Position numbers and translations under genes: made by a program. This document shows, piece after piece, positions 1 to 61,420 of a stretch of 61,420 bases of DNA; within the stretch, counting starts at the first letter, position 1, and every line of letters starts with the position of its first letter. The notes beneath the pieces were generated by a model. It saw only the letters and a program-made list of their open reading frames with translations. It was not told the origin of the DNA and did not search any database. The stretch is taken from positions 1 to 61,420 of the forward strand of contig MFMN01000003.1 in NCBI GenBank assembly GCA_001783515.1, given 5' to 3'. The stretch is from Candidatus Kaiserbacteria bacterium RIFCSPLOWO2_12_FULL_50_10. GTDB taxonomy: Bacteria > Patescibacteriota > Minisyncoccia > Phycocordibacterales > UBA918.

Positions 1-2
1 GT

Positions 3-548
3 TTTGCCCGCACTGAACAGCTGCGTCGACATGGTATCAACCCTGAAACGCTCGATGCGGTATATGCTGGCCCCAATCAAAACGAAGCACTTCTTGCGGG
101 GGCTATTGATGTCGCCTTTGGCTACGAGACATCACAAGCAGATGAATTGCGACGAAAAGGATATGCTGTTCGCATACTCGAAAGCGATGCGCCCCGCGCG
201 TATGGTGATCTACTTTTTACGAGCGAAGCAACCCTTGCGAGCAAGCCCGACATAGTGGCTGCCTTCACCCGCGCGACACTGCAAGGATGGGAAGAAGCGC
301 TCTTGCATCCTGACGAAGCAGTTGATGCGGTGCTTGCGTATGATGACGGTATGAATATTTCCATGACACCAGAAGAACAGCGCGCGTTTCTCGAGGCGCA
401 GCGTACCTACCTGAAGCCAACAGATGACTTTGCAATAGGCGCGATGGACCGCGCGGTGTGGGAGTCGATGATACGAAGTTTGTATCATGCAAGGCTTCTT
501 GAAAACCTCATTGCACCTGAAGATTTCATGTACGCTCCGAGTGAGTAA
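3..548 (+). CDS. Substrate-binding protein, NMT1/THI5 (SsuA-like) ABC-type family; 5' end cut by window edge
   Basis: Frame 3 is open from nt 3 to TAA 546-548; the track lists it only from internal M at 147. The translation (AIDVAFGYETSQADELRRKGYAVRILESDAPRAYGDLLFTSEATLASKPDIVAAFTRATLQGWEEAL) resembles the C-terminal lobe of NMT1/SsuA-type binding proteins. Family call is from memory. Confidence 0.55.
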   Translation, partial: FARTEQLRRHGINPETLDAVYAGPNQNEALLAGAIDVAFGYETSQADELRRKGYAVRILESDAPRAYGDLLFTSEATLASKPDIVAAFTRATLQGWEEALLHPDEAVDAVLAYDDGMNISMTPEEQRAFLEAQRTYLKPTDDFAIGAMDRAVWESMIRSLYHARLLENLIAPEDFMYAPSE

Positions 549-618
549 GTCATGATTTTGAGAATTCTGCACATGGCGTATACTAGAGAGAAGAGGTGCC
601 AGACACCCAATCTCTCAT

Positions 619-1623
619 ATGATACAATTATTTTTTCGCAAGCATTATCGCTTGATTATTCTTCTTGTTACCGTGGGCGTTGCTGTTGCTTTCGGCGCTG
701 CCTATTACCTGAGAGCACCGCGCAGTAATCTTGTTGGTGTTTCATTTTCAAACGATGACGTGCCACGCTGGCAGGTTGAATCAGATCGCATGCAGGAGCA
801 GCTCGAAGAAAAGGGATACGATGTTGCGGTTCGTTTTGCACAGGGTAGCAAAGAACTCCAGGCAGAGCAGCTTCAGGAACTTGTCGAGCTTGGCGCTCGT
901 GTGATTGTGGTGAATCCTGTTGATGCAAACAATCTCATACCCGTAATTCGGGATGCGCAAGCAAAAGGGGTGAAGTTTATTGCGCATGATCGTCTTATTC
1001 TTGGGGGTGCGGTTGATTATTTTACAACGATTCGCATGCAAGATGTCGGACGTATTGCTGCGCAGCGATACCTCGTCGCTGCAGCAGGGAAGAACCTTGT
1101 GTATATAGCGGGTGACCCTGCAGACACGAATGCGGGATATCACCATGACGGCACCATGCAAGCGCTCGAATACGCAGTCGAGCGTGGTGATGTTGTCCTT
1201 CAGGGGGATTTAGTCACCGATTGGTCAGCAAAGTCAGCATACGAGGTCATGAAGGAATTCTTGAAAAGTGGCAAAGAAGTAGATGCAGTGATTGGTGGCA
1301 ATGACCTTATTGCAATCGGGGCGCAAAAAGCGCTTGCCGAAGCAGGAATCATGGGAACATTTATAGCTGGTGGAGATGCAGACGTTGCCGCATGTCGCGC
1401 TATCCTTGCGGGCACGCAGACAATAACACTCTATAAACCCTCGATTGCGATAGCGGACGCGAGCGTGCTTGTTGCTGATCACTTCATGCGCGGTGAGAAG
1501 CCGCCGATCTATGGACTCGCTGACAATGGCTTCATGCGTGTGCCAAGTAGCTATGTCGAACCAACCGTAATTGATGCGACAAATGTGCTCATCGAAGGCA
1601 CGACGTGCTCGCCACGTTCATAA
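619..1623 (+). CDS. Membrane-anchored type-I periplasmic-binding-fold protein (sugar-binding, RbsB/XylF-like)
   Basis: 334-aa ORF with an N-terminal TM anchor (LIILLVTVGVAVAFGAAYY). It continues VGVSFSNDD..VIVVNPVDANNL..GVKFIAHDRLI..GGNDLIAIGAQKAL, typical of sugar-binding PBPs. Confidence 0.65.
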   Translation: MIQLFFRKHYRLIILLVTVGVAVAFGAAYYLRAPRSNLVGVSFSNDDVPRWQVESDRMQEQLEEKGYDVAVRFAQGSKELQAEQLQELVELGARVIVVNPVDANNLIPVIRDAQAKGVKFIAHDRLILGGAVDYFTTIRMQDVGRIAAQRYLVAAAGKNLVYIAGDPADTNAGYHHDGTMQALEYAVERGDVVLQGDLVTDWSAKSAYEVMKEFLKSGKEVDAVIGGNDLIAIGAQKALAEAGIMGTFIAGGDADVAACRAILAGTQTITLYKPSIAIADASVLVADHFMRGEKPPIYGLADNGFMRVPSSYVEPTVIDATNVLIEGTTCSPRS

Positions 1624-1632
1624 GATATCACC

Positions 1633-2553
1633 ATGAGTTCTCGCCACGTTACACAGAAAGCTTTGATGCTCTGGCTGTGGGCAGCCTTTTTCGGATTGCT
1701 TGCGTTTATTGTTTTGGTTGGCGGTTTTGTGGTGCTTCAGAAGCAGGCACAGGCGCGCGATGCGGTACGTGCTGCCGAAGCGCAGCAGCTTTTGCAAAAG
1801 GCGAGCGAGATGGTCTATGCCGTTTCTGGTGAGATATTTGCACAGGTCGAAGCTTTGCGTGCCGCACCGAACCCCGAGGCGTGGCAGCAGGTTCTTGCAC
1901 AAAACTACAAGATGATGCCTCAAGAAATCGCATTCTATCACGCCGATGACTCGGGTGCCGACGTTATGATTCTTGCTGATGGTGGCAGATACGCGACCTC
2001 AACAGAGCAGTTTGCATCACGCGCAGTGCCACATTTTCAGCGAGCACTGACGCTCCGTGCGGGCGAGGTGTATATTACCCCTGCACGAAATTCAATTACC
2101 TGCGATTATACTGCGTGTAGGGCCGATACCGATAATGAGATATTTGCGTATGTAGCACCTGTCTATGATGGCGTGGTGCTTCGTGGTGCGCTTGTTGTGG
2201 CATATGACGCAAACATCTGGAGTCACCTTGCAGAGGAAATGAGTGGACTGCCCGAGACGTTCTTTGTTATCGACGCGCAGGGATACTATGTGTGGCACGC
2301 AAACACAGATAAACGTACCGAGCGCGCACGCCACCTCCCCAGCAGTTTCTTCGTAGACTTTAGCGAAGATGCGGCGGCAAACATACTTACCCCGTCAGGC
2401 GGACGAGTGGTACGGCTGGATGACAAGAAAAAGGCATACATGTACCCGGTATCACCATCAACCGAGATGACACGAAACGGCGCGCGCGTGAATATTCCTG
2501 CGCCTGTCACGTCACCACTCAACCAATATTTTGTCATGGGGTTTATTGAGTAA
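1633..2553 (+). CDS. Membrane-anchored extracytoplasmic Cache/PDC-like sensor-domain protein with no output domain
   Basis: 306-aa ORF starting 10 nt after the previous stop, with one N-terminal TM helix. The motif YITPARNS..IFAYVAPVYDGVVLRGALVVAYDANIW is Cache-like. No kinase, MCP, GGDEF or HTH part is present. Confidence 0.45.
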   Translation: MSSRHVTQKALMLWLWAAFFGLLAFIVLVGGFVVLQKQAQARDAVRAAEAQQLLQKASEMVYAVSGEIFAQVEALRAAPNPEAWQQVLAQNYKMMPQEIAFYHADDSGADVMILADGGRYATSTEQFASRAVPHFQRALTLRAGEVYITPARNSITCDYTACRADTDNEIFAYVAPVYDGVVLRGALVVAYDANIWSHLAEEMSGLPETFFVIDAQGYYVWHANTDKRTERARHLPSSFFVDFSEDAAANILTPSGGRVVRLDDKKKAYMYPVSPSTEMTRNGARVNIPAPVTSPLNQYFVMGFIE

Positions 2554-2556
2554 TCT

Positions 2557-3003
2557 ATGCGTACCACAACACACACAACAATTCTTTCCTGGCAAGCAGT
2601 CGTAACGACATGGTTGTATGCACTTTGTGGTGCGCAGCTCTACATGATGATGCTCGCACGTCTTTTTGGTGGCGTCTGGTTTCCTCCTGTATTTAGTTTT
2701 CTTGAGGTTACGGAACCTGTCCTCACCGCAACATTTTTTACCGCGCTTATCATCGCGTATCGATTTGATACACAGGCAGCAAGGCGACGCATGACGATGC
2801 TCGGCTTTGCCTGCGGGTGTCTCCTTATCGTTATCGCAAATATGAACTATCGATTAACCATTTTTGCACCGAGTCCTCTTATAGGATATTTCTATGTTGT
2901 CGTGAGTATTCTCGGCGCGGTCTTTCTGCTCACCACCTTCATCGCGTATCGTCGTATGATATTGCAGTATCGACGCAGACAGTTCAAGAAAACAGTACTA
3001 TGA
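2557..3003 (+). CDS. Integral membrane protein, unknown function
   Basis: 148-aa ORF starting 4 nt after the previous stop, with about four hydrophobic helices. Confidence 0.5.
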   Translation: MRTTTHTTILSWQAVVTTWLYALCGAQLYMMMLARLFGGVWFPPVFSFLEVTEPVLTATFFTALIIAYRFDTQAARRRMTMLGFACGCLLIVIANMNYRLTIFAPSPLIGYFYVVVSILGAVFLLTTFIAYRRMILQYRRRQFKKTVL

Positions 3004-3266
3004 TTTGGATTGCAAACACAATTATCACGCTCCTCATTGGCATTCTATGCCTTTGGGAGTCAACGATTTCCATGCGAGAGCAGGGAACTATTGCATGGTT
3101 CCTGCCACCGTTTTTATTTGGCGTCGCAAGTTGTATGCTTTCCGCGCTCTACTTCTATGAGCTTGCGGGTACTGCGTGGCATATGTTTTTTACCGCCGTG
3201 TATCTCCTGAGTGTGGCAACCTTTGTGGGAGCATACTTCTATCTTCTTGCGCACGAACAGGAATAG
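3000..3266 (+). CDS. Small integral membrane protein, unknown function
   Basis: Internal M62 of track ORF 2817..3266. Its ATG overlaps the upstream TGA (ATGA at 3000-3003). The product MIWIANTIITLLIGILCLW... is hydrophobic. Confidence 0.45.
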   Translation: MIWIANTIITLLIGILCLWESTISMREQGTIAWFLPPFLFGVASCMLSALYFYELAGTAWHMFFTAVYLLSVATFVGAYFYLLAHEQE

Positions 3267-3272
3267 TCTTTG

Positions 3273-5222
3273 TCAGATTATCCGCTCAGGATCATGGGTA
3301 ACCTGGATGGCGTCCCCGAGCGACCCGAGGATATGGGGGAGTGCGGGGTCGGTATCATTGGGGTTAAGGCGTAGGAGCGCGTGGCGGATAGTGAGGGTAC
3401 CATCTGTTTGACCGTTGTAAAAGAACGGTTTTTTTCCGCCGAGGCGCTCTTTGATAACGCTCTCGTGTGCCGCAATGTCTTCAGGCGTGCCGCGATAGGT
3501 GAGGAGGACGAAGCGTGTGAATGGTGGATATCCAAAGGTATCACGTGCAGTAATTTCCTCCGTGTAGAAGCGTTCCGTTGCACCAAGGCGAGCGATGTCG
3601 AGAATGTCATCGGGCTCGACGTCTTTCTTTTCTGCAGAGGCGACGGTGTCCACCCTTGCGTGTTGCGTCTGTGCGTAGACGGTGCCATGCGTGCGTTCGC
3701 GGAGCGTAAGAATGGTGGCAAGCATGTCTTCTTGGGCGCGCCAGGTTGGCGTTGCGCGAAGTGCGTCGGTATTCACGATGACGGACAGTGTGACGTCGTC
3801 ACCGATATAGGGGAGCGCCATAGCGGTCCCGAGCATGAGGGTGCCTGGATTTTGACGGAACCTATCACCAAGGTAACGCGCGCGTTTTGCGGTCGTCGCA
3901 GTGGTGTGATCAAACAAAATAACAGGATGCTCCACACGCTTCACGAGCTCGTCGTAGACATGCTGAATTCCAATGCCGCGTTCGCGAATTCGCCAGGAAC
4001 CACAGTGGGTACAATGATCGGCAGCAGGCAGGCGTACGCCAGAAACTGCATCGACAAAGAGGCGTACCGCTTCGCCGCTTTTTGTGGTGGTACGCACGAG
4101 TGAATAGGGCGCGCCGCTCTGCGGTGAGCGGAAAACGTAGCCGCAGTCAACGCAGGTGACGACAGGTGCGAGTCCGCGTCGTGCAGCATAGAGAAAGACG
4201 CGACCGCCCTCGGCCAAGGTCTTTTCGAGAGCATCAAGCACACGCTTCCCAAACAACTCAAAAGGTTCGGCGTGTGATGAGCGGTGCGGTTTTGCAATGG
4301 GTACTAATTTTCCGGGAAGCGCAAGACGCTTCGGCGTTTCATCAAGTGTCTCGTAGGTGCCGCTGCGGCGGAGATGCTCTGTCTCGACGCGAGGGAAAAG
4401 ATCACCATAAATGAGCGTGCGTCCCGTACGCTCCGCATGCATGCGGACTGCCGTACGCACATCAATATGGGGATAGGTTCTCTGTACGTAATGCGGTGAG
4501 CGCTCGTGCTCAATAATGGTCATGACAATATCATGACGCTCAATGAGGGCGTAGCCGGGGTAGGTGATGATAAGTTTTGGTGTGGCGAATTCTTGGAGCC
4601 CTGCATCAACGGCGCGAAGTTGTTTTGGTGTGAGGTTTGCGTGGATAACAATGGTGCGGTCCTCAATGCCGTGCGCGAGCGTCTTTGCAAGTTCAGTAAC
4701 CTCAATAGAGGTCGGGGCTACAATAAGCACCGAGCCGCCGCGGGCGAATGATTCACGTACGAGCGTGCGGTAGATACGCGTGCGTTCGATATGCGCCCCT
4801 TGCAGTACGCGAATATCTGTTTCAGGAAGGGTTGCCGTTCCGTCAGGCTGCACCACGGCCCCTTTTGGCGTAAATGGAAGAGGTCTGTCGCCGTCGCGAA
4901 TCCCTGCAGGTAAGAGCGCAAAGAGTGCTTCACCAACCGTAATAGCGTAATGGTGTGCAATAGCTACTGCGGTAGCGATGCTTGCAGGTGTAAGTGCTTG
5001 TGCATTTGGTTGCTCGGGAAGTTTTTTGAGAGAGAAGGTCATGCTGCGTAATACCGACTTCACCGACGGCACAGGTTCCGCTGCGACGACCATTGCGGTG
5101 AGGGTACGGTTTCGTACGGGCACGGTAAGGAAGGTGCCGAGCTCATACGGAATACGCGAAAAGTAGGTGAGCTCATCGATATGCCCGCCTTTTTGGAGTG
5201 GTAGTGTGCGAATAATAAACAT
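3273..5222 (-). CDS. priA: Primosomal protein N' (replication restart helicase PriA)
   Basis: 649-aa ORF with a helicase core and the Cys-rich zinc region CVDCGYVF..HCTHCGSW characteristic of PriA. Confidence 0.85.
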   Translation of the reverse strand: MFIIRTLPLQKGGHIDELTYFSRIPYELGTFLTVPVRNRTLTAMVVAAEPVPSVKSVLRSMTFSLKKLPEQPNAQALTPASIATAVAIAHHYAITVGEALFALLPAGIRDGDRPLPFTPKGAVVQPDGTATLPETDIRVLQGAHIERTRIYRTLVRESFARGGSVLIVAPTSIEVTELAKTLAHGIEDRTIVIHANLTPKQLRAVDAGLQEFATPKLIITYPGYALIERHDIVMTIIEHERSPHYVQRTYPHIDVRTAVRMHAERTGRTLIYGDLFPRVETEHLRRSGTYETLDETPKRLALPGKLVPIAKPHRSSHAEPFELFGKRVLDALEKTLAEGGRVFLYAARRGLAPVVTCVDCGYVFRSPQSGAPYSLVRTTTKSGEAVRLFVDAVSGVRLPAADHCTHCGSWRIRERGIGIQHVYDELVKRVEHPVILFDHTTATTAKRARYLGDRFRQNPGTLMLGTAMALPYIGDDVTLSVIVNTDALRATPTWRAQEDMLATILTLRERTHGTVYAQTQHARVDTVASAEKKDVEPDDILDIARLGATERFYTEEITARDTFGYPPFTRFVLLTYRGTPEDIAAHESVIKERLGGKKPFFYNGQTDGTLTIRHALLRLNPNDTDPALPHILGSLGDAIQVTHDPERII

Positions 5223-5239
5223 AGTGGTGGTGTGCCTTT

Positions 5240-6514
5240 TTAGGAAAGAAGGAAGATTGCGGCAAGTCCGAAGAGAGCAAGAAGTCCGGCAACGTCGGTA
5301 AAGGTGGTGATAATAATGCCACTCGAAAGGGCAGGGTCTTTGCCGAGTTTGTGCAGAATAAGAGGTATGAGCGATCCTGCGATAACGCCAACGAACATAC
5401 CAAACGCAACGGCAAGACCAGCAACAAGACCTATGCCGACACCATATCCGAGCACAAAGGTGATCAGTGTAAGAATGCTTGTATGCAGCGCGCCCTGCAT
5501 AAGCACCGCAAGTATTTCGTTGCGCAATGCGGGGAGCGCATTTTTGAGGGTAATTTCGCCAAGCGTTAATCCGCGAATAAATACGGCAAATGTTTGCGTT
5601 CCCGCATTCGAGGCCATGCCACTAATAACGGGCATAAATACTGCAAGTATTGCAATAGCCGCCAGCGTAGAGTGGAAGAGGGTGATAACAAACGCAGCAA
5701 GAAACGTTGTGCCGAGATTGACAATGAGCCATTTGGTGCGTGCCGACACCTTGCGGAATGCCGAATCAAATGGATGCTCGTTTTCTTCGAGGCCCGCAAA
5801 ATTGTAGAGTGATTCTTTTGGCTTCTCTTCAAAAAGGTCAATAATCTCGTGCGTGTAGACGATACCAACAACACTGTCATCACTCGCGTCGGTGATGACA
5901 ATTTTTTGAATCGCGCTGTTCATGGCGAGTGCGGCTACGTCAGTTGCCGTTGCGGTGTGGGGAAGGGTGTGGATTTTCGTTGTTGCGTGCCCAAGCGGCT
6001 CGGAGTTTGGATGCAGAATGAGCGCACGTGGCTCAATCTCGCCAATGCAGACGCCATTTTTGCGCACTAATACTTCAGGGATACGCCCTGTTTCTGCACG
6101 ATGTACCGCGATGGCCTCCGCAGCTTCCTCGATGGTTGTCGTGTGTGGGAGGAGAATATAGTTAAAATGCACAAGCTCATGTGCTGCTCGCACATGGAAA
6201 GCGGTGAATTGTTCGACTTTTTGTTTGAGCTCACGACGAAGCTCGTTCGTGATACGGGTTCTCCGTGCGGCACTGGTTATGCGGCGGAGGTATACATGTG
6301 CACGGTCGGGGTCAAAATGATCAATAAGTTGTACGACAAATGGTACGGGAGCATGATCAAGTACATCACGTTGAAGCGTCGGGGAAAGCTCGTTAAATAC
6401 CGCCATACGCATTGAAGGAGTAAGGGACTCGAGGTAGGTAAGGCGCTCGGCTTTTCTGTGCGTAACATGCGCTACATGCGTTGCGACAGCGGGGTCGTCA
6501 TGATGGTATTTCAT
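5240..6514 (-). CDS. mgtE: Magnesium transporter MgtE
   Basis: MgtE N-domain, CBS region and C-terminal TM domain (GMASNAGTQTFAVFIRGLTLGEI). The start is moved to M56 of the track ORF because TGGTATACT plus 6 nt precedes this ATG. An alternative ATG at 6571 has a GGAGG site. Confidence 0.85.
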   Translation of the reverse strand: MKYHHDDPAVATHVAHVTHRKAERLTYLESLTPSMRMAVFNELSPTLQRDVLDHAPVPFVVQLIDHFDPDRAHVYLRRITSAARRTRITNELRRELKQKVEQFTAFHVRAAHELVHFNYILLPHTTTIEEAAEAIAVHRAETGRIPEVLVRKNGVCIGEIEPRALILHPNSEPLGHATTKIHTLPHTATATDVAALAMNSAIQKIVITDASDDSVVGIVYTHEIIDLFEEKPKESLYNFAGLEENEHPFDSAFRKVSARTKWLIVNLGTTFLAAFVITLFHSTLAAIAILAVFMPVISGMASNAGTQTFAVFIRGLTLGEITLKNALPALRNEILAVLMQGALHTSILTLITFVLGYGVGIGLVAGLAVAFGMFVGVIAGSLIPLILHKLGKDPALSSGIIITTFTDVAGLLALFGLAAIFLLS

Positions 6515-6520
6515 CCCGCG

Positions 6521-6529
6521 AGTATACCA
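6521..6529 (-). promoter_or_regulatory. Extended -10 box TGGTATACT, 6 nt upstream of mgtE ATG (leaderless type)
   Basis: The reverse complement of agtatacca reads TGGTATACT, followed by CGCGGG and then ATG (6514). Confidence 0.6.
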
Positions 6530-6625
6530 CAGACTTCTTCCAAAATTGGTCCATCTGCACTGCTTTTTCATATTTTTAACCTCCGCCGTATTGTGTATAC
6601 GTCTGCGGTCAAAAATATGAAAAAT

Positions 6626-6655
6626 CAGCACATCTGAACTCAATTTTGAAAGAAG
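6626..6655 (+). repeat. Family-1 palindromic element, right-arm fragment
   Basis: CAGCACATCTGAACTCAATTTTGAAAGAAG matches the right end of the copy at 35585-35704 (about 23/27 by eye). No left arm is present. Confidence 0.55.
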
Positions 6656-6709
6656 TCTCCCGCACAAGAAAAATGCCATGGGTTACCATGACATTTTTCA
6701 ATTTTGAGA

Positions 6710-7303
6710 TTAAATCTTACCAACAAGGTCAACAGAGGGGGCGAGTGAGTCGCTGCCGTCGTCGAAGTTTGCAGGGCAGACGTTGCCGGGGTGTGATGCG
6801 GTAAACTTTGCGGCCTTGAGCTTGCGGAGAGTGTCCTTTGCAGAACGTCCAATTGAGCCGTCGGTGATTTCGATCGTCTTGATAACGCCTTCGGGGCTAA
6901 TCACAAACGTACCACGCTGCGCGAGACCATTCTCAGGAATAAGCACCTCGAATGCTTCCGCGACAGCATGTGACGAGTCAGCACCCATTGGGTATTCGAG
7001 CATCTTCATGGTTGGAGAAACTTCCTTCCAGACTTTGTGTGCGAAGGCCGTGTCGGTTGACATTGAGAGGACTTCCGCTCCTTCCTTCTTAAAGTCAGTG
7101 TAGAGTGACTGCATGTCTTCGAGTTCGGTCGGGCAGACAAAGGTGAAGTCGGCTGGGTAAAAGAGGAGGACGGTCCAAGAACCGCGGAAGTCAGCGAATG
7201 TCTTCGGTGAAATCTTCCCCTCATGGAATACTTCAAACGCGAGATCTTCCGGCACTACTTCGCCAATCTTCGGTTCAAAAATATCAAAATCATAATTATC
7301 CAT
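6710..7303 (-). CDS. Peroxiredoxin (typical 2-Cys Prx/AhpC family)
   Basis: 197 aa with the peroxidatic motif FTFVCPTE and a C-terminal resolving Cys (GNVCPANF). Confidence 0.85.
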   Translation of the reverse strand: MDNYDFDIFEPKIGEVVPEDLAFEVFHEGKISPKTFADFRGSWTVLLFYPADFTFVCPTELEDMQSLYTDFKKEGAEVLSMSTDTAFAHKVWKEVSPTMKMLEYPMGADSSHAVAEAFEVLIPENGLAQRGTFVISPEGVIKTIEITDGSIGRSAKDTLRKLKAAKFTASHPGNVCPANFDDGSDSLAPSVDLVGKI

Positions 7304-7338
7304 AGGATTACTTTACATTTTAAACTAATACTTTGGCA

Positions 7339-7347
7339 TGGTAGCAT
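7339..7347 (+). promoter_or_regulatory. Extended -10 box TGGTAGCAT, 6 nt upstream of miaA ATG
   Basis: The sequence reads tggtagcat, aatttt, then ATG (7354). Confidence 0.5.
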
Positions 7348-7353
7348 AATTTT

Positions 7354-8253
7354 ATGAAAAAGCAAAAGGTGGTAGTTATTGTCGGGCAGACAGCATCAGG
7401 AAAGACAGCGCTTTCGCTTGAGCTCGCGCAGAAAATTGGTGCTGAAATTATATCAGCAGACTCGCGGCAGGTGTACCTTGGTATGGATCTCGGGAGCGGA
7501 AAAGTTACCAAAGAGGAGCAGGCTATCGCACTGCATCACCTACTCGACGTTGCTGATCCCAGAAAAGATGTCTTTACGGTTGCAGATTTTGTGGAGCAAG
7601 GAAGTGAAATTCTTGACAAAACTCTGAAGCGTGCTGTTACCCCGATCATTGTTGGCGGTACATTCCTCTATGTTGATGCGTTACTCGGCAAAATAAGCAT
7701 ACCGAAAGTTGCCCCGAACGAGGAATTTCGAGCATCGCTCGAAACATGCAGCAACGACGAACTCTTTGCGATGCTTGCACAAAAAGACGCTCGTCGAGCT
7801 TCTGAGATTGATAAGTATAATCGCGTACGTCTCGTACGTGCGCTCGAAATAATTAACACGCTTGGTTCTGTTCCTGAGGTGATGCCAAGTGAGAAATACG
7901 ATGTGTACACCATTGGGCTTTCCATAGAAAAAGAAAAACTTCACGAACGTATCCATACCCGCCTCCTCCAGCGTTTTGATGAAGGAATGATAGAAGAAGT
8001 TACACGGCTCCATGAGGAGGGTGTGTCATGGGAGAGGCTGCATAGATTCGGTCTTGAATATCGTCATATTGCTGCGTACCTCCAGGGAACTATCCCCAAC
8101 AAAGAAGCACTCATCGCAACGCTCGATCAAGACATTCGGTCGTTCGCAAAACGACAGATGACGTGGCTTACGCGTGACAAAACGATTCACTGGTATCCCT
8201 TTGATGCGCACGAGCAGATCATTGCTGATGTCGAAGGATGGCTTGCTGCATAG
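7354..8253 (+). CDS. miaA: tRNA dimethylallyltransferase
   Basis: 299 aa with P-loop VGQTASGKTALS and ISADSRQVYLGMDLGSGK, the MiaA signature. Confidence 0.9.
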   Translation: MKKQKVVVIVGQTASGKTALSLELAQKIGAEIISADSRQVYLGMDLGSGKVTKEEQAIALHHLLDVADPRKDVFTVADFVEQGSEILDKTLKRAVTPIIVGGTFLYVDALLGKISIPKVAPNEEFRASLETCSNDELFAMLAQKDARRASEIDKYNRVRLVRALEIINTLGSVPEVMPSEKYDVYTIGLSIEKEKLHERIHTRLLQRFDEGMIEEVTRLHEEGVSWERLHRFGLEYRHIAAYLQGTIPNKEALIATLDQDIRSFAKRQMTWLTRDKTIHWYPFDAHEQIIADVEGWLAA

Positions 8254-8302
8254 AATATTTTCCACACCTCTATTTCTGCACTACGTGGTAGTATGTGAGG
8301 AG

Positions 8303-10048
8303 ATGGTTTCAGAGGTAGCACATCGTGCAGGATATGATCTTTCAGAGTGGCGAAGTATCGCGACGCTTCTTGCTGATGCAAGGAAGAGGCTTTCCTCTGA
8401 TGCATACCCAGCATTTTATGCTGCAGTCACCGCGTACTCACGCAGTCGGGGGACTGACACCGCAGCGCTCGCCGAGATTGAATCAGTGCTTTCACAGTGG
8501 GGCAAGGCGCCTACGGCTCCAGCTGTCGCGAAGGAAGCTGGAGTCCACGACGCGGATGCTGATGCCGTACTTGCTGCCGCGGTACAAGAAGCTCAAAAAA
8601 CCCCTGAGGTGCGTGCAGAAGAAAAACCTAAACAAGAAGCAAGAGCAGTGACCCTCGAGGAAGCGCCGCAAAAGCTACTCACTATCGATGAAGCAAAGGC
8701 AAGAATTTTAGTTATTAAGAACGAAATTCACGAACTCATCGGTAACCCCGTCGCGCTTATCGGCGATATGGGTTCGCTCGGAAAGGACTACATGAAGGCG
8801 CTCCTTGGAGCGTCGCGTGCGACAATGGGCGGTGCAGGAGGGGGGCTTATGCCTGCTATGCGAGCTCTGGAAGACGCATATGAAAAACTCCGCACCGCAG
8901 CCATCGAAGGTACGGTTCCTGCAAAAGAAAAGGCTGAACCTGTAGTGGTGACCCCTCCCGAAGCGGCGCCGTTGCAAGAGCAAGAAGAAGCGCTTGAAAA
9001 AGAACCGGAGAAGGTCAGGAGCGAAGAATCACACGCTGAGACTAGGGGTGTAGAAAAGGAGGCAATGGCAGAGCCCGTACACTATGATGATGAAATTCGC
9101 TCGGCACTGAGGGCACGTAAAGAGGAGATCTCTGAGCCCAAGAAACAAGAAGAACCAGAATCGCTCCTGCTTATAAAACCCGAAGTAACGCAGGAAAGAT
9201 CCACCTCTCACGAAGTCATGGAGCATGAACCGCTCGCCAAGGACGAACTCGAAGTGCATGAGCCTACGGAGAGCAAAGAAGAAGAGAAGAAGGAGGATGT
9301 TCCGTTACCTCTGGAGGAAGTGCTCATGCGTCAAGATGCGGAGCCTGCCGAAGAGGGTCTTGGGCGTGAAGAGGAGTCGTCACTTCACCGTGTAGCGCCG
9401 AAAGAGGGGGTGGTCGTGTCGGGTACCGATGACGAGATTGAAGCGTTACGCAAGAAGCTCATGCTCCTCGAGGCTCGACTGGAAGAAAAGGTAGCGGACC
9501 CTAAAGAGCAATCGATAGCGATGTCTCCAGAGACATCACCACAAAGAGAGCCAGCAGAACACCGCACAGAAGCCCCTGCTGCTGCTAAGTCTGTCGCTCC
9601 GAGCCGTGTCTCACGTACGGTTCAGAAAGAGCCCGTGCGCAGTCCGCGTGCGGATACGGTAGTATCATCACAAAAAGCTGCTATTCCCACAAAGGAGATT
9701 GCAACCTTCGTCGATCGCACCGAAAAAGAAAAGCTCTACCAGTCTGAAGCAGTTACCGAAGGACTTCGAAGTTTGCTTATGAGCTGGGAGATATTTCGCG
9801 GAGGTTTTCTCAGTGGAAAAGAGCGCGGTAGAGAGCATCCGTTGTACAAGACGATGCGTGAGGTTGTCATGAGCGATATTCTTTCAGGAAAATTTCAGGG
9901 CGCAAAGACAAATGTTGTTATTTCTGCAAACGACTATGTGAACGCATGGCGGTTCGAGCAGGGTATTGAATATAATCCCGCAGAAACGTTTGAGCACTAT
10001 CTGCGACGCATTGTGCATCGTATATTAACCCGTGCAGGTGAACTCTAA
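8303..10048 (+). CDS. Acidic Glu/Lys/Pro-rich hypothetical protein with conserved-looking C-terminal domain
   Basis: The track ORF 8174..10048 overlaps the miaA end. ATG 8303 is preceded by TGGTAGTAT plus 8 nt. The central part is low-complexity and E/K-rich; the last ~120 aa are ordinary in composition. Confidence 0.5.
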   Translation: MVSEVAHRAGYDLSEWRSIATLLADARKRLSSDAYPAFYAAVTAYSRSRGTDTAALAEIESVLSQWGKAPTAPAVAKEAGVHDADADAVLAAAVQEAQKTPEVRAEEKPKQEARAVTLEEAPQKLLTIDEAKARILVIKNEIHELIGNPVALIGDMGSLGKDYMKALLGASRATMGGAGGGLMPAMRALEDAYEKLRTAAIEGTVPAKEKAEPVVVTPPEAAPLQEQEEALEKEPEKVRSEESHAETRGVEKEAMAEPVHYDDEIRSALRARKEEISEPKKQEEPESLLLIKPEVTQERSTSHEVMEHEPLAKDELEVHEPTESKEEEKKEDVPLPLEEVLMRQDAEPAEEGLGREEESSLHRVAPKEGVVVSGTDDEIEALRKKLMLLEARLEEKVADPKEQSIAMSPETSPQREPAEHRTEAPAAAKSVAPSRVSRTVQKEPVRSPRADTVVSSQKAAIPTKEIATFVDRTEKEKLYQSEAVTEGLRSLLMSWEIFRGGFLSGKERGREHPLYKTMREVVMSDILSGKFQGAKTNVVISANDYVNAWRFEQGIEYNPAETFEHYLRRIVHRILTRAGEL

Positions 10049-10073
10049 AAGCACGAATTGTTCGTGCTTTTTT
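10047..10073 (+). terminator. Intrinsic terminator hairpin
   Basis: AGCACGAA/TTCGTGCT stem followed by a T-run. Confidence 0.7.
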
Positions 10074-10096
10074 GTGCTTTAGGGTATAGTGCAGGT

Positions 10097-10429
10097 ATGG
10101 GAATTATTCTAAATCTCGCCGTTACCACCGCGACTATCTTTCTTCTTGCAGAGTATATGACGGGCATATCGGTAGCTTCGTGGAAGGCTGCGCTTTTCGT
10201 CGCCGTTGTCCTTGGGGTTCTTAATATCACGGTGCGCCCTATTTTGTACCTCATAACACTCCCCGTAACCCTCATCACGTTCGGTTTGTTTACCTATGTG
10301 CTGAATGCATTCATGATTATGCTCGTACCCTACGTTGTGAGCGGTTTTTATGTCGCAGGATTTCTACCGGCACTTATTGCGGCGCTTATTATTACCCTCG
10401 TACAAGCAGTGTTTGGGATGGATGACTAA
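10097..10429 (+). CDS. Phage-holin-4_2 (DUF360)-like small membrane protein
   Basis: MGIILNLAVTTATIFLLAEY..VLNITVRPILYLITLPVTLITFGLF pattern with 3-4 TM helices. TATAGT plus 6 nt precedes the ATG. Confidence 0.6.
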   Translation: MGIILNLAVTTATIFLLAEYMTGISVASWKAALFVAVVLGVLNITVRPILYLITLPVTLITFGLFTYVLNAFMIMLVPYVVSGFYVAGFLPALIAALIITLVQAVFGMDD

Positions 10430-10431
10430 GT

Positions 10432-10767
10432 ATGGCAGGAACAACAAAACGGGCAGGAGGGAAGTATGCAAAGAGTCATAGCACCATGATTCCCGCCGCA
10501 GCGCTCATCTGCAAGGCGCTTGAGCGTCTGCCTGAGGTAACCCGCATCTCACTTGGTTTTATTACCGCCGGTATGCGTACGGTAGCTACACGACGTATTA
10601 AGATTGTTACTGCAAATGACGCTGCGCTGAAACTCTCCATCCGAGACCATATTTCCCACCAAGAGATCTATGTATATCTCGGAACCGCACTTGATAAAGA
10701 TTCGGCAATACAAGCCCTCAAAAAAATAGCCACCCGTGAGCATATGGCGGTCAACGGAGAAATCTAG
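10432..10767 (+). CDS. Hypothetical protein
   Basis: 111-aa ORF starting 3 nt after the previous stop. I recognise no family. Confidence 0.4.
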   Translation: MAGTTKRAGGKYAKSHSTMIPAAALICKALERLPEVTRISLGFITAGMRTVATRRIKIVTANDAALKLSIRDHISHQEIYVYLGTALDKDSAIQALKKIATREHMAVNGEI

Positions 10768-10830
10768 ACCACGGGGGAAGTGCTATGCAAAACATCGACA
10801 TATACCGTTTTTTATGGTATTGATAGCGCT

Positions 10831-11802
10831 ATGTTTATTGATGAACTAAAAATATACGCCCAGTCGGGCAGGGGTGGTGACGGGGTTGTGCGATGGATGC
10901 ACTACCGCGGCAACGAATTTGGTGGGCCTGCAGGCGGCGACGGCGGTCGTGGTGGCGATGTGTATCTTGAGGCGGTACGCAATCTTTCGCTGCTTAGTAA
11001 ATACACGAGCGATAACGAATTTCGCGCAGGAGACGGTCAGCAGGGGCAGAGTAATAATCTCTTTGGGAAAGGTGGTGCCGACTGTGTTATTAAGCTCCCC
11101 GTTGGCTCAAGGGTTACAAATCTGGAGACGGGGGAGGTGTATACGCTCGAAACTGAAGGTGAGCGTATCAAGGTGCTCAATGGCGGTAATGGCGGCTACG
11201 GAAACTTTCACTTTAAGTCAGCAACGAACCGTTCGCCAGAGGAGGCGGTGCCTGGTCAGGCAGCACAGAAAGCCTGGTTTCAGGTTGAGCTTATTCTCGG
11301 TGTTGATGTCGGTCTTATCGGGAAGCCGAATGCAGGAAAGTCAACACTTCTCAACACCTTTACCAATGCAACCTCTGCAATTGGCGCATATCCGTTTACC
11401 ACGCTTGAGCCGCATCTTGGCGAGCTCTACGGCTACGTTCTTGCAGACGTTCCGGGGCTCATAGAGGGCGCTGCAGAGGGCAAGGGACTTGGGCATAAGT
11501 TCCTTCGACATGCATCAAGAGCAAAAATGCTCCTCCACCTTGTTTCACTTGAGGAAGAGAATCCGCTCGAGGCATATAGGGTCGTGCATAACGAAATTAA
11601 GAAATACGACGAAGCCCTTCTTGAAAAGGAGGAGTGGGTAGTATTAACAAAAACTGACACACGAACAGAGGAAGAGGTGTCTGAGATTATGAAAACTATC
11701 GCTGCCGCAACAGGAAAACGAACCTTTGCCATCTCAGCACCCATTGAAGAGGGCACAAAGGAGCTTCAAGACGCACTTATACAGGAATTGAAGTCAAAAT
11801 AA
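10831..11802 (+). CDS. obg: GTPase Obg/CgtA
   Basis: Starts at MFIDELKIYAQSGRGGDGVVRW (Obg fold with glycine-rich repeats). G-domain motifs GKPNAGKST and DVPGLIEGA are present. Confidence 0.9.
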   Translation: MFIDELKIYAQSGRGGDGVVRWMHYRGNEFGGPAGGDGGRGGDVYLEAVRNLSLLSKYTSDNEFRAGDGQQGQSNNLFGKGGADCVIKLPVGSRVTNLETGEVYTLETEGERIKVLNGGNGGYGNFHFKSATNRSPEEAVPGQAAQKAWFQVELILGVDVGLIGKPNAGKSTLLNTFTNATSAIGAYPFTTLEPHLGELYGYVLADVPGLIEGAAEGKGLGHKFLRHASRAKMLLHLVSLEEENPLEAYRVVHNEIKKYDEALLEKEEWVVLTKTDTRTEEEVSEIMKTIAAATGKRTFAISAPIEEGTKELQDALIQELKSK

Positions 11803-11830
11803 AGACACGAAAGACAAATATGTCAATGTT

Positions 11831-11859
11831 AAAAAATGCTTGATATACAAGCATTTTTT
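11831..11859 (+). terminator. Intrinsic terminator hairpin
   Basis: AAAAAATGCTTG-ATATA-CAAGCATTTTTT. Confidence 0.75.
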
Positions 11860-12102
11860 AACACTTTCAAAATAACGAAAACATGCAATTTGACAAAACC
11901 GTGTTTCATGCGGTTATTTGTCCTCGTAGACGCACTATTGAGCACATTTTCGTAATGTACCAAAGAAAAAGAGCCCGACGTTTTCCTTTGGTACCAAGAC
12001 ATGTTCTCTATCTTGCAACACATGTGGACAAGCAAGGAAAAACGATGCATGCAAGGTGGACATTTTTGTCATTTTTCATTTTTTATGTACTATACTTATT
12101 AT

Positions 12103-13506
12103 ATGTATAAACCAACAATAGGAATCGAGGTCCACGCTGAACTCAAAACAAAAACAAAAATGTTTTGCGGTTGTGCAAATGAACCCCATGCAGGTGAACC
12201 AAATGCGAATGTTTGCCCTGTCTGTATGGCAGAGCCCGGCGCTCTCCCGGTGGTGAACCGTGATGCGGTCGAAAAAGTATTGATGGTAGGCGCGGCGCTC
12301 GGAGCAGATATTGCGACATTTACCGAGTTCGATCGAAAACACTACTTCTACCCAGACCTTCCAAAGGGGTATCAGATAAGTCAGTATAAATATCCACTCG
12401 TGAGCAGTGGTACCCTAACGGGGGTATCAATCACCCGTGTCCATCTTGAAGAAGACGCGGCGCGTTCGCAGCACGAAGGACACGAAGGAACATTGGTTGA
12501 CTACAACCGAGCGGGCGTTCCTCTTATGGAGCTCGTTACAGAGCCAGTCATCCACGATATTGCTACCGCAAGTAATTTTGTTCGGGAGCTGCAACTGCTC
12601 CTTCGGACTATCGGTGTCTCAGACGCAAATCTTGAAAAAGGAGAGATGCGTCTTGAGCTCAACTTGTCCCTCAGTAAAGACGAAACATTTGGCACAAAAG
12701 TTGAGGTCAAGAACATCAACTCGTTCAGATCGTTCGAGGCTGCAGCTGCGTATGAAATAAAACGACAGAGCGAGGCTCTTGATCGGGGAGAGCGTGTCAT
12801 TCAGGAAACCCGAGGCTGGGACGAGAATCGTCAAAAGACATTCTCACAGCGTACCAAAGAGGTGGCAGAGCAGTATCGCTACATGCCCGATCCCGACATC
12901 CCAAAGTTTGATCTCAGCAAGATTCCAGAGTTCGAACTATCTCGGATACAAGCAAAACTTCCCGAGATTCCATCAAAAAAGCGCGAAAGATATGGAAATC
13001 TCGGCATACCGAGCAATCTCGCAAACCAGATTGTTGCCGATAGTGGCCTCTCGAAGTATCTAGATATATGTCTTCTTGAAGAGGGGGCACGAGCTCATGC
13101 AAAGACTCTTGCGAACTACATTATGACTGACGTGCCGCCGCTTAGTGCAGAGGCAGGTATACTGCCTGCTGCGGAGACAGCGCCAGCCTTTGTGGAGCTC
13201 ATCACACTTATTGCAGAGGGAACCATTACTTCGCGCGTTGCAAAGGATCTCCTTAAGGAAGTTCTCTATGAACACGCAGTGCCAAAGACGCTTGTTGCAC
13301 AGCGTGGGCTTGCTCAGACAAACGATACCGAAGCGCTCGCGGCGGTCATCGCTGAAGTTATTGCCGAGAACCCGACCGTGGCAGATGAATACCGCGCAGG
13401 GAAGGAAGCAGTGCTCCAGTTCCTGGTTGGTCAAGGCATGAAGAAAACTCGAGGATCAGCGAATCCTGGCGTGCTTGCACAAGCACTTAAAGATGCGCTT
13501 ACCTAG
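12103..13506 (+). CDS. gatB: Asp/Glu-tRNA amidotransferase subunit B
   Basis: MYKPTIGIEVHAELKTKTKMFCGC... is the GatB N-terminus, and a GatB/YqeY C-terminal domain follows. TATACT plus 6 nt precedes the ATG. No gatA or gatC lies adjacent. Confidence 0.9.
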   Translation: MYKPTIGIEVHAELKTKTKMFCGCANEPHAGEPNANVCPVCMAEPGALPVVNRDAVEKVLMVGAALGADIATFTEFDRKHYFYPDLPKGYQISQYKYPLVSSGTLTGVSITRVHLEEDAARSQHEGHEGTLVDYNRAGVPLMELVTEPVIHDIATASNFVRELQLLLRTIGVSDANLEKGEMRLELNLSLSKDETFGTKVEVKNINSFRSFEAAAAYEIKRQSEALDRGERVIQETRGWDENRQKTFSQRTKEVAEQYRYMPDPDIPKFDLSKIPEFELSRIQAKLPEIPSKKRERYGNLGIPSNLANQIVADSGLSKYLDICLLEEGARAHAKTLANYIMTDVPPLSAEAGILPAAETAPAFVELITLIAEGTITSRVAKDLLKEVLYEHAVPKTLVAQRGLAQTNDTEALAAVIAEVIAENPTVADEYRAGKEAVLQFLVGQGMKKTRGSANPGVLAQALKDALT

Positions 13507-13510
13507 CACA

Positions 13511-13537
13511 AAAATACCGACATGCGTCGGTATTTTT
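13511..13537 (+). terminator. Intrinsic terminator hairpin
   Basis: AAAATACCGAC-ATGC-GTCGGTATTTTT. Confidence 0.75.
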
Positions 13538-13643
13538 TGTACTCGAATATTCCCTGTGGTTATGTATTGGATACCCGAGATGTCCACATACATTGTGGAT
13601 ATCTCGGGTTGCTTGTTTCTCTATCCGAGATATACTGTCAGTA

Positions 13644-14414
13644 ATGGAGGTTCTTACTATCAACGGCAAGCAGTTTGTGAAGGCAGTGAATGTTGCTCAC
13701 GAGTTTGGGTATGCGCCTGATTATGTTGGGCAGCTTGCTCGCTCTGGGGCGGTGAGCGCAGAACGCGTCGGGCGAGCATGGTATGTTAGTCGTGACGAGG
13801 TCGCCGCGCATAAGGGGGAGAAAAGACGGTCTGTTGCAGCACGTGCACGAGCAGGAATCGCGGAGCGCGTACGTACGTCATCGGGGGAAGATTCCGCTGT
13901 GCGTGTGTCAGGAATTTCATATCACGATGATGACGCGCCGCTTATGCCGCAGATTGCGCGTCATGAACCTCGCCCTTCTCGTGTTATGGTCGAACCCGCG
14001 GAAGAGCAGGTAGCTCACGAGGTGGACGACAAGATCATTGCCGACACTGCCTTTGAGTCAGTGAAAGAAGATGCTCCAAGCGAGTCTCAGGAAGAATCCT
14101 ACCGAGTTCATGTTCGACAAGTGGAAAAAATAGCGCCACTAGTAGTAGAGCCGAAAGTGAAAGAGGCACCATACGGGGGGTATGAAATTTCTCATAAAAA
14201 AGAGATCTCGGAGCAGACCTTTTCTATCTCATCCTTGCCTCATGTTGAGGTGAAATATCGTTCGAATGTGCCATACATTCTTGTCCTTGGACTCTCGGTC
14301 GTTGTGTTATTTGTAGGGATGTATACGTACGTTGACGGAGTGGCAACGAATCTTCGTCAAGAAAAGAGTTATGGTGTGGATGTAGATGTCGTGAACGCAC
14401 TCATAAATGAATAG
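13644..14414 (+). CDS. Excisionase/MerR-type HTH domain protein with C-terminal membrane anchor
   Basis: The N-terminus INGKQFVKAVNVAHEFGYAPDYVGQLARSGAVSAERVGRAWYVSRDEV fits the HTH_17/Xis-like pattern. A TM helix (ILVLGLSVVVLFVGMY) lies near the C-terminus. TATACT plus 7 nt precedes the ATG. Confidence 0.5.
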   Translation: MEVLTINGKQFVKAVNVAHEFGYAPDYVGQLARSGAVSAERVGRAWYVSRDEVAAHKGEKRRSVAARARAGIAERVRTSSGEDSAVRVSGISYHDDDAPLMPQIARHEPRPSRVMVEPAEEQVAHEVDDKIIADTAFESVKEDAPSESQEESYRVHVRQVEKIAPLVVEPKVKEAPYGGYEISHKKEISEQTFSISSLPHVEVKYRSNVPYILVLGLSVVVLFVGMYTYVDGVATNLRQEKSYGVDVDVVNALINE

Positions 14415-14415
14415 G

Positions 14416-14442
14416 AAAAACAGTGTAGAAGCACTGTTTTTT
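14416..14442 (+). terminator. Intrinsic terminator hairpin
   Basis: AAAAACAGTG..CACTGTTTTTT. Confidence 0.7.
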
Positions 14443-14448
14443 ACTTTG

Positions 14449-14607
14449 GATAATAAGGAGTTCGGCCACGATCGCTTAGTATTTGTTGTTCGCTTGCGCT
14501 CCAAAATACTAAGCGTTGCCGACCCCGCCTTGCCTCCCATTATATAACTCCGCTAAAGCTACGTAATATAATGGGTTCCCAGACGTCCTTTTGAGCCCCT
14601 TATCGTC
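14449..14607 (+). ncRNA. Candidate structured RNA/element, tRNA-linked family, copy 1 (convergent with tRNA-Val)
   Basis: It has a terminal helix, conserved hairpin 1 (CGCTTAGTATTT/AAATACTAAGCG), TTGCCGACCCCGCCT, and hairpin 2 (CCCATTATAT/ATATAATGGG). It aligns end to end with the reverse complement of 33181-33354. The strand is inferred from shared orientation only. Confidence 0.45.
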
Positions 14608-14621
14608 TCACGGCGGGCAAC

Positions 14622-14647
14622 AAAATAAACGCGTACGCGTTTATTTT
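14622..14647. terminator. Palindromic bidirectional terminator between element and tRNA-Val
   Basis: AAAATAAACGCGTACGCGTTTATTTT is a perfect palindrome. Confidence 0.65.
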
Positions 14648-14655
14648 AGCCGCTG

Positions 14656-14729
14656 TGGACGATAAGGGACTCGAACCCCCGACCTCTGCAATGTCAATGC
14701 AGCGCTCTAACCAGCTGAGCTAACCGTCC
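14656..14729 (-). tRNA. tRNA-Val (anticodon GAC)
   Basis: The reverse complement reads GGACGGTTAGCTCAGCTGGTTAGAGCGCTGCATTGACATTGCAGAGGTCGGGGGTTCGAGTCCCTTATCGTCCA. It folds as a cloverleaf with a 7-bp acceptor stem and a TTGACAT anticodon loop. CCA is not encoded. Confidence 0.9.
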
Positions 14730-14839
14730 GTGTTTTGTAGTATAGCCTTTGTTTGTCGAAGCTGTGGCGACCGTCCGTGTTTCCGTTGCTGCTTTGTGCT
14801 CCGCATTATACATATTTTCATGACAAATACTAGCGTAAG

Positions 14840-16273
14840 ATGGTTATCTCTGAAAGAATCCAGACACGTTCTCGTCATGGAAAGAGTATGCTATACTTCA
14901 CCGCAATGAGAAACACGAAGTACATCCTGATTGCTTTTTTGATTATTTCACTAATGGCGGGAACGGCTATTTCGTTGCAGGCGTCAACCGCGTGTGATGC
15001 TTCAAATATCACGAATAAACCTGAAGCTGAGCTCAAAGAATATCTTCAAAAATGTGAAGAAGAGGCTGCGAAAGCACAGGCGGTGCTTAATCAGACAAAG
15101 ACCGAAGTGCGTTCAATTGATGGAGTGGTAAAGACACTTCAGACGAAAATTACTTCAGCAGAAAAGACGATCAAAAATAAGAACTCACTCATCGTTGAAC
15201 TTGGATCTGAGATTCGAACGCGACAAGCTCGTATTGAGGAGCTTGAAGCAGACATCGCTCGCGGTAAGGAATCACTTGCAGAGCTCATTCGTCGCACCAA
15301 TGAGGTTGGTGATTACACGCTCGCGGAGGTGTTCCTTAATACGAAGAATCTCTCTGAGTTTTATGTAGATATTGATAATTATACCGGTATCAAAGCAGAG
15401 CTTGAGCTCTATTTTTCACAGATTCGCGAGACACAGCTACAAACCGAGGGCGAGAAGACACAACTGTCAGAGAAACAAAATGATGAGCTTGATGCGAAAT
15501 ACATCATCGAGCAAGAGAAAAAGAGAATCGCAAGCGACCAGTTAGATCAAAAGAGGTTATTGAGTGCAAAACAGAGCACGGCAAAGGTGCAAGAAGCAAC
15601 CCTTGCAGAGATTCAGAAGAAAGCGGCCGCTATTCGTGCAGAATTGTTCAAGCTTCGTGATGCTGGTGCAATTCCTTTTGAGGACGCGCTCAAATATGCA
15701 CAGACTGCAGAACGTGCGACGGGTGTGCGTGCAGCATTTATCCTTGGTATTTTACGCCAGGAGTCAAACCTTGGATCGAACGTCGGTCGCTGCTATCTTG
15801 CTGACGAGGAAGGAAACGGTCGTTATATTTCAACGGGTGGTTACGTAGACGGTCTCATGCGTGAAGACGCGGTGCGGCAGGATGCCACGGCATTCCTTGC
15901 GCTCGTTAAAAAACTTGGGCGAGATCCGTATGCAACACCCGTGTCATGTCCGATATCGTCAACAACATATGGTGGCGCAATGGGTCCAACGCAGTTTATT
16001 CCGACAACATGGAAGGGTATCGAGGCGAGTCTTATGACTGCCCTTGGTGTAAGCGCAACCGACCCATGGAATCCACAGCACGCTATTATGGCGACAGCGG
16101 TATACGTGCAGCGACTTGGAGCGGCAAAGCAAACCTATACTGCCGAACGAGAAGCAGCAGCGCGGTATTATGCGGGAGGGAACTGGGCAACTATGGGGCT
16201 CTCGTATGCGGCGAGTGTATTAAATCACGCAGAAGGATTCCAGAAAAACATCGACTTCCTGGATCAGAACTAA
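14840..16273 (+). CDS. Secreted coiled-coil protein with C-terminal lytic transglycosylase (SLT-like) domain
   Basis: Signal anchor, then a long coiled coil, then ILGILRQESNLGSN..GGAMGPTQFIPTTW, typical of murein transglycosylases. The start is uncertain (14840 vs 14888). Confidence 0.65.
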   Translation: MVISERIQTRSRHGKSMLYFTAMRNTKYILIAFLIISLMAGTAISLQASTACDASNITNKPEAELKEYLQKCEEEAAKAQAVLNQTKTEVRSIDGVVKTLQTKITSAEKTIKNKNSLIVELGSEIRTRQARIEELEADIARGKESLAELIRRTNEVGDYTLAEVFLNTKNLSEFYVDIDNYTGIKAELELYFSQIRETQLQTEGEKTQLSEKQNDELDAKYIIEQEKKRIASDQLDQKRLLSAKQSTAKVQEATLAEIQKKAAAIRAELFKLRDAGAIPFEDALKYAQTAERATGVRAAFILGILRQESNLGSNVGRCYLADEEGNGRYISTGGYVDGLMREDAVRQDATAFLALVKKLGRDPYATPVSCPISSTTYGGAMGPTQFIPTTWKGIEASLMTALGVSATDPWNPQHAIMATAVYVQRLGAAKQTYTAEREAAARYYAGGNWATMGLSYAASVLNHAEGFQKNIDFLDQN

Positions 16274-16286
16274 TCGAGATGTATAG

Positions 16287-16313
16287 AAAAACACTGCTTG
16301 ATGCAGTGTTTTT
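16287..16313. terminator. Bidirectional terminator hairpin between convergent genes
   Basis: AAAAACACTGC-TTGAT-GCAGTGTTTTT. Confidence 0.75.
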
Positions 16314-16315
16314 GC

Positions 16316-16600
16316 TTATGCGGCGGTAGGGAGGACGTCTACAAACTTCTTTGAAACGGTGTTTCCGTCGAAGCCTGTCTTGCGGCCGGTGCGGAAGGCG
16401 AGTTTTCCAGCAGTCATAGCGAAGAGTGTGTGGTCGTGACCGACACCAACATTCTTGCCAGCTGCCATCTTCGTACCGCGTTGACGGACCAAGACCTCAC
16501 CAACACCAACGATCTGACCGTCAGCACGTTTCAAGCCAAGATAATTTGGCTGTGAATCGCGCCCGTTTTTCGAGGAACCTCCTGCTTTTTTGGTTGCCAT
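16316..16600 (-). CDS. rpmA: 50S ribosomal protein L27
   Basis: [37 protein letters not shown] is the L27 signature. Confidence 0.95.
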
Positions 16601-16628
16601 ATTCGCGTGAATTGATTATGATAAGTAA

Positions 16629-17021
16629 GTGCAGGGGATACTACAAGATTTTCAGAGAAAAATCAAGCACGCACTGCTTGATGATCATTTTTACATGACC
16701 TGCCTCATGATTGCAGTGGGTATTATAGCGTTTGAAATTGGGCGATTCTCAGTTCGCCAGGAGATACAAGCAGCGCCTGCACTTGTATTTCAAACATCTA
16801 CAAAAAGCGCAACAACATCTACTTTTGTAGAGAAAGGGGTAGTGGCTCGCGATACGCCCGACACCTCGGGGCTTCCGTATGTTGGCGCGAAGAGTGGGCG
16901 TGTGTACTACCCGGCAACCTGTGCATCTGCCACAAGGATTGCGGTAGCGAACCGGGTGTACTTTGCATCCGTTGCCGAAGCGGTGGCGGCAGGAAGAACG
17001 CCAAGCGCACAATGTAAATAA
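16629..17021 (+). CDS. Membrane-anchored protein with C-terminal Cys-containing sunset/Ada-like motif
   Basis: One TM helix, then C-terminal GRVYYPATCASATRIAVANRVYFASVAEAVAAGRTPSAQC. The listed start is GTG; ATG 16695 is an alternative. Confidence 0.45.
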   Translation: MQGILQDFQRKIKHALLDDHFYMTCLMIAVGIIAFEIGRFSVRQEIQAAPALVFQTSTKSATTSTFVEKGVVARDTPDTSGLPYVGAKSGRVYYPATCASATRIAVANRVYFASVAEAVAAGRTPSAQCK

Positions 17022-17065
17022 ACGTTGATTTTTCGGGTGTTCTCTGGTAGACTGCGCGCGTCATT

Positions 17066-17845
17066 ATGATGCATCTTTTTGGGACATATGCGCACGCTGC
17101 AGAAACGGCACATGAAGCGGGAAATGCGGCGATTTCTATTCATCTTGCATCAGAACAACTCGGAACTTTTTTTGGTGTCCCTATAACCAATACACTTGTG
17201 ACAACATGGGTCTCTATGCTGGCACTCCTTGTGCTTGCTGCGGTGATAGGCATGAATGTCCGCACTATTCCTGGAAAACTCCAGAGTGTTTTTGAAGCAC
17301 TTATCGCGTTTTCCTACAAATACATTAAGGAGACCTTGGGTGATGAGAGGCTTGCCGCCAGGTATTATCCCGTTATTATGACCATCTTTTTGTTTATTTT
17401 GAGCATTAACTGGGTGGCGCAGATTCCAGGGCTTGAGGCAATTACCTACAAAGGAAGCGCCTTGTTCCATGCTGGAACTGCGGATTTGAACATTACGCTT
17501 GCCTTTGCACTCATTGCCCTCACCACGATTGAGTTTGCAGGAATTGCGGCGCTTGGTGTAAAGGCGTACGGCGGCAAGTTCATTAACTTCCACTCACCCA
17601 TTGGCTTCGTAGTAGGTATTATCGAACTTATTTCAGAGCTTGCTCGACTTATCTCGTTCTCATTTCGTTTGTTTGGTAACATCTTTGCAGGGAAAGTGCT
17701 TCTCCTCGTGGTTGCATTCTTTGTGCCGTTCATCATGCCGGTGCCGCTCATGGCGTTTGAGATATTTGTAGGCTTTATCCAGGCGTTTGTTTTTGCCATT
17801 CTTACACTTTTCTTTATCAAGGCAGCAACCGAAATGCCACACTAA
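17066..17845 (+). CDS. atpB: ATP synthase F0 subunit a
   Basis: 259 aa, polytopic, with the conserved LISFSFRLFGNIFAG arginine motif. Confidence 0.9.
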   Translation: MMHLFGTYAHAAETAHEAGNAAISIHLASEQLGTFFGVPITNTLVTTWVSMLALLVLAAVIGMNVRTIPGKLQSVFEALIAFSYKYIKETLGDERLAARYYPVIMTIFLFILSINWVAQIPGLEAITYKGSALFHAGTADLNITLAFALIALTTIEFAGIAALGVKAYGGKFINFHSPIGFVVGIIELISELARLISFSFRLFGNIFAGKVLLLVVAFFVPFIMPVPLMAFEIFVGFIQAFVFAILTLFFIKAATEMPH

Positions 17846-17910
17846 CCTCGCGGTTAGACACAAGGGGAAACCTTTGTGTCTGCTCACGAGCAGATTACTA
17901 ACGTATATAA

Positions 17911-18150
<240 letters not shown>

Positions 18151-18268
18151 TTCTTCCGAAACGGGCGAATTTGCACTGGTTTCAGAAATATTCTACGCGC
18201 CGTACATGTGGTACGGCTTGGTCGAACACTTCTCTCAGCCAGCACAACTCCATCCCGTTTAGAAAGAA
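18151..18268 (+). repeat. Family-1 palindromic intergenic element, copy A
   Basis: TTCTTCCGAAACGGGCGAATTTGCA...CCCGTTTAGAAAGAA. It starts 0 nt after the atpE TAA. Confidence 0.85.
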
Positions 18269-18301
18269 TTAGATTGCTTTATTTAAAGTATCTTTTAATT
18301 T

Positions 18302-18742
18302 ATGGATTCTCTCATTCACGCATTTGGTCTCGACGTTAAGGTCGTTATCGTACAAATCGTTAACTTCACCATTCTTGCGTTCGCGCTTGTGTGGTTCTTG
18401 TACACGCCTATTCTCAAGGTGTTGCGTGAACGTGAAGAAACCATTGCGCAGGGTCTTGCAGATGCAGAAGCTGCCGCAAAGGCAAAGGATTCTGCAGAGG
18501 CAGAGCGCCTTACTACGCTCGCTGCAGCAGAGAAGGATGCTCGCGATATTGTGGCGAATGGCAAAAAGGTCTCTGATGAAAAGATGATGACCGCTCTTGC
18601 GGAAGCTGATGAAAAAGTAGCCTCGCGCATTGCTTTGGCAGAAGTGCGCGGTGAAGAAATTATTGCGGAGGCACGCAAGGCCGCAGAAGTAGAAGTTGCA
18701 AAACTTGCTATTCTCGACCTCGAAAAGAAACTCACGGCATAA
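18302..18742 (+). CDS. atpF: ATP synthase F0 subunit b
   Basis: 146 aa with an N-terminal TM helix and a long charged helix, in the expected operon position. Confidence 0.8.
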   Translation: MDSLIHAFGLDVKVVIVQIVNFTILAFALVWFLYTPILKVLREREETIAQGLADAEAAAKAKDSAEAERLTTLAAAEKDARDIVANGKKVSDEKMMTALAEADEKVASRIALAEVRGEEIIAEARKAAEVEVAKLAILDLEKKLTA

Positions 18743-18743
18743 T

Positions 18744-19094
18744 ATGGATCGTCTTATTACTACATACGCGCAGCTCATGCTTGCATATGCGCCTGAAAAG
18801 GTGCGTGCCAGCATGGAAAAGCGCGGGCACGGCAAGCTCTGGAAGCGTACGCTCCGTAAGGCCTTGCTTCTCGCAGGGAAAAGTACTGCCCGTACCGAGC
18901 CCGTTGTTATCCTTGCACGCGAAAGCGACAAGCAAAAACATGCTGAAAATATTGCAAAATCTGGCGGTGCGGAAGCGCGCGTTGCGATTGATGCAAGTAT
19001 TGTCGGTGGATTTATTCTCCAAAAAGGATTCTCACGCATCGACCGTTCCTACAAAACAGCACTTCATACACTGTATAAAAAAGTAACCGCATAA
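18744..19094 (+). CDS. atpH: ATP synthase F1 subunit delta (OSCP), short form (116 aa)
   Basis: Operon position between b and alpha. The C-terminal motif IDASIVGGFILQKGFSRIDRSYKTAL is delta-like. The start is the internal M17 of the track ORF, 1 nt after the atpF stop. Confidence 0.65.
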   Translation: MDRLITTYAQLMLAYAPEKVRASMEKRGHGKLWKRTLRKALLLAGKSTARTEPVVILARESDKQKHAENIAKSGGAEARVAIDASIVGGFILQKGFSRIDRSYKTALHTLYKKVTA

Positions 19095-19097
19095 ATT

Positions 19098-20648
19098 ATG
19101 TCAATCATCGAAACAATCAAGAAAGAACTCGAGAATATCTCGACTGACACACAGGCTGAGGAGGTTGGTGTGGTTTCTGCGGTATCTGACGGTATCGTTG
19201 AAATTGAAGGCATCACTGCAGCGCAGATGATGGAAATGGTCGTGTTTGAAACAACCGAAGGGAGGTCGCTTGCGGATACGCTTGCGCCCGATTCTGCGGT
19301 TATCGGACTCGTACTCAACCTCGAAGAAGACCTTGTTCGTGCGGTAGTTCTCGGCGAGTCACACACGGTCCGTGAAGGTATGGTTGTGCGTCGTACCGGT
19401 AAACTTCTCTCGATTCCTGTCGGAGAGGGTATTGTGGGGCGTGTCGTAAGTCCACTCGGCGCTACTATCGATGGAAAGGGTGCTGTGACAGGCGAAACAG
19501 TGGCAATGCCGATTGAGCGCGTTGCATACGGTGTTATGGAGCGTTCATCAGTGAACACACCAATTCACACCGGTATCAAGGCAATTGACTCAATGATCCC
19601 CATTGGTCGCGGACAGCGCGAGCTTATTATTGGTGACCGTGGTACGGGTAAGACAACTGTTGCACTTGACACTATCATTAACCAGAAATACGAACCAAAG
19701 GAAACTCGCCCGCTTTGTATCTACGTTGCCATTGGTCAGAAGCAGTCAAAGACGGCGAATATTATGCGCATTCTCGAAGAAGCAGGTGCGATGGAATACA
19801 CCACCATTGTTTCTGCGGGCGCGGGTGATGCATCGCCCCTTCTTTTCCTTGCACCATTTGCGGGTGCGGCTATTGGTGAATACTTCATGCAGAAGGGCAA
19901 AGATGTGCTCGTGGTCTTCGATGACCTTTCTAAGCATGCGGTAGCGTATCGCCAGATGTCACTCCTCCTTCGTCGTCCGCCAGGACGCGAAGCGTTCCCG
20001 GGAGACATCTTTTACCTCCATTCACGTCTTCTCGAACGTTCTGCAAAGCTTTCCGCAGAGCTCGGCGGCGGGTCACTTACTGCACTTCCGATTATCGAAA
20101 CACAGGAAGGTGACGTTTCTGCATACATTCCAACCAACGTGATTTCTATCACTGACGGTCAGATTTTCCTCGAAACAGATCTCTTCAACAAGGGTGTTCG
20201 CCCTGCGCTTAACGTTGGTATTTCTGTATCGCGCGTGGGTTCTTCTGCACAGACAAAGGCAATGAAGAAGGTTGCAGGCAAAATCCGTCTCGAACTCGCA
20301 CAGTTCCGTGAGCTCGAGGCCTTCATGCAATTTGCCTCAGACCTCGATGAAGAGACCAAGAAGCGTATCGATTCAGGACGCGCCTTTACGGAGCTCTTGA
20401 AGCAAAAGCAAGGAAACCCACAGCCATTCTATAAGCAGGTTGTTTCACTTTTTGCGGCAAACAGCGGCTATATGGAGGGGGTGCCTGTTTCACAGATCAA
20501 GAAACTTGAAGACGACTTTTTGAACTACATTGAACGCGAACATGCGCAGGTGCTTTCTACTATTGAGACAGCTCGTGATCTCTCTGATGAAGTACAGGCA
20601 ACGCTCAAGACAGCAATTGCAACCTTTAAAGAAACCTACACCGCATAG
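19098..20648 (+). CDS. atpA: ATP synthase F1 subunit alpha
   Basis: 516 aa with Walker A GDRGTGKT and overall alpha-subunit sequence. Confidence 0.95.
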   Translation: MSIIETIKKELENISTDTQAEEVGVVSAVSDGIVEIEGITAAQMMEMVVFETTEGRSLADTLAPDSAVIGLVLNLEEDLVRAVVLGESHTVREGMVVRRTGKLLSIPVGEGIVGRVVSPLGATIDGKGAVTGETVAMPIERVAYGVMERSSVNTPIHTGIKAIDSMIPIGRGQRELIIGDRGTGKTTVALDTIINQKYEPKETRPLCIYVAIGQKQSKTANIMRILEEAGAMEYTTIVSAGAGDASPLLFLAPFAGAAIGEYFMQKGKDVLVVFDDLSKHAVAYRQMSLLLRRPPGREAFPGDIFYLHSRLLERSAKLSAELGGGSLTALPIIETQEGDVSAYIPTNVISITDGQIFLETDLFNKGVRPALNVGISVSRVGSSAQTKAMKKVAGKIRLELAQFRELEAFMQFASDLDEETKKRIDSGRAFTELLKQKQGNPQPFYKQVVSLFAANSGYMEGVPVSQIKKLEDDFLNYIEREHAQVLSTIETARDLSDEVQATLKTAIATFKETYTA

Positions 20649-20665
20649 TTTGCGAACACAACAGT

Positions 20666-21571
20666 ATGTCTCTCAAACTTATTAAACAAAAAATCGTCTC
20701 AACACGAAAAACCGGCAAGGTAACGCGTGCTATGGAGGCGGTGTCGGCGGTAAAAATGCGCAAAACGCAGGAGCGTGCTTTTGCGGCGCGCGTGTACGCG
20801 CGTGCTGCCGTACGTATGCTTGCAAGTATTTCGCGTCTCAATGAGTCGGCAGTAGCACACTATACGATGCGCACTACAGAGAATAACCGCGCACTTCTTG
20901 TGCTCGTCACCAGTGATAAGGGGCTCGCAGGCGCCGTAAACAGTGCGGTGCTCAAGCTGGCGGATTCATTTTTGCAAAAGCATACGTGTGACTTCATTTG
21001 TATTGGTCGCAAAGCGGTTGAATACGCAGAGAGAAATGGTGCAGTCATTGTGCACAAGGAAACGAATGTTGCCGACAATGTCTCGCTTCAGAATGTTGAG
21101 CATATTACCAAAAAAGCCCTTGAGGCATATAAGGAAGGGACGTATGGCGTTGTCTATGTCCTCTACCAGAACTTCCTCTCAACGTTTGAACAAAAACCAC
21201 TGGTGCGACAGGTGTTGCCGCTGAACCCCGAAGGGCTTGAGGTGATGGTCCGAGAAATCGTGCCGAAGTCAGGAAAATTTGCAGACCGCACGGAAGAAGC
21301 CGTCGGCACGGGGAGCGAATACCTCATCGAACCTTCTGCGGAAGAGCTTATGCCTGAGCTTGTCTCGCAACTTGTTCACGTCGCGATCTATCATGCGCTC
21401 ATTGAGCATAAAGCGTCTGAACACTCAGCACGTATGGTTGCAATGAAAAACGCGACCGACAAGTCAAAAGAAATAGCAAGGTCGCTCACGCTCAAGTTCA
21501 ACAAAGCACGCCAAGCAGCAATCACTGCCGAAGTGTCGGAGATTACCGCAGGAGCCGCAGCTATCAAATAA
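20666..21571 (+). CDS. atpG: ATP synthase F1 subunit gamma
   Basis: 301 aa with the N-terminal IKQKIVSTRKTGKVTRAMEAVSAVKMRK and C-terminal ITAEVSEITAGAAA helices typical of gamma. Confidence 0.9.
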   Translation: MSLKLIKQKIVSTRKTGKVTRAMEAVSAVKMRKTQERAFAARVYARAAVRMLASISRLNESAVAHYTMRTTENNRALLVLVTSDKGLAGAVNSAVLKLADSFLQKHTCDFICIGRKAVEYAERNGAVIVHKETNVADNVSLQNVEHITKKALEAYKEGTYGVVYVLYQNFLSTFEQKPLVRQVLPLNPEGLEVMVREIVPKSGKFADRTEEAVGTGSEYLIEPSAEELMPELVSQLVHVAIYHALIEHKASEHSARMVAMKNATDKSKEIARSLTLKFNKARQAAITAEVSEITAGAAAIK

Positions 21572-21572
21572 T

Positions 21573-21592
21573 CCCATCCAATTTTGAAAGAA
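21573..21592 (+). repeat. Family-1 element, right-arm fragment
   Basis: CCCATCCAATTTTGAAAGAA lies directly after the atpG TAA. Only the right terminal arm is present. Confidence 0.5.
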
Positions 21593-21607
21593 ATTAGTCG
21601 CCATTAA

Positions 21608-22996
<1,389 letters not shown>

Positions 22997-22997
22997 A

Positions 22998-23117
22998 TTC
23001 TTCCAAAAGTTGGCGAATTTGCATTGGCTTCACAAATTTTTACCCTCACCGTATGCTGAATACGGCTCCGGCAAAAATTTGCTCCAGCCAACGCAACTTC
23101 ACTCAATTTTGAAAGAA
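22998..23117 (+). repeat. Family-1 palindromic intergenic element, copy B
   Basis: It starts 1 nt after the atpD TAG: TTCTTCCAAAAGTTGGCGAATTTGCA...CAATTTTGAAAGAA. Confidence 0.85.
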
Positions 23118-23143
23118 TCTATATAGTTCTAAATAACTATTGT

Positions 23144-23383
23144 ATGAAAACTTTTCACCTCACGATTGCCTCTCTTGACAAATCTGTGTTTGATGGCTTT
23201 GTAACACGCGTTACGGTACCAGGAAGTGAGGGTGAGATGACGATTCTTGCCGATCACGTCCCCCTCATCTCGCGTCTCTCCGCAGGAACGATTACGTGTA
23301 CGGATGCTGCAGGCGATCACACGTTTGCGGTCACGCATGGCGTACTCGAAGTGGGCGCGAGCAGAGCAACAATTCTCATCTAA
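23144..23383 (+). CDS. atpC: ATP synthase F1 subunit epsilon, N-terminal beta-sandwich only (79 aa)
   Basis: Operon position. FHLTIASLDKSVFDGFVTRVTVPGSEGEMTILADHVPLIS matches the epsilon N-domain. The C-terminal helical hairpin is absent. Confidence 0.75.
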   Translation: MKTFHLTIASLDKSVFDGFVTRVTVPGSEGEMTILADHVPLISRLSAGTITCTDAAGDHTFAVTHGVLEVGASRATILI

Positions 23384-23397
23384 ACAGATGAGTTACA

Positions 23398-23424
23398 ACA
23401 AACCGCTTTCCGAGCGGTTTGTTT
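23398..23424 (+). terminator. Intrinsic terminator after atp operon
   Basis: ACAAACCGC-TTTCCGA-GCGGTTTGTTT. Confidence 0.75.
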
Positions 23425-23443
23425 CGTGTATACTGTGAGGCAT

Positions 23444-23965
23444 ATGTTTCGCATCATCGGTATCATTGCGCTCCTGGCGCTCCCCGCTACGCTTTCTGCT
23501 GCGGTGGGTATTTCGCCATCAGGAATTGAGGCAACAGTACCTTCAGGTGCGCAGCAGGACGGTTCAGTTATCTTCATGCGCGATGATGAAGATGCAAAGA
23601 CTGCTATGTATGTGACGGTCTTCTCTGACAGCGCATTTCTTCTCACGGAAGGCGTAGAATATTTTATGGACGCGGGCGTGAAGCGCATAACTATCCCGTA
23701 CCGTTTTGATGCCACGGAGTATGTGCCGGGGAGCTATACCGGCATCTTGTATCTTCGTCCCGAGCGTGCATCCTCACGGGCAGTCAATGGCGTACAGGTC
23801 CAGGTGCAGGGCGGCGTACGGGCAGCCATGACCGTAACGGCGCCTGTAGCAGCGACATGGAAGGATGGTGCTCGGGAGAATATTCGTGATCACTTCGCGC
23901 TGTATCAAGAAACCGCTGGTTACTTGATGGGGAGAGCAAAGGCATATGTAGCGGGTATTTTCTAG
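23444..23965 (+). CDS. Secreted hypothetical protein (signal peptide, GISP N-terminal module)
   Basis: MFRIIGIIALLALPATLSAAVGISPSGIEATV... TATACT lies 9 nt upstream of the ATG. The N-terminal module resembles that of the 24900-26498 protein. Confidence 0.55.
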   Translation: MFRIIGIIALLALPATLSAAVGISPSGIEATVPSGAQQDGSVIFMRDDEDAKTAMYVTVFSDSAFLLTEGVEYFMDAGVKRITIPYRFDATEYVPGSYTGILYLRPERASSRAVNGVQVQVQGGVRAAMTVTAPVAATWKDGARENIRDHFALYQETAGYLMGRAKAYVAGIF

Positions 23966-23974
23966 GCAATGTCT

Positions 23975-24003
23975 AAAAAACACGGACTACATCCGTGTTT
24001 TTT
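23975..24003. terminator. Bidirectional terminator between convergent genes
   Basis: AAAAAACACGGA-CTACA-TCCGTGTTTTTT. It overlaps the lepB stop codon. Confidence 0.75.
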
Positions 24004-24535
24004 AGAAGGAAAAAATGGGGTACGCAAGGCCATATATCCACTGGCGAGGGATGGGGCCAAGAAGTCTCGAATCGGCACGGCTGTGCTCGCGATTATCGCC
24101 AAGTACAAAATATTCATGCTCGGCGAGAGGCCCGAACGTTGCGGGTTTACTGTCCCAGGTGCGGGTGAGGGTACCCTCGCGTAGGTAGGGTTCATCAAGG
24201 AGGACTTCGGTGCCGTCAGTAGCAACAAGATAGACGGCGTTTTTTCGGATACGGAGTGTTTCACCAGGGAGTCCTATGATGCGCTTGACCAGCAACATAC
24301 CGTTTGGTTTGTGCAGGAGCTGTACGATATCGCCACGTTGTGGCTCGCGGACAAGGAGTGACACTTTTTCGATGATGAGGCGCTCGTTATCGCTGAATGT
24401 TGGAAACATTGAAAGTCCATCAACAACGCCGACCGAAAAAAGAAATGAACGCACAAAGAGTGCGGCAATAAGGAAGAGAAAGAATGCAAAGGAAAGCTTG
24501 CCGGCAGTACGTAAAAAAGTGCGATTGAACGTCAT
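24002..24535 (-). CDS. lepB: Signal peptidase I
   Basis: Catalytic region GLSMFPTF, VKRIIGLPGETL and GDNREHSRADSR. The start is moved to M20 of the track ORF because TGGTATACT plus 6 nt precedes that ATG. Confidence 0.85.
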   Translation of the reverse strand: MTFNRTFLRTAGKLSFAFFLFLIAALFVRSFLFSVGVVDGLSMFPTFSDNERLIIEKVSLLVREPQRGDIVQLLHKPNGMLLVKRIIGLPGETLRIRKNAVYLVATDGTEVLLDEPYLREGTLTRTWDSKPATFGPLAEHEYFVLGDNREHSRADSRLLGPIPRQWIYGLAYPIFSF

Positions 24536-24541
24536 GCTTGC

Positions 24542-24550
24542 AGTATACCA
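24542..24550 (-). promoter_or_regulatory. Extended -10 box TGGTATACT, 6 nt upstream of lepB ATG
   Basis: The reverse complement of agtatacca reads TGGTATACT, followed by GCAAGC and then ATG (24535). Confidence 0.6.
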
Positions 24551-24610
24551 CTTACTCCAGAGAACTGAGATACCGTTTCTCTTTTTGGACACCTTGCGTA
24601 TACTTGCGCT

Positions 24611-24877
24611 ATGACGAACACACTTCTTGGACTCAGTGCATCGGTGTATCAGCTCGGTGAAATGGTGGCAATTCTCGCACAGCTTCAGCTCTTGTGGGGA
24701 TTTCTCGCAGGGTTCGGGCTCGCGGTGCTCATGTACTCGTTTATGGCAACAATGCCAGAAAGAACGGTTCGGGCGCCAGGAGCAAGGTCAAAGGCGAGCG
24801 CCATCGCACTTGCCTGTGTCGCACTCTTCTGTCTTGCTTTCACGGTACTTGCCATTATATCCACAGTTCGTTTCTAA
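24611..24877 (+). CDS. Small membrane protein, unknown function
   Basis: 88 aa with 2-3 hydrophobic helices. TATACT (24599-24604) plus 6 nt precedes the ATG. Confidence 0.5.
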   Translation: MTNTLLGLSASVYQLGEMVAILAQLQLLWGFLAGFGLAVLMYSFMATMPERTVRAPGARSKASAIALACVALFCLAFTVLAIISTVRF

Positions 24878-24899
24878 TGACCCGTGGTACACTGCGTCT

Positions 24900-26498
24900 A
24901 TGCAGTTCGCTCTACGTTTATCTACTCGCGCCTTCGTGAGTACGCTCATACTTGTCGTTGTGCTCGCTATGGCGCTTCTCGTGCCTCGTGTGCAGGCTAT
25001 CGGTATTTCACCGCCGATTATTCAGGCGACAGACATCCTCCGCAACTCGGCGCAGTCATACAGCGTGTCACTCCTTATTCAAGATCCCGCGCCGTACGAC
25101 ATGTACTTCAGTGCGGAGCCGCGCGGAGAGTATGGACACTACCTCAAGGGAGCATCGGAGGTCGTCATCCCGCAAGGGAAGACTTCCGTGGTGTACGACT
25201 TTGAACTCGAGCCAATTGACGCAGCGATTGGTTCATACAATCTCCAGCTTGCGTTTACCGAAAAACAGAAGGCTGCGCCTTCAGAGAACGGCGCCGAGGG
25301 TGGCGCAAAAGTGGTTGTGCTCCAGGGGGCTATCCTCGTCATCTCCATGGGTGTTACGGGAGAGGAGCGAGTCTCGTATGAGATTACTCGCGCACAATTC
25401 GAAGACACCGAGCCACGCATTCCGCTTATTGGTACCTACACGGTACGAAACACGGGCAACGTTGAATGGAAGCCAGACCGCATTGAGGTCGAAGCGTATG
25501 AAGTAGCCGATCCAGAAAACAAAGCAATGTTTGAGGTGAAGAGCGAAGCGATTCCGCTCGTGAAGCCAGGGAAAGTGCTCGATGCAAAAATATCGCTCGG
25601 TCACAAACTCACTGAAGGGCGCTATCGCGCAAAGGTTCGTTTCTATTATAAGGATGCGATGATCCAAGAACTCGAGACGCCACCGTTCAGTGTCTTCCAA
25701 GTAGGGACACTCGATCAGGCGGGAGAGCTCGTTGAAGTGACCACCAACAAAACCACCTACAATGTAGGTGAGCAGGTTGTGCTTCGAGGACTCTTTAAGA
25801 ACACAGGAGACGTTACCGTTGAGGGTCAGCTTGAGACGCAGGTCTATAAAGACGGCGCCTTCGTCAATCTTGAAGTATCGCGCACGCTCAATATCGACCG
25901 CCGTCAGGAAACTGTCTTCGAGCAGTTCATTAAGATGAACGAGCCAGGCGAATACACACTTGAAGTTGCGGCAACCTACGGTACGCGCAAAACGCCCGCA
26001 CAAAAGATAACCATCACGGTGCAGTCAGGCACGCTGAGCGCCGTGGGTAATATGTATATTACCATTGCGCTCCTCTCACTCTTTGTTATCGGCGTCATCA
26101 TTTTCCTTATCCTCTTTGCGCGTCGTAAAAAGAAAGAGCAGGCACAGGCGGGCGGCGCAGTCGTGGCGCCCATCGCTCAGCCGGTCGCGGCCGTGACTTC
26201 CGCTCCTGCTGTGCCGGCAACACCGATTGCTGTGCCAGCAGTAGCGCCGCTCCCCACGCCCGTGCCAGCAGCACCCGCTCCAGCTCCGATACCGGTAGTG
26301 ACACCACAAGAAGTTCCCACAGCCCCGCTCCAGACAGTCTCTCTAGAAGCACCCGTAGTCCCAGCACTAATTCCAGACCTCCCGCATGAAGTATCGTTAC
26401 CTAACCTGCCTAAGGTGGAGATTCCTTCAGTATCAGAAATTACTTCAGAGCCGCTTGGAAAACAAAATCCTGAATCAACGACAGCTACCGTAATATAG
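24900..26498 (+). CDS. Cell-surface protein: signal peptide, GISP module, beta-rich repeats, C-terminal TM anchor and Pro/Ala-rich tail
   Basis: The start is at M92 of track ORF 24627..26498 (MQFALRLSTRAFVSTLILVVVLAMALLVPRVQAIGISPP). TGGTACACT plus 6 nt precedes the ATG. Confidence 0.6.
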   Translation: MQFALRLSTRAFVSTLILVVVLAMALLVPRVQAIGISPPIIQATDILRNSAQSYSVSLLIQDPAPYDMYFSAEPRGEYGHYLKGASEVVIPQGKTSVVYDFELEPIDAAIGSYNLQLAFTEKQKAAPSENGAEGGAKVVVLQGAILVISMGVTGEERVSYEITRAQFEDTEPRIPLIGTYTVRNTGNVEWKPDRIEVEAYEVADPENKAMFEVKSEAIPLVKPGKVLDAKISLGHKLTEGRYRAKVRFYYKDAMIQELETPPFSVFQVGTLDQAGELVEVTTNKTTYNVGEQVVLRGLFKNTGDVTVEGQLETQVYKDGAFVNLEVSRTLNIDRRQETVFEQFIKMNEPGEYTLEVAATYGTRKTPAQKITITVQSGTLSAVGNMYITIALLSLFVIGVIIFLILFARRKKKEQAQAGGAVVAPIAQPVAAVTSAPAVPATPIAVPAVAPLPTPVPAAPAPAPIPVVTPQEVPTAPLQTVSLEAPVVPALIPDLPHEVSLPNLPKVEIPSVSEITSEPLGKQNPESTTATVI

Positions 26499-26499
26499 T

Positions 26500-26532
26500 A
26501 CAAAACAAACATGCACTGCATGTTTGTTTTGT
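26500..26532 (+). terminator. Long palindromic terminator hairpin
   Basis: ACAAAACAAACATGCA-C-TGCATGTTTGTTTTGT. Confidence 0.7.
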
Positions 26533-26640
26533 ATGCACCAGATATTTGGATATTTTGTTAGGGTATGTTATATTCTTGCGCGTTGCTCACCCGAGTAACA
26601 TGCTTGATCTTTCACAACTATTTCCTTGAAAGGGAAAAAT

Positions 26641-28173
26641 ATGACAAAGCTATACCGAAGTATTTTTGCGCTCGTTTTTGCAATGTGCGGAGTTATGTCT
26701 GCATATGCGGACGACAATATTGCTGTTGCAGTAGGTGATTCTCATACGCTGTTCCTCAAACATGATGGGACTGTTTGGTCTACTGGTTATAACGGGAACG
26801 GTCAACTCGGGGATGGAAGTCTCTGGAAAAGATCAAGCCCAGTGAAAGTGACCGGGCTTAACAATGTTGTTTCTATTGCCGCTAGTGGGCAGCATTCGCT
26901 CTTTCTAAAAAGCGACGGCACTGTATGGGTCTCCGGCCTTAATAATAATGGTCAATTGGGAATCGGCACACTTGAAAATAAAAATATAGCTGTGCAGGTT
27001 CCTAATTTGTCTAGTGTTGTTGAGCTTGCTGCGAGCGGGGATTCGTCAGCGTTTCTAAAAAGCGACGGCACTGTATGGATTACAGGTAAAATCTGCGGGC
27101 AGTTTGGTATGAATAGGTGTGGAACTCCGCTGATTCTGTTGAATCCAACACAAATAACCAATGCTCCAGTCGGCGTCACTTCAATATCGCTCGCTACTAC
27201 TTACGGTCATTACTTAAAAAATGACGGCACGGTTTGGGCTGCTGGTGAAGGGAGTAACGGACAGTTAGGTGATGGTAGTGGGGTATTTAGTGCAAATCCT
27301 GTACAGGTTAAAAATGTTTCTAACATTATTAAAATATCTGGAGGATTTTTTCTACAGAAAGACGGATCTGTATGGGCTACAGGGAATAATACTTATGGAC
27401 AGCTCGGTGATGGCACTACTGTTTCGCGGAATGAACCAATAAAAATCACTACAATCTCTGACGTAAAAGAGATTAGTGCAAGGTCAGCTCATTCGCTTTT
27501 CCTGAAAAATGACGGCACGGTTTGGGCTGCTGGTTTTAATGGGTATGGTCAACTCGGAGATGGGACAACCGTAAACAAGTCTGTGCCTGTTGCAGTTATT
27601 GGTGCAAAGAATGCTCTCACGCTTGCTTCTATGAGTTATCAGTCCTTTTATGTAAGGGGGGACGGGGTTGTGTATGGAATGGGTTATAACGCCTTCGGTA
27701 AACTCGGTATTGGGTACGAAAGCTCATACGAGGTTACGCCCACTGCGGCTCTGAAAGGTGCATCCATTGATACTTGTAACGATACCTACCTTCACCTCCT
27801 CCCGTGTGGCCCTGTGGTAAATGCAATCTTGCAGAAGACGTACTTGGGTGGCTACCCGACAACACGTGAGCATATTGCCATTACCTATAAGGTCTTCAAC
27901 AAGAGCCTGAGACAGATTCCGCCAGCAACGCTGTATCGCTCTACGTACCTCAACGAGGTGAATGCGCTTGTTGCCACTTGTCAGGCAAATACGCCGTGCC
28001 CCGTGCTTGCGCAGCCTGGAGAGTACTACATCATTGGTGAGTATCTCAATCCCTACGGCAGCGCATCATATCGCATGAAGTCGGTTACGTCGGGCTCTGA
28101 CTGGTTCAACCAGGCAACACTCCTTTTTGTGAGTCATTACGACACGCCAAGCAACCTGCTCTGGACGCACTGA
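26641..28173 (+). CDS. Secreted RCC1-repeat (beta-propeller) protein with extra C-terminal domain
   Basis: Signal peptide MTKLYRSIFALVFAMCGVMSAYA, then 7 or more repeats of the G.NG.GQLGDG..V RCC1 signature. The last ~140 aa are unrelated. Confidence 0.8.
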   Translation: MTKLYRSIFALVFAMCGVMSAYADDNIAVAVGDSHTLFLKHDGTVWSTGYNGNGQLGDGSLWKRSSPVKVTGLNNVVSIAASGQHSLFLKSDGTVWVSGLNNNGQLGIGTLENKNIAVQVPNLSSVVELAASGDSSAFLKSDGTVWITGKICGQFGMNRCGTPLILLNPTQITNAPVGVTSISLATTYGHYLKNDGTVWAAGEGSNGQLGDGSGVFSANPVQVKNVSNIIKISGGFFLQKDGSVWATGNNTYGQLGDGTTVSRNEPIKITTISDVKEISARSAHSLFLKNDGTVWAAGFNGYGQLGDGTTVNKSVPVAVIGAKNALTLASMSYQSFYVRGDGVVYGMGYNAFGKLGIGYESSYEVTPTAALKGASIDTCNDTYLHLLPCGPVVNAILQKTYLGGYPTTREHIAITYKVFNKSLRQIPPATLYRSTYLNEVNALVATCQANTPCPVLAQPGEYYIIGEYLNPYGSASYRMKSVTSGSDWFNQATLLFVSHYDTPSNLLWTH

Positions 28174-28286
28174 TCCCGCTATGCCCTTAGAATAAAATAA
28201 TAGAGAGTTCTTTTTTAACCGCCAGCAATGGCGGTTTCTTTTTGGTGATAGCTCCATGTTATCCACAGTTTGCGTGCGAGGAGTCG

Positions 28287-28295
28287 TGGTATACT
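28287..28295 (+). promoter_or_regulatory. Consensus extended -10 box TGGTATACT with no start codon nearby (orphan)
   Basis: The motif is identical to the leaderless-gene boxes, but the next supported ATG (28483) is 187 nt away. Confidence 0.45.
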
Positions 28296-28482
28296 TGTGC
28301 GTAGGGAAAGGTTGCATCAATTGATGCGAGAGATGCTGCGCTATCAGTACATCTCCTTCAGCGTTCGACGTCCCGTCAGTCTGAGTGTGTGCGTGCGCTA
28401 TCACGTAACACAAACACACTGACACATTATTTGCCACTGCCTCGCAATTATGCGAACAGTGATAATTCATAATTATATTCAT

Positions 28483-29490
28483 ATGGAAGATCGAAGTTCC
28501 GATCATCTTGTGCTCGGGGGACTTTTGTTCCTTGTATTCTCACTCGTCGTAGCACTCGTATTTGTGTATACACGCGCAGCTGATACTACAACTGGTCAGT
28601 CGCCAACAACATCAGCGACTATTGATAACCAGGCACCTGCAGTTGATTCAGTTAACATTGCATATGTTGATAACGGAGACCTAAGTGCTACCAGTGGTAA
28701 CATCGGACTCACCCTTGGTGGGCAAACACAGGTAGTTGTATGGGGAACCCTCTCCGACGCAAACGGTGAAGCTGACATCGACGAAGTATCTGTTGTTCTT
28801 CGTCGCTCAGGCGCAACAAACGCAGATAGCTGTACTGTTGACCTCAACGACTGTTACACAGCATCAGGCACTCAAGCTGTCCCTGGCGCTTGTGAGTTCA
28901 CTGCTGATACTGCGACAACAAAGCATTACGCATGTACAGTGAACCTTGAATTCTTTGCAGACGGTACTACCGCCGGTGGACAGTTTGAAGCAGAGAACTG
29001 GGTAGCAAATGTTGTTGTCACAGACCTCACGCCTACTACAGGAACCGCATCAGCAACAACTGAAGTGAACGCACTCCTCGGCCTCTTTATCCCAACAGAT
29101 ATTGCCTATGGACAGTTTGCTCTTGGTGCAACCTCATCAGCATCAGCATCAGTCTCAGGTAACGGCTCAAACGTTATTCATAACATCGACCAGAAGGGTA
29201 ACGTCATCGCTGACGTAACCGTAGAAGGTGGTGTTATGACCTGTAGCGCACTCGGTACTATCCCAGTGGGTAACCAGAAGTGGGCACTCGCAGCAAACGG
29301 CTACGAAAGTGCAACCGCACTTACGGCCACCGCGTTCGATACTGACCTTGCAGTACAGTACCAGACCGACGACAACTACGTTTCGAACCCATCACGTAAG
29401 CAGCTCTTCTGGTCTATTGGTATTCCAACAACCGGCGTTCGCGGAACCTGTACAGGTACGAACACCATTTCAGTCCTCGCAGCACAATAG
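28483..29490 (+). CDS. Membrane-anchored/secreted Thr/Ala/Gly-rich surface protein, unknown function
   Basis: MEDRSSDHLVLGGLLFLVFSLVVALVFVYT anchor followed by a beta-rich extracellular part. Confidence 0.55.
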   Translation: MEDRSSDHLVLGGLLFLVFSLVVALVFVYTRAADTTTGQSPTTSATIDNQAPAVDSVNIAYVDNGDLSATSGNIGLTLGGQTQVVVWGTLSDANGEADIDEVSVVLRRSGATNADSCTVDLNDCYTASGTQAVPGACEFTADTATTKHYACTVNLEFFADGTTAGGQFEAENWVANVVVTDLTPTTGTASATTEVNALLGLFIPTDIAYGQFALGATSSASASVSGNGSNVIHNIDQKGNVIADVTVEGGVMTCSALGTIPVGNQKWALAANGYESATALTATAFDTDLAVQYQTDDNYVSNPSRKQLFWSIGIPTTGVRGTCTGTNTISVLAAQ

Positions 29491-29524
29491 TGCGACACAT
29501 TAACGGGCTAATTCAATAAGGAGT

Positions 29525-29746
29525 ATGAATTCCAAAAACCTCATTGTGCTCGCGCTCGTCGGTGTCGTTGTGCTTACCGGTGCGCTCATCGTAGCAACAT
29601 CGGACATGCGTGGTGGCGATCGTGCCCCACGCGCAGCAAAGACACAGACTCCGCGTCCATCTGAAGGTAGTATGTCGGGCGAAGCAACACAAACCTCAGT
29701 CGAGATTGTGTCTGACAACGTCGAGACATCAGTTACCGTTCAGTAG
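29525..29746 (+). CDS. Small membrane-anchored hypothetical protein
   Basis: 73 aa with an N-terminal TM helix (LIVLALVGVVVLTGALIVA). Confidence 0.4.
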   Translation: MNSKNLIVLALVGVVVLTGALIVATSDMRGGDRAPRAAKTQTPRPSEGSMSGEATQTSVEIVSDNVETSVTVQ

Positions 29747-29800
29747 CATAAAAAGAACAATCCTAGGCAAATGCTCGGGGTTGTTTTTTTGTCCCGCGTG

Positions 29801-29809
29801 TGGTATATT
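29801..29809 (+). promoter_or_regulatory. Extended -10 box TGGTATATT of the L3 operon, followed by ~129-nt leader
   Basis: tggtatatt at 29801; rplC ATG at 29939. The leader contains hairpins, for example CACGTCTGT/ACAGATGTG. Confidence 0.5.
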
Positions 29810-29938
29810 CCTCAGGCTTTTCAAGACCTACGTACCACGTCTGTGCATAACAGATGTGAGACCAATGGGCAACTAATATTCCCATGCTTGAAAGTACGAC
29901 GTATCCCGTCGGTATTATTCAGTAAGAATCTATCTCAC

Positions 29939-30562
29939 ATGATGAAATATGTTCTCGGCACCAAGGAGCGCATGACGCAAGTCTTCGACGCAACAGGTGT
30001 CGTTACACCCGCGACAGTTATCCATGTCACGCCACATACCGTCACTGCAGTGAAAACTACAGCGACTGATGGCTACGACGCGGTGCAGGTTGCTACTCGT
30101 GAACAAAAGGCTTCACGCGTTGCAAAGGCGCAGCAGACAACGCTCGGCGGTGTAAAAAAGTTCATCCAGGAAATGCGTCCGCGCACAACCAAGGATGAAT
30201 CAATCGAAGGTTTTGCACTCGGCGACACCTTCGATGCCTCTGCGTTTGCAGTTGGCGATGTTATCGAAGTCTCTGCAATTTCAAAGGGTAAGGGCTTCCA
30301 GGGTGTCGTGAAGCGCCATGGTTTCCATGGCGACAAGGCGACTCACGGACGCAAGCGTACGCACCGCGCCCCTGGTTCTATCGGAGCCACAGGTCTCGGA
30401 CGCGTTATCAAAGGTATGCGTATGGCCGGCCGTATGGGCGGCGATCGTGTTACCGTTAAAAACCTCACTGTCGTACAGGTCGACGCAGCTGCAGGCATCC
30501 TCGTAGTTTCGGGAGCAGTTCCGGGACACAAGGGTACACTCGTAGAAGTTCGCGCAAAATAA
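29939..30562 (+). CDS. rplC: 50S ribosomal protein L3
   Basis: MMKYVLGTKERMTQVFDATGVVTPATVI and ...FQGVVKRHGF.G are L3 signatures. The track ORF carries a spurious 56-aa N-extension. Confidence 0.95.
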   Translation: MMKYVLGTKERMTQVFDATGVVTPATVIHVTPHTVTAVKTTATDGYDAVQVATREQKASRVAKAQQTTLGGVKKFIQEMRPRTTKDESIEGFALGDTFDASAFAVGDVIEVSAISKGKGFQGVVKRHGFHGDKATHGRKRTHRAPGSIGATGLGRVIKGMRMAGRMGGDRVTVKNLTVVQVDAAAGILVVSGAVPGHKGTLVEVRAK

Positions 30563-30566
30563 TCGT

Positions 30567-31259
30567 ATGAAAACTACAATCTATACACAGGCAGCAAAGG
30601 CCGCTGGCGAACTCGAGCTTCCAGAAAACACCTTCGGTGTTGCATGGAATGATCAGTTCATGCATGACATGATCGTGAGCTATCAGTCAAACGCTCGTTC
30701 TGGCACCGCACACACCAAGGGTCGTGGCGATGTCGTCGGGACGGGCGCAAAGCCATGGAATCAAAAGGGAACTGGTCGGGCACGTCACGGTGACCGTAAG
30801 AGTCCAATCTGGAAGGGCGGCGGTGTCGCACACGGTCCAACGTCAGCAAGGAACTTCACCAAGAAGATCAATAAAAACGCACGTGCTCGCGCACTTGCCA
30901 TTGCTCTCTCAAAGAAGTTTGCTGATGGAGAAATCCTCTTTGTCGACGCGCTCACGTTTGCAGCTCCAAAGACAAAGGACGCACGCACCGTGCTCTCAAC
31001 CCTCGGTTCTATCGAAGGAAAGGAAGCGCTTGCTACACGTCGCAAGAACGCAGCAACTATCATTCTCGCCGATCGTGACATGAATACCGAAAAGAGCTTT
31101 GCAAACTTCGGCAACATCACGGTTACCCAAGCAAAGGATGTGAACGTTGTTGAACTTCTTACCAATAAGTTTGTGGTCATCGCTGGCGCAAAGGACTCAC
31201 TTGAGACTCTTGTAAAGCGAACGGCAACAAAGACTGCTCGTAAGGCAGCTAATGCATAA
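30567..31259 (+). CDS. rplD: 50S ribosomal protein L4
   Basis: 230 aa with TKGRGDVVGTGAKPWNQKGTGRARHGDRKSPIWKGGGVAHGP. Confidence 0.95.
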   Translation: MKTTIYTQAAKAAGELELPENTFGVAWNDQFMHDMIVSYQSNARSGTAHTKGRGDVVGTGAKPWNQKGTGRARHGDRKSPIWKGGGVAHGPTSARNFTKKINKNARARALAIALSKKFADGEILFVDALTFAAPKTKDARTVLSTLGSIEGKEALATRRKNAATIILADRDMNTEKSFANFGNITVTQAKDVNVVELLTNKFVVIAGAKDSLETLVKRTATKTARKAANA

Positions 31260-31620
31260 TAATTCTATGGCATTGTTTGGTTCAAAGAAAAAGACCGCGA
31301 CAGCGGCACGCAAGGTTGCAGCAAAGGGTGACACTACTCTCGACCGCAACATTGGCAGTAAAATCCTCCGCCCACGCATCACCGAAAAGGCAATGCGTGT
31401 TGCAGAGAAGAACGTCTATGTGTTTGAAATCGCTCAGAAGGCAACAAAGACCGACGTTCGCGATGCAATCCGTACACTCTATGGAGTGAATCCGGTTGCA
31501 ATCCGCACCACCACACGAGTAGCTCACGAAGCTGCAAAGCGTGGTCGCAAGATTCATGTCGCAGGCATTAAAAAGGCTTACGTACAATTGAAGGAAGGCG
31601 ATACTATTACGGCAGCGTAA
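31252..31620 (+). CDS. rplW: 50S ribosomal protein L23
   Basis: ILRPRITEKAMRVAEKNVYVFEIAQKATKTDVRDAI. The start may be 31252 (overlapping rplD) or 31267. Confidence 0.9.
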   Translation: MHNNSMALFGSKKKTATAARKVAAKGDTTLDRNIGSKILRPRITEKAMRVAEKNVYVFEIAQKATKTDVRDAIRTLYGVNPVAIRTTTRVAHEAAKRGRKIHVAGIKKAYVQLKEGDTITAA

Positions 31621-31669
31621 TAGTTTGACAAGTATCGGAAACGTGTTGTTTCCGGCAAAGTAAATTAGT

Positions 31670-32530
31670 ATGAAAAAATATAATCCAACCTCTGAAGGCC
31701 GCCGCGGCATGACGGGCATTGAGTACCGCAAGGTACTTACGTCAAACCAGAGCGCGCCGCTCAAATCGCTCACGAAGGGGATGCGTTCAACAGGTGGACG
31801 CAACTCACAGGGGCGTACGACGATGTTCAACCGTGGCGGTGGCGTAAAGCGCACCTATCGTGTTGTCGACTTCAAGTTCGACAAGAAGGACATTCCAGCA
31901 ACTATCGAGTCAATCGAATACGACCCATTCCGCTCAGGATTCATCGCGCTCGTACTCTACAAGGACGGTGAACGCCGCTACATCCTTGCTCCAAAGGAGC
32001 TTAAGGTGGGCGATACGTTCGTAGTCTCAGCAGAGGCACGCCCAGCTATCGGTAATCGTTTGCCGCTTGGCAAGCTTTCTGCAGGTACCTTCGTGTACAA
32101 CATCGAGACAAAACCACTTGGTGGCGCACGTCTCGTACGTTCAGCAGGTACACGCGCAGAAGTTGTTGCGCAGGATGGTGTGTACACACACATCCGCCTT
32201 CCTTCAACCGAAGTTCGTAAAATTATCGGAACCGCATGGGCAACCGTTGGTACCGTTTCAAACGAAGAGCACAGCCTCGTCGTTATCGGTAAGGCAGGAC
32301 GTGCACGTCACATGGGGCTTCGTCCGAAGACTCGTGGTACCGCAAAGAACGCCGTCGACCACCCACACGGTGGTGGTGAGCAGCGAAGCCCTCGTGGTCA
32401 TCGCCGCGAACGCACCAAGCAGGGTCGCCCAACAGGTAAGGGACAAAAGACACGATCACCGAAGAAGCACTCAAACAAGTTTATCGTGTCTCGTCGCAAG
32501 CCGGGCAAGCTTATGACTTCACGCAAATAA
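31670..32530 (+). CDS. rplB: 50S ribosomal protein L2
   Basis: 286 aa with GRNSQGRTTMFNRGGGVKR and NAVDHPHGGGEQRSPRG. Confidence 0.95.
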   Translation: MKKYNPTSEGRRGMTGIEYRKVLTSNQSAPLKSLTKGMRSTGGRNSQGRTTMFNRGGGVKRTYRVVDFKFDKKDIPATIESIEYDPFRSGFIALVLYKDGERRYILAPKELKVGDTFVVSAEARPAIGNRLPLGKLSAGTFVYNIETKPLGGARLVRSAGTRAEVVAQDGVYTHIRLPSTEVRKIIGTAWATVGTVSNEEHSLVVIGKAGRARHMGLRPKTRGTAKNAVDHPHGGGEQRSPRGHRRERTKQGRPTGKGQKTRSPKKHSNKFIVSRRKPGKLMTSRK

Positions 32531-32542
32531 TAAGAAACGTAT

Positions 32543-32806
32543 ATGAAAACAGATATTCATCCAAAGGGATACCGTAAGGTAATCTTCAAGGATACGTCAG
32601 CAAACGTATCGTTCCTTATTGGCTCAACCGTGAAGGAAGACGGTAAGGACACCTGGACCGATGGTCAGGAGTACCCGATGAAAGAAATCGGCATCTCATC
32701 TGCATCGCATCCATTCTACACTGGTCAGGAAAAGGTCATGGACACTGCCGGACGTGTAGAGAAATTTAAGGCAAAGATGTCAAAAGTTGCATCTCGCAAG
32801 AAATAA
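32543..32806 (+). CDS. rpmE: 50S ribosomal protein L31 (type B-like, no CxxC pair)
   Basis: MKTDIHPKGYRKVIFKD...SSASHPFYTGQEKVMDTAGRVEKF. Confidence 0.9.
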   Translation: MKTDIHPKGYRKVIFKDTSANVSFLIGSTVKEDGKDTWTDGQEYPMKEIGISSASHPFYTGQEKVMDTAGRVEKFKAKMSKVASRKK

Positions 32807-32809
32807 TAG

Positions 32810-32929
32810 TTCTTCCAAAATGGGCGAATTTGCATCAGCTTCGGAAATTTTTATCCTCGCCGTAGGTTGACTACGGCTCCGGTAAAAATTTACCTCCAGC
32901 CGACGCAACTTCATCCCATTTAGAAAGAA
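32810..32929 (+). repeat. Family-1 palindromic intergenic element, copy C
   Basis: It starts 3 nt after the rpmE TAA: TTCTTCCAAAATGGGCGAATTTGCA...CCCATTTAGAAAGAA. Confidence 0.85.
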
Positions 32930-33056
32930 GTACACGTGCGGGAAAACATTTGACAATTTGCTAGATTTCGCTATTATAGCAACACATTCAGGAGACGAAA
33001 GTTTCCGAAATGGTCATAACTGACCGAGCGGCACTACGAAGGTATGTGCCTACCTC

Positions 33057-33129
33057 GGGCCTGTAGCTCATCTGGTAGAGCGCCCCGCTTGCACCGGGGA
33101 GGTAGCGGGTTCAAGTCCTGTCGGGTCCA
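33057..33129 (+). tRNA. tRNA-Ala (anticodon TGC)
   Basis: GGGCCTGTAGCTCATCTGGTAGAGCGCCCCGCTTGCACCGGGGAGGTAGCGGGTTCAAGTCCTGTCGGGTCCA. It folds as a cloverleaf with G3:U70 and a CTTGCAC anticodon loop. Confidence 0.9.
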
Positions 33130-33179
33130 CAAAGACATAAAACCAACGCGTCTAGCGTTGGTTTTATCTTGTCTTTGTG
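33128..33179. terminator. Long perfect hairpin after tRNA-Ala
   Basis: CACAAAGACATAAAACCAACGC-GTCTA-GCGTTGGTTTTATCTTGTCTTTGTG. Confidence 0.7.
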
Positions 33180-33180
33180 A

Positions 33181-33354
33181 GACCCGACAGGACTTGAACG
33201 CCGGAGCCGGTATACAAGATTGTTACTGATACGAAGCTTTTGCGTAGTACAGTAACAATACTTGTCGGAGAGGCGGGGTCGGCAACGCTTAGTATTTTTG
33301 GAGCGGCAGCGAACAACAAATACTTTAGCGATTGTGACCAAGTCCTGTCGGGTC
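33181..33354 (-). ncRNA. Candidate structured RNA/element, tRNA-linked family, copy 2 (convergent with tRNA-Ala)
   Basis: It has a 16-bp terminal helix GACCCGACAGGACTTG/CAAGTCCTGTCGGGTC, the conserved core, and hairpin ATTGTTACTG/CAGTAACAAT. It aligns with 14449-14607. Confidence 0.45.
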
Positions 33355-33364
33355 ATCCCGCATT

Positions 33365-33691
33365 TTACTCGACCGTAAAATTATACCCAGAAAATCTCCC
33401 AGAAAGTATTTGACGCGTGACATCACGGTCTGGTTCAGTCCCGAAAACAGTACTTGTCCCGTAGAGTGTTGCATGGGTGCCTTCCATCTTTATTTTTCCG
33501 CCACCTTTGCAAACACAGATGACATCGTCACCAAGTTCCTTTTGAAACAACGCGAAGAGGTCTTTGTGCCACTCTGCAATGTGTGGTGGCGCTACAGCAA
33601 TATATATTTCTGCACCACAGGTAATCACAATAAATTTTCCACTTTCGAGATGCTCAGTAGGCATAAACACCTGTTGGACTATGTTTTTCAT
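33365..33691 (-). CDS. Hypothetical protein (108 aa)
   Basis: The ORF has AAGTATACT plus 6 nt immediately upstream of the ATG (33698-33703). I recognise no family. Confidence 0.5.
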   Translation of the reverse strand: MKNIVQQVFMPTEHLESGKFIVITCGAEIYIAVAPPHIAEWHKDLFALFQKELGDDVICVCKGGGKIKMEGTHATLYGTSTVFGTEPDRDVTRQILSGRFSGYNFTVE

Positions 33692-33777
33692 ACATGCAGT
33701 ATACTTGAAAAAGTTAGGAAAGAAAAAGGTTTCCTAGATTACACCCAATTTCTCAAAAACTACGGTATACTACACCC

Positions 33778-34152
33778 ATGAACGAACCAACGACACGCTC
33801 GCTTGATGAACTGCTCGGTAAGGAAACGTATGTGTATCAAGGGAAGACCTATGCACGCAGAGACCTCTATAAAGCATCATCGCTCAAAACGGTGCTCATT
33901 ACAGCGTATGTGGTTGTGGTAGTGGTTGCTATTGGTGGCGTAGCGGCGTGGTCGCTCGGTGCTACGATTCCGCTTCCTGATTTTTTGCTGGGGATTCAAG
34001 AAGAAGCGCCGGTCGTGCAGGTGCGAGAGCGTGCAGTAGCGCCACCCGTGGCTCCTGCAGAGGTTGCGACAACAACGGATGCGAACGGGCAGGTGAGTAC
34101 ATCGGTAGAGGTTGTCGGCGCGACGAGTACCGCGAGTACCACGACTCAGTAA
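33778..34152 (+). CDS. Membrane-anchored hypothetical protein
   Basis: 124 aa with one TM helix (VLITAYVVVVVVAIGGVAAW). CGGTATACT plus 6 nt precedes the ATG. Confidence 0.5.
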   Translation: MNEPTTRSLDELLGKETYVYQGKTYARRDLYKASSLKTVLITAYVVVVVVAIGGVAAWSLGATIPLPDFLLGIQEEAPVVQVRERAVAPPVAPAEVATTTDANGQVSTSVEVVGATSTASTTTQ

Positions 34153-34198
34153 TTGCTTATAGGGGCGTGTACGTATTGTTGAGGTTGTTGTTCTAACG

Positions 34199-34266
34199 CC
34201 TGGGTTCCTCCTGAATGACAAAAGTTACCTGTAATGCTTTAGATTGATTGGATGGTTAAAACCATG
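34199..34266 (+). repeat. Family-2 element, left-half copy
   Basis: CCTGGGTTCCTCCTGAATGACAAAAGTTACCTGTAATGCTTTAGATTGATT... is homologous to 53411-53475. No right inverted repeat is present. Confidence 0.55.
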
Positions 34267-34302
34267 TTATAAGAAAACTCGCATTGCTGCGAGTTTTCTT
34301 TT

Positions 34303-34376
34303 TGGTAGCGGGAACTGGAATCGAACCAGTGTCTTGAGGTTATGAGCCTCACGAGGTACCTCTCCTCTATCCCGCT
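34303..34376 (-). tRNA. tRNA-Met type (anticodon CAT; elongator Met or Ile2), CCA encoded
   Basis: The reverse complement reads AGCGGGATAGAGGAGAGGTACCTCGTGAGGCTCATAACCTCAAGACACTGGTTCGATTCCAGTTCCCGCTACCA. It lacks the three G-C pairs of an initiator anticodon stem. Confidence 0.85.
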
Positions 34377-34414
34377 GTGTAATCTTGCTGGTGTTGTTTT
34401 ATAGACCGACACAG

Positions 34415-34472
34415 GTCTTGAGGTTATGAGTCATATAATTCCTCTTGCGAGGTACCTCTCCTCTATCCCGCT
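34415..34472 (-). pseudogene. Partial tRNA-Met copy (5' half plus anticodon loop, 17-nt replacement in anticodon stem)
   Basis: The first 25 nt and the 16 nt CTCATAACCTCAAGAC are identical to the intact gene 38 nt downstream. TGAGG is replaced by CAAGAGGAATTATATGA. There is no T arm and no acceptor 3' strand. Confidence 0.7.
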
Positions 34473-34550
34473 ATATTTTCTGATGATGTTTGGGAACCTG
34501 TACCATAACAAAAAAGATGACAAAAGTCCAGTCGCTCATTTGATGTGGCG

Positions 34551-34559
34551 TGGTATAGT
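34551..34559 (+). promoter_or_regulatory. Extended -10 box TGGTATAGT, 6 nt upstream of mreB ATG
   Basis: The sequence reads tggtatagt, gcaagg, then ATG (34566). Confidence 0.6.
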
Positions 34560-34565
34560 GCAAGG

Positions 34566-35582
34566 ATGTTAGAAGAACTGTTCGGCGTAAGTAAGGTTGG
34601 TATTGATCTCGGCACAACGAGCGTGCTGGTGTATGTGCCAGGGAAAGGGGTGGTAACGTATGAACCATCAGTTGTTGCAGTGTCTGATGACCAGCAGATT
34701 CTTGCGGTGGGCGACGAAGCGAAGCGCATGATTGGACGTACGCCTGAGCATATTCGTGCGTATCGCCCGATGAAGGACGGGGTGATTGCAGACTATCGTG
34801 TGACGGAGGCTATGCTTCGATATTTTTTGCGCCAAGCATGCGGACGATTCTCGCTGCGCAGGCCCGACGTGCTTGTCTCGGTGCCATCAGGGGTTTCGTC
34901 AACAGAGAAGCGCGCAGTCATCGAAGCGGCGCTCAATGCTGGCGCGAAGAATGCCTATGTGCTCAAGGAGCCGATTCTTGCAGCTCTTGGCGCGGGGCTT
35001 CCTATTTATGAGCCGTGCGGACATCTCATTGTTGATATTGGTGGCGGCACGACTGATGCGGCGGTTATTTCGCTTGGATCAATTGTTGCCGCAACGTCAG
35101 TCCGCTGCGCCGGGAACAAAATAGATGCAACGATTGTCGATTATGTAAAGAAGACCTACAATCTTGCGATTGGTGAAAAAACTGCCGAGGATATTAAAAT
35201 AGGTATTGGCTCAGCACTTCCTGTTGAAGAGGAACTCTCCATGGAAGTAAAAGGACGTGATCTCATGTCGGGGCTTCCGCGCACGATTGAACTCAAGACA
35301 AATGAGGTGGTGCGCGCTACACAGAAAGAGCTTCGCGAGATTGTGGGTGCTATCAAAACCGTTTTCCAAGATACGCCGCCAGAGCTTGCTGCGGATATTA
35401 TTGATTACGGGATTATTCTTACCGGAGGCTCGTCACAACTTCGCAACCTTGCAGAGTTTGTGAAGCGTCGTACGGGGGTAAAAACAAAAGTGGCAGAGCA
35501 GGCGCAGTTTTGTGTGGTGAAGGGGACGGGAATAGCACTGCAGCATTTAGACATGTATAAACAGGCCCTAATCAGAAAATAG
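34566..35582 (+). CDS. mreB: Rod shape-determining protein MreB
   Basis: VGIDLGTTSVLVYV, RPMKDGVIADY and DIGGGTTD are actin-fold MreB motifs. Confidence 0.9.
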   Translation: MLEELFGVSKVGIDLGTTSVLVYVPGKGVVTYEPSVVAVSDDQQILAVGDEAKRMIGRTPEHIRAYRPMKDGVIADYRVTEAMLRYFLRQACGRFSLRRPDVLVSVPSGVSSTEKRAVIEAALNAGAKNAYVLKEPILAALGAGLPIYEPCGHLIVDIGGGTTDAAVISLGSIVAATSVRCAGNKIDATIVDYVKKTYNLAIGEKTAEDIKIGIGSALPVEEELSMEVKGRDLMSGLPRTIELKTNEVVRATQKELREIVGAIKTVFQDTPPELAADIIDYGIILTGGSSQLRNLAEFVKRRTGVKTKVAEQAQFCVVKGTGIALQHLDMYKQALIRK

Positions 35583-35584
35583 CA

Positions 35585-35704
35585 GAACTTCCAAAATTGG
35601 CACATTTGCACATGCTTCAGTCGCTCGCTTCTCGCGGTACGTTGGGTACCGCTCCTGCGCTCACTTCTTCCAGCCAGCACAACTGCGCTCAATTTTGAAA
35701 GTTC
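35585..35704 (+). repeat. Family-1 palindromic intergenic element, copy D (variant interior)
   Basis: It starts 2 nt after the mreB TAG: GAACTTCCAAAATTGGCACATTTGCA...CTCAATTTTGAAAGTTC. Confidence 0.8.
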
Positions 35705-35780
35705 TGCCTTCGCGGGAGTTGCGGTATGCTTTGTTGCGGCGGATTGTCTTTTGCGACGATTTATGTATAATGCGCTAACC

Positions 35781-36056
35781 ATGACACACGAGCGAGAAGA
35801 AGACATACAGGCTCTTCATGAGGAGCTCGGAGAACTTCGCAAGGAGCTTGCGAAGAACTCGTCATTGGTAAAGAAGATATACCGCCATACCGCTATTGCG
35901 AACGCAATGCGATTCATCTGGCTCGCTATCATTGTGGGTATTCCCGTTGTTGCCTATATTTTTGCGGGTTCGTTTATTGAAACGATTGCAAATTATATCA
36001 ATGCGCAAATCCAGGAAATCCTCAATGCATACCTCCAGCAGTATCTTGGAAGGTAA
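35781..36056 (+). CDS. Coiled-coil plus TM hypothetical protein
   Basis: MTHEREEDIQALHEELGELRKELAKN followed by a TM segment. TGTATAAT plus 9 nt precedes this ATG (M11 of the track ORF). Confidence 0.45.
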   Translation: MTHEREEDIQALHEELGELRKELAKNSSLVKKIYRHTAIANAMRFIWLAIIVGIPVVAYIFAGSFIETIANYINAQIQEILNAYLQQYLGR

Positions 36057-36072
36057 AATACTATATACCAAC

Positions 36073-36228
36073 GCTTGGGTAGCTCAGTTTGAGGAGACCG
36101 ACCGCTTCCGCGGACCAGGTCGGTCTCGCTGCTAAGGATGTCGGCCGCCGCCGACACTATCAAAAATGTTTGCTTTCGCAAACATGGCAGATAGAGCACT
36201 CATTGCCTGCGATGGAATGCTGAAGAGT
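36073..36228 (+). pseudogene. Degenerate tRNA-Phe copy 1 with ~102-nt D-loop insert
   Basis: GCTTGGGTAGCTCAGTT is identical to the intact gene. Then comes an insert at 36090-36191 with three hairpins, then TAGAGCACTC, an 18-nt insert and CTGAAGAG. There is no T arm. Confidence 0.65.
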
Positions 36229-36235
36229 ATAATAC

Positions 36236-36308
36236 GCTTGGGTAGCTCAGTTGGTAGAGCACTCCCCTGAAGAGGGAGGGGTCACCAGTTCGACCCTGGT
36301 CCCAAGCA
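36236..36308 (+). tRNA. tRNA-Phe (anticodon GAA)
   Basis: GCTTGGGTAGCTCAGTTGGTAGAGCACTCCCCTGAAGAGGGAGGGGTCACCAGTTCGACCCTGGTCCCAAGCA. It folds as a canonical cloverleaf. Confidence 0.9.
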
Positions 36309-36317
36309 CAAAATAAA

Positions 36318-36486
36318 TAGCTCAGTTGGACACCGCTCCACTACGTTCCGCGGCGCAGAGCCTGCACTCGCGATCAAAAAGAACATGCCCTACGGGACAC
36401 GTTCTTTTTGTCACTCGTTTGACTCTGATAGAGCACTCCCCTGAAGAGGGAGGGTGTCGCCGAGTTCCGAACCCTGGTCCCAAGCA
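36318..36486 (+). pseudogene. Degenerate tRNA-Phe copy 3 with 99-nt D-loop insert, lacking 5' acceptor strand
   Basis: TAGCTCAGTTGG, then an insert at 36330-36428, then TAGAGCACTCCCCTGAAGAGGGAGGG (identical anticodon arm). A corrupted T arm follows, then CCCTGGTCCCAAGCA. Confidence 0.65.
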
Positions 36487-36491
36487 CCTAT

Positions 36492-36522
36492 AAAAACGCA
36501 ATGCATACGCATTGCGTTTTTT
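36492..36522 (+). terminator. Intrinsic terminator hairpin
   Basis: AAAAACGCAATGC-ATAC-GCATTGCGTTTTTT. Confidence 0.75.
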
Positions 36523-36525
36523 GCG

Positions 36526-36534
36526 TGGTATACT
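36526..36534 (+). promoter_or_regulatory. Extended -10 box TGGTATACT, 6 nt upstream of ATG 36541
   Basis: The sequence reads tggtatact, ctccct, then ATG. Confidence 0.6.
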
Positions 36535-36540
36535 CTCCCT

Positions 36541-37635
36541 ATGCAGCGAATAAAAACTCTCATAGCGTGGGCAAAGAGTAATCAACATCACCTCCTCTCG
36601 GCGTCGTTTTTTGTGGGGTTTGTTATTGATAACCTTACCCTCAACCGTGTCGACAGTCAGGGTGACAACATTATTCTTGCAACCTATATGGTGCTGATGA
36701 TGTTCTCGACGCTTATGCTGTATGCAGCGCTCGCAACAAAACTGCCTGAACGTATCGTGCCGTTTTGTCGTGATTTCATGCCGTATGTTATGCAGTTTTC
36801 TTTTGGTGGTGTGCTCTCTGGCATGCTTATCTTCTATAGTCGTTCGGGCTCGTGGGAATCAAGCTGGCCGTTTCTCGTCATTATTGTCGGGGTTATTGCG
36901 GGCAATGAGCTTCTTTCGCGACGAGCTGAGCGACTTGTCTTTAACTTGTCGGTGCTTTTCATTGCGCTTTTCTCGTATACTGCGCTCATCATTCCGGTGC
37001 TCATTGGGCGCATGGGCGAAGTGGTGTTTGTAATTAGCAGCATCATTGCACTTGCTATCTTTGTGGCGTTTGTACAGACACTTATCGCTATTGTGCCGAA
37101 CTTTATTCGGCTCCATATCCGCACCATCGTTTTTTCGGTCGGCGGTATTTTCATGACTATGCAGTTTCTCTATTTTGCGAACCTCATTCCCCCAATTCCG
37201 CTTTCGCTCAAAGATATTGGTATCTATCACAACGTGGAGAAGACCCAAGATGGCAGCTATCTCTTAAGTTATGAAAAGCAGCCATGGTGGCAATTTTGGG
37301 ACCGACGCAAAAACACCTTTACCCCGAGCGAGGGGGCGTTCCCGTATTGCTATTCGTCAGTATTTGCACCAACAAAACTTTCAACGGCAATTGTGCATGA
37401 GTGGCAGTACTATGTCGATGCTGAAAAAGAATGGCAGTCGCGTAGCGTTGTTTCTTTTGCCATCGCGGGCGGTCGTGCAGAGGGGTATCGAGGGTATTCC
37501 TACAAGGAGACCTACGAACCAGGGAAGTGGCGCTGCCTGGTGCGGACGGAGCGCGGACAGACAATTGGCTATGTTACCTTCTTAATTCGAGAAGAAGCTA
37601 GCGCCGTGCCTCCGCTCGAAACGGTTATAAAATAG
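36541..37635 (+). CDS. Polytopic membrane protein with C-terminal DUF2914-like domain
   Basis: About 7 TM helices, then YYVDAEKEWQSRSVVSFAIAGGRAEGYRGYSYKETYEPGKWRCLVRTERGQTIGYVTF. The family call is from memory. Confidence 0.5.
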   Translation: MQRIKTLIAWAKSNQHHLLSASFFVGFVIDNLTLNRVDSQGDNIILATYMVLMMFSTLMLYAALATKLPERIVPFCRDFMPYVMQFSFGGVLSGMLIFYSRSGSWESSWPFLVIIVGVIAGNELLSRRAERLVFNLSVLFIALFSYTALIIPVLIGRMGEVVFVISSIIALAIFVAFVQTLIAIVPNFIRLHIRTIVFSVGGIFMTMQFLYFANLIPPIPLSLKDIGIYHNVEKTQDGSYLLSYEKQPWWQFWDRRKNTFTPSEGAFPYCYSSVFAPTKLSTAIVHEWQYYVDAEKEWQSRSVVSFAIAGGRAEGYRGYSYKETYEPGKWRCLVRTERGQTIGYVTFLIREEASAVPPLETVIK

Positions 37636-37730
37636 ATACCACAGCACATCGTTTGACAAGCAAGCGATGTGTTTTCTAGCTGGCCACCATTTTTGCGTTC
37701 TCGAGCAACCGCCCGTATACTAATGTGCAT

Positions 37731-39902
37731 ATGCAATCAATCATTCGCTTCGGAACGCTCGTTGGTATCTTCGCGGTACCGGCCGTTGTGTTCATTGTTT
37801 CGGAAACAATGTTCTTTCCCTACATTACCGGAAAGAACTTTACCTTCCGCATTTTGGTAGAAATTATTACCGCAGGGTGGGTAGTGCTTGCGCTCCTTGA
37901 TGCGCAGTATCGTCCGCGACGGTCGTGGATTCTCAGCGCATTCGCACTGCTTCTCGGTGCTATGTTTATTTCAGATGTGCTCTCGCCCGCGCCGCTAAAA
38001 AGCTTCATGAGTAACTTCGAACGCATGGATGGGTATGTTACCCTCGTGCACACCTTTCTCTACTTCCTTGTGACTGCAAGCATGCTGACAACCGAGAAGC
38101 TGTGGCAGCAGTTTTTTGGCTGGAATGTTGTGCTCGCTACCTTGCTCGCGGGGTACGGCATTTTGCAGGCATCCGGTCAGGCGGCGGTGAGCCAAGGGGC
38201 TTCGTGGCGTATTGATGGTACGCTCGGAAACTCGTCATACATGGCGGTGTACATGCTCTTTAGTGCTTGTATCGCGACAATGTACGCACTTAAGACGCAG
38301 GTGCCGGAGCGACGGTGGGCTGCGGGAGTGCTCGCACTTATTTTTGCAGCACTTATTTTCCAGACGGGTACTCGCGGCACAGTACTTGGGCTTCTTGCGG
38401 GCGGCGGCACTGCGGCGCTATTCCTTGCCGTGCGCGGCGCGAGCATGCCGCGTGTGCGAAAGGTGGCAAGTGGTGCGCTTATCCTCGGCGTACTGCTCGT
38501 TGGCTCCTTCGTGGCGCTGCGTGATACCGCACTGGTGCAAAACTCACCGACACTCGAGCGTCTCACGCATATTTCTCTCAGCGAAGGCGGCATCCGCTTC
38601 ACGAACTGGGGTATGGCATGGGAAGGAGTGAAAGAACGCCCGCTCTTTGGCTGGGGGCATGAAAGTTTCAACTACGTCTTCAACACCTACTACAACCCGG
38701 CAATGTACGGTGCCGAGGAGTGGTACGACCGCGCGCATAACATTGTCTTTGATTGGCTTGTGCAGGGTGGATTTATTGGGGCGACACTCTACTTCGGACT
38801 CATCGGTATCGCGCTCGCGCTCCTTATGCGGCGAACCTCTTCGGAAGAAACAGAAGAGGGCCTTCTCGTGCGTGCGCTTCTTGCCGGCCTTCTTGTCGCG
38901 TACACGGTCCACAACTTCTTTGTCTTCGACAACGTGGTAAGTTATATCTACTTTGCTCTTGTGCTCGCGTACATTCACAGGATGCATGCAGGGGAACCGT
39001 ACGTTCTGCCGAAGCTTGGTGAAGAAGCCTGGGCGCATGTTGCCGTTCCTGTTGGCGTGATACTCCTTGCGGGCGTGCTCTACGCCGTCAATGTGCCAGG
39101 AATTCGTACCGCGCAGGGGATTATTGATGCGCTTACGACAACAGACGGAACTGCGCGCATGGTTGAATTTGAGCGCGTTCTTACACTAGATTCATTCGGC
39201 AATCAGGAGGTTCGTGAACAACTCCTTCAATTTATTGCACAAGCCGCTCCTTCAGCGGCAAGCGAAGAAGCTCGAACGCAGCTCCTTGCTGTTGCAGAGC
39301 GAGAAATAAATGCACAGATTGCAGAGAAACCAGGCGATGCGCGCATCTATATCCTCGCGGGCGGTATGTATCGCTCTGTGGGCCTTCCTGCGGCGGCGCT
39401 ACAATACTATACTGAAGCACTCAAGCTGACACCCGAAAAAACATCGCTGAAGCATGATCTTGGGCTCACGTATATCTCACTCGGCGATACAGAGAAAGGA
39501 CTTGCATACCTACAGGACGCATACGAAAAGGACACCTCGAAAATGCGCGCACGTATGATCTATGCACTCGGTGCAATCCATGCAGGAAAAATGGAGCTCT
39601 ATGACGAACTTGTCGCAGGAGACGAAGCCCTTGCTGCTGCAGCGACGACCGATTTCCTCTACCAAGCACTGTACGGACAAAAAGAATTTGCGCGGGTGCA
39701 GGCGTTATATCGCGAGCGCATTGCGCTAGAACCCACCTCGTACGATGCACGAAAAAATTACGCGATTGTTGCGTACAACATGGGCAAGATTGTTGAAGCA
39801 ATCACGATACTTGAGATCGCGCGTGCGGAGATGTCACTTACGGACGCGCAGTCCGCAGAGATACAAACAATGATCGAGGAGTTACAGAAGGAAAAGAAAT
39901 AG
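37731..39902 (+). CDS. O-antigen ligase/polymerase (Wzy_C)-family membrane protein with C-terminal TPR repeats
   Basis: Many TM helices, FQTGTRGTVLGLLAGG and HNIVFDWLVQGGFIGATLYF motifs, and a TPR-like C-terminus. TATACT plus 9 nt precedes the ATG. Confidence 0.65.
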   Translation: MQSIIRFGTLVGIFAVPAVVFIVSETMFFPYITGKNFTFRILVEIITAGWVVLALLDAQYRPRRSWILSAFALLLGAMFISDVLSPAPLKSFMSNFERMDGYVTLVHTFLYFLVTASMLTTEKLWQQFFGWNVVLATLLAGYGILQASGQAAVSQGASWRIDGTLGNSSYMAVYMLFSACIATMYALKTQVPERRWAAGVLALIFAALIFQTGTRGTVLGLLAGGGTAALFLAVRGASMPRVRKVASGALILGVLLVGSFVALRDTALVQNSPTLERLTHISLSEGGIRFTNWGMAWEGVKERPLFGWGHESFNYVFNTYYNPAMYGAEEWYDRAHNIVFDWLVQGGFIGATLYFGLIGIALALLMRRTSSEETEEGLLVRALLAGLLVAYTVHNFFVFDNVVSYIYFALVLAYIHRMHAGEPYVLPKLGEEAWAHVAVPVGVILLAGVLYAVNVPGIRTAQGIIDALTTTDGTARMVEFERVLTLDSFGNQEVREQLLQFIAQAAPSAASEEARTQLLAVAEREINAQIAEKPGDARIYILAGGMYRSVGLPAAALQYYTEALKLTPEKTSLKHDLGLTYISLGDTEKGLAYLQDAYEKDTSKMRARMIYALGAIHAGKMELYDELVAGDEALAAAATTDFLYQALYGQKEFARVQALYRERIALEPTSYDARKNYAIVAYNMGKIVEAITILEIARAEMSLTDAQSAEIQTMIEELQKEKK

Positions 39903-39903
39903 T

Positions 39904-40953
39904 ATGCAGCATATCGAACTAAGCGCGCACGAAGCGCGCTTCATTCGTGCACAGGTGCCGCTTGCGCCGTACACGACATTTAAGATTGGTGGCACCGCAG
40001 ATTTCTTTGCGGAAGTAACAACACTCGATGAACTTCGTGATGCGCTCCGCTTTGCTAAAAACAATAATTTGAAAACCTTCGTGCTTGGCGGTGGCTCAAA
40101 TCTCCTTATTGCCGACGAGGGGTTTCGAGGACTTGTTGTGCATATGGCAATTCGCGGGATTGTGTATGAGGAACATGGGGGAAAGGTTCTCGTAACGGTT
40201 GGTGCAGGCGAAAAACTTGATGACGTTATTCAAGCTGCAGTGGAAAACAATCTTTGGGGTATTGAAAATCTCAGTGCTATTCCAGGAAGTATAGGAGGCG
40301 CTGCGGTGCAAAATGCTGGCGCATATGGTGTTGAGTTGTCGAGCGTTGTGGATTCAATTACCGTGTATGATACGCAGGAGAAACGCACCAGTGTGCGCTC
40401 CCACGATGAGTGTGCGTACGACTATCGTGAGAGTTTCTTTAAAAGAGAAGAGGGGAAGCATCTTATTCTCACACACGTAACGCTCGCTCTGTCTCGCGCA
40501 GGAGCACCGCAGCTAAGCTATAAAGACCTTGCGGTGGCATTCTCAGAACACACGCCGTCACTGCAAGAAATTCGAGATGCCTTGATTGCCATACGTGCCA
40601 AAAAATTTCCTAATCTTGCGCAGTACGGTACTGCGGGATCGTTCTTTAAAAATCCTGTCATAGCAAAAGAAAGCTATGACGCACTGCAGGAAAAATACCC
40701 GCAGCTGCCGGGGTATGTACTCGAAGGCGCTCGGGTAAAAATTCCCATCGCGTGGATTCTCGATAACGTACTCAAGCTGCGTGGTGTACGAGCCGCCCGT
40801 GTTGGCGCGTGGGAAGCGCAGCCGCTCGTGCTCACAAACTATGGCAGTGCCACAGCGGAAGAGGTTGATGTATTCGCACGGTCTATTGCACAAGCGGTAA
40901 AAGAACATACAGACATCGACATTGAAAGAGAAGTTATTGCCGTTCATGCGTAA
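39904..40953 (+). CDS. murB: UDP-N-acetylenolpyruvoylglucosamine reductase
   Basis: PLAPYTTFKIGGTADFFAEV, VLGGGSNLLI and the rest of the MurB FAD-binding fold. Confidence 0.9.
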   Translation: MQHIELSAHEARFIRAQVPLAPYTTFKIGGTADFFAEVTTLDELRDALRFAKNNNLKTFVLGGGSNLLIADEGFRGLVVHMAIRGIVYEEHGGKVLVTVGAGEKLDDVIQAAVENNLWGIENLSAIPGSIGGAAVQNAGAYGVELSSVVDSITVYDTQEKRTSVRSHDECAYDYRESFFKREEGKHLILTHVTLALSRAGAPQLSYKDLAVAFSEHTPSLQEIRDALIAIRAKKFPNLAQYGTAGSFFKNPVIAKESYDALQEKYPQLPGYVLEGARVKIPIAWILDNVLKLRGVRAARVGAWEAQPLVLTNYGSATAEEVDVFARSIAQAVKEHTDIDIEREVIAVHA

Positions 40954-41082
40954 CTTGTTACCAATACGATGTGTGAGTTATCCACAGGTTGACGTTTTGT
41001 TTTTTTTCAAAGTGACCGCATACTAATCTGAAGCAGACACACTCTGCGGTCGAGATTATAAACATGTTAACTATACGTTCCC

Positions 41083-41268
41083 ATGGTAATGAAGAAGCCA
41101 GCAGCTAAGAAGGTTGCAAAGAAGGCACCAGCGAAGAAGGTTGCGAAGAAGGTTGTTGCAAAGAAGGCACCAGCTAAGAAAGTAGCCAAGAAAGTAGCTA
41201 AGAAGGTTGTCAAGAAAGTAGCCAAGAAGGTTGCAAAGAAGACTGCGAAGAAGACCGCAAAGAAGTAG
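41083..41268 (+). CDS. Lys/Ala-rich histone H1-like basic protein (61 aa)
   Basis: MVMKKPAAKKVAKKAPAKKVAKKVVAKKAPAKKVAKKVAKKVVKKVAKKVAKKTAKKTAKK. TATACG plus 5 nt precedes the ATG. Confidence 0.55.
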   Translation: MVMKKPAAKKVAKKAPAKKVAKKVVAKKAPAKKVAKKVAKKVVKKVAKKVAKKTAKKTAKK

Positions 41269-41339
41269 TCTTCGGACCCAAGAAAACATTACGGTTGCTC
41301 TAGCGTAGTGTTTTTTCTTTGCGCAGGGGAGAGTGCGCA

Positions 41340-41348
41340 TGGTATACT
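41340..41348 (+). promoter_or_regulatory. Extended -10 box TGGTATACT, 7 nt upstream of dnaX ATG
   Basis: The sequence reads tggtatact, cgagggc, then ATG (41356). Confidence 0.6.
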
Positions 41349-41355
41349 CGAGGGC

Positions 41356-42366
41356 ATGGAACATACACTCTATCGAAAATACCGCCCGCAACACTTCACG
41401 GATGTTCGCTCGCAGGATCATGTCGTGCAGGTGCTGCAGGCGTCGATTGCGCAAGGCGCTGTCCCGCACGCGCTTCTCTTTGTAGGTACTCGCGGGACGG
41501 GTAAAACAACCCTTGCGCGTATTTTTGCGCGTGAGCTCGGTGTTGCTGATGAAGATCTCTATGAACTCGACGCTGCATCCAATAACTCTGTAGAAAACAT
41601 TCGTGACCTCAATGAGGCGGTCGTTGCGCTCCCGTTTCTTTCACCGTACAAGGTGTATATCCTTGACGAAGTGCATATGCTTTCGAAGAGTGCCTGGAAT
41701 GCATTTTTGAAAACGCTTGAGGAGCCACCGCGTCATGTGGTGTTCATCATGGCGACCACAGAGCTTGAGAAAGTTCCCGAGACCGTCCTTTCGCGGTGTC
41801 AGGTGTTTGCCTTGCATGAACCAGACCGTGCGGCAATCGCAGCGCTTATTCTGCATGTGTTTGAACGTGAAGGGGTTACTCTTCCGCAGGAAGTTGCGGA
41901 CACCATTGCGATTGCGGCAAACGGTTCGTATCGCGACGCACTCTCTATTGCGCAAAACGTACTCCTTATGGCTAAGGATGGCGCAGTGACCGCAGAGGAC
42001 GCAGCGAGCATTATTGGTGCGCCAACGAGCGCGCTGGTGCAGGATATGCTTGCGGCGCTTGGGCAAGGCGACGCTAAGACCGCGCTCGCGGCGCTTACTC
42101 GTGTGCCTGCACAGACCGCGAGTATCGATATGTGTGCAACGCTTCTCATTGAACGGGTACGTGCGGTCATGCTTTTGCGCGCAACAAAAAACGATGACTA
42201 TGTGCTCTCCTATGGCGAGGAAGCTCCAGCACTGCGTGCACTCGTGGGTAATGCTCGGGTAAATTCACAGATGCTGCAGAGACTTCTTGAGGCACGGCAA
42301 GGCATTGGCGCAGCCTCAATCCCGTCGATTGCACTCGAATGTGCGTTTGTTGAGTTATGCGCGTAA
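41356..42366 (+). CDS. dnaX: DNA polymerase III subunit gamma/tau, short form (336 aa, domains I-III only)
   Basis: LYRKYRPQHFTDV, GTRGTGKTT, YILDEVHMLS and SRCQVF are clamp-loader motifs. Confidence 0.9.
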   Translation: MEHTLYRKYRPQHFTDVRSQDHVVQVLQASIAQGAVPHALLFVGTRGTGKTTLARIFARELGVADEDLYELDAASNNSVENIRDLNEAVVALPFLSPYKVYILDEVHMLSKSAWNAFLKTLEEPPRHVVFIMATTELEKVPETVLSRCQVFALHEPDRAAIAALILHVFEREGVTLPQEVADTIAIAANGSYRDALSIAQNVLLMAKDGAVTAEDAASIIGAPTSALVQDMLAALGQGDAKTALAALTRVPAQTASIDMCATLLIERVRAVMLLRATKNDDYVLSYGEEAPALRALVGNARVNSQMLQRLLEARQGIGAASIPSIALECAFVELCA

Positions 42367-42986
42367 TACTGGTTCGACACGGGAAGACAGGACTTGGTGC
42401 AGCGCGACGCTTTCAGTCTGCAAATACGCCACTCTCGGAAGAGGGGCTTATGCGTGTAGAGGCGTGCGCCACCGAGCTCGCTCACGAGCCTGTAACGAAG
42501 GTATATACAAGCACCTATGAACGCGCTGTCGAAACGGCGCAGCGCATTGCACGAAAGCATCAGTGTGTCCCGGAAGAGCATGCGCTTTTTACAGAAAAAT
42601 ATAACGGCACGAAGGTTATCGGGCGCTCATATTTCTCACTGCCATTCCTGGCACTCGCAGGTGCGACGATAGGGCATCTTTTTGTGCGTCGAGTACGGTA
42701 TGGTGATGAAGAAACCTTAGACGAACTCGGGCATCGTGTCCATGAAGCGAAGCTCTTTCTCGAGGCGCATGCAGCGCATGAGGAGGGAATTGTCGTCGTC
42801 TCACACGCCATGTGGATAGCAACATTTCTCGCACAGGTAGACGCGCAGGCTCCTTCGAGGATATGGCGCTATGTCACGGTGGTGCTGCGCGGCCTTTTCA
42901 TGCGAAATACGCAGCGATATACGTTCGAGTATGATATTACGCGTAAAGTTTGGAATAGAGTAATTTCATGTAACGCAAAGGAATAA
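42357..42986 (+). CDS. Histidine phosphatase family protein (phosphoglycerate mutase-like)
   Basis: MRVILVRHGKT.. RHG motif. It overlaps the dnaX end by 10 nt. Confidence 0.7.
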   Translation: MRVILVRHGKTGLGAARRFQSANTPLSEEGLMRVEACATELAHEPVTKVYTSTYERAVETAQRIARKHQCVPEEHALFTEKYNGTKVIGRSYFSLPFLALAGATIGHLFVRRVRYGDEETLDELGHRVHEAKLFLEAHAAHEEGIVVVSHAMWIATFLAQVDAQAPSRIWRYVTVVLRGLFMRNTQRYTFEYDITRKVWNRVISCNAKE

Positions 42987-43049
42987 TTTTATCTTCTCTT
43001 TATCTCGGTTCGTGCATACTACGAAGTATTATCATCGAATAATAAGACC

Positions 43050-43178
43050 ATGAGTGACTATAAAGAGTACCGTTGTGATTGCCATAAATTGCTTTTTCGT
43101 GGCGACCTCAGCGGAGAATCATCCGTTGAAGTGAAATGTAAACGATGCGGCTCAGTAAATACCTATAAGGCATCGTAG
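43050..43178 (+). CDS. Com-like zinc-ribbon small protein (42 aa), not in ORF track
   Basis: MSDYKEYRCDCHKLLFRGDLSGESSVEVKCKRCGSVNTYKAS. The CxC...CxxC spacing and KLLF..VEVKCKRC pattern resemble Mu Com-family proteins. Confidence 0.5.
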   Translation: MSDYKEYRCDCHKLLFRGDLSGESSVEVKCKRCGSVNTYKAS

Positions 43179-43190
43179 GAGGATTATAGA

Positions 43191-43216
43191 AAAACCGCTC
43201 TAGGTAGCGGTTTTTG
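43191..43216. terminator. Bidirectional terminator hairpin
   Basis: AAAAACCGCT-CTAGGT-AGCGGTTTTT. Confidence 0.75.
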
Positions 43217-43218
43217 CA

Positions 43219-43758
43219 TTAGTCTGCATCGTTTGCAGACGTGTAGACATCTTGAATGTCGGGGTGATCTTCAAGAAGGTCTATGAGTTCACCAAGTTTT
43301 TCTGCGTCGTCGTCAGAGAGATCGATTGGCATTGTTGCGACATAGCCGTCATCACTTTTTTGGAATGCCCACGAGCTACTCCCGGGCGTGCCGAGCGCAT
43401 AGCCATTCTTGCTCAGGAGATGACGGATTTCTTGCGAGGTTCGGTTCGTGTTGTCGGTAAAGCCGGTGATAAGAAGTGCGACGCCGCCTGGGCCGAATGT
43501 TTCGTAAAGTACGGGCTCAATAGACGCGCCTCCCGCGCCGGTGCCCTTTGCGACGGCACGGTCGATGTTTTCTTTTGGCATGTTGTCGCGCTTTGCCCTG
43601 TCGATAGCTGTTGCAAGGGAGGGTGACGCGAGATTGCCTGCAGCTTCCCGTGATGCAATCGCAATGAGAGCTGCGTGCTTTGAGAAAATCTTACTGCGCT
43701 TGGCGTCGGTGGCGCCTTTTTGGCGCTTAATTTGACTCCACTTATTATGTCCTGACAT
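43219..43758 (-). CDS. YebC/PmpR-family transcriptional regulator, short form (179 aa)
   Basis: MSGHNKWSQIKRQKGATDAKRSKIFSK is the family N-terminus. It is about 60 aa shorter than the usual ~240 aa. Confidence 0.8.
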   Translation of the reverse strand: MSGHNKWSQIKRQKGATDAKRSKIFSKHAALIAIASREAAGNLASPSLATAIDRAKRDNMPKENIDRAVAKGTGAGGASIEPVLYETFGPGGVALLITGFTDNTNRTSQEIRHLLSKNGYALGTPGSSSWAFQKSDDGYVATMPIDLSDDDAEKLGELIDLLEDHPDIQDVYTSANDAD

Positions 43759-43795
43759 GATTATTTTTAAATTAATGCACTATACTCAAAGACTT

Positions 43796-43956
43796 GTCAT
43801 CCTCGGGGTCTACGAAAGTAAGGAGGCTTTGCCGACTATACTTTCATGACAGCCGGGGATCCAGGCTGACAAGCATTGCTCTTAATCCTGGATCCCCGGT
43901 TCAGTTGAAAATACAGTCGGCAAAGCCTCCTTATTTTCATACTGCCCGAGGATGAC
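43796..43956. repeat. Family-2-related 161-nt nested palindrome
   Basis: Arm pairs: GTCATCCTCGGG/CCCGAGGATGAC, AAGGAGGCTTTGCCGACT/AGTCGGCAAAGCCTCCTT (18 bp), and CCGGGGATCCAGG/CCTGGATCCCCGG (13 bp). Confidence 0.8.
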
Positions 43957-43968
43957 AAAAACCTGGAG

Positions 43969-44949
43969 TTAGCTGTTAAGTTCTGATAAATGTTTCTGTG
44001 CATCCGCAGTGGCGATGCGGCCTCTTGGGGTGCGTTCGAGGAAGCCTTCGCGGATGAGGTAGGGTTCGAGCACGTCTTCGACCGTTGACTCTTCTTCGCC
44101 TGTTGCTGCAGCGATCGTGTTGAGTCCGACGGGGCCGCCGCGGAACTTGTGGATAATTGCCTCAAGCACACGGCGGTCAGGGGCGTGGAGCCCGCGGTGA
44201 TCGATTTCAAGAAGGGCAAAGGTGCGGTCGACAATGTCATTCGTGATGGCGCTTCCGTCAAGTTGTGCTAAGTCGCGGCAGCGCTTCAAGAGATAGTTTG
44301 CGGTACGTGGCGTTGAACGGCAGCGGGTCGCAATAGAAGAGAGGACGCCGTTGGCAAGCTCTGTTTCGAGAAGATGTGCGGAGCGTTCGAGGATAGCAGC
44401 AATCTCGTCGTCAGTATAAAACTCGAGTCGGAATGTGCCACCAGAGAAGCGAGAGCGCAGCGGACTTGACAATAATGACATTCGTGTTGTTGCCGCAACG
44501 AGGGTAAAGGGGGGGAGCTCGAGTTGTACCGTTCTCGCAGAGGGTCCCTTACCGATGATAATGTCGAGCACACCAGATTCCATTGCGGGGTAGAGTACCT
44601 CCTCGATTGATTTTGAGAGTCGGTGGATTTCATCAATGAAGAGGACGTCGCCAGGGGAAAGATTGGTGAGGATTGCCGCAAGGTCGCCGACGCGTTCAAT
44701 GGCGGGGCCAGAGGTTGTTTTCATGTTGGTGCCGAGCGTGCGCGCAATGAGGTTCGCTAACGTTGTTTTCCCGAGCCCGGGAGGACCGTAGAGCAAGATA
44801 TGCTCCGCGGCGTGTCCGCGTTCGCGAGCAGCGGTGAGCAAAATGCGGAGGTTTTCCTTAATTTTTGCTTGCCCAATATACTCATCCCACTCCTTAGGGC
44901 GAAGTGTTTGGTCGAGGTTGGACGCTTGGTCTTTGGTAAACGTTGCCAT
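43969..44949 (-). CDS. ruvB: Holliday junction branch migration helicase RuvB
   Basis: [32 protein letters not shown] and the RuvB C-terminal winged helix. Confidence 0.95.
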
Positions 44950-45008
44950 AGGAGCAGTGTAGCATAATGCATATCGTTTCGCACATTCGTGGTATACTTT
45001 CGGGTAGT

Positions 45009-47021
45009 ATGACCTCGATAGATCCTGAGCGAATTACCTATTTTGCAGAGACGGACGCGCGCGGGAAGCGTGTGCCGTTTGGTATACGCGCAAAGGATCG
45101 TACTCGTCATGTGTATGTCATCGGGAAGTCAGGCATGGGCAAATCAACCCTGCTTGAAAACATGGCCGTGCAAGACATTCGTAATGGCGAAGGTTTCGCT
45201 TTTATCGACCCCCACGGACAATCGGCAGACGCCATCATGCGACATATCCCGCAAGAGCGTCTCAAAGACGTGCTGTATTTTAATCCGTCTGATCTCGCGC
45301 ACCCGATTGCGTTCAATGTGCTCGAGCGCGTTGACCCAGACAAGCGGTTTTTGGTAGTTGCCGGACTCATGTCGGTCTTTAAGAAGATTTGGGTCGATGC
45401 ATGGTCGGCGCGTATGGAGTATTTGCTCCAGTACACGCTCTCGGCGCTCCTTGAATATCCTGATGCGACACTCCTTGGTGTGAACCGCATGCTCTCCGAA
45501 AAAGGGTATCGAGATGCGGTGGTGGCACACGTCACCGACCCTGCGGTGAAGTCGTTCTGGGAAGACGAGTACGCGAAGTATTCCGAAAAGTACGCACAAG
45601 AAGCGGGCGATGCGATTAAAAACAAAATTGGTCAGTTCACGTCGAACCCCGTTGTGCGTAACATTATCGGGCAGTCACACACAAGTTTTAATTTGCGTAA
45701 GTTTATGGATGAACGCAAAATCCTCATCGTGAACCTCTCAAAAGGACTCATTGGTGAGTCGAACGCAAACCTGCTTGGTTCAATGCTTACGACGAGTATC
45801 TATCTTGCTGCGATGAGTCGTGCAGATTTATCACCGCGTGAGCACGCCGCTGCGCCAAACTTTTATTTCTACGTTGATGAGTTTCAGTCTTTTGCGAACG
45901 CGACGTTTGCGAACATTTTGTCCGAGGCGCGCAAATATAAACTCAACCTCACCATCGCGCACCAGTACGTCGACCAAATGGAAGAAGACGTGCGTAATGC
46001 GGTGTTCGGCAACGTGGGTACCACGATTACTTTTCGTGTGGGGCCGCTCGATGCGGAGGTGCTCGAAAAGATGTTTGAGCCGACCTTTATGGCGACGGAT
46101 ATCGTCTCGCTTGGCTTTGCGCAGATTTATCTCACCATGATGATTGATGGCATCGGGTCGCCGCCGTTTTCTGCAAAGACACTTCCGCCAATCCGTGAAC
46201 CAGAGACGACATACTACGATGTGGCGATTGCGGAGAGTCGTAAGCAGTTTAGTTTGCCTCGCGCGGAGGCCGAGGTGAAAGTAAATGCATTTTATACGGA
46301 ACAATTCGCATCAGCATCAACTGCAAAAAAAGACTTTAAGAAAGATTTCAAAAAAGAAGGCGAGCGAAGTCCTCGCGCAGAGCGTGCGGTGCCTGATGAT
46401 CGAAAACCTCTTTCCGATGAGGAAAAGTCGCGTCATAAAGATGACTTACGTGCGATCCTCTCTGGTTTGGGTGAAGCGCGCCCTGCAGAAGTTTTGACGA
46501 CATCCCCTGAAAAAGAAGAAGAGACATTCGAAGAAAAGCCTACACCAGTCCAAGAAGTTCCTGTACGCAAGGAACCTCGACCTGAAGCAGGAACTAGGGA
46601 AGAGGCGCGTCCGCCACGTCGTCCTGCTCGAGACCTAAGTGCGCGTGAGCGTGGGACAAAGCAAGCGTACGTAGATCACGAACCACCGAAGCAGCACGAC
46701 TTAAAAAACGCTCTCGCCGCTGCACTTGCAGGCATAACACCTCCCGAAAAAGTAGTGTATGAAGAGCCGGTGCCGCGCACCGCCCCTGAAGTCGTCTCTG
46801 TCGTCATTCCTGAAACCCCCGCACCGTCAGTCAAAGAAGATACGCTTGCCGAATCCCACCCCCTGAAACCGAAAGATGTAGAAAAGCTTCGCAAGCACTT
46901 TGACGAAAAAGCCGCTGAAGTTTCTGCCCTACAACGTGCACCGCACGAAGTTACGCCGCAAGCGCTTGCGCACATGATGCGCATCACACTTCGCGATAAA
47001 AAACGTCGCCCAACATCATAA
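45009..47021 (+). CDS. T4SS coupling-protein-type (TraD/VirD4/TrwB-like) P-loop ATPase with long charged C-terminal tail
   Basis: Walker [10 protein letters not shown], Walker [12 protein letters not shown], and [22 protein letters not shown] plus 10 nt precedes the ATG. There is no N-terminal TM segment. Confidence 0.65.
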
Positions 47022-47032
47022 TTGTATATCCT

Positions 47033-47506
47033 ATGCTCTCTGCATTTTTGAACATTCTCCTCGATTTCGCAACACTGCTTGTCGTGCTCGCCGTGTTTCT
47101 TGGCGTGGGAATGAAATGGGGAATTGAGTCGCTCCGCCTCGTGCTGCTCTCGCTTTACTTGGCGGTCCTTGTCTGGCTCATGTTCCCGCACCATGAACTC
47201 GCGACGTCGATTCTAGGGGATTCATCGCTAGCTCGCTTTGCACTCTTCGCGCTTTTTGAAACGTTTACCTTTTGGATTGCCTCATATATTCTCCATCGCA
47301 GTTACGAAAAACCGTTTGAGTTTTTCGGTAAGAAGATTATCTACGCAAGTGCTGGTGCGGTGCAGGTTATTATCATTGCGGTTCATGTTATCTCATTTAC
47401 TACCTTCCCGCTTCTCAGCTCAGGCATACTCGACACGCTTTTTGGAAATCCTGATACCGCGTTCTATTGGTTTATCGCACCGCTCATCCTCGTCGCCGTT
47501 TTTTAG
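47033..47506 (+). CDS. Integral membrane protein, unknown function
   Basis: 157 aa with about 5 TM helices. It starts 12 nt after the ATPase stop. Confidence 0.5.
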   Translation: MLSAFLNILLDFATLLVVLAVFLGVGMKWGIESLRLVLLSLYLAVLVWLMFPHHELATSILGDSSLARFALFALFETFTFWIASYILHRSYEKPFEFFGKKIIYASAGAVQVIIIAVHVISFTTFPLLSSGILDTLFGNPDTAFYWFIAPLILVAVF

Positions 47507-47548
47507 ACGGTTTGGAAGCAGTCTCCACAGACTGTTTTTAGTCGCGCG

Positions 47549-47557
47549 TGGTACAAT
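47549..47557 (+). promoter_or_regulatory. Extended -10 box TGGTACAAT, 8 nt upstream of ATG 47566
   Basis: The sequence reads tggtacaat, ctctgcac, then ATG. Confidence 0.55.
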
Positions 47558-47565
47558 CTCTGCAC

Positions 47566-50500
47566 ATGAAGATGATGCGCGCACTCAACATAGCTCTCTT
47601 TTCTCTCGGCGTATTTTTCATGCCGGTTTCTGTGCATGCAGCGGTTCAGTTTATTGGGGCGACAACAGGCACGAACTCTGCGACGATGCCTGCGGGCGTG
47701 CAGGTAGGCGACATTCTTATTGGTGTGGGCTACCGTGGACAAAACGCAACACCTGTCGGCGTTCCTTCAGGATGGACTGCGATCGATCCGAGCAGCGGTA
47801 GCAACAACAATTCGTCGCGTATTGGTTTTATCTATGTCACCAGCCCCACTATGTCGCTCGGTAATTGGGCGAGTGCAAATAAGGTGATTATTACTGCGTA
47901 CCGCGGCGTACGCAGTGACTACAGTGCGACGAATCTCCCCAATTTTGCAGGTGTATGGACGGGGGCAAGTGCTACTGTTTCATTTCCCTCACTCACACTC
48001 GCCGGCACAACGAACACCTCGCATATTCTTTGGTTCGGGGGGCAACGTGCCACACAGACCTTCTCTATACCGACATGGTCACGAGCGGGAACTATCCGCA
48101 TGCAGTCATCAGGAACAAACGGTTCTATTGTGGCTGCTGACACAAACGGTGTGACCGCGAACGGTTCGTCCATTTTTATGAACACGTCGTCGTCGCAGCA
48201 GTACCGCACGTACGCGATTGAAGTAGAGAGCGCGACACCGCTCGAGCCAACAATGACGCTAGCCGCACAAAATACCACCGTTGCGCTTGGCGGATCAACC
48301 GCACTCACCTGGTCGTCAACCAATGCAGCTTCCTGTACCGCGTCGGGAGGCTGGAGCGGAACCCTTAGCGCCAGCGGTTCGCAGACCGTCGGTCCAATAA
48401 CGCAGAGTACCACCTTCACCCTTGCTTGTTCGGGGGCACAGGGTACGGCAACGTCGTCAGTGACGGTGGTGCCAGGAATCACCGTCGACAATGTTCTTAC
48501 GACAGACCAGGGTTTTCAGGTGTATGCATTCAATGCGAATGGTACACTTTCAACAATTGCGCGGAAAACAGACTTCCCGGCAGGGTACGGTGTTGTAGGG
48601 GGGTGGAGCAGTGTCGAGATTGACAATGTAGGCGGCGCCTCAGAGCTCTTGCGTGTTATTTTTGATAATCCTGCAACAACTACACAGGTACAGGTTGCTT
48701 GGGCACAAGCAGCCGGTCCCTCAGCTATGTATACGCTGTATAACGCTGACGGTATCTTTGTTGCCTCCGGTACAATACCGACAGCGGGCACAGACGGTGT
48801 TGATGACCCAGTAACGCTCGATGCAGGCGGTCAGTCATATTCGCGAATAGATTTTACGGCAAACCTTGACAGGAACTTTATCATTCACAGTATTCTCCTA
48901 CCTGACGGACTTATTGTTGGTGCAGATCCCGTGGTTACTTCAATTGCCGCAATCGGCACGAATGCGGCACGCGAATATACAGTAGGTGACACCGATGGAC
49001 TCATACAGCTTATTGGTACCGATTTCGGAACCACCGCAGGCGCCGTAGTCTTTTCGGGTACATGGGGCACAGCGACGGGAACCATCCATACAACTGCCGA
49101 GGGCTCGTGTGCTGTTGGCGACTTCACGGACACCTCGGTGTGTGTTGAAGTGCCGAGCAGCATTCCTGATGACGTATATACAGCGACCGTTACGCTCGTG
49201 CGTGCAGACGGTGCGGTTGCAACAGCGCCAACACTCACCATTCTTCCTCGCATTACAAGCATGACACCGACGACAGTTTTGGAAGGTGATACCATTACTA
49301 TTGCGGGCAATCACCTCTGCCAGACCGGCACCTGCCCGACAGTATTCGATGCAGGTAATACGATTACGATTGGCGGTGTTACGGCGACGCTTGTCTCATG
49401 GTCGCATACGGGGATTGTGGTGACGGTGCCGTCTGGTATTTCAGCAGGTGTAAATACAGTAACGGTAACAACAGGTGGGACCGCAATTACTGCGGGTTCT
49501 GTCACATTTACCCCACCGCCAACGCTGAATCTCACTGCTGCAGCGACAGTCGTTGCGCTCGGTAGCGCGACGAACCTCTCGTGGTCAACAACAAACGCTA
49601 CATCCTGTAGCGCTTCAGGAACATGGGATGATGTTACGCTGTTTAATGGTGCAAATTGGGTTTCAGGACAAAATAATGGAAGAGCAATCAGTATGAATGG
49701 TACTAATCAGTATGCGGCGGCACCCACCGGCGTTGTCGCGACTGCTGGTGTCACGACTATCTCCGCGTGGGTTAACATGAACTCCCTAAGCACCTGGATG
49801 CGTATATTCGATTTTGGGACAGGAACAAACAACTATATGTTCTTGGCGCCTCGTGGCGGTAGCAATGTGATTCGTTTTGGTATACGAACGCCAGCAGTAG
49901 GTGAGCAGCAGATAAACGGTACCGCAGCACTCCCGACAGGCGGCTGGCATCATGTTGCGGTAACGATGAGCGGCACAACCGGTGTGCTCTATGTTGATGG
50001 TGTACAGGTTGGCAGCAACACAAACATGACACTCACGCCGTCAAGTCTTGGCAACACCACGCAAAACTGGATTGGTCGCTCACAGTGGCCGGATCCATAT
50101 CTCAATGGGCTCGTACAAGATTTTCGTATCGACACGGGCGCATTTACCGCCGCACAAATTACTGCGCTTATGCAAGGAACAGCAAGTGGCGCAACGACGA
50201 TCTTCGCAATAGGCAGCGGATGGAGTGGTGCCTTGGGAACATCCGGCACACAGTCAACAGGCGCTATTACTGCGCCAACAACATTCTCACTTATGTGTAC
50301 CGGCCCCGGCGGCAGCGCATCGTCATCGGTTACGGTCTCGCCAGTTAGTGCGGCAACCGTTTCTCTTACGGCGTCGCCAACAAGCGTTAATCTCAATGGC
50401 ACTTCAACACTTTCCTGGTCGGCAACGGATGCAGATAGCTGTACGGCAACAGGCGGCTGGTCAGGTCCGCTAGGGGCTTCTGGCTCGACATCAACCGCGC

Positions 50501-52638
50501 CGCTTGCAACGTCGACCGTCTTTGGTATTTCTTGTACCAATATCAGCGGCACGGTACTTGCATCGACGACAGTTACGGTTACGCAGCCGCCAACAATCAC
50601 GGGAAGTGGTAACGGCTATACAAATACTACCAACACGGCAGTCAACGACGGCGGCGCTGCCCTCGACAGCATTACTATTACGGGAGAAAATTTTGGTGCA
50701 CAATGCGATACGGCAAACTTCATCACCATCGGTGGCTACCAGATTCCTTGTGCGAACGTGACGAGTTGGACGACAACCAGTATTACGTTTACCATTCCTG
50801 CATCTATCGACAACCTTGGCGGAACTGGAGTCAACGGACTTACCATCACTACAGGCGGACAAACGTCAACGCCAGTAGATTTTGTGGTGTATCCAAGCAT
50901 TACCTCGATTGCAGCACCAAGTACGAACAGTGGCGCAGAAGGAAGTGTTATCCAGCTCATAGGTTCAGCATTCGGCACAGGCGCAGGAACTATCACGTTC
51001 TCAGGCTCATGGGGGACGGCAACCGCAACGATTCAGTTGACCGCGAGCGGTTCGTGTACTGTCGGCGGGTGGACAAACACCTCTGTCTGTGTGACGGTGC
51101 CCGGAGGTATTCCTGATGACGCGTATACCGCAACCATCACCCTCGAGCGCACTGATGGGGCAGCGGCAACGGCGCCGACATTTACCATTGCGCCACAGGT
51201 AGCAAGTATGTCGCCAATGTCAGGTGTTGCCGGCGATACTATCACTATTACAGGTAATCATCTTTGCCAAACGGGCACCTGTCCAACATCGTTCGATGCA
51301 GGGAATATCATCACGATTGGTGGCGTTACCGCAACGCTTGTTTCGTGGTCACATACCGGTATTGTGGTGACCGTGCCGCCTGGCGTTACGATTGGCGCGA
51401 ACACGGTTGTTGTTACTACGAATGGAGTTTCCATTGGTGCGGGTACGTTGAACGTGCTTAGTACCACGCCCAATACACCAGACATCTCGGGCGTGGGAGG
51501 AACCGGGCAGTTTAGTAATGGAAGTGCTGTGGCAGTTGGTGAGGCCGCTGCATCGTCAACGGTGACCTTCACCGCATCACTGAGCGCACAAACGTCAGCA
51601 ACGCTCGCACTTGAAGTTGAAGTAAAGCCGGTCGGTACAGCATTTGATGCATCGGGTATCTTTGTCGGGGGCTCGGTACTCTACAGTGGCGCAGCGGTGC
51701 TTGGTAGTGTGACGTCAGAGCTCAGCAATAATGCGTCGTATCACTGGCGGGCACGAGTGCGCAATGTAAGTACGAATGAAGTCTCTGCATGGGTTGCGTT
51801 CGGCAGTAACCCCGGAGGCGACGGCTCTGGCGATGGCGAGCCTGCGAACATAGACCTCACCATCGCAACAGGCGGGCCAACCGTGAGCGGCGTCGGTACT
51901 GGCCCTGGCTGCACCGCGCATGATTTGGTGAAGGATACCTCGGCGCGTATTGCATGGACTGCGTCGTCAATTCTCTCGCCGATTGCGAATAAAGTTCGCC
52001 TTGCAACGTCGTCATCAATGGCAGACTTTGTTGAGTATCCTGCATCAAACGGTACCGCACCACAGGTAACGCTCACCGGCCTCGTGGCCGAGACGGCATA
52101 CTACTATCAGGTCATCTCACAAGACTCACTCGGCACCGAAACGATACTTCAGGAAAACGAACCGCACTGCACCTTCATTACCGAGGAGGCCTCAAAGCGT
52201 ATCAACAAGCTTTCCGAGTTCTATATTTGTCAGATGCATGCGCAAGACGAAGTATGGACAGGAGGTTCGGGCGTTACCTGTATTTCAGGCGACGACGGTG
52301 CAAAAACATTCAATGTCTTCGTCTCCGAAATGGTTGCGTCGAAGCCGGTGGTGCAAACCTCCGCATTCGTTGAAGTCTTCGGTATTGCAGAAGCCTCGGG
52401 CGACTTCACGGTCACGGTCAACGTCAACAATATCGGACCAAAAACAATCACGGTGAAAAACCCACAAGGTTCAATACCGTATCGAGTACTGTATCATTTG
52501 CCCGACGGCTACAATCTCGATTTTCCCGCAGACACGAGTGCCTCAAACCTCCTTGATGTGCAGGTGAGCGGTGCGGATACGGTGTCCTCAATGGGGGCAA
52601 AGGCAATACTAAACTATTACTATTTCCCAACATACTGA
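47566..52638 (+). CDS. Giant secreted adhesin-like protein (~1,690 aa): signal peptide, Ig-like Cys-pair modules, IPT/TIG-like repeats, LamG domain, FN3-like domain
   Basis: MKMMRALNIALFSLGVFFMPVSVHA signal peptide. The LamG segment is WMRIFDFGTGTNNYMFLAP..GGWHHVAVTMSGTTGVLYVDGVQVG. ITIAGNHLCQTGTCP repeats and an FN3-like ARIAWTASS..TGLVAETAYYYQV are present. Confidence 0.75.
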   Translation: MKMMRALNIALFSLGVFFMPVSVHAAVQFIGATTGTNSATMPAGVQVGDILIGVGYRGQNATPVGVPSGWTAIDPSSGSNNNSSRIGFIYVTSPTMSLGNWASANKVIITAYRGVRSDYSATNLPNFAGVWTGASATVSFPSLTLAGTTNTSHILWFGGQRATQTFSIPTWSRAGTIRMQSSGTNGSIVAADTNGVTANGSSIFMNTSSSQQYRTYAIEVESATPLEPTMTLAAQNTTVALGGSTALTWSSTNAASCTASGGWSGTLSASGSQTVGPITQSTTFTLACSGAQGTATSSVTVVPGITVDNVLTTDQGFQVYAFNANGTLSTIARKTDFPAGYGVVGGWSSVEIDNVGGASELLRVIFDNPATTTQVQVAWAQAAGPSAMYTLYNADGIFVASGTIPTAGTDGVDDPVTLDAGGQSYSRIDFTANLDRNFIIHSILLPDGLIVGADPVVTSIAAIGTNAAREYTVGDTDGLIQLIGTDFGTTAGAVVFSGTWGTATGTIHTTAEGSCAVGDFTDTSVCVEVPSSIPDDVYTATVTLVRADGAVATAPTLTILPRITSMTPTTVLEGDTITIAGNHLCQTGTCPTVFDAGNTITIGGVTATLVSWSHTGIVVTVPSGISAGVNTVTVTTGGTAITAGSVTFTPPPTLNLTAAATVVALGSATNLSWSTTNATSCSASGTWDDVTLFNGANWVSGQNNGRAISMNGTNQYAAAPTGVVATAGVTTISAWVNMNSLSTWMRIFDFGTGTNNYMFLAPRGGSNVIRFGIRTPAVGEQQINGTAALPTGGWHHVAVTMSGTTGVLYVDGVQVGSNTNMTLTPSSLGNTTQNWIGRSQWPDPYLNGLVQDFRIDTGAFTAAQITALMQGTASGATTIFAIGSGWSGALGTSGTQSTGAITAPTTFSLMCTGPGGSASSSVTVSPVSAATVSLTASPTSVNLNGTSTLSWSATDADSCTATGGWSGPLGASGSTSTAPLATSTVFGISCTNISGTVLASTTVTVTQPPTITGSGNGYTNTTNTAVNDGGAALDSITITGENFGAQCDTANFITIGGYQIPCANVTSWTTTSITFTIPASIDNLGGTGVNGLTITTGGQTSTPVDFVVYPSITSIAAPSTNSGAEGSVIQLIGSAFGTGAGTITFSGSWGTATATIQLTASGSCTVGGWTNTSVCVTVPGGIPDDAYTATITLERTDGAAATAPTFTIAPQVASMSPMSGVAGDTITITGNHLCQTGTCPTSFDAGNIITIGGVTATLVSWSHTGIVVTVPPGVTIGANTVVVTTNGVSIGAGTLNVLSTTPNTPDISGVGGTGQFSNGSAVAVGEAAASSTVTFTASLSAQTSATLALEVEVKPVGTAFDASGIFVGGSVLYSGAAVLGSVTSELSNNASYHWRARVRNVSTNEVSAWVAFGSNPGGDGSGDGEPANIDLTIATGGPTVSGVGTGPGCTAHDLVKDTSARIAWTASSILSPIANKVRLATSSSMADFVEYPASNGTAPQVTLTGLVAETAYYYQVISQDSLGTETILQENEPHCTFITEEASKRINKLSEFYICQMHAQDEVWTGGSGVTCISGDDGAKTFNVFVSEMVASKPVVQTSAFVEVFGIAEASGDFTVTVNVNNIGPKTITVKNPQGSIPYRVLYHLPDGYNLDFPADTSASNLLDVQVSGADTVSSMGAKAILNYYYFPTY

Positions 52639-52753
52639 CGCCCAAAATCGGCGAATTTGCACCAGCTTCGTGAAATTTTCTCTCCAACGTACGTCAGGTA
52701 CGACTCCGAGAAAATTTCACTCCAGCCGGCACAACTTCATCCGATTTTGATCG
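52639..52753 (+). repeat. Family-1 palindromic intergenic element, copy E
   Basis: It starts 0 nt after the TGA: CGCCCAAAATCGGCGAATTTGCA...CCGATTTTGATCG. Confidence 0.8.
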
Positions 52754-52791
52754 TCAGTTGAGTGTTTTGTTACTTAAATATTTAGAACAGT

Positions 52792-53382
52792 ATGAAAAAA
52801 GAATCATCAAAAATTGTGTACGAGGTTCCTGCTTCAGCGGAACGACATCCACATACGGTGCCGTGGATTATCGCGGCGGTGTTCGCGCTCTGCGTGCTTG
52901 GGTATGGTGTATGGCAGTATGGGCCGCTCGACGAAGGGGTGTATAGCGTGCCGGTTGTGTCGCCTGAGGGGAACCTCGGTGCGTATGACGCAGCCCTTGT
53001 GGTAGCGCAAAAAGAAGCAAAGGCATGGCAATCAAGTGCTCTCGTTGCTTCCTTTGAACCGCGCGAAACAACCAACGAGCGTGGCGATGCACTTACATGG
53101 CGGTTTATCTTCACAAGCTCCGCGAAGGAGGATGTCGGCTACATTGTCGAAGTAAAAGATGGTGAGGTTACGTTTAAGGAGGAGGCAACCGTGAACGCGC
53201 TCGGCGTACCAATGCCAAGTAATGCAAAAACAATTGATGAAGCAATTGCCGAAGTTCGCGCAATGTCGGGGCGTGCGGACGCACATATTGAAGGTGTTGA
53301 AGCACTTTCAAATGAGGATGGTGTCTGGTATTGGGGGGTGCGAACAGATAAGGGTACAATTTCTGTAAAGATGGAGAAGTAA
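52792..53382 (+). CDS. Membrane-anchored hypothetical protein (PepSY-like feel)
   Basis: 196 aa with a TM helix (VPWIIAAVFALCVLGYGVW) and an extracellular alpha/beta part. Confidence 0.45.
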   Translation: MKKESSKIVYEVPASAERHPHTVPWIIAAVFALCVLGYGVWQYGPLDEGVYSVPVVSPEGNLGAYDAALVVAQKEAKAWQSSALVASFEPRETTNERGDALTWRFIFTSSAKEDVGYIVEVKDGEVTFKEEATVNALGVPMPSNAKTIDEAIAEVRAMSGRADAHIEGVEALSNEDGVWYWGVRTDKGTISVKMEK

Positions 53383-53408
53383 GAAAGGGTTGCAAGCATT
53401 GCTTGTAA

Positions 53409-53544
53409 TTCTGGATCCCTCCTGGATGACAAAAGTTGCATGCGCTGTTTTAGATAGGTTACTGAGTTAAAACGACGTAAATTTTAACGATATCTCTCAC
53501 TAAAACCATGCCTGTTACTTTTGTCATCCAGGAGGGATCCAGGA
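53409..53544. mobile_element. Family-2 MITE-like element with 28-bp terminal inverted repeats
   Basis: TTCTGGATCCCTCCTGGATGACAAAAGT ... ACTTTTGTCATCCAGGAGGGATCCAGGA (27/28 complementary) flank an 80-bp core. No ORF is present. Confidence 0.65.
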
Positions 53545-53547
53545 GTC

Positions 53548-54483
53548 ATGTCAACAAACGTAAAACTACTCATAAGTATACTGGTATGCATAGCACTCGC
53601 AGGAAGCGTGACTGTTTTTGCGCAGCTTGCTCCGGAGGAAGTGCAGCCGACTGAGTTTCAGAATCGTACGACGCGCTCGTATATTTATCAGGCCGAAGGT
53701 ACGCATACTGCACCTGAAGAACTGCACGTGCCGTTTCTCTATTCGGTCACTGAAACATCGCCCTCGGTACAGAGTGCGTTTATACAAATTACGGGCATCG
53801 CCTATCCTGCGGTAGGTACCTCAACGCCCGGTGCTACCATCTCGATTGATGACGAAACGTTTTCTACCACTCGCGCAGAATTCTTCCGTACGAATACTCG
53901 TCCGCAAGGTCGTTCGTTCACCCTTCTCTATGACGTAAGTCCCTACTTCGCGCAGCGTGTCACGGAACCTGGCGACTACACCTTTGTCTGGGACGCGCTG
54001 TTGCAAAATGTTGAATACGGATCGCTCGCGGTTGAGCTCATCACGACGTATCAGTACGAACCAATTGACCCGCTCATGCCTATTTGGGGCACGCTCGACT
54101 CGGGAGTTTTTGATACGGGAACACCAGTCGGCGCGGGGTATAACGCTCTTTCATGGCGTGGCGCGCTTGGCGGACCATCTTTTGATCAGGGGCGTGTGCT
54201 ACTGCAGCTTGCAACATCGCACTGTGCAAACGGCGCGGGGAATGCGCCTGCGTGTGATGATGGTGCTGCATGGGAGTTCCGAGGCGGCGCACTCTGCTCA
54301 GCTGATGACTGGTTTGAGAAACCAGCAAACACGCCAATCGATCTGCATGCGACAGGATGTTTGCCCCACTTCAATGATAAGCGATACTATCGGTATCGTG
54401 TAAAAATATGTTCTGTTGAATGCGATACTGCGGGATTGTTTACGCCAACAGTAGATGAAGTGATAGTCAACTGGTCGCCCTAA
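53548..54483 (+). CDS. Secreted hypothetical protein
   Basis: MSTNVKLLISILVCIALAGSVTVFA signal peptide. The track start at 53521 lies inside the inverted repeat. Confidence 0.5.
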   Translation: MSTNVKLLISILVCIALAGSVTVFAQLAPEEVQPTEFQNRTTRSYIYQAEGTHTAPEELHVPFLYSVTETSPSVQSAFIQITGIAYPAVGTSTPGATISIDDETFSTTRAEFFRTNTRPQGRSFTLLYDVSPYFAQRVTEPGDYTFVWDALLQNVEYGSLAVELITTYQYEPIDPLMPIWGTLDSGVFDTGTPVGAGYNALSWRGALGGPSFDQGRVLLQLATSHCANGAGNAPACDDGAAWEFRGGALCSADDWFEKPANTPIDLHATGCLPHFNDKRYYRYRVKICSVECDTAGLFTPTVDEVIVNWSP

Positions 54484-54601
54484 TTCTTGCAAAATGAGCG
54501 AACTTGCGCAGGCTTCAGTCGCTTACGCCTTCACCGTACTCAGGTACGGCTCAGTTGCGCACTCCCTCCAGCCCACACAATTTCATCTCATTTTGTAAGA
54601 A
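54484..54601 (+). repeat. Family-1 palindromic intergenic element, copy F (variant interior)
   Basis: It starts 0 nt after the TAA: TTCTTGCAAAATGAGCGAACTTGCG...CTCATTTTGTAAGAA. Confidence 0.8.
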
Positions 54602-54628
54602 TTAGATTGATTACCACAAAGTTGTGCT

Positions 54629-55498
54629 TTAGTTTCTGCGAAGTAGACCGCTGCCACTCACAATCTCCCCCATAAGCTCCATACGCATCAAAAGCGTATT
54701 CACCGCACCAACAGAGAGTTGGTGTTTTTCTTGTATCGCGCGAATAACAACATCAGATGCTTTTGGTTCGCGAAGGAGGTGGAGCACGAGCGCTTCTGGC
54801 GTTCCTTCAGGATAGCTAACGGTAGCTGTGGTTTCTTCAGTTCGCTCGGGAAGATGTAGTGCATGCACAATATCAAGCGCACTCGTTACAGGTGTTGCTC
54901 CTATCTTTAGGAATTGATGCACGCCTGCGCTATTTTCAGAGAATATATTTCCGGGCACCACAAGGAGGTCCTTATTGTATTCATGCGCAAGTCGTGCCGT
55001 GATAAGGCTTCCTGATTTTGCTTTTGCCTCAATCACAAGCACTGCATCAGCAATACCTGCAATGATGCGATTGCGCGCGGGGAACATCCATGGCATTGAT
55101 TTCTCCTCTGGCGCAAACTCACTCATTAACATTCCGTCTTCACGCAAAATGCGAACTGCAAGATGGCGGTTGCTTCGTGGATACAATACACTGTCCGCAA
55201 TACCACTCCCTGGAATCGCAATGGTGTGCAGCCCCGCATCAAGCGCTGCCTCATGTGCAAGACCATCAATCCCCAGTGCAAGTCCTGACACAATAGAAAT
55301 AGGGTAGCCTCGGAGTCCTTTGATAAGATGCTGCACACACTGCTTGCCATAGTTTGTATAGTCGCGACTTCCCACAACCGCAAGCATACGAGTACCCGGC
55401 AAAGGCAGCGTGCCGCGCATAAAAAAAGTAGCAGGCACGTCAGGAATCTCCCGTAGCGAAGGGAAGTGTGACGGCGCATACTCATGGATAGGATACAT
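54629..55498 (-). CDS. dprA: DNA-processing protein DprA (Smf)
   Basis: VVGSRDYTNYGK, SGLALGIDGLAHEAAL and FPARNRIIAGIADAVLVIEAKAKSGSLITA. The start is moved to M25 because TATAAT plus 6 nt precedes it. Confidence 0.85.
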   Translation of the reverse strand: MYPIHEYAPSHFPSLREIPDVPATFFMRGTLPLPGTRMLAVVGSRDYTNYGKQCVQHLIKGLRGYPISIVSGLALGIDGLAHEAALDAGLHTIAIPGSGIADSVLYPRSNRHLAVRILREDGMLMSEFAPEEKSMPWMFPARNRIIAGIADAVLVIEAKAKSGSLITARLAHEYNKDLLVVPGNIFSENSAGVHQFLKIGATPVTSALDIVHALHLPERTEETTATVSYPEGTPEALVLHLLREPKASDVVIRAIQEKHQLSVGAVNTLLMRMELMGEIVSGSGLLRRN

Positions 55499-55671
55499 GC
55501 TACGATTATAGTCACATCCACAAAAACGCATAGCCAAAACATATTTGACTTTATGCATAAAATGTGGCATTCTTCAAAATGATTCTGTACGTTCCCCAGA
55601 TCTTTGACAGCAAAAAGATTATACACATGAGTACATGTTCTGTTTTTTGATGCTTACGAAGGAGTATTGGC

Positions 55672-56289
55672 ATGAAGAAAATTTTGGCAGTCGGGGCTCA
55701 CCCCGACGATATTGAACTCGGATGTGGCGGCACAATTGCTCGCCATGTCGACAAGGGCGACGATGTGTACTGTGTCATCCTCACTCGAGGTGAGCACGGT
55801 GCAACTGACGTCAACCGTCACAAGGAAACACTGAGTGCACTGCGTGTGCTTGGGGTACCTGAGGATAATATTCTGGTGCACGATTTCCCGGATCGGGAAC
55901 TCTTCAAGCATTTGAATGGAATCATTACGGTTCTTGAAGACACCGCGCGACGGTATGCTCCACACCGTGTCTACACGATGTTCAAAGGCGACCGTCACCA
56001 GGACCATCGCACAACCTACGAAGCAAGCGCGGTTGCGTACCGAAAGGTGCCGCAAGTGCTTTGCTACGAAACACCGAGCGCATGGCCTGCATTTGACCCA
56101 CAGATCTTCATCAACATTGGTGAATTTTCGGGGAGAAAAATGGATGCTTTGCGCTGTCACGAATCACAAATGGATCGGGACTATATGAAGCCCGAAACAC
56201 TCGAAATCGCTGCGCGCTTCCATGCACAGCAGATCGGTCTTCGTGATATGTGTGAAGCATTTATGGTTCATAAGATGATTCTTGATTGA
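55672..56289 (+). CDS. PIG-L/LmbE-family deacetylase
   Basis: ILAVGAHPDDIELGCGGTIARH motif. A GAAGGAG site lies 7 nt upstream of the ATG. Confidence 0.8.
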   Translation: MKKILAVGAHPDDIELGCGGTIARHVDKGDDVYCVILTRGEHGATDVNRHKETLSALRVLGVPEDNILVHDFPDRELFKHLNGIITVLEDTARRYAPHRVYTMFKGDRHQDHRTTYEASAVAYRKVPQVLCYETPSAWPAFDPQIFINIGEFSGRKMDALRCHESQMDRDYMKPETLEIAARFHAQQIGLRDMCEAFMVHKMILD

Positions 56290-56319
56290 GCATTCAACCG
56301 ATACACAAAAGGAAACACT

Positions 56320-56940
56320 ATGTGGTGGAAAAATATGGAGCGTGAGCTCGCAACCATCGTAAACGTTATGACTCATATGCTGGGTACGTACGCAGACAGC
56401 AGCGCATCGATTGCGCCGACAGCAGTTCTCAAAGGAGATGTTACTGTTGGTGCAGGCACGAAGATTTGTCACGGTGCATTTTTGCAAGGACCTATCAGCA
56501 TTGGCAAGAATTGCCTCATTGGTAACAATGCCATGTTGCGTGGCCCGCTGAAGATTGGCGACAATGTTCGCATTGGTTTTGCGGCAGAGCTCAAAGGAGC
56601 GGTGCTGCGAGACAATTGTAGCATCGGCCCGCAGTGCTTCGTTGCAGATTCGCTGCTTGAAGAGAAGGTCTATCTCGGCGCGCAAGTACGCACGAGCAAT
56701 CACCGTCTCGACTACAGGACTATCCACAGCGCAGCTGCGGGTGGTCTTGTGGACACGGGGCGCGAAAAACTCGGTGCGTTCATTGGTGCAGATGCCCGGT
56801 TGGGCATTCAGTGCATCACGTTGCCGGGGCGCATTATTGCTCCTGACTCGGTCTTCGGACCGCGAATTACTGTCGAGAAAAATCTCCCGGCAGGAACCTA
56901 CATGTTGAAACAAGTGATCGTGAACACCTCGTGTTCGTAA
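56320..56940 (+). CDS. Left-handed beta-helix (hexapeptide-repeat) acyl/acetyltransferase
   Basis: Repeated [LIV]G..x.I hexapeptides (IGKNCLIGNNAMLRGPLKIGDNVRIGFAAELKGAVLRDNCSIG). An AAGGA site lies 6 nt upstream. Confidence 0.7.
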   Translation: MWWKNMERELATIVNVMTHMLGTYADSSASIAPTAVLKGDVTVGAGTKICHGAFLQGPISIGKNCLIGNNAMLRGPLKIGDNVRIGFAAELKGAVLRDNCSIGPQCFVADSLLEEKVYLGAQVRTSNHRLDYRTIHSAAAGGLVDTGREKLGAFIGADARLGIQCITLPGRIIAPDSVFGPRITVEKNLPAGTYMLKQVIVNTSCS

Positions 56941-56950
56941 AGGAGTTTGC

Positions 56951-57985
56951 ATGAAAACAACCTGCGTTATCGTTCCTGCAAAGGACGAAGCAGTTGTCAT
57001 CGAAGACACTCTCACTGCGCTCCTCGCTACAGGCATTGGCGCAGAGAACATCTACCTCGTTGACGACGGTTCGAAAGACAGCACGGGAGACATCGGACGA
57101 AAGCTCGGCGTCAACGTGTTGCGGAACGAAGTAAACATCGGCAAGGCGCACAGCATTGCGCGCGTTGTTGATGTCTTCGAGCTGGATACCAAGTACGAAT
57201 TCATCGGCTTGATGGATGCGGACACCTGTGTTCGGCCCGATTACTTTGAAGCAATGCATGACGGATTCACGAGCCATGATGTGGTGGTGGTGTGCGGGCG
57301 ACCTATCGCTCCGAACTACAACTACATGACGAGCTATCGCGAATTCGTGCATGCCGTGGCGCACTTCATCTACAAGAAAGGGCAGGACAACATGGGGGTG
57401 ATTTCGGTCGCTCCTGGTTGCGCAACCATCTATCGAAGCACTGTCTGGAGAAGTCTTGAATGGAGCAAAGATACGTTGGTTGAAGACGTTGATGTGACCC
57501 TTCAAATCCACAAAAAACGTCTCGGCAAAATCCGCTACTGCCCGAAGGCTTTGGTCTACACCCAGTCACCACGCACGCCGCGCGATTACCTCAAACAACT
57601 CGTTCGTTGGAACACGGGGAATTGGCAGGCGTATCGCAAGCACAAGCTGTACGCGTTCCGTCAAGCGATTGACTTTGAGTGCACGCTGCTTTACGGTGAA
57701 AGTTTCATCTTTTACCTGACCATGTTTTTGGCGCCGGTGTACGGGCTCTATGCTCAAGACTACAAGCTCATGCTTCTGCCGTTTGCACACATGATTCTCA
57801 CGACCGTGTTTGCAGTCATTATCGCAGTTGTCGATAAGCGTCCTGATATTCTCTATCACTCATGGAGGTTTATAGCGTTCCGATACATTGATGCCTATGC
57901 ATTTTTGAAAGGCTTCTGGGTAGCAATCGTCATTCGTAAGGCCGGCGGCAAATGGTTTACGCCAGCACGGTATTCTGGAAAATAA
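56951..57985 (+). CDS. Processive family-2 glycosyltransferase (PgaC/IcaA/NodC/chitin-synthase-like) with C-terminal TM helices
   Basis: Motifs DDGSKDST, MDADT, VEDVDVT and QLVRW (QxxRW), plus 3-4 C-terminal TM helices. An AAGGAG site lies 5 nt upstream. Confidence 0.8.
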   Translation: MKTTCVIVPAKDEAVVIEDTLTALLATGIGAENIYLVDDGSKDSTGDIGRKLGVNVLRNEVNIGKAHSIARVVDVFELDTKYEFIGLMDADTCVRPDYFEAMHDGFTSHDVVVVCGRPIAPNYNYMTSYREFVHAVAHFIYKKGQDNMGVISVAPGCATIYRSTVWRSLEWSKDTLVEDVDVTLQIHKKRLGKIRYCPKALVYTQSPRTPRDYLKQLVRWNTGNWQAYRKHKLYAFRQAIDFECTLLYGESFIFYLTMFLAPVYGLYAQDYKLMLLPFAHMILTTVFAVIIAVVDKRPDILYHSWRFIAFRYIDAYAFLKGFWVAIVIRKAGGKWFTPARYSGK

Positions 57986-58003
57986 CCTTTAGAAAGGATT
58001 GAC

Positions 58004-58756
58004 ATGAAAACCATCCGCTATCGCATCGTCGTTCTGTGCTTGTGCTTTTTCGGGAATGCGTTCGCGCTACCTGATGACTTCCACAAGTACTCTCGAATGG
58101 TGAGCTTCACCTTCGACGATGCGTACAAGTCGGTCGCGACGCATGCCTACCCGCTTTTTCGGAAGCACGGCATACATGCGACCGTCTATCTCGCAACGGC
58201 AACGATGAGTAATCCCGAGCTTTTCCCAGGCTACTTTAGCTGGGATGATGCAAAGGAGGTTGATGTGCATGGCTGGGAAATCGGCGCGCATACGCATATG
58301 CATGTGAATCTTGCAAAATCACCCGAAGAGGCTGCTGCGCAGGAAATCAGTGCGTCGATGCAGTTGTTTCGCGAGCGTGGATTTCGCCCCACTTCGTTTG
58401 CTGCGCCGTATGGCGCAATGCATGAAAAAAGCATGCGTCTCATAAAGCAGAACTATGCATCGCAACGTGATGCATGGGGAGGTGACGGAGTGAATCCGCT
58501 CCCCGTGCAGGACCCTTATCGCATTGTCTCATTGCCACTCAAGGCGACGATGACCATGGCAGATATCCGGGCTGTGCTTGATCGTCTTGAAAAAGACGGC
58601 GGTTGGCTCGTGCTGCAATTCCACGACGTGGGATCGGTAAATACGGGACCATGGTCAACGACGCTCCTTCCGGAGATTGTTGCCGAGGTGCGTCGTCGCA
58701 AGCTTCCTGTTGCGACAGTTTCCGAGGTTCTCAAACATCATTCTTCCACTCACTAA
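58004..58756 (+). CDS. Polysaccharide deacetylase (NodB homology / CE4 domain), secreted
   Basis: Signal peptide, then VSFTFDDAY, HTHMH and other NodB motifs. An AAGGA site lies 5 nt upstream. Confidence 0.8.
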   Translation: MKTIRYRIVVLCLCFFGNAFALPDDFHKYSRMVSFTFDDAYKSVATHAYPLFRKHGIHATVYLATATMSNPELFPGYFSWDDAKEVDVHGWEIGAHTHMHVNLAKSPEEAAAQEISASMQLFRERGFRPTSFAAPYGAMHEKSMRLIKQNYASQRDAWGGDGVNPLPVQDPYRIVSLPLKATMTMADIRAVLDRLEKDGGWLVLQFHDVGSVNTGPWSTTLLPEIVAEVRRRKLPVATVSEVLKHHSSTH

Positions 58757-58769
58757 CCAAGGAGTTTCC

Positions 58770-59519
58770 ATGAAAAAGATTCTGATTGCTACCGCAGCTG
58801 TCACTGCACTCAGTGCAGCGTACGCTGAAGAAACGAACAAGTACCCTGGCTCGTCCTGGGGCTCCATCGGCAACACGTCACCCTCGGAAGAGGGGAACGT
58901 GCTCGCGACGGTTCATGTCGAACAAGGCGTGGTGCTCAAAAAAAGCAACACGCTGACGATGGTTCCGTTTGTCTCCGCAACGGTGTCGAAAGACAGCGAC
59001 GGGCATGACTGGAACAACAAGGCGATTCTCCGTGCGGGCATCAAGCTCGAACGTGCGCTCTTGGGTGGTTCGATTGCGCTACGCCTCGGCGTTGCGCATG
59101 AAAATCGCTTCTCGTCGCACGAAACAGCGTCATCGCCCTACATCTCAGTTGGCCATTGGTTCGGCTGGGGTCATGGCACGCGCTCCCCGGGTTCGACCTG
59201 GGGGCAGCTCGGCTATGGCACGTCGCCAGGGGAGAAGAACAACACCGCTCTCATGGTGCATGCCGAGCAGGGCATCTACGCAACGAAGGTTGGTTCCGGG
59301 AAACTGGTGCCGTTCGTTGATGCGACGATTGCCCGCGACAGCGAAGGCTACGACTGGAACAACAAGAACCAGCTCGGCGCCGGCGTGAAGTACGCGCTGC
59401 CTGTGGCAAAGAACGGCACGCTGAATGTGGGTGTCAAGTACACCCACGAGACCAAGACCAGCTCTGACGTTTCGGCGTCGAATGTGGGCATTTTCGCAAA
59501 CTACTGGCTCGGCTGGTAA
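58770..59519 (+). CDS. Secreted protein with outer-membrane beta-barrel-like features and internal 2x ~95-aa duplication
   Basis: Signal peptide MKKILIATAAVTALSAAYA, alternating amphipathic beta-strand patterns, and C-terminal ..FANYWLGW. An AAGGAG site lies 5 nt upstream. The fold call is inference. Confidence 0.45.
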   Translation: MKKILIATAAVTALSAAYAEETNKYPGSSWGSIGNTSPSEEGNVLATVHVEQGVVLKKSNTLTMVPFVSATVSKDSDGHDWNNKAILRAGIKLERALLGGSIALRLGVAHENRFSSHETASSPYISVGHWFGWGHGTRSPGSTWGQLGYGTSPGEKNNTALMVHAEQGIYATKVGSGKLVPFVDATIARDSEGYDWNNKNQLGAGVKYALPVAKNGTLNVGVKYTHETKTSSDVSASNVGIFANYWLGW

Positions 59520-59548
59520 TCCCTCAATTTTCTTAAGGAGTATTCATC

Positions 59549-60319
59549 ATGAGTATTGGAACACCAGTTGGCGGCTGCTCAGGACTTCTGCATGTGGTTG
59601 CCTCGTATCCGAAAGTTGCGGCGTGCGCTGCGATTCTCGGTCTCGGCGTTGGTGTGAACGTGCTGACGCCTGATCAAGAGGCTAAGTGCGACAAAGCGAT
59701 TGCGCAGTGCCAAGGCACGGCGCAGCCTCCCGTCACACCTCCGCCTGCTGCAAAACCGCAAAGCACGCCGCCTCCGGAGGCTGTTGCAATGCCTGTACCG
59801 TCACCGCCACTGCCACAAGCAGTGGTACTCGACATGTGCGCAGGTGCGCCCATTATTACCGACGCTGACCTCTTCAAGGTCGTGGGGCCGGTACATGTCT
59901 GGCGGCGCGCGGCTGTCGATCCTGTCCGTGGCAAACCCACGGAGCCGTTTCTGCGTATCCTCGGCTATGCCGCGGAAGAACGCACGGTCTTTCTGAAGAA
60001 GATTGCCGACCGCGACTATTCGCGGACGCTCTTGAAAAAGGGAAGTTCCGTCGGACGTTCAACGTCGGGGAATGGCACCTACCATGATGCGGTCGTTGTC
60101 GGTTGGAACCCTGTGGAAAACACGGGCACCAATTACAAGAACGACGCACGCATGAACGTCTACACGTACACGCACAAAGCCATTTACAACGGCGACTGTG
60201 TTGAACGTACGGTGACACTCCTCGAACCACTCGTGTGCCAGAACTGGTCGCGGGTGAGCGATGTGCTTCGCATCGTGCAGTCCGCAGCAGACCGCCAGAA
60301 GGCGCCTGCTAAGAAATGA
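59549..60319 (+). CDS. Membrane-anchored hypothetical protein with Pro-rich linker
   Basis: 256 aa with an N-terminal hydrophobic segment, a PPVTPPPAAKPQSTPPPEAVAMPVPSPPLP linker and a globular C-domain. An AAGGAG site lies 8 nt upstream. Confidence 0.5.
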   Translation: MSIGTPVGGCSGLLHVVASYPKVAACAAILGLGVGVNVLTPDQEAKCDKAIAQCQGTAQPPVTPPPAAKPQSTPPPEAVAMPVPSPPLPQAVVLDMCAGAPIITDADLFKVVGPVHVWRRAAVDPVRGKPTEPFLRILGYAAEERTVFLKKIADRDYSRTLLKKGSSVGRSTSGNGTYHDAVVVGWNPVENTGTNYKNDARMNVYTYTHKAIYNGDCVERTVTLLEPLVCQNWSRVSDVLRIVQSAADRQKAPAKK

Positions 60320-60343
60320 TCTTTTTGTTTTGCCGAAAGGCAG

Positions 60344-60372
60344 GCCGCTTCCCAGGGAGGCGGCTTTTTTTT
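60344..60372 (+). terminator. Strong intrinsic terminator ending the polysaccharide operon
   Basis: GCCGCTTCCC-A-GGGAGGCGGC followed by T8. Confidence 0.8.
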
Positions 60373-60407
60373 GTCTCAGTTTTCAGGAGTCGTAGTATAC
60401 TGCATGG

Positions 60408-60908
60408 ATGGAGCGCGGGATGTCACTTATTGAACTTCTGGTATATATCGCAATTGTCTCGATTGTGGTTGTGGTGCTTTCAGCGACCTACATTTCCTTT
60501 TTGAATGCGCGCGCAAAGACAGAAGCGGTTGCTATTACCGACACCGCACTTCGCTACGTTGCCGAAACCCTTACCCGCGATGTCGAGCGTGCAACAAGTA
60601 TTGTTACACCGGCGTCGGGAGTTGTGGGAACCTCAACGCTCCTGATGCATGGCTCAAGCACGATTGCCTATGCGCTTCTTGATGGTGCACTCACACGCAC
60701 GGTGGATGGTGTTGCTGAAACACTCACAAGCGACCGAGTCGTGGTCACGCAGTTTGCACTCACGCATACCGAGAATACTCAGGAGGTGACGGGCAGCACG
60801 TTTGACGGACTCAGGTGGCAGCTGCAGGCGGAACATGCCTATGGTGCAAACGAGTACCGTTACGATGCTGCGCGACACGGCGCGGCATCACGAAGAAGTT
60901 TTGAATAA
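60408..60908 (+). CDS. Type IV pilin/pseudopilin-like protein (prepilin N-terminal methylation motif)
   Basis: MERGMSLIELLVYIAIVSIVVVVL contains a G/MSLIEL cleavage-type motif. TATACT plus 6 nt precedes the ATG. Confidence 0.7.
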   Translation: MERGMSLIELLVYIAIVSIVVVVLSATYISFLNARAKTEAVAITDTALRYVAETLTRDVERATSIVTPASGVVGTSTLLMHGSSTIAYALLDGALTRTVDGVAETLTSDRVVVTQFALTHTENTQEVTGSTFDGLRWQLQAEHAYGANEYRYDAARHGAASRRSFE

Positions 60909-60910
60909 GT

Positions 60911-61384
60911 ATGGAGCATAAGAAGACACAACGGAATGATTCCCGAGGCGTAGCACTGCTGCCGCTTGTTTTTGTATTTGCGGGGCTTGTGGTGACGGTT
61001 GCCCTTGCGTTTTCAGCAATTTCTATCGCACAAAGCATTGCCGTTGAGAGTGAGTTTGGTGCGGCGCGCGCTTTACATTACGCGGAGGCAGGGCAGAATG
61101 ATGCGCTTATGCGACTTTCGCGTGATAAAAACTATCGCACTACCGTCGAATACGCTATCCCCTTCGGCACAGATGGCTGCACGCAAAGCATTGCCTGTGT
61201 GTTTGTTACTATCGACGAGACCGCATCAGGAACACCCCGCGTAAGCGCCCGAGGCGTTGCCAATACCAACGTACGCGTACTCGAGCGCCTCGTGCACTTT
61301 GACGAAGCAGGGCAGGGCGCCCACACACAAACAACCTGGTGCGAAGAAGGAAGTTCCGTGGCAGGAGCATGTCCCCAGGACTGA
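60911..61384 (+). CDS. PilX/GspK-N-like minor pilin candidate
   Basis: SRGVALLPLVFVFAGLVVTVALAF is a hydrophobic N-terminus of the PilX_N type. It starts 3 nt after the previous stop. Confidence 0.45.
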   Translation: MEHKKTQRNDSRGVALLPLVFVFAGLVVTVALAFSAISIAQSIAVESEFGAARALHYAEAGQNDALMRLSRDKNYRTTVEYAIPFGTDGCTQSIACVFVTIDETASGTPRVSARGVANTNVRVLERLVHFDEAGQGAHTQTTWCEEGSSVAGACPQD

Positions 61385-61420
61385 AACTCCCCGCACGGAG
61401 TGTTACGGGGATCCCCCCCC

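Follow-up and report, generated by a model that had tools for sequence, protein, structure and literature searches.

tRNA genes are classic landing sites of mobile DNA. Integrative elements with tyrosine integrases that occupy tRNA genes at the T-loop sublocation are a known class, and Williams is said to have classified the sublocations of tRNA-gene integration in 2002. Direct repeats that run from the T-loop to the end of the tRNA are the classical site pattern of these integrases. CTX phage and other Xer-exploiting elements carry a folded single-stranded attP, target dif and rely on XerC/XerD for catalysis; integron attC sites are also folded single-strand sites, with the polarity RYYYAAC...GTTRRRY. 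Further mobile elements have RNAs that carry guides, among them the bridge RNA of IS110 and the omega RNA or reRNA of IS200/IS605.

The known elements of tRNA genes combine an integrase with one fixed attachment site. In a 61,420-nt stretch of DNA from a Kaiserbacteria genome (contig MFMN01000003.1; hereafter, the window), and at related loci, we find instead a non-coding unit of 200-300 nt at one position (56|57) in many tRNAs, each copy of which carries a sense/antisense pair matched to its own tRNA.

Anatomy of the tRNA-Ala locus

The window contains a tRNA-Ala(TGC) gene on the + strand at 33057-33129/30, detected by ARAGORN and scoring 60.7 bits with the Rfam tRNA model; the gene is intact at 33057..33129, and CCA is not encoded. 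A sigma-70-like promoter (TTGACA, 16-nt spacer, TATTAT) that matches 11 of 12 consensus positions lies upstream, at 32950..32977 on the same strand, and is the sole promoter-like site near the element. The 3' segment of the tRNA gene is present three times, in the order direct, inverted, direct. The sequence GTTCAAGTCCTGTCGGGTC at 33109-33127 recurs as an exact reverse complement at 33181-33199 (19 nt, 100%), and CAAGTCCTGTCGGGTC is found twice in direct orientation, at 33112-33127 and 33339-33354. The arms 33181-33196 and 33339-33354 are 100% complementary over 16 nt. Allowing up to two mismatches, we counted 3 occurrences of the 16-nt tRNA-Ala word in the window; 0 of 100 shuffles gave three, and the 0.02 occurrences expected from the shuffle mean bear out the threefold exact repeat reported in a first-pass annotation of this DNA.

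The T-loop of tRNA-Ala holds an insertion of ~230 bases with no protein-coding content, its insertion point lying between C56 (33112) and A57 (33113). Repeat comparison places the proximal direct copy (X), equivalent to tRNA positions 57-74, at 33113..33130, within the working tRNA; on the insertion model, X is supplied by the element. It runs into a terminator-like, locus-specific hairpin (H; 33128..33179), identified by its fold and by a terminator score that holds in both directions. H had been described as a perfect 52-nt hairpin, but it has 22 pairs, a 3-nt bulge on its 3' side and a 5-nt loop, with a DNA folding energy of -22 kcal/mol (z = -10). The inverted copy (X'; 33181..33199, by repeat comparison) is the exact antisense of tRNA positions 53-71, with positions 72-74 also matched in antisense, by 33177-33179. 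X' ends at the family-wide junction AAC|GCCGGAG, where the core begins. The first core domain, P2 (33200..33274), consists of a GCC/GGC clamp, a GGAG/CGAG internal loop, a variable hairpin and a GAAGC-N4-GCG cap; its stems are wholly different between copies, with the fold kept. The second, P3 (33277..33339), is built on a GGUCG/UGACC base that includes an invariant G.U; its covarying stem is capped by GAGC-N3-4-GCGAA, and the domain closes with ...GATTGTGACC, whose final C takes the place of tRNA C56. The distal direct copy (X*; 33340..33354, again by repeat comparison) is equivalent to positions 57-71; it is the displaced original 3' end of the tRNA and, at tRNA-Ala of this genome, breaks off after position 71. 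All of these parts are on the + strand.

Together, X, H and X' are predicted to form a hairpin of ~44 bp, and this X:X' hairpin is the predicted fold of the whole single strand of the element, as RNA and as DNA alike. The first-pass annotation argued that the inverted copy goes beyond simple integration and, indeed, a plain double-stranded integrase scar does not explain it. Neither of the refuting scenarios set out there was borne out; in particular, the inverted copy is not what is left of a second tRNA-Ala gene in opposite orientation, since only positions 53-74 are present, with the core directly next to them.

Family members and an empty tRNA-Val site

Related loci were collected with a loose P3 pattern over sequence collections, and the counts of loci and of tRNA species are lower bounds. 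The family is present at at least 15 loci and at least nine tRNA species in Kaiserbacteria, Falkowbacteria and other Patescibacteria; its hosts are tRNA-Ala, Val(GAC), Val(TAC), Lys, Gly, Phe, Ser(GGA), Ser(GCT) and one unidentified tRNA. All copies follow one plan: the tRNA up to C56; X (tRNA positions 57-74); H, a terminator-like hairpin specific to each locus; X' (antisense of positions 53-74, exact at nearly every locus and with the same boundary); a core of 100-210 nt with two hairpins, beginning GCCGGAG and ending GTGACC; and X*, the second direct copy of positions 57-74. The right junction is GTG[AG]CC|R57 in all copies, and the left junction is AAC|GCCGGAG or a near variant in most. 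The pattern noted in the first pass for tRNA-Ala and tRNA-Val, an identical architecture with locus-specific arms, holds across this whole set, and the core is common to it.

At no fewer than 13 loci, direct repeats begin at R57 and extend to positions 71-76, or past the tRNA by as much as 19 nt; they range from 15 to ~37 nt, with one boundary fixed and the other variable. Since the repeat continues past the tRNA for 19 nt in locus L153 and for ~10 nt in L101, it was DNA that was duplicated, not mature tRNA. Neither CCA nor an A-tail is present at any junction. Elements are always oriented in the same direction as their tRNA, and many have a terminator on the same strand 3' of X*. GC skew places them in both orientations relative to replication and is thus not informative. 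At one locus (L020), tandem copies enclose an NYN-domain gene, another (L149) has a second GACC|X repeat, and entire copies have decayed at L144 and at tRNA-Val of the window. At the Phe locus, the core is present in a sister species and absent from the window. The tRNA-Phe gene of the window carries a different, att-type duplication.

The second element of the window lies at tRNA-Val(GAC) (14655..14729, - strand) and follows the plan of the Ala locus with other arm sequences; the conserved core is found nowhere else in the window. The parts, all on the - strand, are H (14609..14654), a terminator-like hairpin with 4 differences in 45 nt relative to its sister-species ortholog; a decayed X' (14590..14607; 16/18 ungapped, 19/22 gapped); a core with a different, shorter P2 and an Ala-type P3 (14464..14589); a decayed X*, GAACTCCTTATTATCC (14448..14463; 12/18); and the original tRNA-Val terminator, now distal (14416..14441), which is orthologous to the single terminator of an empty site. 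This empty site, L234, comes from a third species and belongs to an orthologous series with the context GatB, hypothetical gene, tRNA-Val, SLT. In L234, tRNA-Val is followed by one terminator, with the flanks ACAATAAAA... and ...TTTTATAAG. The window and L232 (sister species, assembly MFLE) are filled, with H, X', core and X* followed by a terminator with L234-like flanks. The single terminator of L234 aligns with the terminator 3' of the distal copy in the filled loci; hence, the distal copy is the displaced original tRNA end, and H, X' and core are inserted DNA. Similarly, we regard H of the Ala element as element-borne because the empty tRNA-Val site shows it to be so. Removing the element and one repeat from the filled site gives the empty site, as at an attachment site; precise loss of an element could equally have produced the latter.

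The previous 3' end (X*) and the original terminator have thus been displaced downstream, with X* decaying afterwards, and each of the three copies has its own identity: the first serves as the working tRNA end, the second as the palindromic partner internal to the element, and the third is the displaced original. The tRNA gene stays intact because the inserted block brings a new 3' end and terminator. The first-pass view that simple integration does not explain the inverted copy stands, but the direct copies are an insertion signature, as the empty tRNA-Val ortholog shows. We conclude that X, H, X' and core were very probably inserted as described, between C56 and R57 of the tRNA T-loop. Both Val X* copies share a derived C-to-T change, and X' of the sister species is still perfect (19/19). 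The tRNA and element together are 97.8% identical between the window and the sister species, compared with 82% for the MreB gene and flanks that are unalignable.

Empty orthologous sites had been suggested in the first pass as a comparison for tRNA-Ala. Whereas tRNA-Val yielded L234, a search through L31 homologues yielded none for tRNA-Ala, with synteny lost or the contig ending inside the tRNA. For tRNA-Lys, synteny is interrupted, L237 has a gap of Ns just where the comparison would be made, and no empty site was obtained; loci related via MreB contain almost no tRNAs, and their synteny is not conserved. The Ala and Val copies are unchanged among near-identical strains, with no direct sign of recent movement there, and the sequences of strains at the Ala, Phe and Val loci are identical except in L216 and L217.

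Elements are free of ORFs, and their neighbours at nine loci are housekeeping genes. A search for recombinases, also proposed in the first pass, came up empty: we found no integrase, transposase or reverse transcriptase among the ~49 ORFs of the window, and no integrase or reverse transcriptase among the neighbours at the nine loci. There is no TnpA, TnpB, IscB or IS110/DEDD recombinase in the window or beside the copies, and no IntI gene or cassette array adjoins the copies at the nine loci. We saw no excised or circular form. Exact core patterns, searched in genome and metagenome collections, matched only the sister Kaiserbacteria species, apart from chance matches, and no copy of the element was found in viral contigs, phage records or plasmid records. 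Of the Rfam 15 covariance models, none but that of tRNA reaches its gathering score in the window; at E values up to 10, region 32950-33450 gave only chance-level microRNA/sRNA matches, far below thresholds. We found no description of such an element family in the literature, and it is apparently undescribed.

The retained pairing and the fold of the core

The first-pass annotation proposed a 16-bp helix of the inverted and distal copies enclosing the core. Complementarity of these arms at tRNA-Ala is complete, but theirs is not the pairing that is kept. Across 13 loci, X* has 29 mismatches to the tRNA in 234 positions, none of them compensated, compared with 13 in 286 positions for X', which tracks the tRNA and not X*. 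Hence, the kept pairing is that of the tRNA 3' end with X', rather than the X':X* helix. That helix copies the acceptor and T-stem 3' strand, with the T-loop replaced by the core; G3:U70 becomes A:U in it, and an extra hairpin is located at 65/66 in most copies and at 60/61 in L238. We rejected a true tRNA mimic on the basis of this varying hairpin position and the decay of X*. Unlike tRNA-like RNAs such as tmRNA, bacterial Y RNA and viral tRNA-like structures, the element has no true T-arm with a T-loop motif. One arm had also been described as antisense to mature tRNA-Ala. The 19 nt are exact antisense, but X' matches the gene, including bases after the discriminator, and lacks a complement to CCA, so the mature tRNA end is not its specific target. 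With the CCA complement absent, a primer-binding site for mature tRNA was also rejected.

In P3, 12 of 19 pairs have changed on both sides. The P3 alignment has 91% of its cells paired, compared with 27-45% when partners are slid, a level equalled by 0 of 500 shuffles, and in a wider alignment 17 of 30 pairs are compensated. A G.U in P3a is nearly invariant. In 13 of 13 cores, the fold of the tRNA-sense (top) strand is the more stable one, with a margin of 3.6-18.4 kcal/mol. We conclude that selection maintains a single-strand fold of the core, on the tRNA-sense strand. With the invariant pair left out, G.U (8) is not clearly more frequent than A.C (7), so these counts do not separate RNA from DNA. 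The two hairpins are capped by a common GAGC-N3-4-GCGA motif, a hint that their binding partner may be a dimer.

Copies in one genome exchange core modules. Orthologous Val elements have different P2 and P3 types; the Ala and Lys cores of the sister species have 3 differences in 138 nt, with unrelated H and arms; and L217 has a mosaic core, in which the Ala side is joined to the X* and terminator of the Phe side.

Candidate origins and their implications

Our best explanation is that the family consists of small insertion elements, non-coding and non-autonomous, which target tRNA genes and act as a folded single strand, an account to which, taken whole, we give an even chance. Like CTX attP and attC, the elements have no recombinase of their own, and their hairpin varies in sequence with its structure kept. 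The order site, loop, inverted site, element, site would, by analogy with those systems, be the product of one-strand exchange with a hairpin substrate. As in the attP of CTX and IMEX, an inverted site copy lies near one end and the predicted hairpin (~44 bp) would rebuild a duplex site, with the same topology at all loci. Unlike in those systems, the target is the tRNA T-loop and not dif or attI, and the conserved two-hairpin core is an extra without counterpart there. The palindrome, 5'-GTTC...GAAC-3', is the mirror image of that of attC, and an integron attC was rejected for this wrong polarity.

The active form of such an element may be either top-strand DNA or a read-through RNA, folded as a single strand, in which the long X-H-X' hairpin would rebuild a duplex copy of the T-arm and acceptor segment of the tRNA gene. 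A recombinase or nuclease encoded elsewhere could join this strand to the T-loop at GTTC|R57 by a one-strand exchange, leaving the topology that results from single-strand recombination of the CTX-phage or integron-attC type. X' might stay matched if a later move copies or presents it as the new tRNA end, if the X-H-X' palindrome self-corrects during replication, or both. Changes of target would be rare and old, and near-identical cores at different tRNAs of one genome would arise via gene conversion; this retargeting by rare events and templated correction is speculation. We offer the mechanism as a whole tentatively, and consider it somewhat unlikely to be correct throughout.

A bolder reading is a programmable mobile unit without proteins, in which the ~20-nt X' would act as a guide that pairs with the tRNA gene or transcript, and the two-hairpin core as a scaffold for an outside recombinase or nuclease. 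Insertion at GTTC|R57 would copy the guide into the tRNA 3' end, and a change of guide alone would have re-aimed the unit at at least nine tRNA species. A conserved structured scaffold with a locus-specific, target-matching segment is also seen in IS110 bridge RNA and omega RNA and, as in TnpB reRNA, the scaffold ends ~10 nt after the hairpin foot with target sequence directly next to it. However, the IS110 and IS200/IS605 systems differ in that their recombinase or nuclease genes accompany none of our copies; moreover, the match here is an unbroken 19-24 nt that occurs in both senses, insertion creates a direct repeat, unlike with IS200/IS605, and there is no match to an Rfam family. We rate this reading as rather unlikely.

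A host or domesticated structured RNA gene located behind tRNA genes is a further alternative, and covariation over distant lineages would also fit it. Read-through of H, or processing of the tRNA precursor, would yield such an RNA; once the tRNA is removed, X' would pair with X* in a helix that copies the acceptor and T-arm of the adjacent tRNA. Alternatively, X' would be a 19-24-nt antisense guide against pre-tRNA, unmodified tRNA or a 3' tRNA fragment, with the capped hairpins as a protein-binding scaffold. Roles in quality control, in regulation or as a decoy for tRNA-directed enzymes can be envisaged. Strong covariation with a consistent strand preference, the invariable orientation with the tRNA, the same-strand terminators 3' of X*, retention of the core across distant Patescibacteria, an X' held matched to the tRNA and the shared cap, with the dimeric partner it suggests, are all consistent with this alternative. 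However, we found no promoter for the core, and directly upstream of it H scores as a terminator. The would-be partner strand, X*, decays uncompensated, entire copies decay, orthologous tRNAs may be without the element, and copy content differs between sister species, as at tRNA-Phe. The duplication takes in non-tRNA trailer, the tandem accretion at L020 includes a cargo gene, and a read-through transcript is predicted to misfold the tRNA. We therefore regard a host RNA as unlikely.

The fixed and variable repeat boundaries, with repeats of 18 to ~37 nt, are also what a SINE-like retroelement would leave, if an outside reverse transcriptase copied the core RNA from a primer at a T-loop nick in the tRNA gene, with the first nick fixed at 56|57 and the second variable. 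X' would then derive from the tRNA segment, copied by snap-back where the terminator hairpin folds. A precedent is the Mauriceville retroplasmid of Neurospora, which reportedly integrates at mitochondrial tRNA genes via hybrid cDNAs. The palindrome is centred on a hairpin able to self-prime, the structured strand has tRNA-sense polarity, and arms templated by the target would explain the reach to many tRNAs. We found no reverse transcriptase in the window or beside any copy, however, and the junctions lack CCA and A-tails. Contrary to the snap-back prediction, H at the Val and Ala loci is not a copy of the original terminator, and the left boundary after G53 has no obvious reverse-transcriptase stop. 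A SINE-like origin is thus very unlikely. Retron ncRNA also has inverted arms (its a1/a2 repeats), but the adjacent reverse transcriptase that goes with it was found at no locus.

We are equally doubtful that the copies are remnants of larger integrase-borne islands, that is, cis-mobilisable elements reduced to attL and attR by deletion of the interior, with the core as the arm region of a double-stranded attP and an inverted copy without a role. Like tyrosine-integrase tRNA elements, the copies lie inside tRNA genes, have direct repeats from the loop to the 3' end, supply a new 3' end while the displaced copy decays, accrete in tandem at one tRNA, and have filled and empty orthologous sites. 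The accretion and cargo at L020 and L149, and the att-type duplication at tRNA-Phe of the window, are consistent with islands. Unlike such elements, however, the copies are only 200-300 nt long with no integrase or other gene, none is accompanied by an integrase, and the same core occurs at at least nine tRNA species, for which one fixed attachment site cannot account, nor can one integrase with one attP serve nine tRNAs. The inverted att-segment copy, palindromic with the tRNA end, is exact at nearly every locus with the same boundary, and duplex protein-binding arm sites would not give compensatory stem changes or the strand-specific fold for which the core is selected.

MITEs are likewise small, non-coding, multi-copy, structured and flanked by repeats, but in the present family the target is the source of the terminal inverted repeats (X' and X*), which are different for each tRNA, the direct repeat varies from 15-37 nt with one end fixed, and insertion is confined to one position in tRNA genes. 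Three further candidates were rejected: a DDE-transposase target-site duplication, because the repeat length is variable; an archaeal-type bulge-helix-bulge intron, because the 3' strand is continuous from P3 into the arm helix; and a snap-back copy of the original terminator, because H and the distal terminator are not related.

Read conservatively, the insertions are a new family of structured nucleic acids missing from Rfam. The family accounts for the curious palindromes and broken assemblies 3' of tRNAs in MAGs of Patescibacteria, and its dispersed 140-nt repeats evolve in concert within very small genomes. If the arms are guides or a folded attachment site, the family would be a minimal insertion system, able to change its target and to repair each gene that it enters, and would be of interest to mobile-element biology, to the genome dynamics of bacteria of the candidate phyla radiation (CPR) and possibly as a tool. 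If the programmable unit is real, it would represent a new class of insertion system, one that is guided by nucleic acid and specialises in the universally conserved T-loop.

The tRNA-Ala locus and a common plan

The first-pass annotation had noted that part of the window's tRNA-Ala(TGC) gene (33057-33129) recurs downstream in both orientations. We found this to be so: the 19 nt at 33109-33127 recur in exact reverse complement at 33181-33199, and a direct 16-nt copy lies at 33339-33354. A search of the 61 kb that tolerates up to two mismatches finds the 16-mer three times, compared with 0.02 times in shuffles. The hairpin at 33128-33179, described as perfect, is actually 22 bp with a 3-nt bulge. 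The conserved core is indeed present in two copies in the window, one at tRNA-Ala and one at the minus-strand tRNA-Val(GAC). The stretch between the promoter-like site and tRNA-Ala (32978-33056) implies a leader of ~70 nt, unusually long for a lone tRNA gene. L31 and an adjacent hypothetical protein assign the window to a Candidatus Kaiserbacteria bacterium of the Rifle aquifer series.

The original observation is real, and wider in reach than could be seen from the window alone. A sister species (assembly MFLE, RIFCSPHIGHO2_02_FULL_49_34) has orthologous copies at Ala and Val(GAC), and four more at Lys, Gly, Phe and Val(TAC). A wider search, using a looser pattern and then a filter for a same-strand tRNA, added copies in at least two Falkowbacteria, behind Ser(GGA) and Ser(GCT), in at least one other Kaiserbacteria, behind Ser(GGA), and in at least two MAGs labelled Gammaproteobacteria, behind Ala and Ser(GCT); the members listed are a lower bound. 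A covariance model of the core hairpin P3 added L020, a tandem pair in a Patescibacteria MAG, and L238, a divergent copy behind tRNA-Lys in a different lineage.

Every copy has the same order: the tRNA through C56; its positions 57-74 (X); an A-rich/T-rich hairpin with a terminator score in both directions (H); the antisense of positions 53-74 (X'); the core; and a distal direct copy of positions 57-74, which at times extends into the tRNA trailer. The left junction, immediately past the complement of G53, is AAC/GCCGGAG or a near variant in most copies, and the right junction is uniformly GTG[AG]CC/R57. X' is split at 65/66 by a small extra hairpin in the Ser, Phe, Val(TAC) and L020 copies, and at 60/61 in L238.

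Empty and filled sites

The tRNA-Val(GAC) context (GatB, a hypothetical gene, tRNA-Val, SLT transglycosylase) is conserved in three species. In the third species (locus L234), a single terminator directly follows the tRNA and lies between the flanks ACAATAAAA and TTTTATAAG. The window and the sister species (L232) share these flanks, which there enclose a distal terminator located after the distal copy; H, X' and the core separate tRNA-Val from that copy. Since L234 is empty and the other two sites are filled, the inserted block is X+H+X'+core or, equivalently, H+X'+core plus the distal copy. On this sequence comparison, H is part of the insertion, and the distal copy and distal terminator are the original tRNA end. 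Three further features agree with that assignment: the duplication spans trailer sequence at two other loci (19 nt in L153, 15/19 identical; ~10 nt in L101), CCA is absent from every junction, and a distal terminator of like kind follows the distal copy at the sister species' Phe locus and in L139, L101 and L020. The insertion lies at T-loop position 56/57 and supplies a replacement tRNA end and terminator, after which the old end decays; the direct repeats are the signature of insertion. We place high confidence in this anatomy and in the insertion, and low confidence in any mechanism of movement.

Pieces of tRNA-Phe make up a mosaic at the window's tRNA-Phe locus (36073-36525). It opens with the initial 17 nt of the gene (36073-36089) and a 103-nt insert; next come AGAGCACTC (36193-36201), a TATAAT-like box and then the working tRNA-Phe (36236-36309), which is followed by TAGCTCAGTTGG (36318-36329) and an insert of ~100 nt with a terminator-like hairpin; and a degenerate copy of positions 21-76 (36430-36487) precedes the terminator (36490-36525). 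The layout resembles a second type of insertion, one at the D-loop. The sister species' tRNA-Phe carries a T-loop family element instead. The sister species' tRNA-Met (L003, 1150-1505, minus strand) is followed by two degenerate tandem tRNA-Met-like copies with one hairpin each, where the window's tRNA-Met has a plain terminator.

Pairing, core fold and exchange

The first-pass annotation proposed that X' and the distal copy form a 16-bp helix around the core. Across 13 loci, mismatches to the tRNA complement affect 13 of 286 positions in X', in a gap-tolerant alignment that is somewhat flattering to X', and mismatches to the tRNA affect 29 of 234 in the distal copy. Wherever the distal copy is mutated (Lys, Gly, Val, L153, L149 and L020), X' still fits the tRNA and not the distal copy. 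Both orthologous Val distal copies have a derived change in common, yet the sister species' X' still matches at 19/19 positions; decay of the distal copy therefore predates the species split, while X' was held. Because X' tracks the tRNA as the distal copy decays, the proposed helix is not the conserved pairing, its inner 8-11 bp perhaps excepted. X' is the constant, maintained component of the element. In the predicted fold of the full single strand, X and X' form a hairpin of ~44 bp at the cost of the tRNA cloverleaf. Quasi-palindromes tend to self-correct by template switching, and X' could be maintained in this way or by selection on the palindrome.

The core is a selected single-strand fold of two hairpins, both capped by a GAGC-N3-4-GCGA(A)-like sequence. 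P2 combines a GCC/GGC clamp and a GGAG/CGAG loop with a hairpin highly variable in length and sequence; P3 rises from a GGUCG/UGACC base, in which one G.U is almost invariant, into a long stem that covaries. In P3, 12 of 19 pairs are altered on both sides, and pairing holds in 91% of cells versus 27-45% with slid partners, values reached by none of 500 shuffles. The tRNA-sense strand folds better as RNA than its complement in all 13 cores, by 3.6-18.4 kcal/mol. No Rfam family was matched by the core, and no core promoter was found, the only good promoter being the tRNA's own.

Between window and sister species, tRNA plus element are 97.8% identical, compared with 82% for MreB, and the flanks are unalignable. 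By hand count, the Ala orthologues differ at 2/52 positions in H and 4/139 in the core, and the Val orthologues at 4/45 in H; H and core have diverged about equally. In the sister species, only 3 of 138 positions distinguish the Ala core from the Lys core, yet H and arms of the two copies are unrelated; the orthologous Val elements of the two species have different P2 and P3 types. These comparisons and contig L217 (below) point to frequent gene conversion or recombination among core copies, in which case paralogues can be old and target changes rare. In a strain with an identical L31, L217 (4509-4832) joins H and X' of tRNA-Ala to a mosaic core with compensated changes and to the Phe distal copy and terminator, omitting the Ocnus-domain gene, tRNA-Met, MreB and tRNA-Phe. 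The contig may be a chimera assembled across two core copies or else a genuine recombinant; both readings imply a core at tRNA-Phe in that strain. L020 has tandem near-identical copies around a 176-aa NYN-domain ORF (425-955). Decayed copies include L144 and the window's Val copy; in near-identical strains, the Ala and Val loci were unchanged.

In L020 (1-1500), the host tRNA is apparently interrupted by group I intron-like sequence containing GTTCAGAGACTA, with no ARAGORN tRNA call. At L149 (2300-3312), a second GACC/AAATCCCTCATCG repeat lies 40 nt past the distal copy, followed by an ORF with weak HerA/TraG P-loop matches; a larger element may have integrated at the same tRNA-Val(TAC). L237 has an N-run scaffold gap (1316-1417) directly downstream of a homologue of the gene flanking the sister species' tRNA-Lys and element, and the L225 contig ends inside tRNA-Ala, which suggests that the repeats break assemblies.

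Gene context and proposed movement

At nine loci, the genes beside the element are housekeeping genes that differ from locus to locus. No integrase, transposase or reverse transcriptase was found among ~49 window ORFs scanned, the element was absent from viral contigs and from phage and plasmid records, and our literature search found no description of it. The window encodes RuvB (43969-44949, minus strand), a TrwB-like coupling-protein ORF (44967-47021), a 1696-aa Laminin_G/TIG surface protein (47548-52638) and DprA (54629-55570, minus strand), a set of functions in uptake and recombination that could act on single-stranded DNA.

Three rival readings (simple remnants of islands that carried an integrase, a SINE-like retroelement using snap-back synthesis, and a host RNA carrying an antisense guide to the tRNA) each agree with some of the data and fail on others. 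We suggest instead that the element would act as a folded single strand, with the X-H-X' hairpin offering an enzyme encoded elsewhere a double-stranded copy of the targeted segment. One-strand exchange in which the substrate is a hairpin would give the element's layout of site, loop, inverted site, element and site, and it yields such a layout in CTX phage and integron attC. Our analysis shows a multi-copy, non-coding, structured family whose modules are exchanged among copies. We conclude that the element is a new kind of miniature tRNA-targeting element.

What the first reader, a model, noticed from the sequence alone, without database searches (positions are those of the whole stretch)
36073..36486. 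tRNA-Phe flanked by two degenerate tRNA-Phe copies, both interrupted at the same D-loop position by ~100-nt hairpin-rich inserts
Upstream copy: it has 17 nt identical to the tRNA-Phe 5' end (GCTTGGGTAGCTCAGTT) and then a 102-nt insert (36090-36191). The insert contains GAGACCGACC..GGTCGGTCTC, TGTCGGC..GCCGACA and ATGTTTGC..GCAAACAT hairpins. TAGAGCACTC follows.

Downstream copy: TAGCTCAGTTGG is followed by a 99-nt insert (36330-36428). The anticodon arm after it is identical to the intact gene (TAGAGCACTCCCCTGAAGAGGGAGGG), and the acceptor 3' end is also identical.

Both inserts sit between GTTGG and TAGAGC of the D loop. They share TTCCGCGG and ATCAAAAA-plus-hairpin in the same order.

An insertion at the same position in two independently decayed copies suggests one of two things. 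Either an ancestral tRNA-Phe carried an intervening sequence in the D loop, or something repeatedly targets this site. Bacterial tRNA introns are normally group I introns in the anticodon loop, so a ~100-nt D-loop insert would be unusual.
Basis: partly seen in the sequence, partly recalled or inferred. Interest (0 to 1): 0.65.

Follow-up and report, generated by a model that had tools for sequence, protein, structure and literature searches.

The report
Accessory cassettes flanking a tRNA-Phe gene
One working tRNA-Phe gene in a Candidate Phyla Radiation bacterium is flanked by two blocks of about 170 bases, made of tRNA-Phe fragments plus conserved hairpin modules, which close relatives lack; these are gain-and-loss cassettes, not tRNA introns.

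Summary
The intron reading fails. The working tRNA-Phe (36236-36309) is uninterrupted in all six related genomes. No insert-bearing copy is a complete tRNA. No Rfam family matches.

The locus is one gene plus two blocks bounded by 17-nt direct repeats: tRNA nt 1-17, ending in the D loop, and nt 58-74, starting in the T loop. Deleting both blocks in silico (163 and 178 nt) reproduces a sister strain exactly (127/127). Two other relatives also lack one or both blocks.

The "inserts" are two unrelated, conserved, non-coding modules.
- S1, with its tRNA-derived arms, is a closed multi-hairpin fold. It is 72% identical to one other species where neutral sites are about 42%. All 18 stem substitutions keep pairing.
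- S2 carries a bidirectional terminator. It is 84% and 73% identical to two species, once upstream of the tRNA and not downstream.

The most likely origin is small non-autonomous cassettes or scars of recombination at the tRNA's 5'/D-loop and T-loop sublocations. All four tRNAs in the window carry comparable partial copies. A further conserved element family sits at tRNA 3' ends.

The parts
36073..36089 (+). 5' fragment of tRNA-Phe (nt 1-17, ends in the D loop). It is the left copy of direct repeat 1 and sits at the ancestral start of the gene.
   Evidence: Identical to 36236-36252. The upstream flank ..ccaac is the same as the flank of the plain tRNA-Phe in L032, L075 and L076.
36090..36191 (+). 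Non-coding. Contains helices 36095-36103/36118-36126, 36129-36133/36186-36190, 36136-36145/36150-36158 and 36166-36173/36178-36185.
   Evidence: Aligns without gaps to L027, 72% identical, against 37-46% at 4-fold sites of flanking genes. 39 pairs are 100% paired in both species, 7 of them compensatory. No ORF and no 3-periodicity. No Rfam match.
36192..36235 (+). Remainder of unit A. TAGAGCACTC (tRNA nt 20-29) together with 36076-36085 forms the closing helix of S1. Then a 34-nt spacer 'x' with CTGAAGAG (36220-36227, anticodon-loop-like) and TATAAT (36228-36233).
   Evidence: Closing helix 36076-36085 with 36194-36202. TAGAGCRCT plus a spacer of about 30 nt directly upstream of the tRNA recurs in L027 and twice in L072.
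36236..36309 (+). Intact tRNA-Phe (GAA), the functional gene. Its nt 1-17 and nt 58-74 are the inner copies of the two direct repeats.
   Evidence: ARAGORN. Rfam tRNA 67.1 bits. Identical gene in L032, L075 and L076.
36310..36329 (+). 8-nt A-rich spacer plus an isolated tRNA-Phe fragment TAGCTCAGTTGG (nt 8-19).
   Evidence: The orthologous piece in L075 is caaagtaaa + TAGCACAGCTGG, 10/12, i.e. decaying.
36330..36416 (.). Contains an A-tract/stem/T-tract bidirectional intrinsic terminator at 36375-36410 and the leader-like motif GTCACTC (36410-36416).
   Evidence: 84% identical to L075 and 73% to L072, while 4-fold sites are 43% and 34%. Compensatory changes in the hairpin. The minus strand folds better because of G.U pairs. 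Weak match to the native leader of tRNA-Phe in L026 (nhmmer E = 0.015; alignment).
36417..36487 (+). Decayed tRNA-Phe paralogue. Candidate 5' end GTTTGACT-CTGA with an 8-nt deletion of the D-stem 5' strand; D-stem 3' strand plus anticodon arm identical to the gene (36429-36454); T arm with indels (36455-36470); right copy of direct repeat 2 (36471-36487).
   Evidence: L072 shares the same deletion (GCTTGCGT-TG-TAGAGCGC). ARAGORN calls a tRNA-Phe-like fold at 36408-36485 only at a relaxed threshold. The downstream flank is identical to that of the plain gene in L076.
36492..36521 (+). Perfect 13-bp hairpin with a T tract: the terminator that closes the locus before the DUF2914 gene (36541-37635).
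   Evidence: I3. Identical in L076 directly after its single tRNA-Phe.

Best explanation
The 414-bp stretch is a compound tRNA-Phe locus: one working gene (36236-36309) plus two accessory blocks.

Each block is bounded by a 17-nt direct repeat of one end of the tRNA.
- Block 1 (163 nt; 36090-36252 or equivalently 36073-36235) is bounded by tRNA nt 1-17, a repeat that ends in the D loop.
- Block 2 (178 nt; 36310-36487) is bounded by nt 58-74, a repeat that starts in the T loop.

Each block carries a conserved non-coding hairpin module tied to further tRNA-Phe-like sequence.
- S1 is closed by a helix made of tRNA-like nt 4-13 and 22-30.
- S2 contains a bidirectional terminator and adjoins a decayed tRNA-Phe paralogue.

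Shown:
- The blocks are dispensable and are present or absent as units among close relatives.
- The modules are conserved well above neutral, with structure-preserving substitutions.
- S2 sits upstream of the tRNA in one species and downstream in two.
- None of this behaves like an intron.

Inferred:
- The blocks are miniature, non-autonomous cassettes or scars left by recombination that uses the tRNA's 5'/D-loop and T-loop regions as attachment points, as genomic islands do.
- They are gained, lost and reshuffled by recombination between the repeated tRNA segments.
- The retained hairpins now serve as leader and terminator structure for the tRNA-Phe transcript.
- Gene conversion from the live gene keeps the tRNA-like arms identical up to the module boundary. 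That is why both 'inserts' appear to sit at one D-loop position.
For: 1. Empty sites. L032 (DUF2914 86% identical) and L076 (p101 99% identical) have a plain tRNA-Phe between the same genes. Removing the two repeat-bounded blocks from the window gives L076 exactly, 127/127. L075 lacks block 1 but has block 2. L027 has block 1, with a different element in the place of block 2.

2. Conservation. S1 is 72% identical and gapless against L027, while 4-fold sites are 37-46%. 34 substitutions fall in 132 nt; 18 are in stems and all keep pairing, with 7 compensatory pairs. Slid controls give 30-45% paired. S2 is 84% and 73% identical to L075 and L072, against 43% and 34% at neutral sites.

3. Mobility or reshuffling. 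S2 lies in an upstream unit in L072 and downstream in the window and L075.

4. The phenomenon is general. All four tRNAs in the window have partial copies. At tRNA-Met this is a 96-nt block bounded by a 25-nt 5' repeat, absent in L027. Other CPR loci show 5' fragments ending at nt 9-20 followed by hairpins.

5. Precedent. Partial tRNA genes arise from integrating elements (PMC9897764). Islands have been described that integrate upstream of a tRNA using the 5' acceptor strand, D stem and D loop as the recombination site (bioRxiv 10.1101/2020.11.02.365908).
Against: - No integrase or transposase appears among the ORFs tested in the window or within +/-10 kb.
- No full-length parent element was found anywhere.
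- The modules have no match in viral contigs or phage genomes.
- The end of the 5' repeat varies among lineages (nt 9 to 20), which is looser than expected for one site-specific enzyme.
- The tRNA-like pieces always match the local tRNA variant (GCTTGAG in L027, GCTCGGG in L072). That fits local duplication plus gene conversion as well as it fits imported att sites.
- Block 1 contains more tRNA-like sequence (nt 20-29 and 32-39) than a simple attL/attR model predicts.
- Only one (S1) or two (S2) further species carry each module, so covariation statistics are thin.
Confidence: 0.55

Rival explanations
1. Functional tRNA-associated structured RNAs. Unit A (about 130 nt, closed by a tRNA-derived helix) and comparable modules are selected non-coding RNAs or cis-acting leader/trailer structures. 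They might be processing or stability determinants, decoys for tRNA-binding proteins, or regulators of tRNA-Phe expression. On this view their tRNA-like arms exist for function, not as recombination scars. This can coexist with the best explanation through co-option.
For: S1 has 100% pairing and 7 compensatory pairs, and conserved loop sequence CGCGGACC. 8 of 78 pair cells are G.U, which favours a + strand transcript. TATAAT sits only 2 nt before the tRNA, so the gene is probably transcribed through unit A. The analogous E3 element after tRNA-Ala is 97% identical between species whose neutral sites are about 42% identical. E3 has conserved inner helices closed by a tRNA-derived helix.
Against: The closest relatives do without both units. 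There are no expression data. S1 was found in only two species and in none of about 25 other CPR tRNA-Phe loci by covariance-model search. Conservation above neutral could also reflect recent horizontal spread.
Confidence: 0.25
2. A small transposable element with D-loop target specificity (for example an IS200/IS605-type or other hairpin-ended miniature element) inserted independently between G19 and U20 of two spare tRNA-Phe copies.
For: Both stretches begin just after GTTKG and end with GA before TAGAGC, with no target duplication or loss. Both are about 100 nt with hairpins near their ends. L072 has an S2-type insert at the same D-loop position of an upstream fragment. Peribacteria loci L022, L025 and L029 also have fragments broken in the D loop and followed by a hairpin.
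Against: S1 and S2 are not related to each other. There are no other copies in 61 kb or in any fetched locus. No transposase was found. The right boundary of S2 aligns with the native leader plus decayed 5' end of a tRNA-Phe, so it is probably not a junction. Presence and absence follow the 17-nt tRNA repeats, not the insert boundaries.
Confidence: 0.12
3. Plain tandem duplication of tRNA-Phe followed by decay. The inserts are filler DNA or ordinary intergenic spacer with promoter and terminator hairpins, and no mobile or site-specific process is involved.
For: The locus can be read as an array of tRNA-Phe pieces and spacers. L072 has tandem units of tRNA nt 1-29 plus a spacer of about 35 nt. 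L026 has two tandem units starting with GCTTGGGTA. The tRNA pieces match the local tRNA variant.
Against: Filler or decaying DNA would not stay 72-84% identical and gapless, with only pair-preserving stem changes, across species whose synonymous sites are saturated. The same module occurs on opposite sides of the tRNA in different species.
Confidence: 0.06
4. D-loop intron. The inserts are intervening sequences spliced from tRNA-Phe precursors, either by an archaeal-type endonuclease or by self-splicing, possibly joining unit A's 5' piece to unit C's 3' part.
For: Position inside the D loop, length of about 100 nt, and structure. An in-silico join of unit A's 5' piece to unit C's 3' part is called as tRNA-Phe by ARAGORN.
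Against: An uninterrupted tRNA-Phe lies between the units and is the only copy in L032 and L076. No interrupted copy is a full gene. There is no group I or other intron match. No splicing endonuclease appears among the ORFs examined. The units are absent in sister strains.
Confidence: 0.02

Closest known systems
Partial tRNA genes (attL/attR duplications) left by integrative elements, including the 5'-end/D-loop sublocation described for Klebsiella arg2 islands
   Same: Extra DNA next to a tRNA gene is bounded by direct repeats of one end of the tRNA. The gene stays intact. Relatives have clean empty sites. One repeat ends in the D loop and the other starts in the T loop, both known or reported sublocations (PMC9897764; bioRxiv 10.1101/2020.11.02.365908).
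   Different: The blocks are only 163 and 178 nt, with no integrase and no cargo. They contain more tRNA-like sequence than the repeat itself. The modules are conserved and structured. No parent element is known.
Cis-mobilizable or decayed integrative elements (CIME-like att-flanked remnants). This comparison is from my own knowledge of Streptococcus CIMEs and was not tested here.
   Same: Non-autonomous DNA flanked by att-type repeats at a conserved integration site, variably present among strains.
   Different: Known CIMEs are kilobases long and derive from identifiable ICEs. Here the units are under 200 nt and no cognate recombinase was found.
tRNA introns: bacterial group I introns in the anticodon loop, and archaeal bulge-helix-bulge introns at non-canonical positions
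   Same: A structured stretch of about 100 nt lying between the two halves of a D arm.
   Different: The interrupted copies are not complete genes. The working gene is uninterrupted. There is no ribozyme family match, and the units show presence/absence among strains.
MITE / REP-type small hairpin repeats
   Same: Small, non-coding, hairpin-rich, strain-variable. The sister strain L076 carries an unrelated 135-nt element flanked by terminal inverted repeats at the same intergenic site.
   Different: S1 and S2 have no terminal inverted repeats of their own, no target-site duplication, and no other copies in the window. They are always tied to tRNA-Phe sequence.

Membership tests
tRNA intron (group I, self-splicing) | Conserved group I ribozyme core detectable by covariance model | tested here: not met
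   An Rfam 15 scan of 35950-36600 at E<=10 finds only the intact tRNA and two chance hits.
tRNA intron (any kind) | The intervening sequence interrupts an otherwise complete tRNA gene, so that removing it yields a functional tRNA | tested here: not met
   With the inserts removed in silico, neither unit A nor unit C is called as a tRNA. Unit A ends at about nt 39. Unit C lacks a matching 5' acceptor strand.
tRNA intron (archaeal BHB type) | Bulge-helix-bulge motif at both junctions, and a splicing endonuclease in the genome | not tested
   The BHB motif was not modelled. No EndA-like domain appears among the ORFs with Pfam results, but only 61 kb of the genome was available.
Integrative-element att scar at a tRNA gene | Extra DNA bounded by direct repeats identical to one end of the tRNA, with the tRNA gene regenerated | tested here: met
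   17-nt repeats at 36073-36089/36236-36252 and at 36293-36309/36471-36487. The gene is intact.
Integrative-element att scar at a tRNA gene | Empty-site allele in relatives that equals the occupied site minus the repeat-bounded DNA | tested here: met
   The window minus 36090-36252 and 36310-36487 equals L076, 127/127. L032 and L075 are also empty for one or both blocks.
Integrative-element att scar at a tRNA gene | A cognate integrase or recombinase in the element or genome, or a full-length parent element | tested here: not met
   None among called genes within +/-10 kb or among 20 further ORFs. No viral or phage match to the modules. The rest of the genome was not available.
MITE | Terminal inverted repeats, target-site duplication, and multiple dispersed copies | tested here: not met
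   No further copies in the window or in about 260 kb of related loci. Apart from the 4-bp D stem, the ends of the inserts are not inverted repeats.
Conserved structured non-coding RNA | Secondary structure maintained by compensatory substitutions across species | tested here: inconclusive
   S1 has 7 compensatory pairs and no broken pairs, but only 2 sequences, and the structure was derived from them. The S2 hairpin has compensatory changes in 3 sequences. No expression data.

The most novel reading that the evidence does not exclude
CPR (Paceibacteria/Kaiserbacteria) tRNA genes may be accompanied by a previously undescribed class of small structured elements: S1, S2 and the 'E3' family. In S1 and E3 the closing helix is built from copies of the host tRNA's own 5' or 3' end. 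On this reading they are either selfish elements of about 100-330 nt that hitch-hike on tRNA genes through D-loop/T-loop recombination without encoding any protein, or functional tRNA-cognate RNAs that act on tRNA processing or expression.
Probability: 0.3. Interest if true: 0.7.

Novelty: new variant of a known kind. Interest (0 to 1): 0.45.

Why it matters
If the reading holds, it has four consequences.
- An apparent bacterial D-loop tRNA intron is removed from the record.
- In streamlined CPR genomes, tRNA genes act as hot spots where very small, protein-less, structured cassettes are gained, lost and reshuffled through repeats of the tRNA's own ends.
- Annotation pipelines get a concrete caution. 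These loci produce tRNA-like fragments and break short-read assemblies: several related contigs end inside the repeats.
- Candidate conserved non-coding elements (S1, S2, E3) are flagged in a phylum where almost no RNA biology is known.

Tried and rejected
**Searches that added little**
It returned only L027's own contig.
- A loose D-loop-interrupted pattern in viral contigs returned mostly tandem tRNA genes and noise. The one odd hit (L049/L071) is not a tRNA.
- Module-specific patterns in viral contigs and BLAST against phage genomes found nothing.
- A covariance model of unit A found no further member in 33 sources, 262 kb.

**Look-ups that led nowhere**
- DUF2914 homologues at 66-67% identity (L033-L035), MreB homologues at 78-81% (L073, L077, L078) and P0009 (L079-L081) either lack the tRNA-Phe synteny or have contigs that end too early.

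**Ideas considered and dropped**
- Integron attC-like sites: GTTGGAC matches GTTRRRY, but the geometry is wrong.
- Serine-integrase insertion of one cassette carrying its own tRNA: there is no dyad symmetry at the would-be attP, and the inner junctions are left unexplained.
- tmRNA-like or retroelement primer-binding-site readings of the inverted tRNA 3' copies: these copies complement the gene plus its trailer, not a CCA end.
- A small ORF in S1: stop codons in every frame in L027 and no codon periodicity.

Full report
**1. The observation**

The window is a housekeeping region of a Candidate Phyla Radiation bacterium. Its genes include ribosomal proteins, MreB, MurB, ATP synthase and GatB. 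The same sequence is in GCA_001781255.1, and the nearest named relative is Candidatus Kaiserbacteria RIFCSPHIGHO2_02_FULL_49_34.

ARAGORN and Rfam find one tRNA-Phe(GAA) at 36236-36309.
- tRNA nt 1-17 at 36073-36089
- 102 nt with three hairpins
- TAGAGCACTC at 36192-36201
- TAGCTCAGTTGG at 36318-36329
- 99 nt
- 26 nt identical to the gene's D-stem 3' strand plus anticodon arm (36429-36454)
- a T arm with indels
- 17 nt identical to the gene's 3' end (36471-36487)

The two 10-mers occur nowhere else in 61 kb. Seven independent assemblies carry the identical 485-nt intergenic region, apart from one SNP or N at 36145. The structure is therefore real.

**2. Relatives**

A genome-collection scan with the anticodon arm fetched the tRNA-Phe locus of 24 CPR species. 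Look-ups of flanking proteins fetched the same locus from several closer relatives. Five relatives share the gene order MreB, small membrane protein p101, tRNA-Phe, DUF2914.

| Locus | Relatedness to the window | State of the tRNA-Phe locus |
|---|---|---|
| L076 | p101 99% identical | Plain single tRNA-Phe |
| L032 | DUF2914 86%, p101 84% | Plain single tRNA-Phe |
| L075 | p101 79% | No upstream unit; has the downstream 12-nt fragment and a homologue of the downstream insert |
| L027 | MreB 96%, DUF2914 80% | Gapless homologue of the upstream unit; a different element of about 300 nt downstream, ending in a 20-nt copy of the tRNA 3' end |
| L072 | MreB 89% | Upstream of its tRNA-Phe: a 5' fragment (nt 1-20), an insert of about 100 nt, then TAGAGCGC |

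The L072 insert is homologous to the window's downstream insert, not its upstream one (z = 5.7 against shuffles).

**3. The blocks are bounded by the tRNA's own ends**

The flank before unit A (..ccaac) and the flank after unit C (cctataaaaacgc... terminator) are the flanks of the plain gene in the relatives. I removed two blocks from the window. One is 36090-36252 (163 nt, bounded by the two copies of tRNA nt 1-17). The other is 36310-36487 (178 nt, bounded by the two copies of nt 58-74). The result is the L076 sequence exactly, 127 of 127 positions.

So the locus is one gene plus two repeat-bounded blocks. The unit of gain or loss is the block, not the 'insert'. One repeat ends in the D loop and the other begins in the T loop.

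**4. The inserts are conserved modules, and they are not related to each other**

Synonymous 4-fold sites between the window and L027, L075 and L072 are only 34-46% identical in MreB and DUF2914, which is near saturation.

- **S1, the upstream insert.** It is 72% identical to L027 with no indel. With its tRNA-like arms it folds into a closed structure. An outer helix, 36076-36085 with 36194-36202, encloses one hairpin and a second helix that carries two more. Between the two species 34 substitutions fall in 132 nt. Eighteen are at paired positions and all preserve pairing. Seven pairs changed on both sides, and 100% of 78 cells are paired, against 30-45% in slid controls. There is no conserved ORF and no codon periodicity. 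Eight of the 78 pair cells are G.U, which favours the + strand.
- **S2, the downstream insert.** It is 84% identical to L075 and 73% to L072. It contains an A-tract/stem/T-tract hairpin at 36375-36410 with compensatory changes. That hairpin is a bidirectional intrinsic terminator, and it folds better on the minus strand because of G.U pairs.
- **S1 against S2.** They are not significantly similar (p = 0.07-0.17). The shared 8-mers are best treated as chance.
- **Other matches.** Neither module has another copy in the window or in the fetched loci. Neither matches Rfam, phage genomes or viral contigs.

**5. The downstream unit is probably a contiguous decayed gene with its leader**

A profile of the S2 family weakly hits the native leader of the functional tRNA-Phe in a more distant Paceibacteria genome, L026 (E = 0.015). 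The alignment places S2's hairpin and TCACTC motif on L026's hairpin and CTCACTC, which lie directly before the tRNA. It places GTTTGACT-CTGA (36417-36428) on GCTTGGGTAGCTCAGTTGG with an 8-nt deletion. L072 has the same deletion (GCTTGCGT-TG-TAGAGCGC).

At a relaxed threshold, ARAGORN threads a tRNA-Phe-like fold through 36408-36485, although in a slightly different register.

If this is right, the right-hand 'junction' of the downstream insert is not an insertion point, and TAGCTCAGTTGG at 36318 is a separate fragment. This step is suggestive, not proven.

**6. Not an intron**

- The functional gene is uninterrupted in every genome examined.
- No interrupted copy is complete.
- Neither unit is called as a tRNA after its insert is removed.
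- There is no intron family match.
- The units are missing in sister strains.

**7. Origin and function (inferred)**

Repeat-bounded extra DNA at a tRNA gene, together with clean empty sites, is the signature of recombination that uses the tRNA as an attachment site. Partial tRNA genes are a known by-product of this (PMC9897764). Islands that integrate upstream of a tRNA, with the 5' acceptor strand, D stem and D loop as the recombination site, have been described in Klebsiella (bioRxiv 10.1101/2020.11.02.365908). I recall the T-loop sublocation as a classical one.

The occurrence of S2 on either side of the tRNA in different species argues for movement or reshuffling, and so does the patchy distribution of both blocks across a small clade.

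Four points count against a simple integrase story:
- No recombinase was found among the ORFs examined.
- No parent element was found.
- The repeat ends vary from nt 9 to nt 20 across lineages.
- The tRNA pieces always match the local tRNA variant.

My best reading is that these are miniature, non-autonomous cassettes or scars that are now exchanged and deleted through the repeated tRNA segments. Gene conversion from the live gene keeps the arms identical up to the heterologous module. The hairpins are retained because they serve the transcript. TATAAT lies only 2 nt before the tRNA, so the gene is probably transcribed through unit A. S2 supplies a terminator about 65 nt after the tRNA.

A functional-RNA reading of unit A remains open and is not exclusive of this.

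**8. Wider context seen in passing**

All four tRNA genes in the window carry partial copies.
- tRNA-Met has a 96-nt upstream block bounded by a 25-nt 5' repeat. L027 lacks it at that position and instead has a fragment downstream.
- tRNA-Ala and tRNA-Val are each followed by a terminator and an inverted copy of the tRNA's 3' end. A conserved body follows and, at tRNA-Ala, a direct copy starting in the T loop; the third copy after tRNA-Val is degenerate.
- The same architecture and motifs (..CGAAC|GCCGGAG ... GTGACC|repeat) follow tRNA-Phe in L027 and L030, and the conserved body and GTGACC|repeat end are also in L010.
- The tRNA-Ala copy is 97% identical between the window and L027. The family has conserved inner helices closed by the tRNA-derived helix, and there is no Rfam match.

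This parallels unit A. It suggests a general class of small structured elements built on tRNA-derived helices in these bacteria.

**9. Verdict**

The intron interpretation is rejected. The idea that 'something recurrent at this tRNA' is going on is supported, but in a different form.

The locus is a new variant of a known kind: tRNA-gene attachment-site duplications. It is unusual for the tiny size, the lack of proteins, and the conserved structure of the inserted modules.

Noticed in passing
window 33131-33355 (after tRNA-Ala), window 14456-14612 minus strand (after tRNA-Val); L027 48-270 and 3221-3536; L030 5653-5990; L010 6248-6446 and 234-307: A family of elements of about 200-330 nt ('E3') directly after tRNA genes. 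Each has a terminator, an inverted copy of the host tRNA's 3' end, and a conserved body (..GCCGGAG ... GGGGTCGGCAACGCTTAGTA ... GTGACC). Most end in a direct copy of the tRNA 3' end starting in the T loop; this third copy is degenerate after tRNA-Val. The tRNA-Ala copy is 97% identical between the window and L027 although neutral sites are about 42%. There is no Rfam match. The conserved inner helices are closed by the tRNA-derived helix.
   Followed up: partly
window 34377-34472 (minus strand, upstream of tRNA-Met 34303-34376): A 96-nt block bounded by a 25-nt direct repeat of tRNA-Met nt 1-25. It contains a partial pseudo-copy (nt 1-25, a 17-nt replacement, nt 31-46). L027 lacks it upstream and instead has a D-loop-expanded tRNA-Met fragment downstream of its gene (L027 about 1360-1400).
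   Followed up: partly
L076 679-806: The sister strain has, between the p101 stop codon and its plain tRNA-Phe, an unrelated insertion of about 130 nt flanked by imperfect terminal inverted repeats (TAACCaCTCACAC / GTGTGAGcGGTTA). The same intergenic site is therefore hit by different small elements.
   Followed up: partly
L026 2630-2802; L014 about 2290-2376; L019 (minus strand) upstream of tRNA-Phe: In other Paceibacteria and in Saccharibacteria, the tRNA-Phe gene is preceded by one or two units of about 90 nt. Each begins with the tRNA's first 9 nt (GCTTGGGTA) and is followed by hairpins. In L014 and L019, GCTTGGG...CCCAAGC forms an acceptor-like mini-helix.
   Followed up: partly
L022, L025, L029 (Peribacteria): Degenerate tRNA-Phe or tRNA-Ala copies next to the intact gene are broken in the D loop (after GCTCAGCTG / GCTCAGTT) and continue with a GC-rich hairpin. 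In L022 and L025 the sequence resumes at CTCGATCCC (T loop).
   Followed up: no
window 36267-36273: The tRNA-Phe anticodon loop is CTGAAGA, so position 37 is G. From memory, bacterial tRNA-Phe usually has A37. A MiaA (IPP transferase) gene is nevertheless present at 7354-8253.
   Followed up: no
window 35378-36056 versus L076 1-678: p101 is 99% identical in protein and 95% at 4-fold sites between the window and L076, but the whole 679-nt stretch including the MreB 3' end is only 87% identical. This suggests mosaic recombination among related strains.
   Followed up: no
window 36145: The only polymorphism among seven assemblies of the locus is C>A in L006 (N in L007). It falls on the loop-closing (terminal) pair of helix 36136-36145/36150-36158 of module S1.
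   Followed up: no

Follow-up and report, generated by a model that had tools for sequence, protein, structure and literature searches.

An extended -10 box at a fixed distance before ATG in a Kaiserbacteria genome lacking the anti-Shine-Dalgarno sequence: probable leaderless mRNAs for about a quarter of the genes

The closest described counterpart of the arrangement reported here is the GeneMarkS-2 'group C', known from Actinobacteria (e.g. Mycobacterium tuberculosis) and Deinococcus-Thermus (e.g. D. deserti), in which, according to the parts of that work covered here, a Pribnow box is found 6–8 nt before operon-first starts, a second gene class carries a Shine-Dalgarno (SD)-like motif at the same 6–8-nt distance, and the leaderless share amounts to 25–50% of operons, with 40% of operons in M. 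tuberculosis; by the same partial account, the motifs of 'group B' stand before internal genes too (10.1101/193490). SD-independent initiation was also described in Flavobacterium johnsoniae (Bacteroidota), in which most genes have no SD, as far as the covered part of that study tells (PMC6847099). In Parcubacteria, a subgroup that lacks both uL1 and the anti-SD was reported (Tsurumaki et al. 2022, RNA 28:1041; PMC9297842, in part), and Wolfebacteria and Campbellbacteria were placed among SD-scarce organisms lacking CCUCC (PMC10783764, in part), so that anti-SD loss in such Parcubacteria is already known. The word 'leaderless' has 0 occurrences in the covered text of the former (PMC9297842), and the latter, in the sections covered, ties CCUCC absence to leaderless mRNAs generally (archaea, Flavobacteriia) and holds no CPR promoter analysis (PMC10783764). 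Concerning the start of transcription itself, a YRY 'start element' with its centre 7 or 8 bp past the -10 was found to be the start site in 93.1% and 79.0%, respectively, of E. coli library promoters, in the portion of the work covered (PMC12641261). In a literature search of incomplete coverage we found no published account of leaderless mRNAs in Patescibacteria/CPR, the term 'leaderless' appearing only in reference lists or for secretion, and the main text and six supplement files of the GeneMarkS-2 paper contain no CPR entry (Saccharibacteria, Parcubacteria, TM7 or 'candidate division'; PMC6028130). Leaderless initiation is a mechanism of a known kind; here it is proposed for a lineage, the Patescibacteria, for which we found no published description.

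The DNA that we analysed (hereafter the window) is a stretch of 61,420 nucleotides, bases 1–61420 of contig C3 of Candidatus Kaiserbacteria bacterium RIFCSPLOWO2_12_FULL_50_10, whose genome comprises 819,113 bp in 28 contigs (about 50% G+C, 95% complete). The closest relatives of its RuvB are uncultured Patescibacteria records (with labels such as Kaiserbacteria, Minisyncoccia and 'Patescibacteria group'), at 65–80% identity. Genes were defined with a motif-blind ORF caller, which gave 768 frames covering 88.9% of the genome. At the focal site (36526..36543, plus strand), TGGTATACT is followed by the 6-nt spacer ctccct and by the ATG of a 364-aa membrane protein with DUF2914. In place of a -35 element, there is a terminator-like 13-bp hairpin with a T-run (36492..36522, plus strand), which ends 3–4 nt before the extended -10 box. 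This hairpin folds at -19 kcal/mol (z = -5.8, with 0 of 200 shuffles as good); it was seen by direct folding, a terminator scan not having listed it.

An earlier note on this DNA had listed 22 such -10 boxes in the window, with their spacers to ATG, and all 22 are present as described, each in the orientation of the gene that it precedes and with spacers of N5 (one), N6 (14), N7 (two), N8 (two), N9 (two) and N10 (one). The element TGGTATACT lies at N6 before mgtE (6512..6529, minus strand, with start 6514 against the longest-ORF start 6679) and lepB (24533..24550, minus strand, start 24535), and at N7 before dnaX (41340..41358, plus strand). A related N6 box, TGGTATAGT, precedes mreB (34551..34568, plus strand). 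TATACT stands at N6 before gatB (12091..12105, plus strand, with start 12103 against the longest-ORF start 12001) and a type IV pilin gene (60396..60410, plus strand), at N7 before a 256-aa ORF (13631..13646, plus strand) and at N9 before the gene of a 723-aa membrane/TPR protein (37716..37733, plus strand). TATAGT-N6-ATG is found at the gene of a holin-like 4-TMS protein (PF04020; 10085..10099, plus strand), to which the longest ORF would add 13 aa, and TATAAT-N6-ATG at dprA (55496..55510, minus strand, start 55498). By the motif, the 'longest ORF' at 24627 is divided into two predicted genes with an N6 box each, an 88-aa membrane ORF (24611-24877; TATACT-N6-ATG at 24599..24613, plus strand) that is hidden under the longest-ORF call, and a 532-aa putative secreted protein with a signal-peptide-like N-terminus (24900-26498; TGGTACACT-N6-ATG at 24885..24902, plus strand). 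Longer spacers occur at the genes of a 581-aa protein with no family match (TGGTAGTAT-N8-ATG, 8286..8305, plus strand) and of a 1690-aa surface protein with Laminin_G_3 and TIG domains (TGGTACAAT-N8-ATG, 47549..47568, plus strand), and at a 91-aa ORF (TGTATAAT-N9-ATG, 35764..35783, plus strand), where a 2–3-nt leader would result. The weakest of the listed sites is that of a 61-aa ORF (TATACG-N5-ATG, 41072..41085, plus strand), which has no conserved last T and no family match.

Three divergent gaps, of 50, 59 and 86 bp, hold two boxes each, adjoining their ATGs. In the 50-bp gap (7301..7356, both strands), TAAAGT-N6-ATG on the minus strand (start 7303) faces away from the TGGTAGCAT-N6-ATG of miaA on the plus strand (start 7354); in the 86-bp gap (33689..33780, both strands), a back-to-back pair has TATACT-N6-ATG on each strand (starts 33691, minus, and 33778, plus); and in the 59-bp gap (44947..45011, both strands), the TGCTACACT-N6-ATG of ruvB (minus strand, start 44949) is paired with the TGGTATACT-N10-ATG of a VirD4/TraD-like ATPase gene (plus strand, start 45009). 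Conservation upstream of ruvB was considered as a test for selection and dropped, as, of six Patescibacteria-type relatives (L002–L007), the closest alone (L002, 80% identity) retains TGGTAGAAT-N6-ATG, which indicates that single sites turn over quickly.

The same geometry is recurrent throughout the genome. Counted without reference to annotation, TATACT occurs 432 times and is followed by ATG at N6 in 87 cases, at N7 in 29, at N8 in 13 and at N9 in 18, the remaining spacers in the range 0–30 having 1–14 each, with about 6 as typical background. After TATACT, no genome-wide N6/N7 peak was observed for other codons (GTG, 2 and 2; TTG, 3 and 3; CTG, 0 and 4). The 38 copies of TGGTATACT in the genome have ATG at N6 (19), N7 (five), N8 (two), N9 (one) or N10 (one) in 28 cases. 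In the window, TATAMT-N6-ATG is present 9 times, against a mean of 0.43 (sd 0.57, maximum 2) in 100 dinucleotide shuffles. Among the motif-blind ORFs, TANNNT stands at N6 before 135 of 763 first ATGs (17.7%), compared with 0.9% of the internal ATGs that are in frame (29 of 3192) and 0.6% of ATGs out of frame (27 of 4567). The earlier note had advised a genome-wide motif search over upstream regions, and the difference between 17.7% of first ATGs and 0.6–0.9% of other ATGs is its outcome. The recurrent geometry of -10 box and ATG is real, and we regard it as confirmed.

Several features identify the box as part of a promoter. The 244 N6/N7 sites have the logo T-G-G-TATACT (TG in 96 of the 244, G at -1 in 55%). 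Apart from a weak TTG 17 bp upstream of the -10 hexamer, the flanks are without information, which argues for independent promoters and not for copies of a repeat. This agrees with what characterizes a sigma-70 extended -10 promoter, in which TGn directly adjoins a hexamer resembling TATAAT (A fixed at position 2, T at position 6) and the -35 is weak or missing; pairs of complete -35 and -10 consensus boxes occur in the genome at the expected frequency (16 vs 15.9 expected). The N6–7 signature was observed before 106 of 236 divergently placed genes and before 136 of the 386 co-directional ones whose distance to the neighbouring gene exceeds 10 nt; among the 115 genes whose upstream gene is overlapping or no more than 10 nt away, it was seen at only 6, and the shifted-spacer controls yield 3–6 there. 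Scored by position only, 11 of 36 tRNA genes have TANNNT exactly 8 or 9 nt ahead of their mature 5' end, other spacers having 0–4; in the window, tRNA-Val has TATACT (14739..14744, minus strand) 9 nt before its mature 5' end (14729). Near-absence at operon-internal genes, together with presence before tRNA genes, points to a promoter and not to a translation signal. By its sequence features, the TGGTATACT-like element is the extended -10 box of a housekeeping sigma-70-type promoter, and the distribution over gene contexts and the tRNA-gene boxes bear out the promoter role that had been proposed for it.

The number of genes concerned is smaller than had been suggested. A loose rule (TANNNT, N5–9, any ATG within the first 60 codons) flags 341 of the 768 genes, and the shifted-spacer controls N12–16, N20–24 and N28–32 flag 160, 139 and 105, so that individual weak sites may be due to chance. 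Restricted to N6–7, the rule finds 251 genes (66, 57 and 47 in the respective controls), and boxes matching TATACT in at least five of six positions are found for 145 genes (21, 18 and 13). The excess over shifted-spacer controls corresponds to about 190–205 of 768 genes (25–27%), which makes the earlier note's description of initiation as 'predominantly' leaderless too strong. For divergently placed genes, which are surely operon-first, the excess is about 83 of 236 (35%), with a raw upper bound of 134 of 236 (57%). This share falls in the range given for group C, in the covered part of its description (10.1101/193490).

On this basis we propose how initiation may proceed. A -10 box would stand 6 nt, less often 7 nt, before the ATG in about a quarter of the genes and in a third to half of the operon-first ones, and the A of this ATG, preceded by a pyrimidine, would be the seventh (N6) or eighth (N7) base past the -10 hexamer, which is the preferred place for transcription to start. 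Of the 168 sites in the N6 class, 48% have T and 42% have C directly before ATG (90% pyrimidine), so that a Y-A-T has its centre 7 bp past the -10 hexamer. This resembles the 'start' element, Y(-1)R(+1)Y(+2), as defined in the covered part of its description, since the Y-A-T of (C/T)ATG lies 7 (N6) or 8 (N7) bp past the -10; the difference is that, in the present genome, the start element seems to double as start codon (PMC12641261). The resulting mRNA would begin with AUG and have no 5' UTR, and the ribosome, with initiator tRNA, would recognize the 5'-terminal AUG without SD:anti-SD pairing, which should be unavailable because the 16S tail has no CCUCC; the use of ATG only fits such a recognition. 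The mRNAs had been supposed to start at, or within 1–3 nt of, the AUG: this agrees with the N6/N7 geometry, in which the A of ATG stands where transcription preferentially begins, and is less apt for the N8–N10 sites (6 of the 22 listed by the earlier note), which imply leaders of 1–4 nt or starts outside the usual window. What was directly observed is a motif at defined spacing with a promoter-like distribution, a 16S rRNA without anti-SD, and predicted N-termini that agree with family profiles; leaderless mRNAs are its best and, in our judgement, probably its correct reading, the RNA 5' ends and the mode of ribosome loading being deduced from it.

This reading has to be weighed against others. 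A chance or compositional artefact of AT-rich intergenic DNA is hardly conceivable: the loose TANNNT is indeed common near gene starts, where the shifted-spacer controls flag 14–21% of genes, but the window has 9 TATAMT-N6-ATG where 0.43 are expected, 0 of 100 shuffles reach 9, and N6 stands 15-fold above the neighbouring spacers and 20-fold above internal ATGs. The TATACT-like motif could also be imagined to be no promoter at all and to act in the mRNA as a translation signal, i.e. as a non-SD ribosome-binding site in the style of GeneMarkS-2 'group B', since its distance from the start codon is typical of ribosome-binding sites and another signal might be expected where the 16S rRNA has no anti-SD. 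We consider this very improbable, because the motif falls to control level before operon-internal genes (6 of 115), stands at a fixed distance before 11 of 36 tRNA genes, is accompanied by the TG extension and by the weak -35 TTG at 17 bp, and finds no complement in the 16S tail.

It is also unlikely, in our view, that the promoters are real and transcription mostly starts elsewhere, e.g. further upstream, so that the mRNAs would be leadered and SD-less, would rely on unstructured leaders or coupling as in Bacteroidota, and would owe the spacing to compaction as a by-product. About 45% of the genes have neither signal (class 'none', 321 of 768), from which it follows that the organism must also initiate translation at some leadered or coupled genes independently of an SD, and the N8–N10 sites misfit a strict zero leader. 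Compaction alone, however, predicts neither a single-nt-sharp N6 peak, nor ATG exclusivity, nor 90% pyrimidine at -1, and with terminator-like hairpins (as at the focal site) and divergent partner promoters directly upstream, there is no room for another promoter at several sites.

Leaderless mRNAs, which we retain as the preferred reading, also agree with the start codons. Family profiles fit the starts picked by the motif in 8 of 10 testable window genes, and the proposal that the motif picks start codons well holds for these, mgtE and dprA being ambiguous. The fits are as follows: GatB, residues 2-466 on profile positions 4-478 of 481; DnaX, 7-335 on 5-352 of 493; MreB, 9-335 on 7-336 of 339; MiaA, 6-281 on 1-283 of 288; RuvB, 7-322 on 10-325 of 330; LepB, 17-172 on 4-155 of 162; the PF04020 holin-like protein, 1-105 on 1-105 of 105; and the N_methyl motif of the pilin, 2-24 on 4-26 of 27. 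For MgtE, residues 21-423 on profile 44-448 of 450 leave the start ambiguous, as does the profile fit of the motif-picked start of DprA. The starts used in this test were those of the earlier note; the first-TANNNT rule picked weaker boxes for gatB and dprA. Among the 31 window genes with the signature, the motif-picked start differs from that of the longest ORF in 18.

The single 16S gene (contig C24) ends in GAUUAAUUCCAAU, where the Rfam consensus has GAUCACCUCCUUU. Inspection of this 3' end for an anti-SD, a check that had been advised, revealed that CCUCC is absent, and CCUCC is likewise missing in 19 of 19 readable 16S tails from the same order (20 were fetched, and the 20th, L101, did not align). 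A search with PF00687 detected no uL1 gene in this genome, which is 95% complete, and matched 14 of 14 control genomes; in a genome with gaps, such an absence is no proof. An S1-like 399-aa frame, a weak S21 match and IF3 are present. In the absence of CCUCC and in uL1 not being found, the present genome is like the Parcubacteria subgroup of Tsurumaki et al., as described in the covered part of that work (PMC9297842).

In agreement with the earlier note, most genes have no SD. About 80 genes have a positioned SD-like motif. In these, GGAG lies 5–8 nt before the ATG (spacer counts 11, 48, 16 and 5) with a sharp 6-nt peak; its usual form is AAGGAG with A or T as the next base, and no enrichment was observed for GGAGG. 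The leaders of this class are G-poor and pyrimidine-rich, and 67 of the 80 genes have an upstream gap of more than 40 nt. The positioned (A)AGGAG behind real leaders at some 80 genes means that the organism is not SD-free in sequence terms. A counter-example to the leaderless arrangement is thereby found in the window itself, where an operon (55655..60319, plus strand) of six consecutive genes (55672-60319) has AAGGAG or AAAGGA, SD-like and not leaderless, 6–8 nt before each ATG. The best pairing that the 16S tail offers is GGAG:UUCC with one G.U pair. A co-evolved SD was rejected, as the tail-complementary GGAAT, GGAATT and TGGAA have no spacing peak before ATG. In five relatives, AGGAG-N6-ATG and its reversed control, which contains GAGGA, give 29 vs 45, 78 vs 48, 55 vs 23, 48 vs 34 and 31 vs 23; GAGGA is expected to be common in coding DNA, which makes this comparison uninformative.

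We extended the comparison to a sample of 401 Patescibacteria genomes, composed of the present genome and 400 others (including the unpublished G154, on which no conclusion rests), and took as enriched those in which TATAMT-N6-ATG exceeds the reversed control with a ratio of at least 2 and binomial p<0.001. These tallies comprise non-independent relatives, and the reversed pattern is a rough control only. The present genome, with 94 vs 10, ranks 16th of 401. Enrichment was observed in 137 of the 400 others; 106 have a ratio of at least 3 with at least 20 matches, and 131 have a ratio below 1.5. A canonical 16S tail is present in 213 genomes of the sample, and 66 of these 213 are enriched, from which we conclude that the geometry is not tied to anti-SD loss. 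A 16S 3' end without CCTCC occurs in the present genome, in all 4 genomes of the same order that have a 16S end, in 6 of the 11 of the same class and in 10 further genomes. A phylum-wide rule linking anti-SD loss to the leaderless signature was rejected: of the genomes without CCTCC, 4 of 10 from the same order or class are enriched and 0 of 10 elsewhere.

Compared with the described systems, the present genome shares with group C the Pribnow box 6–8 nt before operon-first starts, as far as the covered account of the group goes, and also the missing signal before operon-internal genes (here 6 of 115, with controls at 3–6). As to a second, SD-like gene class at a similar distance, about 80 genes have the motif, 321 of 768 have neither signal, and the 16S tail has no CCUCC. 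It differs from group C in its lineage (Patescibacteria/CPR), in its -10 consensus, TATACT with a TGG extension, in the use of ATG only and in a 16S without CCUCC. Mycobacteria also use GTG starts, and the Actinobacteria and Deinococcus-Thermus of group C keep CCUCC. The pattern of group B and of the Bacteroidota type, i.e. the same motif before first and internal genes in leadered mRNAs, is not what we observe. With F. johnsoniae and Bacteroidota, the present genome has in common that most genes are without SD; according to the covered part of that study, however, their mRNAs are leadered and their anti-SD is kept, whereas here promoter and ATG adjoin and the anti-SD has been lost (PMC6847099). 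What we claim, from sequence, is limited to a geometry that is real and promoter-like, with leaderless mRNAs as its best explanation, for a quarter of the genes and not for a majority, in a group whose anti-SD loss is published.

A bolder and only tentative proposal is that the order holding this genome, which lacks uL1 and the anti-SD, may have a genome-wide 'zero-leader' architecture, in which promoters abut the AUG of mRNAs or lie 2–3 nt before mature tRNA ends, 5'-AUG recognition replaces the SD for first cistrons, and the approximately 80 AAGGAG-N6-AUG sites work without a complementary 16S tail, through a non-classical mode of recognition. For the phylum, the leaderless geometry appears to be widespread even where the anti-SD is intact. 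Start calling in Patescibacteria that assumes SD or the longest ORF would leave many N-termini misplaced, signal peptides included. The geometry could also be of use as simple, portable promoter/start modules for the few genetically tractable Patescibacteria. In the reduced ribosomes of such organisms, the loss of the anti-SD and of uL1 would be linked to a concrete alternative way of starting translation.

At positions 10097-10429 of the window, we identified a protein of the PF04020 'phage holin 4' family, with a full-length profile match that begins at the ATG picked by the upstream -10 box. A hydrophobic 88-amino-acid open reading frame (positions 24611-24877) has its own -10 box, at a spacing of 6 nt from the ATG, and is obscured by a longer frame with a TTG start (positions 24627-26498), a gene call that is probably wrong in its present form. 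We also observed, at positions 36492-36522, a terminator-like hairpin, bidirectional in appearance and formed by an A-run, a 13-bp stem and a T-run, to which the promoter of the next gene is fused.

Around 80 genes genome-wide, including those of the operon at positions 55655-60319 of the window, carry the Shine-Dalgarno-like sequence (A)AGGAG exactly 6 nt 5' of the ATG. Their leaders are poor in G and rich in T and C, with TTGTTC present in 20 of the 80, and this class coexists with a 16S rRNA that lacks the complementary CCUCC. Where the 16S tail, devoid of CCUCC, runs into the spacer, it pairs with the spacer's first bases in a short hairpin (contig C24, positions 35940-36010; approximately 2940-2975 in L001, the same place), also found in 19 genomes of the same order (L082-L100), across which its arms covary, as in UUCCAAUUGGAA and UUUCAAAUUGAAA; the hairpin may be a processing stem. 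Among the 401 Patescibacteria scanned with 16S 3'-end patterns, one genome (G364), from a different family of the phylum, gave 31-33 matches, versus 0-3 in each of the others.

The genome retains an RNase P RNA at positions 4091-4421 of contig C25 (91 bits, slightly below the family cut-off). By a genome-wide count of positions, the mature 5' end lies exactly 8-9 nt after a TANNNT box in 11 of the 36 tRNA genes, exemplified in the window by tRNA-Val (minus strand, positions 14655-14729; box at 14739-14744), and, on position only, the precursor leaders of these tRNAs would therefore be just 2-3 nt long.

Follow-up and report, generated by a model that had tools for sequence, protein, structure and literature searches.

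How does a bacterium with a monoderm-looking genome come to encode, directly behind a polysaccharide synthase and a deacetylase, a protein that resembles an outer-membrane β-barrel? The question is raised by a gene near the end of the stretch of Candidatus Kaiserbacteria DNA analysed here (61,420 nucleotides, the window; Table 1). CPR bacteria (Patescibacteria) are regarded as monoderms that have lost the outer-membrane assembly machinery. To our knowledge, all bacteria with transmembrane β-barrels of this type assemble them via BamA in an outer membrane, and we know of no BamA-independent in vivo route that has been established for such a barrel in any bacterium.

Table 1. Features of the barrel operon in the window.
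Feature	Position	Strand	Basis or description
PIG-L family de-N-acetylase, BshB1-like	55672..56289	+	Pfam PF02585 E 3.9e-28; TIGR04001 E 4.7e-28, below cutoff
Left-handed β-helix (hexapeptide) acetyltransferase, GlmU C-terminal-domain-like	56320..56940	+	Pfam Hexapep E 2.6e-20; Arch_glmU C-terminal part E 1.6e-38
Processive family-2 glycosyltransferase (GT2 synthase), 344 aa	56951..57985	+	Pfam Glyco_tranf_2_3 E 1.9e-20, Chitin_synth_2 E 3e-5
Secreted CE4 polysaccharide de-N-acetylase with signal peptide and metal/catalytic motifs TFDD36 and HTHMH96	58004..58756	+	Pfam Polysacc_deac_1 E 6.1e-21
Barrel gene	58770..59519	+	249-aa precursor of predicted 12-stranded outer-membrane-type β-barrel
Putative signal peptide, residues 1–19, cleavage after AYA	58770..58826	+	Read from sequence
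Repeat 1, residues 25–133, six strands	58842..59168	+	SPxExxN and DxxGxDWNNK motifs, WFGW end
Repeat 2, residues 138–249, six strands	59181..59516	+	Motifs of repeat 1, YWLGW at C-terminus
DOWN, CPR-only partner, 256 aa	59549..60319	+	N-terminal membrane helix, ~35-aa proline-rich spacer, Cys-containing C-terminal domain
Terminator-like hairpin closing the operon after DOWN	60342..60366	+	11 pairs (7 G-C), then T-run

The barrel reading frame starts with ATG, with an AAGGAG box 7 nt upstream. An earlier note on this DNA had proposed a signal peptide cleaved at AAYA/EE, and the N-terminus indeed appears to be one, with a KK n-region, a 14-residue hydrophobic core and AYA/EE, and no lipobox Cys; AlphaFold2 models these residues as a helix at low pLDDT. 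No 19-residue window of the mature protein reaches a Kyte–Doolittle value of 1.6, and thus no α-helical transmembrane segment is predicted. At the C-terminus (...IFANYWLGW), W249, L247, Y245, A243 and I241 occupy positions 1, 3, 5, 7 and 9 from the end, matching the β-signal pattern of a terminal aromatic residue with hydrophobic residues at 3, 5, 7 and 9 that the note had suspected from the last residue. This terminal residue is W, F or L in the Kaiserbacteria relatives; in many other family members, GW is followed by a short basic tail.

Residues 21–137 and 138–249 align with 42% identity over 110 aa (BLASTP, E 5e-29), which upholds the duplication reported earlier and lengthens its unit from ~95 to ~110 aa. 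An HMM of the repeat unit detects it twice in 186 relatives and once in 35. According to the predicted structure, the 12-stranded barrel is the result of the doubling of a 6-strand unit; single-repeat members of the family would have to dimerise.

AlphaFold2 gave an unusable model from the single sequence (pLDDT 31.8), and an alignment of 104 homologues was used instead. The resulting model (pLDDT 94.5, pTM 0.85) has 12 long strands, so that the barrel of amphipathic strands described in the note was retained and its count of about 10 was not. Foldseek returned 80 PDB matches at E ≤ 1e-3, and the best 50 of these 80 are all outer-membrane barrels. An exhaustive structural search placed VhGalP and PcoB on top (Z 12.2, rmsd 4.0 Å, 183 and 179 residues aligned, respectively), followed by KdgM (Z 11.4), OmpG, intimin (Z 10.8) and NanC (Z 9.9), with BcsC also among the matches (Z 8.5). 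Of its best 50 PDB matches, 49 are transmembrane β-barrels, the sole soluble barrel being Rv2717c at rank 46 (Z 7.8). Neither a β-sandwich nor a jelly-roll, the soluble folds that the note had set against a barrel, occurs among these 50 or among the 50 listed Foldseek matches. An independent ESM Atlas model (pTM 0.82) has feature matches to KdgM, NanC and Phage_OMP clusters, and resembles the C-terminal part of Acidobacteriota TPR proteins at TM 0.74.

The two faces of the predicted strands have very different compositions. The presumed outward face has a mean Kyte–Doolittle value of +2.24 with 0.9% charged residues in the Kaiserbacteria copies, and of +1.96 with 2.2% in the Terriglobia copies; the opposite face has −1.0 and 31%. 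About 48 positions make up the aliphatic face, with 1% charge. The model is that of a membrane-type, monomeric, 12-stranded barrel with a hydrophobic belt; from packing considerations and the barrels that it resembles, we infer that it is closed and which side of its strands faces outward. One mouth of this barrel probably bears the conserved W/N/N/K/D/E motifs, in two copies.

KdgM, NanC and VhGalP (PF06178), to which the match extends over nearly the whole chain, are small, monomeric, short-looped 12-stranded barrels. Known members handle linear glycans, as the present barrel presumably does. There is, however, no detectable sequence kinship: identity to the barrel is 6–10%, and PF06178 matches neither the barrel at E ≤ 0.1 nor any of 104 members at E ≤ 0.01. 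KdgM-type proteins are moreover uptake channels of Proteobacteria, with no synthase linkage and no 6+6 internal repeat, whereas the present family includes single-repeat members. Searches of Pfam, NCBIfam and PDB sequences with the protein and with a family profile yielded no meaningful match, and none to the non-membrane families that might have spoken against a barrel; the best, AbrB-like (E 0.037) and YedK (E 1.1), were taken as chance. Full-text literature searches found no published description of the family, or of any β-barrel in CPR bacteria.

The note had placed the barrel gene right after a synthase and a deacetylase, and the genes are indeed tightly packed, co-oriented and preceded by RBS boxes, with gaps of 18 nt between GT2 and CE4 and 13 nt between CE4 and barrel. 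The PIG-L gene, which opens the same-strand run, stands at the barrel locus in this genome only, and neither it nor the hexapeptide acetyltransferase gene has a counterpart at related loci. The GT2 carries the motifs DDG38, DAD89, ED178 and QLVRW216 (QxxRW); it is unusually small, with about three C-terminal membrane segments and no N-terminal transmembrane helices. Its nearest solved structure is BcsA (E 1.5e-4). In NCBIfam, it matches PgaC_IcaA (E 1e-23) and NodC (E 2.3e-5), and the CE4 protein matches HfsH (E 1.2e-18), IcaB (E 2.5e-7) and NodB (E 5e-5); both enzymes fall below every equivalog cutoff.

Across the family, the barrel gene nearly always adjoins a processive GT2 with the QxxRW motif, usually together with a CE4 gene. 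The order is GT2–CE4–barrel in Kaiserbacteria loci, CE4–GT2–barrel in about 40 Terriglobia loci, GT2–X–LysM-barrel in other CPR bacteria and GT2–single repeat in a phage-like contig; at one LysM-type locus (L063), no GT2 is present within the visible 3.5 kb upstream. The GT2 of the window is 42–47% identical to the barrel-adjoining GT2 of most Terriglobia loci and 37.5% identical to that of a Vicinamibacterales locus. Type IV pilin-like genes lie directly downstream of the operon here and at a second locus (L006).

A processive GT2, a periplasmic or secreted deacetylase and a β-barrel encoded together are also the hallmark of systems with the export porins PgaA, BcsC, PelB and AlgE. Those porins, however, have 16–18 strands together with a TPR scaffold, either built in or as a partner, and the family described here also occurs in organisms without an outer membrane. 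Thus, the PgaA-like slot that the note had assigned to the barrel stands as an operon position, next to genes for a PgaC-like synthase and for a CE4 protein and conserved across phyla, but not as homology to PgaA, since the barrel has 12 strands rather than 16 and no TPR. An NCBIfam scan of the barrel returned no family at all from a library that includes models for the other pga-operon proteins PgaB and PgaC. The Gram-positive PNAG (IcaADBC) and Pel systems are likewise monoderm systems in which a GT2 synthase is paired with a CE4 deacetylase that is secreted, in keeping with the weak IcaB and PgaC_IcaA matches. We know of no β-barrel component in these systems; here, in contrast, a barrel is retained and under selection.

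The note had described a monoderm-looking genome, with no other outer-membrane biogenesis gene in the window, and the absence holds across the whole genome (819 kb, 95% complete). Omp85, LptD, LpxC, secretin, OmpH/Skp, OEP/TolC and TamB were all absent from it, in searches that were positive in diderm control genomes and that found Omp85 in every control, including Thermotoga and Deinococcus. Two sortases are encoded. By its gene content, this genome is monoderm, as are those of three other CPR carriers: PF01103 (BamA/Omp85) is found in none of these four, and three times in one Terriglobia carrier. A homologue of a CsgG-like channel is also encoded in the Kaiserbacteria genome. The protein therefore has the signal peptide, the predicted barrel and the β-signal of a BAM substrate in a cell without BamA/Omp85 and, by gene content, without an outer membrane, and, given a genome without outer-membrane machinery, would have to fold without BAM.

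The family comprises 325 clusters at 50% identity. It has members in some of the Terriglobia, a diderm group, and in several CPR lineages. It is rare: none of 400 genomes sampled from the phylum of the window carries the barrel, and neither does any of 150 evenly sampled Acidobacteriota genomes (12 candidates per genome scored), the latter ruling out that it is common in Acidobacteriota. The set of related loci is biased to close relatives because the search was keyed on one motif. A word-index search found no long fusions of 721–2055 aa, which is weak evidence against large fusions.

The CPR copies are under purifying selection, with dN/dS values of 0.22 between the window and L006 and of 0.30, at dS 0.63, between the CPR loci L007 and L008. 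The reading frame is intact in at least five CPR species at 40–72% identity. In trees of the half-repeats, the Kaiserbacteria clade lies outside the Terriglobia clade for both halves; deep supports are low (0.45–0.78), and hence we claim no transfer donor. In both trees, the CPR copies form a single, monophyletic clade that branches deeply, which argues that the barrel is no recent arrival. Its GC3 of 0.72 ranks 8 of 583 long reading frames (genome mean 0.54); this is suggestive of a foreign origin, but codon bias would explain it equally well.

The product of the gene behind the barrel, DOWN, has its transmembrane segment at residues 16–34 and has no match in Pfam, NCBIfam or the ESM Atlas. 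It is 41% identical to the product of the gene that follows the barrel in another Kaiserbacteria genome, and is also encoded at L005, L006, L008 and L056, with, by eye, a shorter protein of similar N-terminus at L059; among 5.8 billion proteins, only 7 clusters were found. Elsewhere in CPR bacteria, three relatives (P0019, P0068, annotated as Candidatus Paceibacterota, and P0097) combine an apparently uncleaved membrane anchor, LysM, a ~100-aa Pro/Glu/Ala-rich linker and the barrel in one protein. DOWN would correspond to the anchor, LysM and linker of these fused forms, split off as a protein of its own, and, judging from this domain architecture, probably serves as a tether for the barrel.

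Two groups of known proteins have a comparable layout. Intimin and invasin combine LysM with a 12-stranded barrel, and the CPR relatives with LysM, a coiled coil or spacer and a barrel resemble them; the barrel protein of the window, however, ends at its last strand, with no passenger, and LysM is found in relatives only. OmpM/SlpA (SLH, coiled coil, barrel) share with the CPR relatives the order of peptidoglycan-binding domain, spacer and barrel, but the barrel here is smaller. From both groups, the CPR fused forms differ in their apparent uncleaved anchor, their ~100-aa proline-rich linker and their BamA-less carriers.

Taken together, we think it probable, if by no means assured, that the barrel forms the distal part of a synthase-dependent module for a HexNAc polymer, where it serves as conduit or anchor for the glycan and works without BAM. 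As judged from motifs and family, the GT2 would make a β-linked, probably HexNAc-based chain at the cytoplasmic membrane, which the secreted CE4 protein would partly de-N-acetylate. The fold, conservation and gene linkage of the barrel suggest that it threads or holds this chain at the outermost hydrophobic layer, through a lumen that is polar and charged in the model. In Terriglobia, this layer is the outer membrane; in the Kaiserbacteria, the co-transcribed DOWN protein, with its membrane helix, proline-rich spacer and globular head, probably holds the barrel beyond the wall. The LysM domain found in 24 of 104 relatives provides a lead towards GlcNAc. A point against this reading is that Gram-positive PNAG and Pel systems work without a barrel, which therefore is not needed for the export of such a polymer from a monoderm.

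The note had left a choice between a secreted lectin and a diderm-like envelope component, to which we add a third option: the barrel, secreted or displayed on a long tether, would insert spontaneously in the outer membrane of a Gram-negative host, for attachment or as a nutrient or glycan channel where the two cells touch, with the GT2/CE4 polymer as the adhesin. We consider this unlikely, though the strongest of the alternatives. The anchor, LysM and ~100-aa proline-rich spacer in front of the barrel in other CPR carriers, the anchor and spacer of DOWN, the pilin-like genes immediately downstream here and at L006, and the fully kept hydrophobic belt of the CPR copies would all suit such a role, and ultrasmall cells without an outer membrane have been seen attached to Gram-negative hosts in cryo-TEM (PMC7906910). 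The same module, however, is found in Terriglobia, which have genomes of 5 Mb and for which a host plays no part, and so strict an association with a synthase speaks for a role in glycan handling over a general pore.

A cryptic second lipid layer in these CPR lineages, with the barrel as a genuine outer-membrane protein that LysM or DOWN would tie to peptidoglycan, seems distinctly improbable. The order of peptidoglycan-binding domain, spacer and barrel does parallel known tethers between outer membrane and peptidoglycan, such as OmpM/SlpA in diderm Terrabacteria (PMC10628300, PMC9388160), and the CsgG-like channel would fit as well. Against it stand the absence of Omp85, present in every diderm control, and of Skp, TamB, LptD, LpxC, TolC and secretin, the presence of sortases, and the absence of the barrel from all 400 sampled genomes of the phylum; CPR bacteria are placed in a monoderm clade, and imaged CPR cells had no outer membrane (PMC7906910).

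Marginally less probable still is a barrel that is inserted in the cytoplasmic membrane from outside, as translocation pore for the minimal 344-aa GT2. The small size of this enzyme, its lack of N-terminal transmembrane helices and the adjacency of the two genes in almost every lineage would agree with such a pore, but the long wall-spanning linkers of the fused forms put the barrel far from the cytoplasmic membrane, and the Terriglobia carriers possess an outer membrane that can house it. Furthermore, an open 12-stranded pore would dissipate the proton motive force, and we know of no β-barrel in a bacterial cytoplasmic membrane.

The lectin of the earlier note, a soluble secreted β-sandwich that binds the polymer, with the aliphatic face as the core of a flattened barrel, is now very unlikely. 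It is conceivable that the 6-stranded halves pack against each other as a pair of sheets, and the conserved Trp/Asn/Lys/Asp motifs resemble sugar-binding residues; yet two independent predictors give a round barrel, neither structural search has a sandwich or jelly-roll among its best 50 matches, the contrast between the aliphatic and the charged face is a membrane-barrel signature and the C-terminal pattern resembles a β-signal. A functionless passenger of horizontal transfer, as the high GC3 and patchy distribution might suggest, is scarcely credible and largely refuted by the selection data; the intact reading frame, the co-conserved CPR-specific DOWN gene and the deep, monophyletic CPR clade in both half-trees also speak against it.

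Returning to the conduit or anchor, a wider and rather doubtful extension of it would have an unnamed family of outer-membrane-type barrels diversified in CPR/Patescibacteria, where some BamA-less, one-membrane cells might assemble a classical β-barrel outside their cytoplasmic membrane, in the lipid of another layer: the outer membrane of the host on which they ride, or an outer layer of the CPR cell that has so far escaped notice. At the site of contact, the barrel would be coupled to a HexNAc polymer that the cell secretes. The CPR types would then be the Kaiserbacteria barrels, whose anchored partner is TonB-like, two types fused to LysM with wall-spanning linkers of ~100 aa, and the single-repeat type.

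In soil Terriglobia, GT2, CE4 and the 12-stranded barrel represent a new, minimal three-gene module for synthase-dependent polysaccharides. The family also offers a clear case of a barrel grown by 6+6 strand duplication, with single-repeat relatives still extant, where barrel duplication has so far been documented from 8 to 16 strands (PMC10629564). Above all, a conserved and selected barrel with an intact, presumed lipid-facing belt in several CPR lineages provides a concrete molecule for three questions: whether such barrels can do without BAM for folding and function in vivo, what makes up the outer boundary of a CPR cell, and how CPR epibionts fasten to their Gram-negative hosts.

The product of the barrel gene, the 249-residue P0001, has a typical N-terminal Sec signal peptide (KK, hydrophobic core, AYA/EE) and lacks a lipobox. 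The internal duplication claimed in the earlier note was borne out: the two halves share 42% identity across 110 aa (E 5e-29), and a 112-position HMM of the repeat detects it twice in 186 relatives and once in 35. AlphaFold2 run on the single sequence gave a pLDDT of only 31.8; an alignment of 104 relatives was used instead, with which pLDDT reached 94.5 and pTM 0.85. The structure predicted for P0001 has six strands in each repeat, 12 in all, which are long and antiparallel with short connections between them. Foldseek returned 80 PDB matches at E ≤ 1e-3; all among the matches listed are outer-membrane barrels, with the 12-stranded barrels of autotransporters, intimin/invasin, PcoB, and VhGalP at the top. 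An exhaustive structural aligner run over 48,161 chains placed VhGalP and PcoB first (Z 12.2; rmsd 4.0 Å; 183 and 179 residues aligned), followed by KdgM (11.4), OmpG (11.0), intimin (10.8), and NanC (9.9). Transmembrane barrels fill 49 of its best 50 rows, the other being the soluble barrel Rv2717c (Z 7.8); these 50 include neither a sandwich nor a jelly-roll. The ESM Atlas has its own model of P0001 (pTM 0.82), whose structural neighbors agree; its language-model features name KdgM, NanC, and Phage_OMP, and the model matches ~650-aa Acidobacteriota TPR proteins in their C-terminal part with a TM of 0.74.

Every strand of the barrel alternates between two faces. In the Kaiserbacteria copies, one is aliphatic, with a mean Kyte-Doolittle value of +2.24 and 0.9% charged residues, and the opposite face has a value of −1.0 and 31% charged residues. 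Because a plugless 12-stranded barrel has no room inside for ~48 aliphatic side chains, we read the aliphatic face of the model as a probable lipid-facing belt, and the CPR copies are no less hydrophobic there than the copies from Terriglobia, the diderm carriers of the family. The C-terminus is indeed β-signal-like, as had been suggested: counted back from the end, residues 1, 3, 5, 7, and 9 are W, L, Y, A, and I. Each repeat has the conserved motifs SPxExxN and DxxGxDWNNK. By the usual topology rule for barrels, the N-terminus lies on the inner side; the motifs would therefore sit in outward-facing loops, with a ring of Trp, Asn, Lys, Asp, and Glu at the outer mouth.

The family has no sequence match in Pfam, NCBIfam, or the PDB, and searching 1.84 billion representatives with its profile gathered 325 clusters. 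Besides the plain two-repeat form (240–300 aa), there are single-repeat proteins (135–160 aa) with their own signal peptide, located between other genes, which would have to dimerize to close a barrel, and extended forms (~440–580 aa) with N-terminal additions: LysM in 24 of the 104 aligned members, SPOR, collagen, or TPR in a few. The family is rare wherever searched. It was found in 1 of 200 sampled genomes of the window's order and 2 of 61 around a LysM-type carrier (the query genome and one relative); none turned up among 400 further genomes sampled from the window's phylum or 150 from that of the Terriglobia carrier. A tree of separated half-repeats falls into two clans, most N-halves versus most C-halves, so the duplication is old. 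In each clan, the 13 Kaiserbacteria-type sequences form a single clade (support 0.99 and 0.93) outside the Terriglobia clade, and a distinct Kaiserbacteria copy (L009) lies elsewhere; since deep supports are weak, we name no donor. The barrel gene has the 8th-highest GC3 (0.72) of 583 long ORFs. It is under purifying selection within CPR, with a dN/dS of 0.30 at dS 0.63 for one pair of CPR copies and 0.22 between the window and its nearest relative.

In the window, six genes lie close together on the same strand, and the barrel gene is the fifth.

Features of the barrel operon and its surroundings in the window
Feature	Position	Strand	Remarks
1696-aa secreted protein	47548-52638		large internal duplication
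PIG-L deacetylase	55672-56289	+	first gene of run
Hexapeptide acetyltransferase	56320-56940	+	second gene of run
GT2 synthase	56951-57985	+	third gene of run
CE4 polysaccharide deacetylase	58004-58756	+	fourth gene of run
Barrel gene (P0001)	58770-59519	+	ATG start, AAGGAG box upstream, 249 aa
DOWN	59549-60319	+	sixth gene of run; 256 aa, no family assigned
Hairpin	60342-60366		11-bp, G+C-rich, with T-run; 3' end of run
Two type IV pilin-like genes	60408-61384		immediately 3' of operon terminator

GT2 has the hallmarks of a processive synthase (DDG, DAD, ED, QLVRW), and CE4 has a signal peptide, TFDD, and HTHMH. Their nearest models are PgaC/IcaA, NodC, chitin synthase, HfsH, and IcaB; as scores stay under every equivalog cutoff, the polymer is not assignable from models. 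The PIG-L deacetylase and GlmU-C-like acetyltransferase (55672-56940) occur at this locus in the window genome only, where they may change the sugar precursor; the nearest relative has DprA and then GT2 directly. DOWN, found only in CPR (7 clusters known), matches no family; its membrane helix is followed by a proline-rich spacer and a head that contains Cys. Its layout, with an N-terminal TM helix and a globular C-terminal domain, is TonB-like, and its N-terminus has a conserved GGC(S/C)xxxxH. The pilin-like genes, with an N-terminal LIELLV-type hydrophobic segment, are syntenic in another locus (L006; 64–66% identity). The 1696-aa protein contains the block around GDTITIxGNHLCQTGTCPTxFDAGNxITIGGVTATLVSWSHTGIVVTVP twice; its counterpart at a related Kaiserbacteria locus has TIG domains.

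Several independent Kaiserbacteria assemblies share the order GT2-CE4-barrel-DOWN, and ~40 Terriglobia loci have CE4-GT2-barrel, with GT2 42–47% identical to that of the window. In one Terriglobia locus (L019:6578-10539), the barrel gene is followed by two genes with overlapping starts; the product of one (709 aa) has a weak M48 peptidase motif and that of the other (611 aa) is galactose/glyoxal-oxidase-like. Both may be additional partners that modify the polymer. The fused CPR form comprises a membrane anchor, with or without a coiled coil, LysM, a ~100-aa Pro/Glu/Ala-rich linker, and the barrel. Such LysM-type loci carry GT2, an unassigned protein of 228–291 aa, the LysM-barrel, and an unassigned protein of 143–148 aa; one (L063) has no GT2 in the 3.5 kb visible upstream. 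The two extra genes hold conserved positions; a Pfam scan gave no match for one pair (L055:5852-6727, 8442-8873), and another (L064:5641-6327, 7944-8390) has no precomputed Pfam match on record. In L059, from a CPR genome belonging to the same order as the window, the arrangement is GT2-CE4-single repeat and then a short gene (L059:1964-2461) resembling DOWN by eye only. A 211-kb contig (L057; JGI 3300025597) carries GT2, a single repeat, two small ORFs, CE4, and GH16 at 5877-9685; given its strong phage-family matches (phrog_114 DNA ligase, E 1.8e-116; phrog_4339, E 2.4e-93; phrog_38499; ribosomal protein S21), a jumbo phage may carry the module too.

The window genome (819 kb, 28 contigs, 95% complete) has two sortases but none of Omp85, LpxC, LptD, secretin, OmpH/Skp, OEP/TolC, or TamB; each search had matches in diderm control genomes, as for Omp85 in Thermotoga, Deinococcus, and Thermus. 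Omp85 is likewise absent from three other small-genome carriers, one of them LysM-type, and one Terriglobia carrier has three Omp85 genes. An assembly artefact was ruled out for the cassette: 15 contigs, the longest of 653 kb, encode the identical protein, and the flanks show synteny with a second Kaiserbacteria genome. The barrel's closest relatives are annotated Candidatus Kaiserbacteria (Patescibacteria/Parcubacteria group) and one LysM-type member Candidatus Paceibacterota; the 60 genomes nearest to the LysM-type small-genome carrier without Omp85 are all 0.4–1.0 Mb. CPR are regarded as monoderm (10.1101/2021.05.31.446380; PMC12102498), and cryo-TEM of ultrasmall cells attached to Gram-negative hosts showed a surface layer without an outer membrane (PMC7906910). 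The window genome also encodes a CsgG-like protein with a signal peptide (PF03783, E 7.9e-9, above cutoff), on its sequence a second outer-membrane-type channel homologue in this BamA-less genome. Immediately 3' lies a gene for a 221-aa secreted protein with VxQGVGAxAMS-type repeats reminiscent of curlin. No GC3 values in the genome exceed those of the pair (0.75 and 0.87; contig C15:40651-42236; L062:4652-5467, 5572-6237), which adjoins PrgI and TraC/VirB4-like type IV secretion genes.

The likeness to PgaA noted earlier holds for the place in the operon but not for the family, as the barrel has 12 strands versus 16, no TPR domain, and no profile match. The barrel would function as a glycan channel of KdgM or NanC size, but it is no member of their family by profile. 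A BamA-bearing host is one defining context of ordinary outer-membrane proteins, and this barrel lacks it. For Terriglobia, a minimal synthase-dependent system is the simplest and most likely reading: GT2 would polymerize and translocate the chain, CE4 would then remove acetyl groups, and the chain would leave through the outer membrane via the 12-stranded barrel or be held there, a role equivalent to that of PgaA, BcsC, or AlgE, although the barrel is smaller and unrelated. CPR keep the same three genes, joined by a fourth element that is either fused (anchor-LysM-linker) or split (DOWN, as in the window). Both forms would keep the barrel outside the wall and away from the cytoplasmic membrane, which speaks against a location in that membrane and favors a distal lipid layer: the outer membrane of the host or an unrecognized layer of the CPR cell. 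The barrel family and the minimal exopolysaccharide module are both new; the surprising part is their occurrence in CPR.
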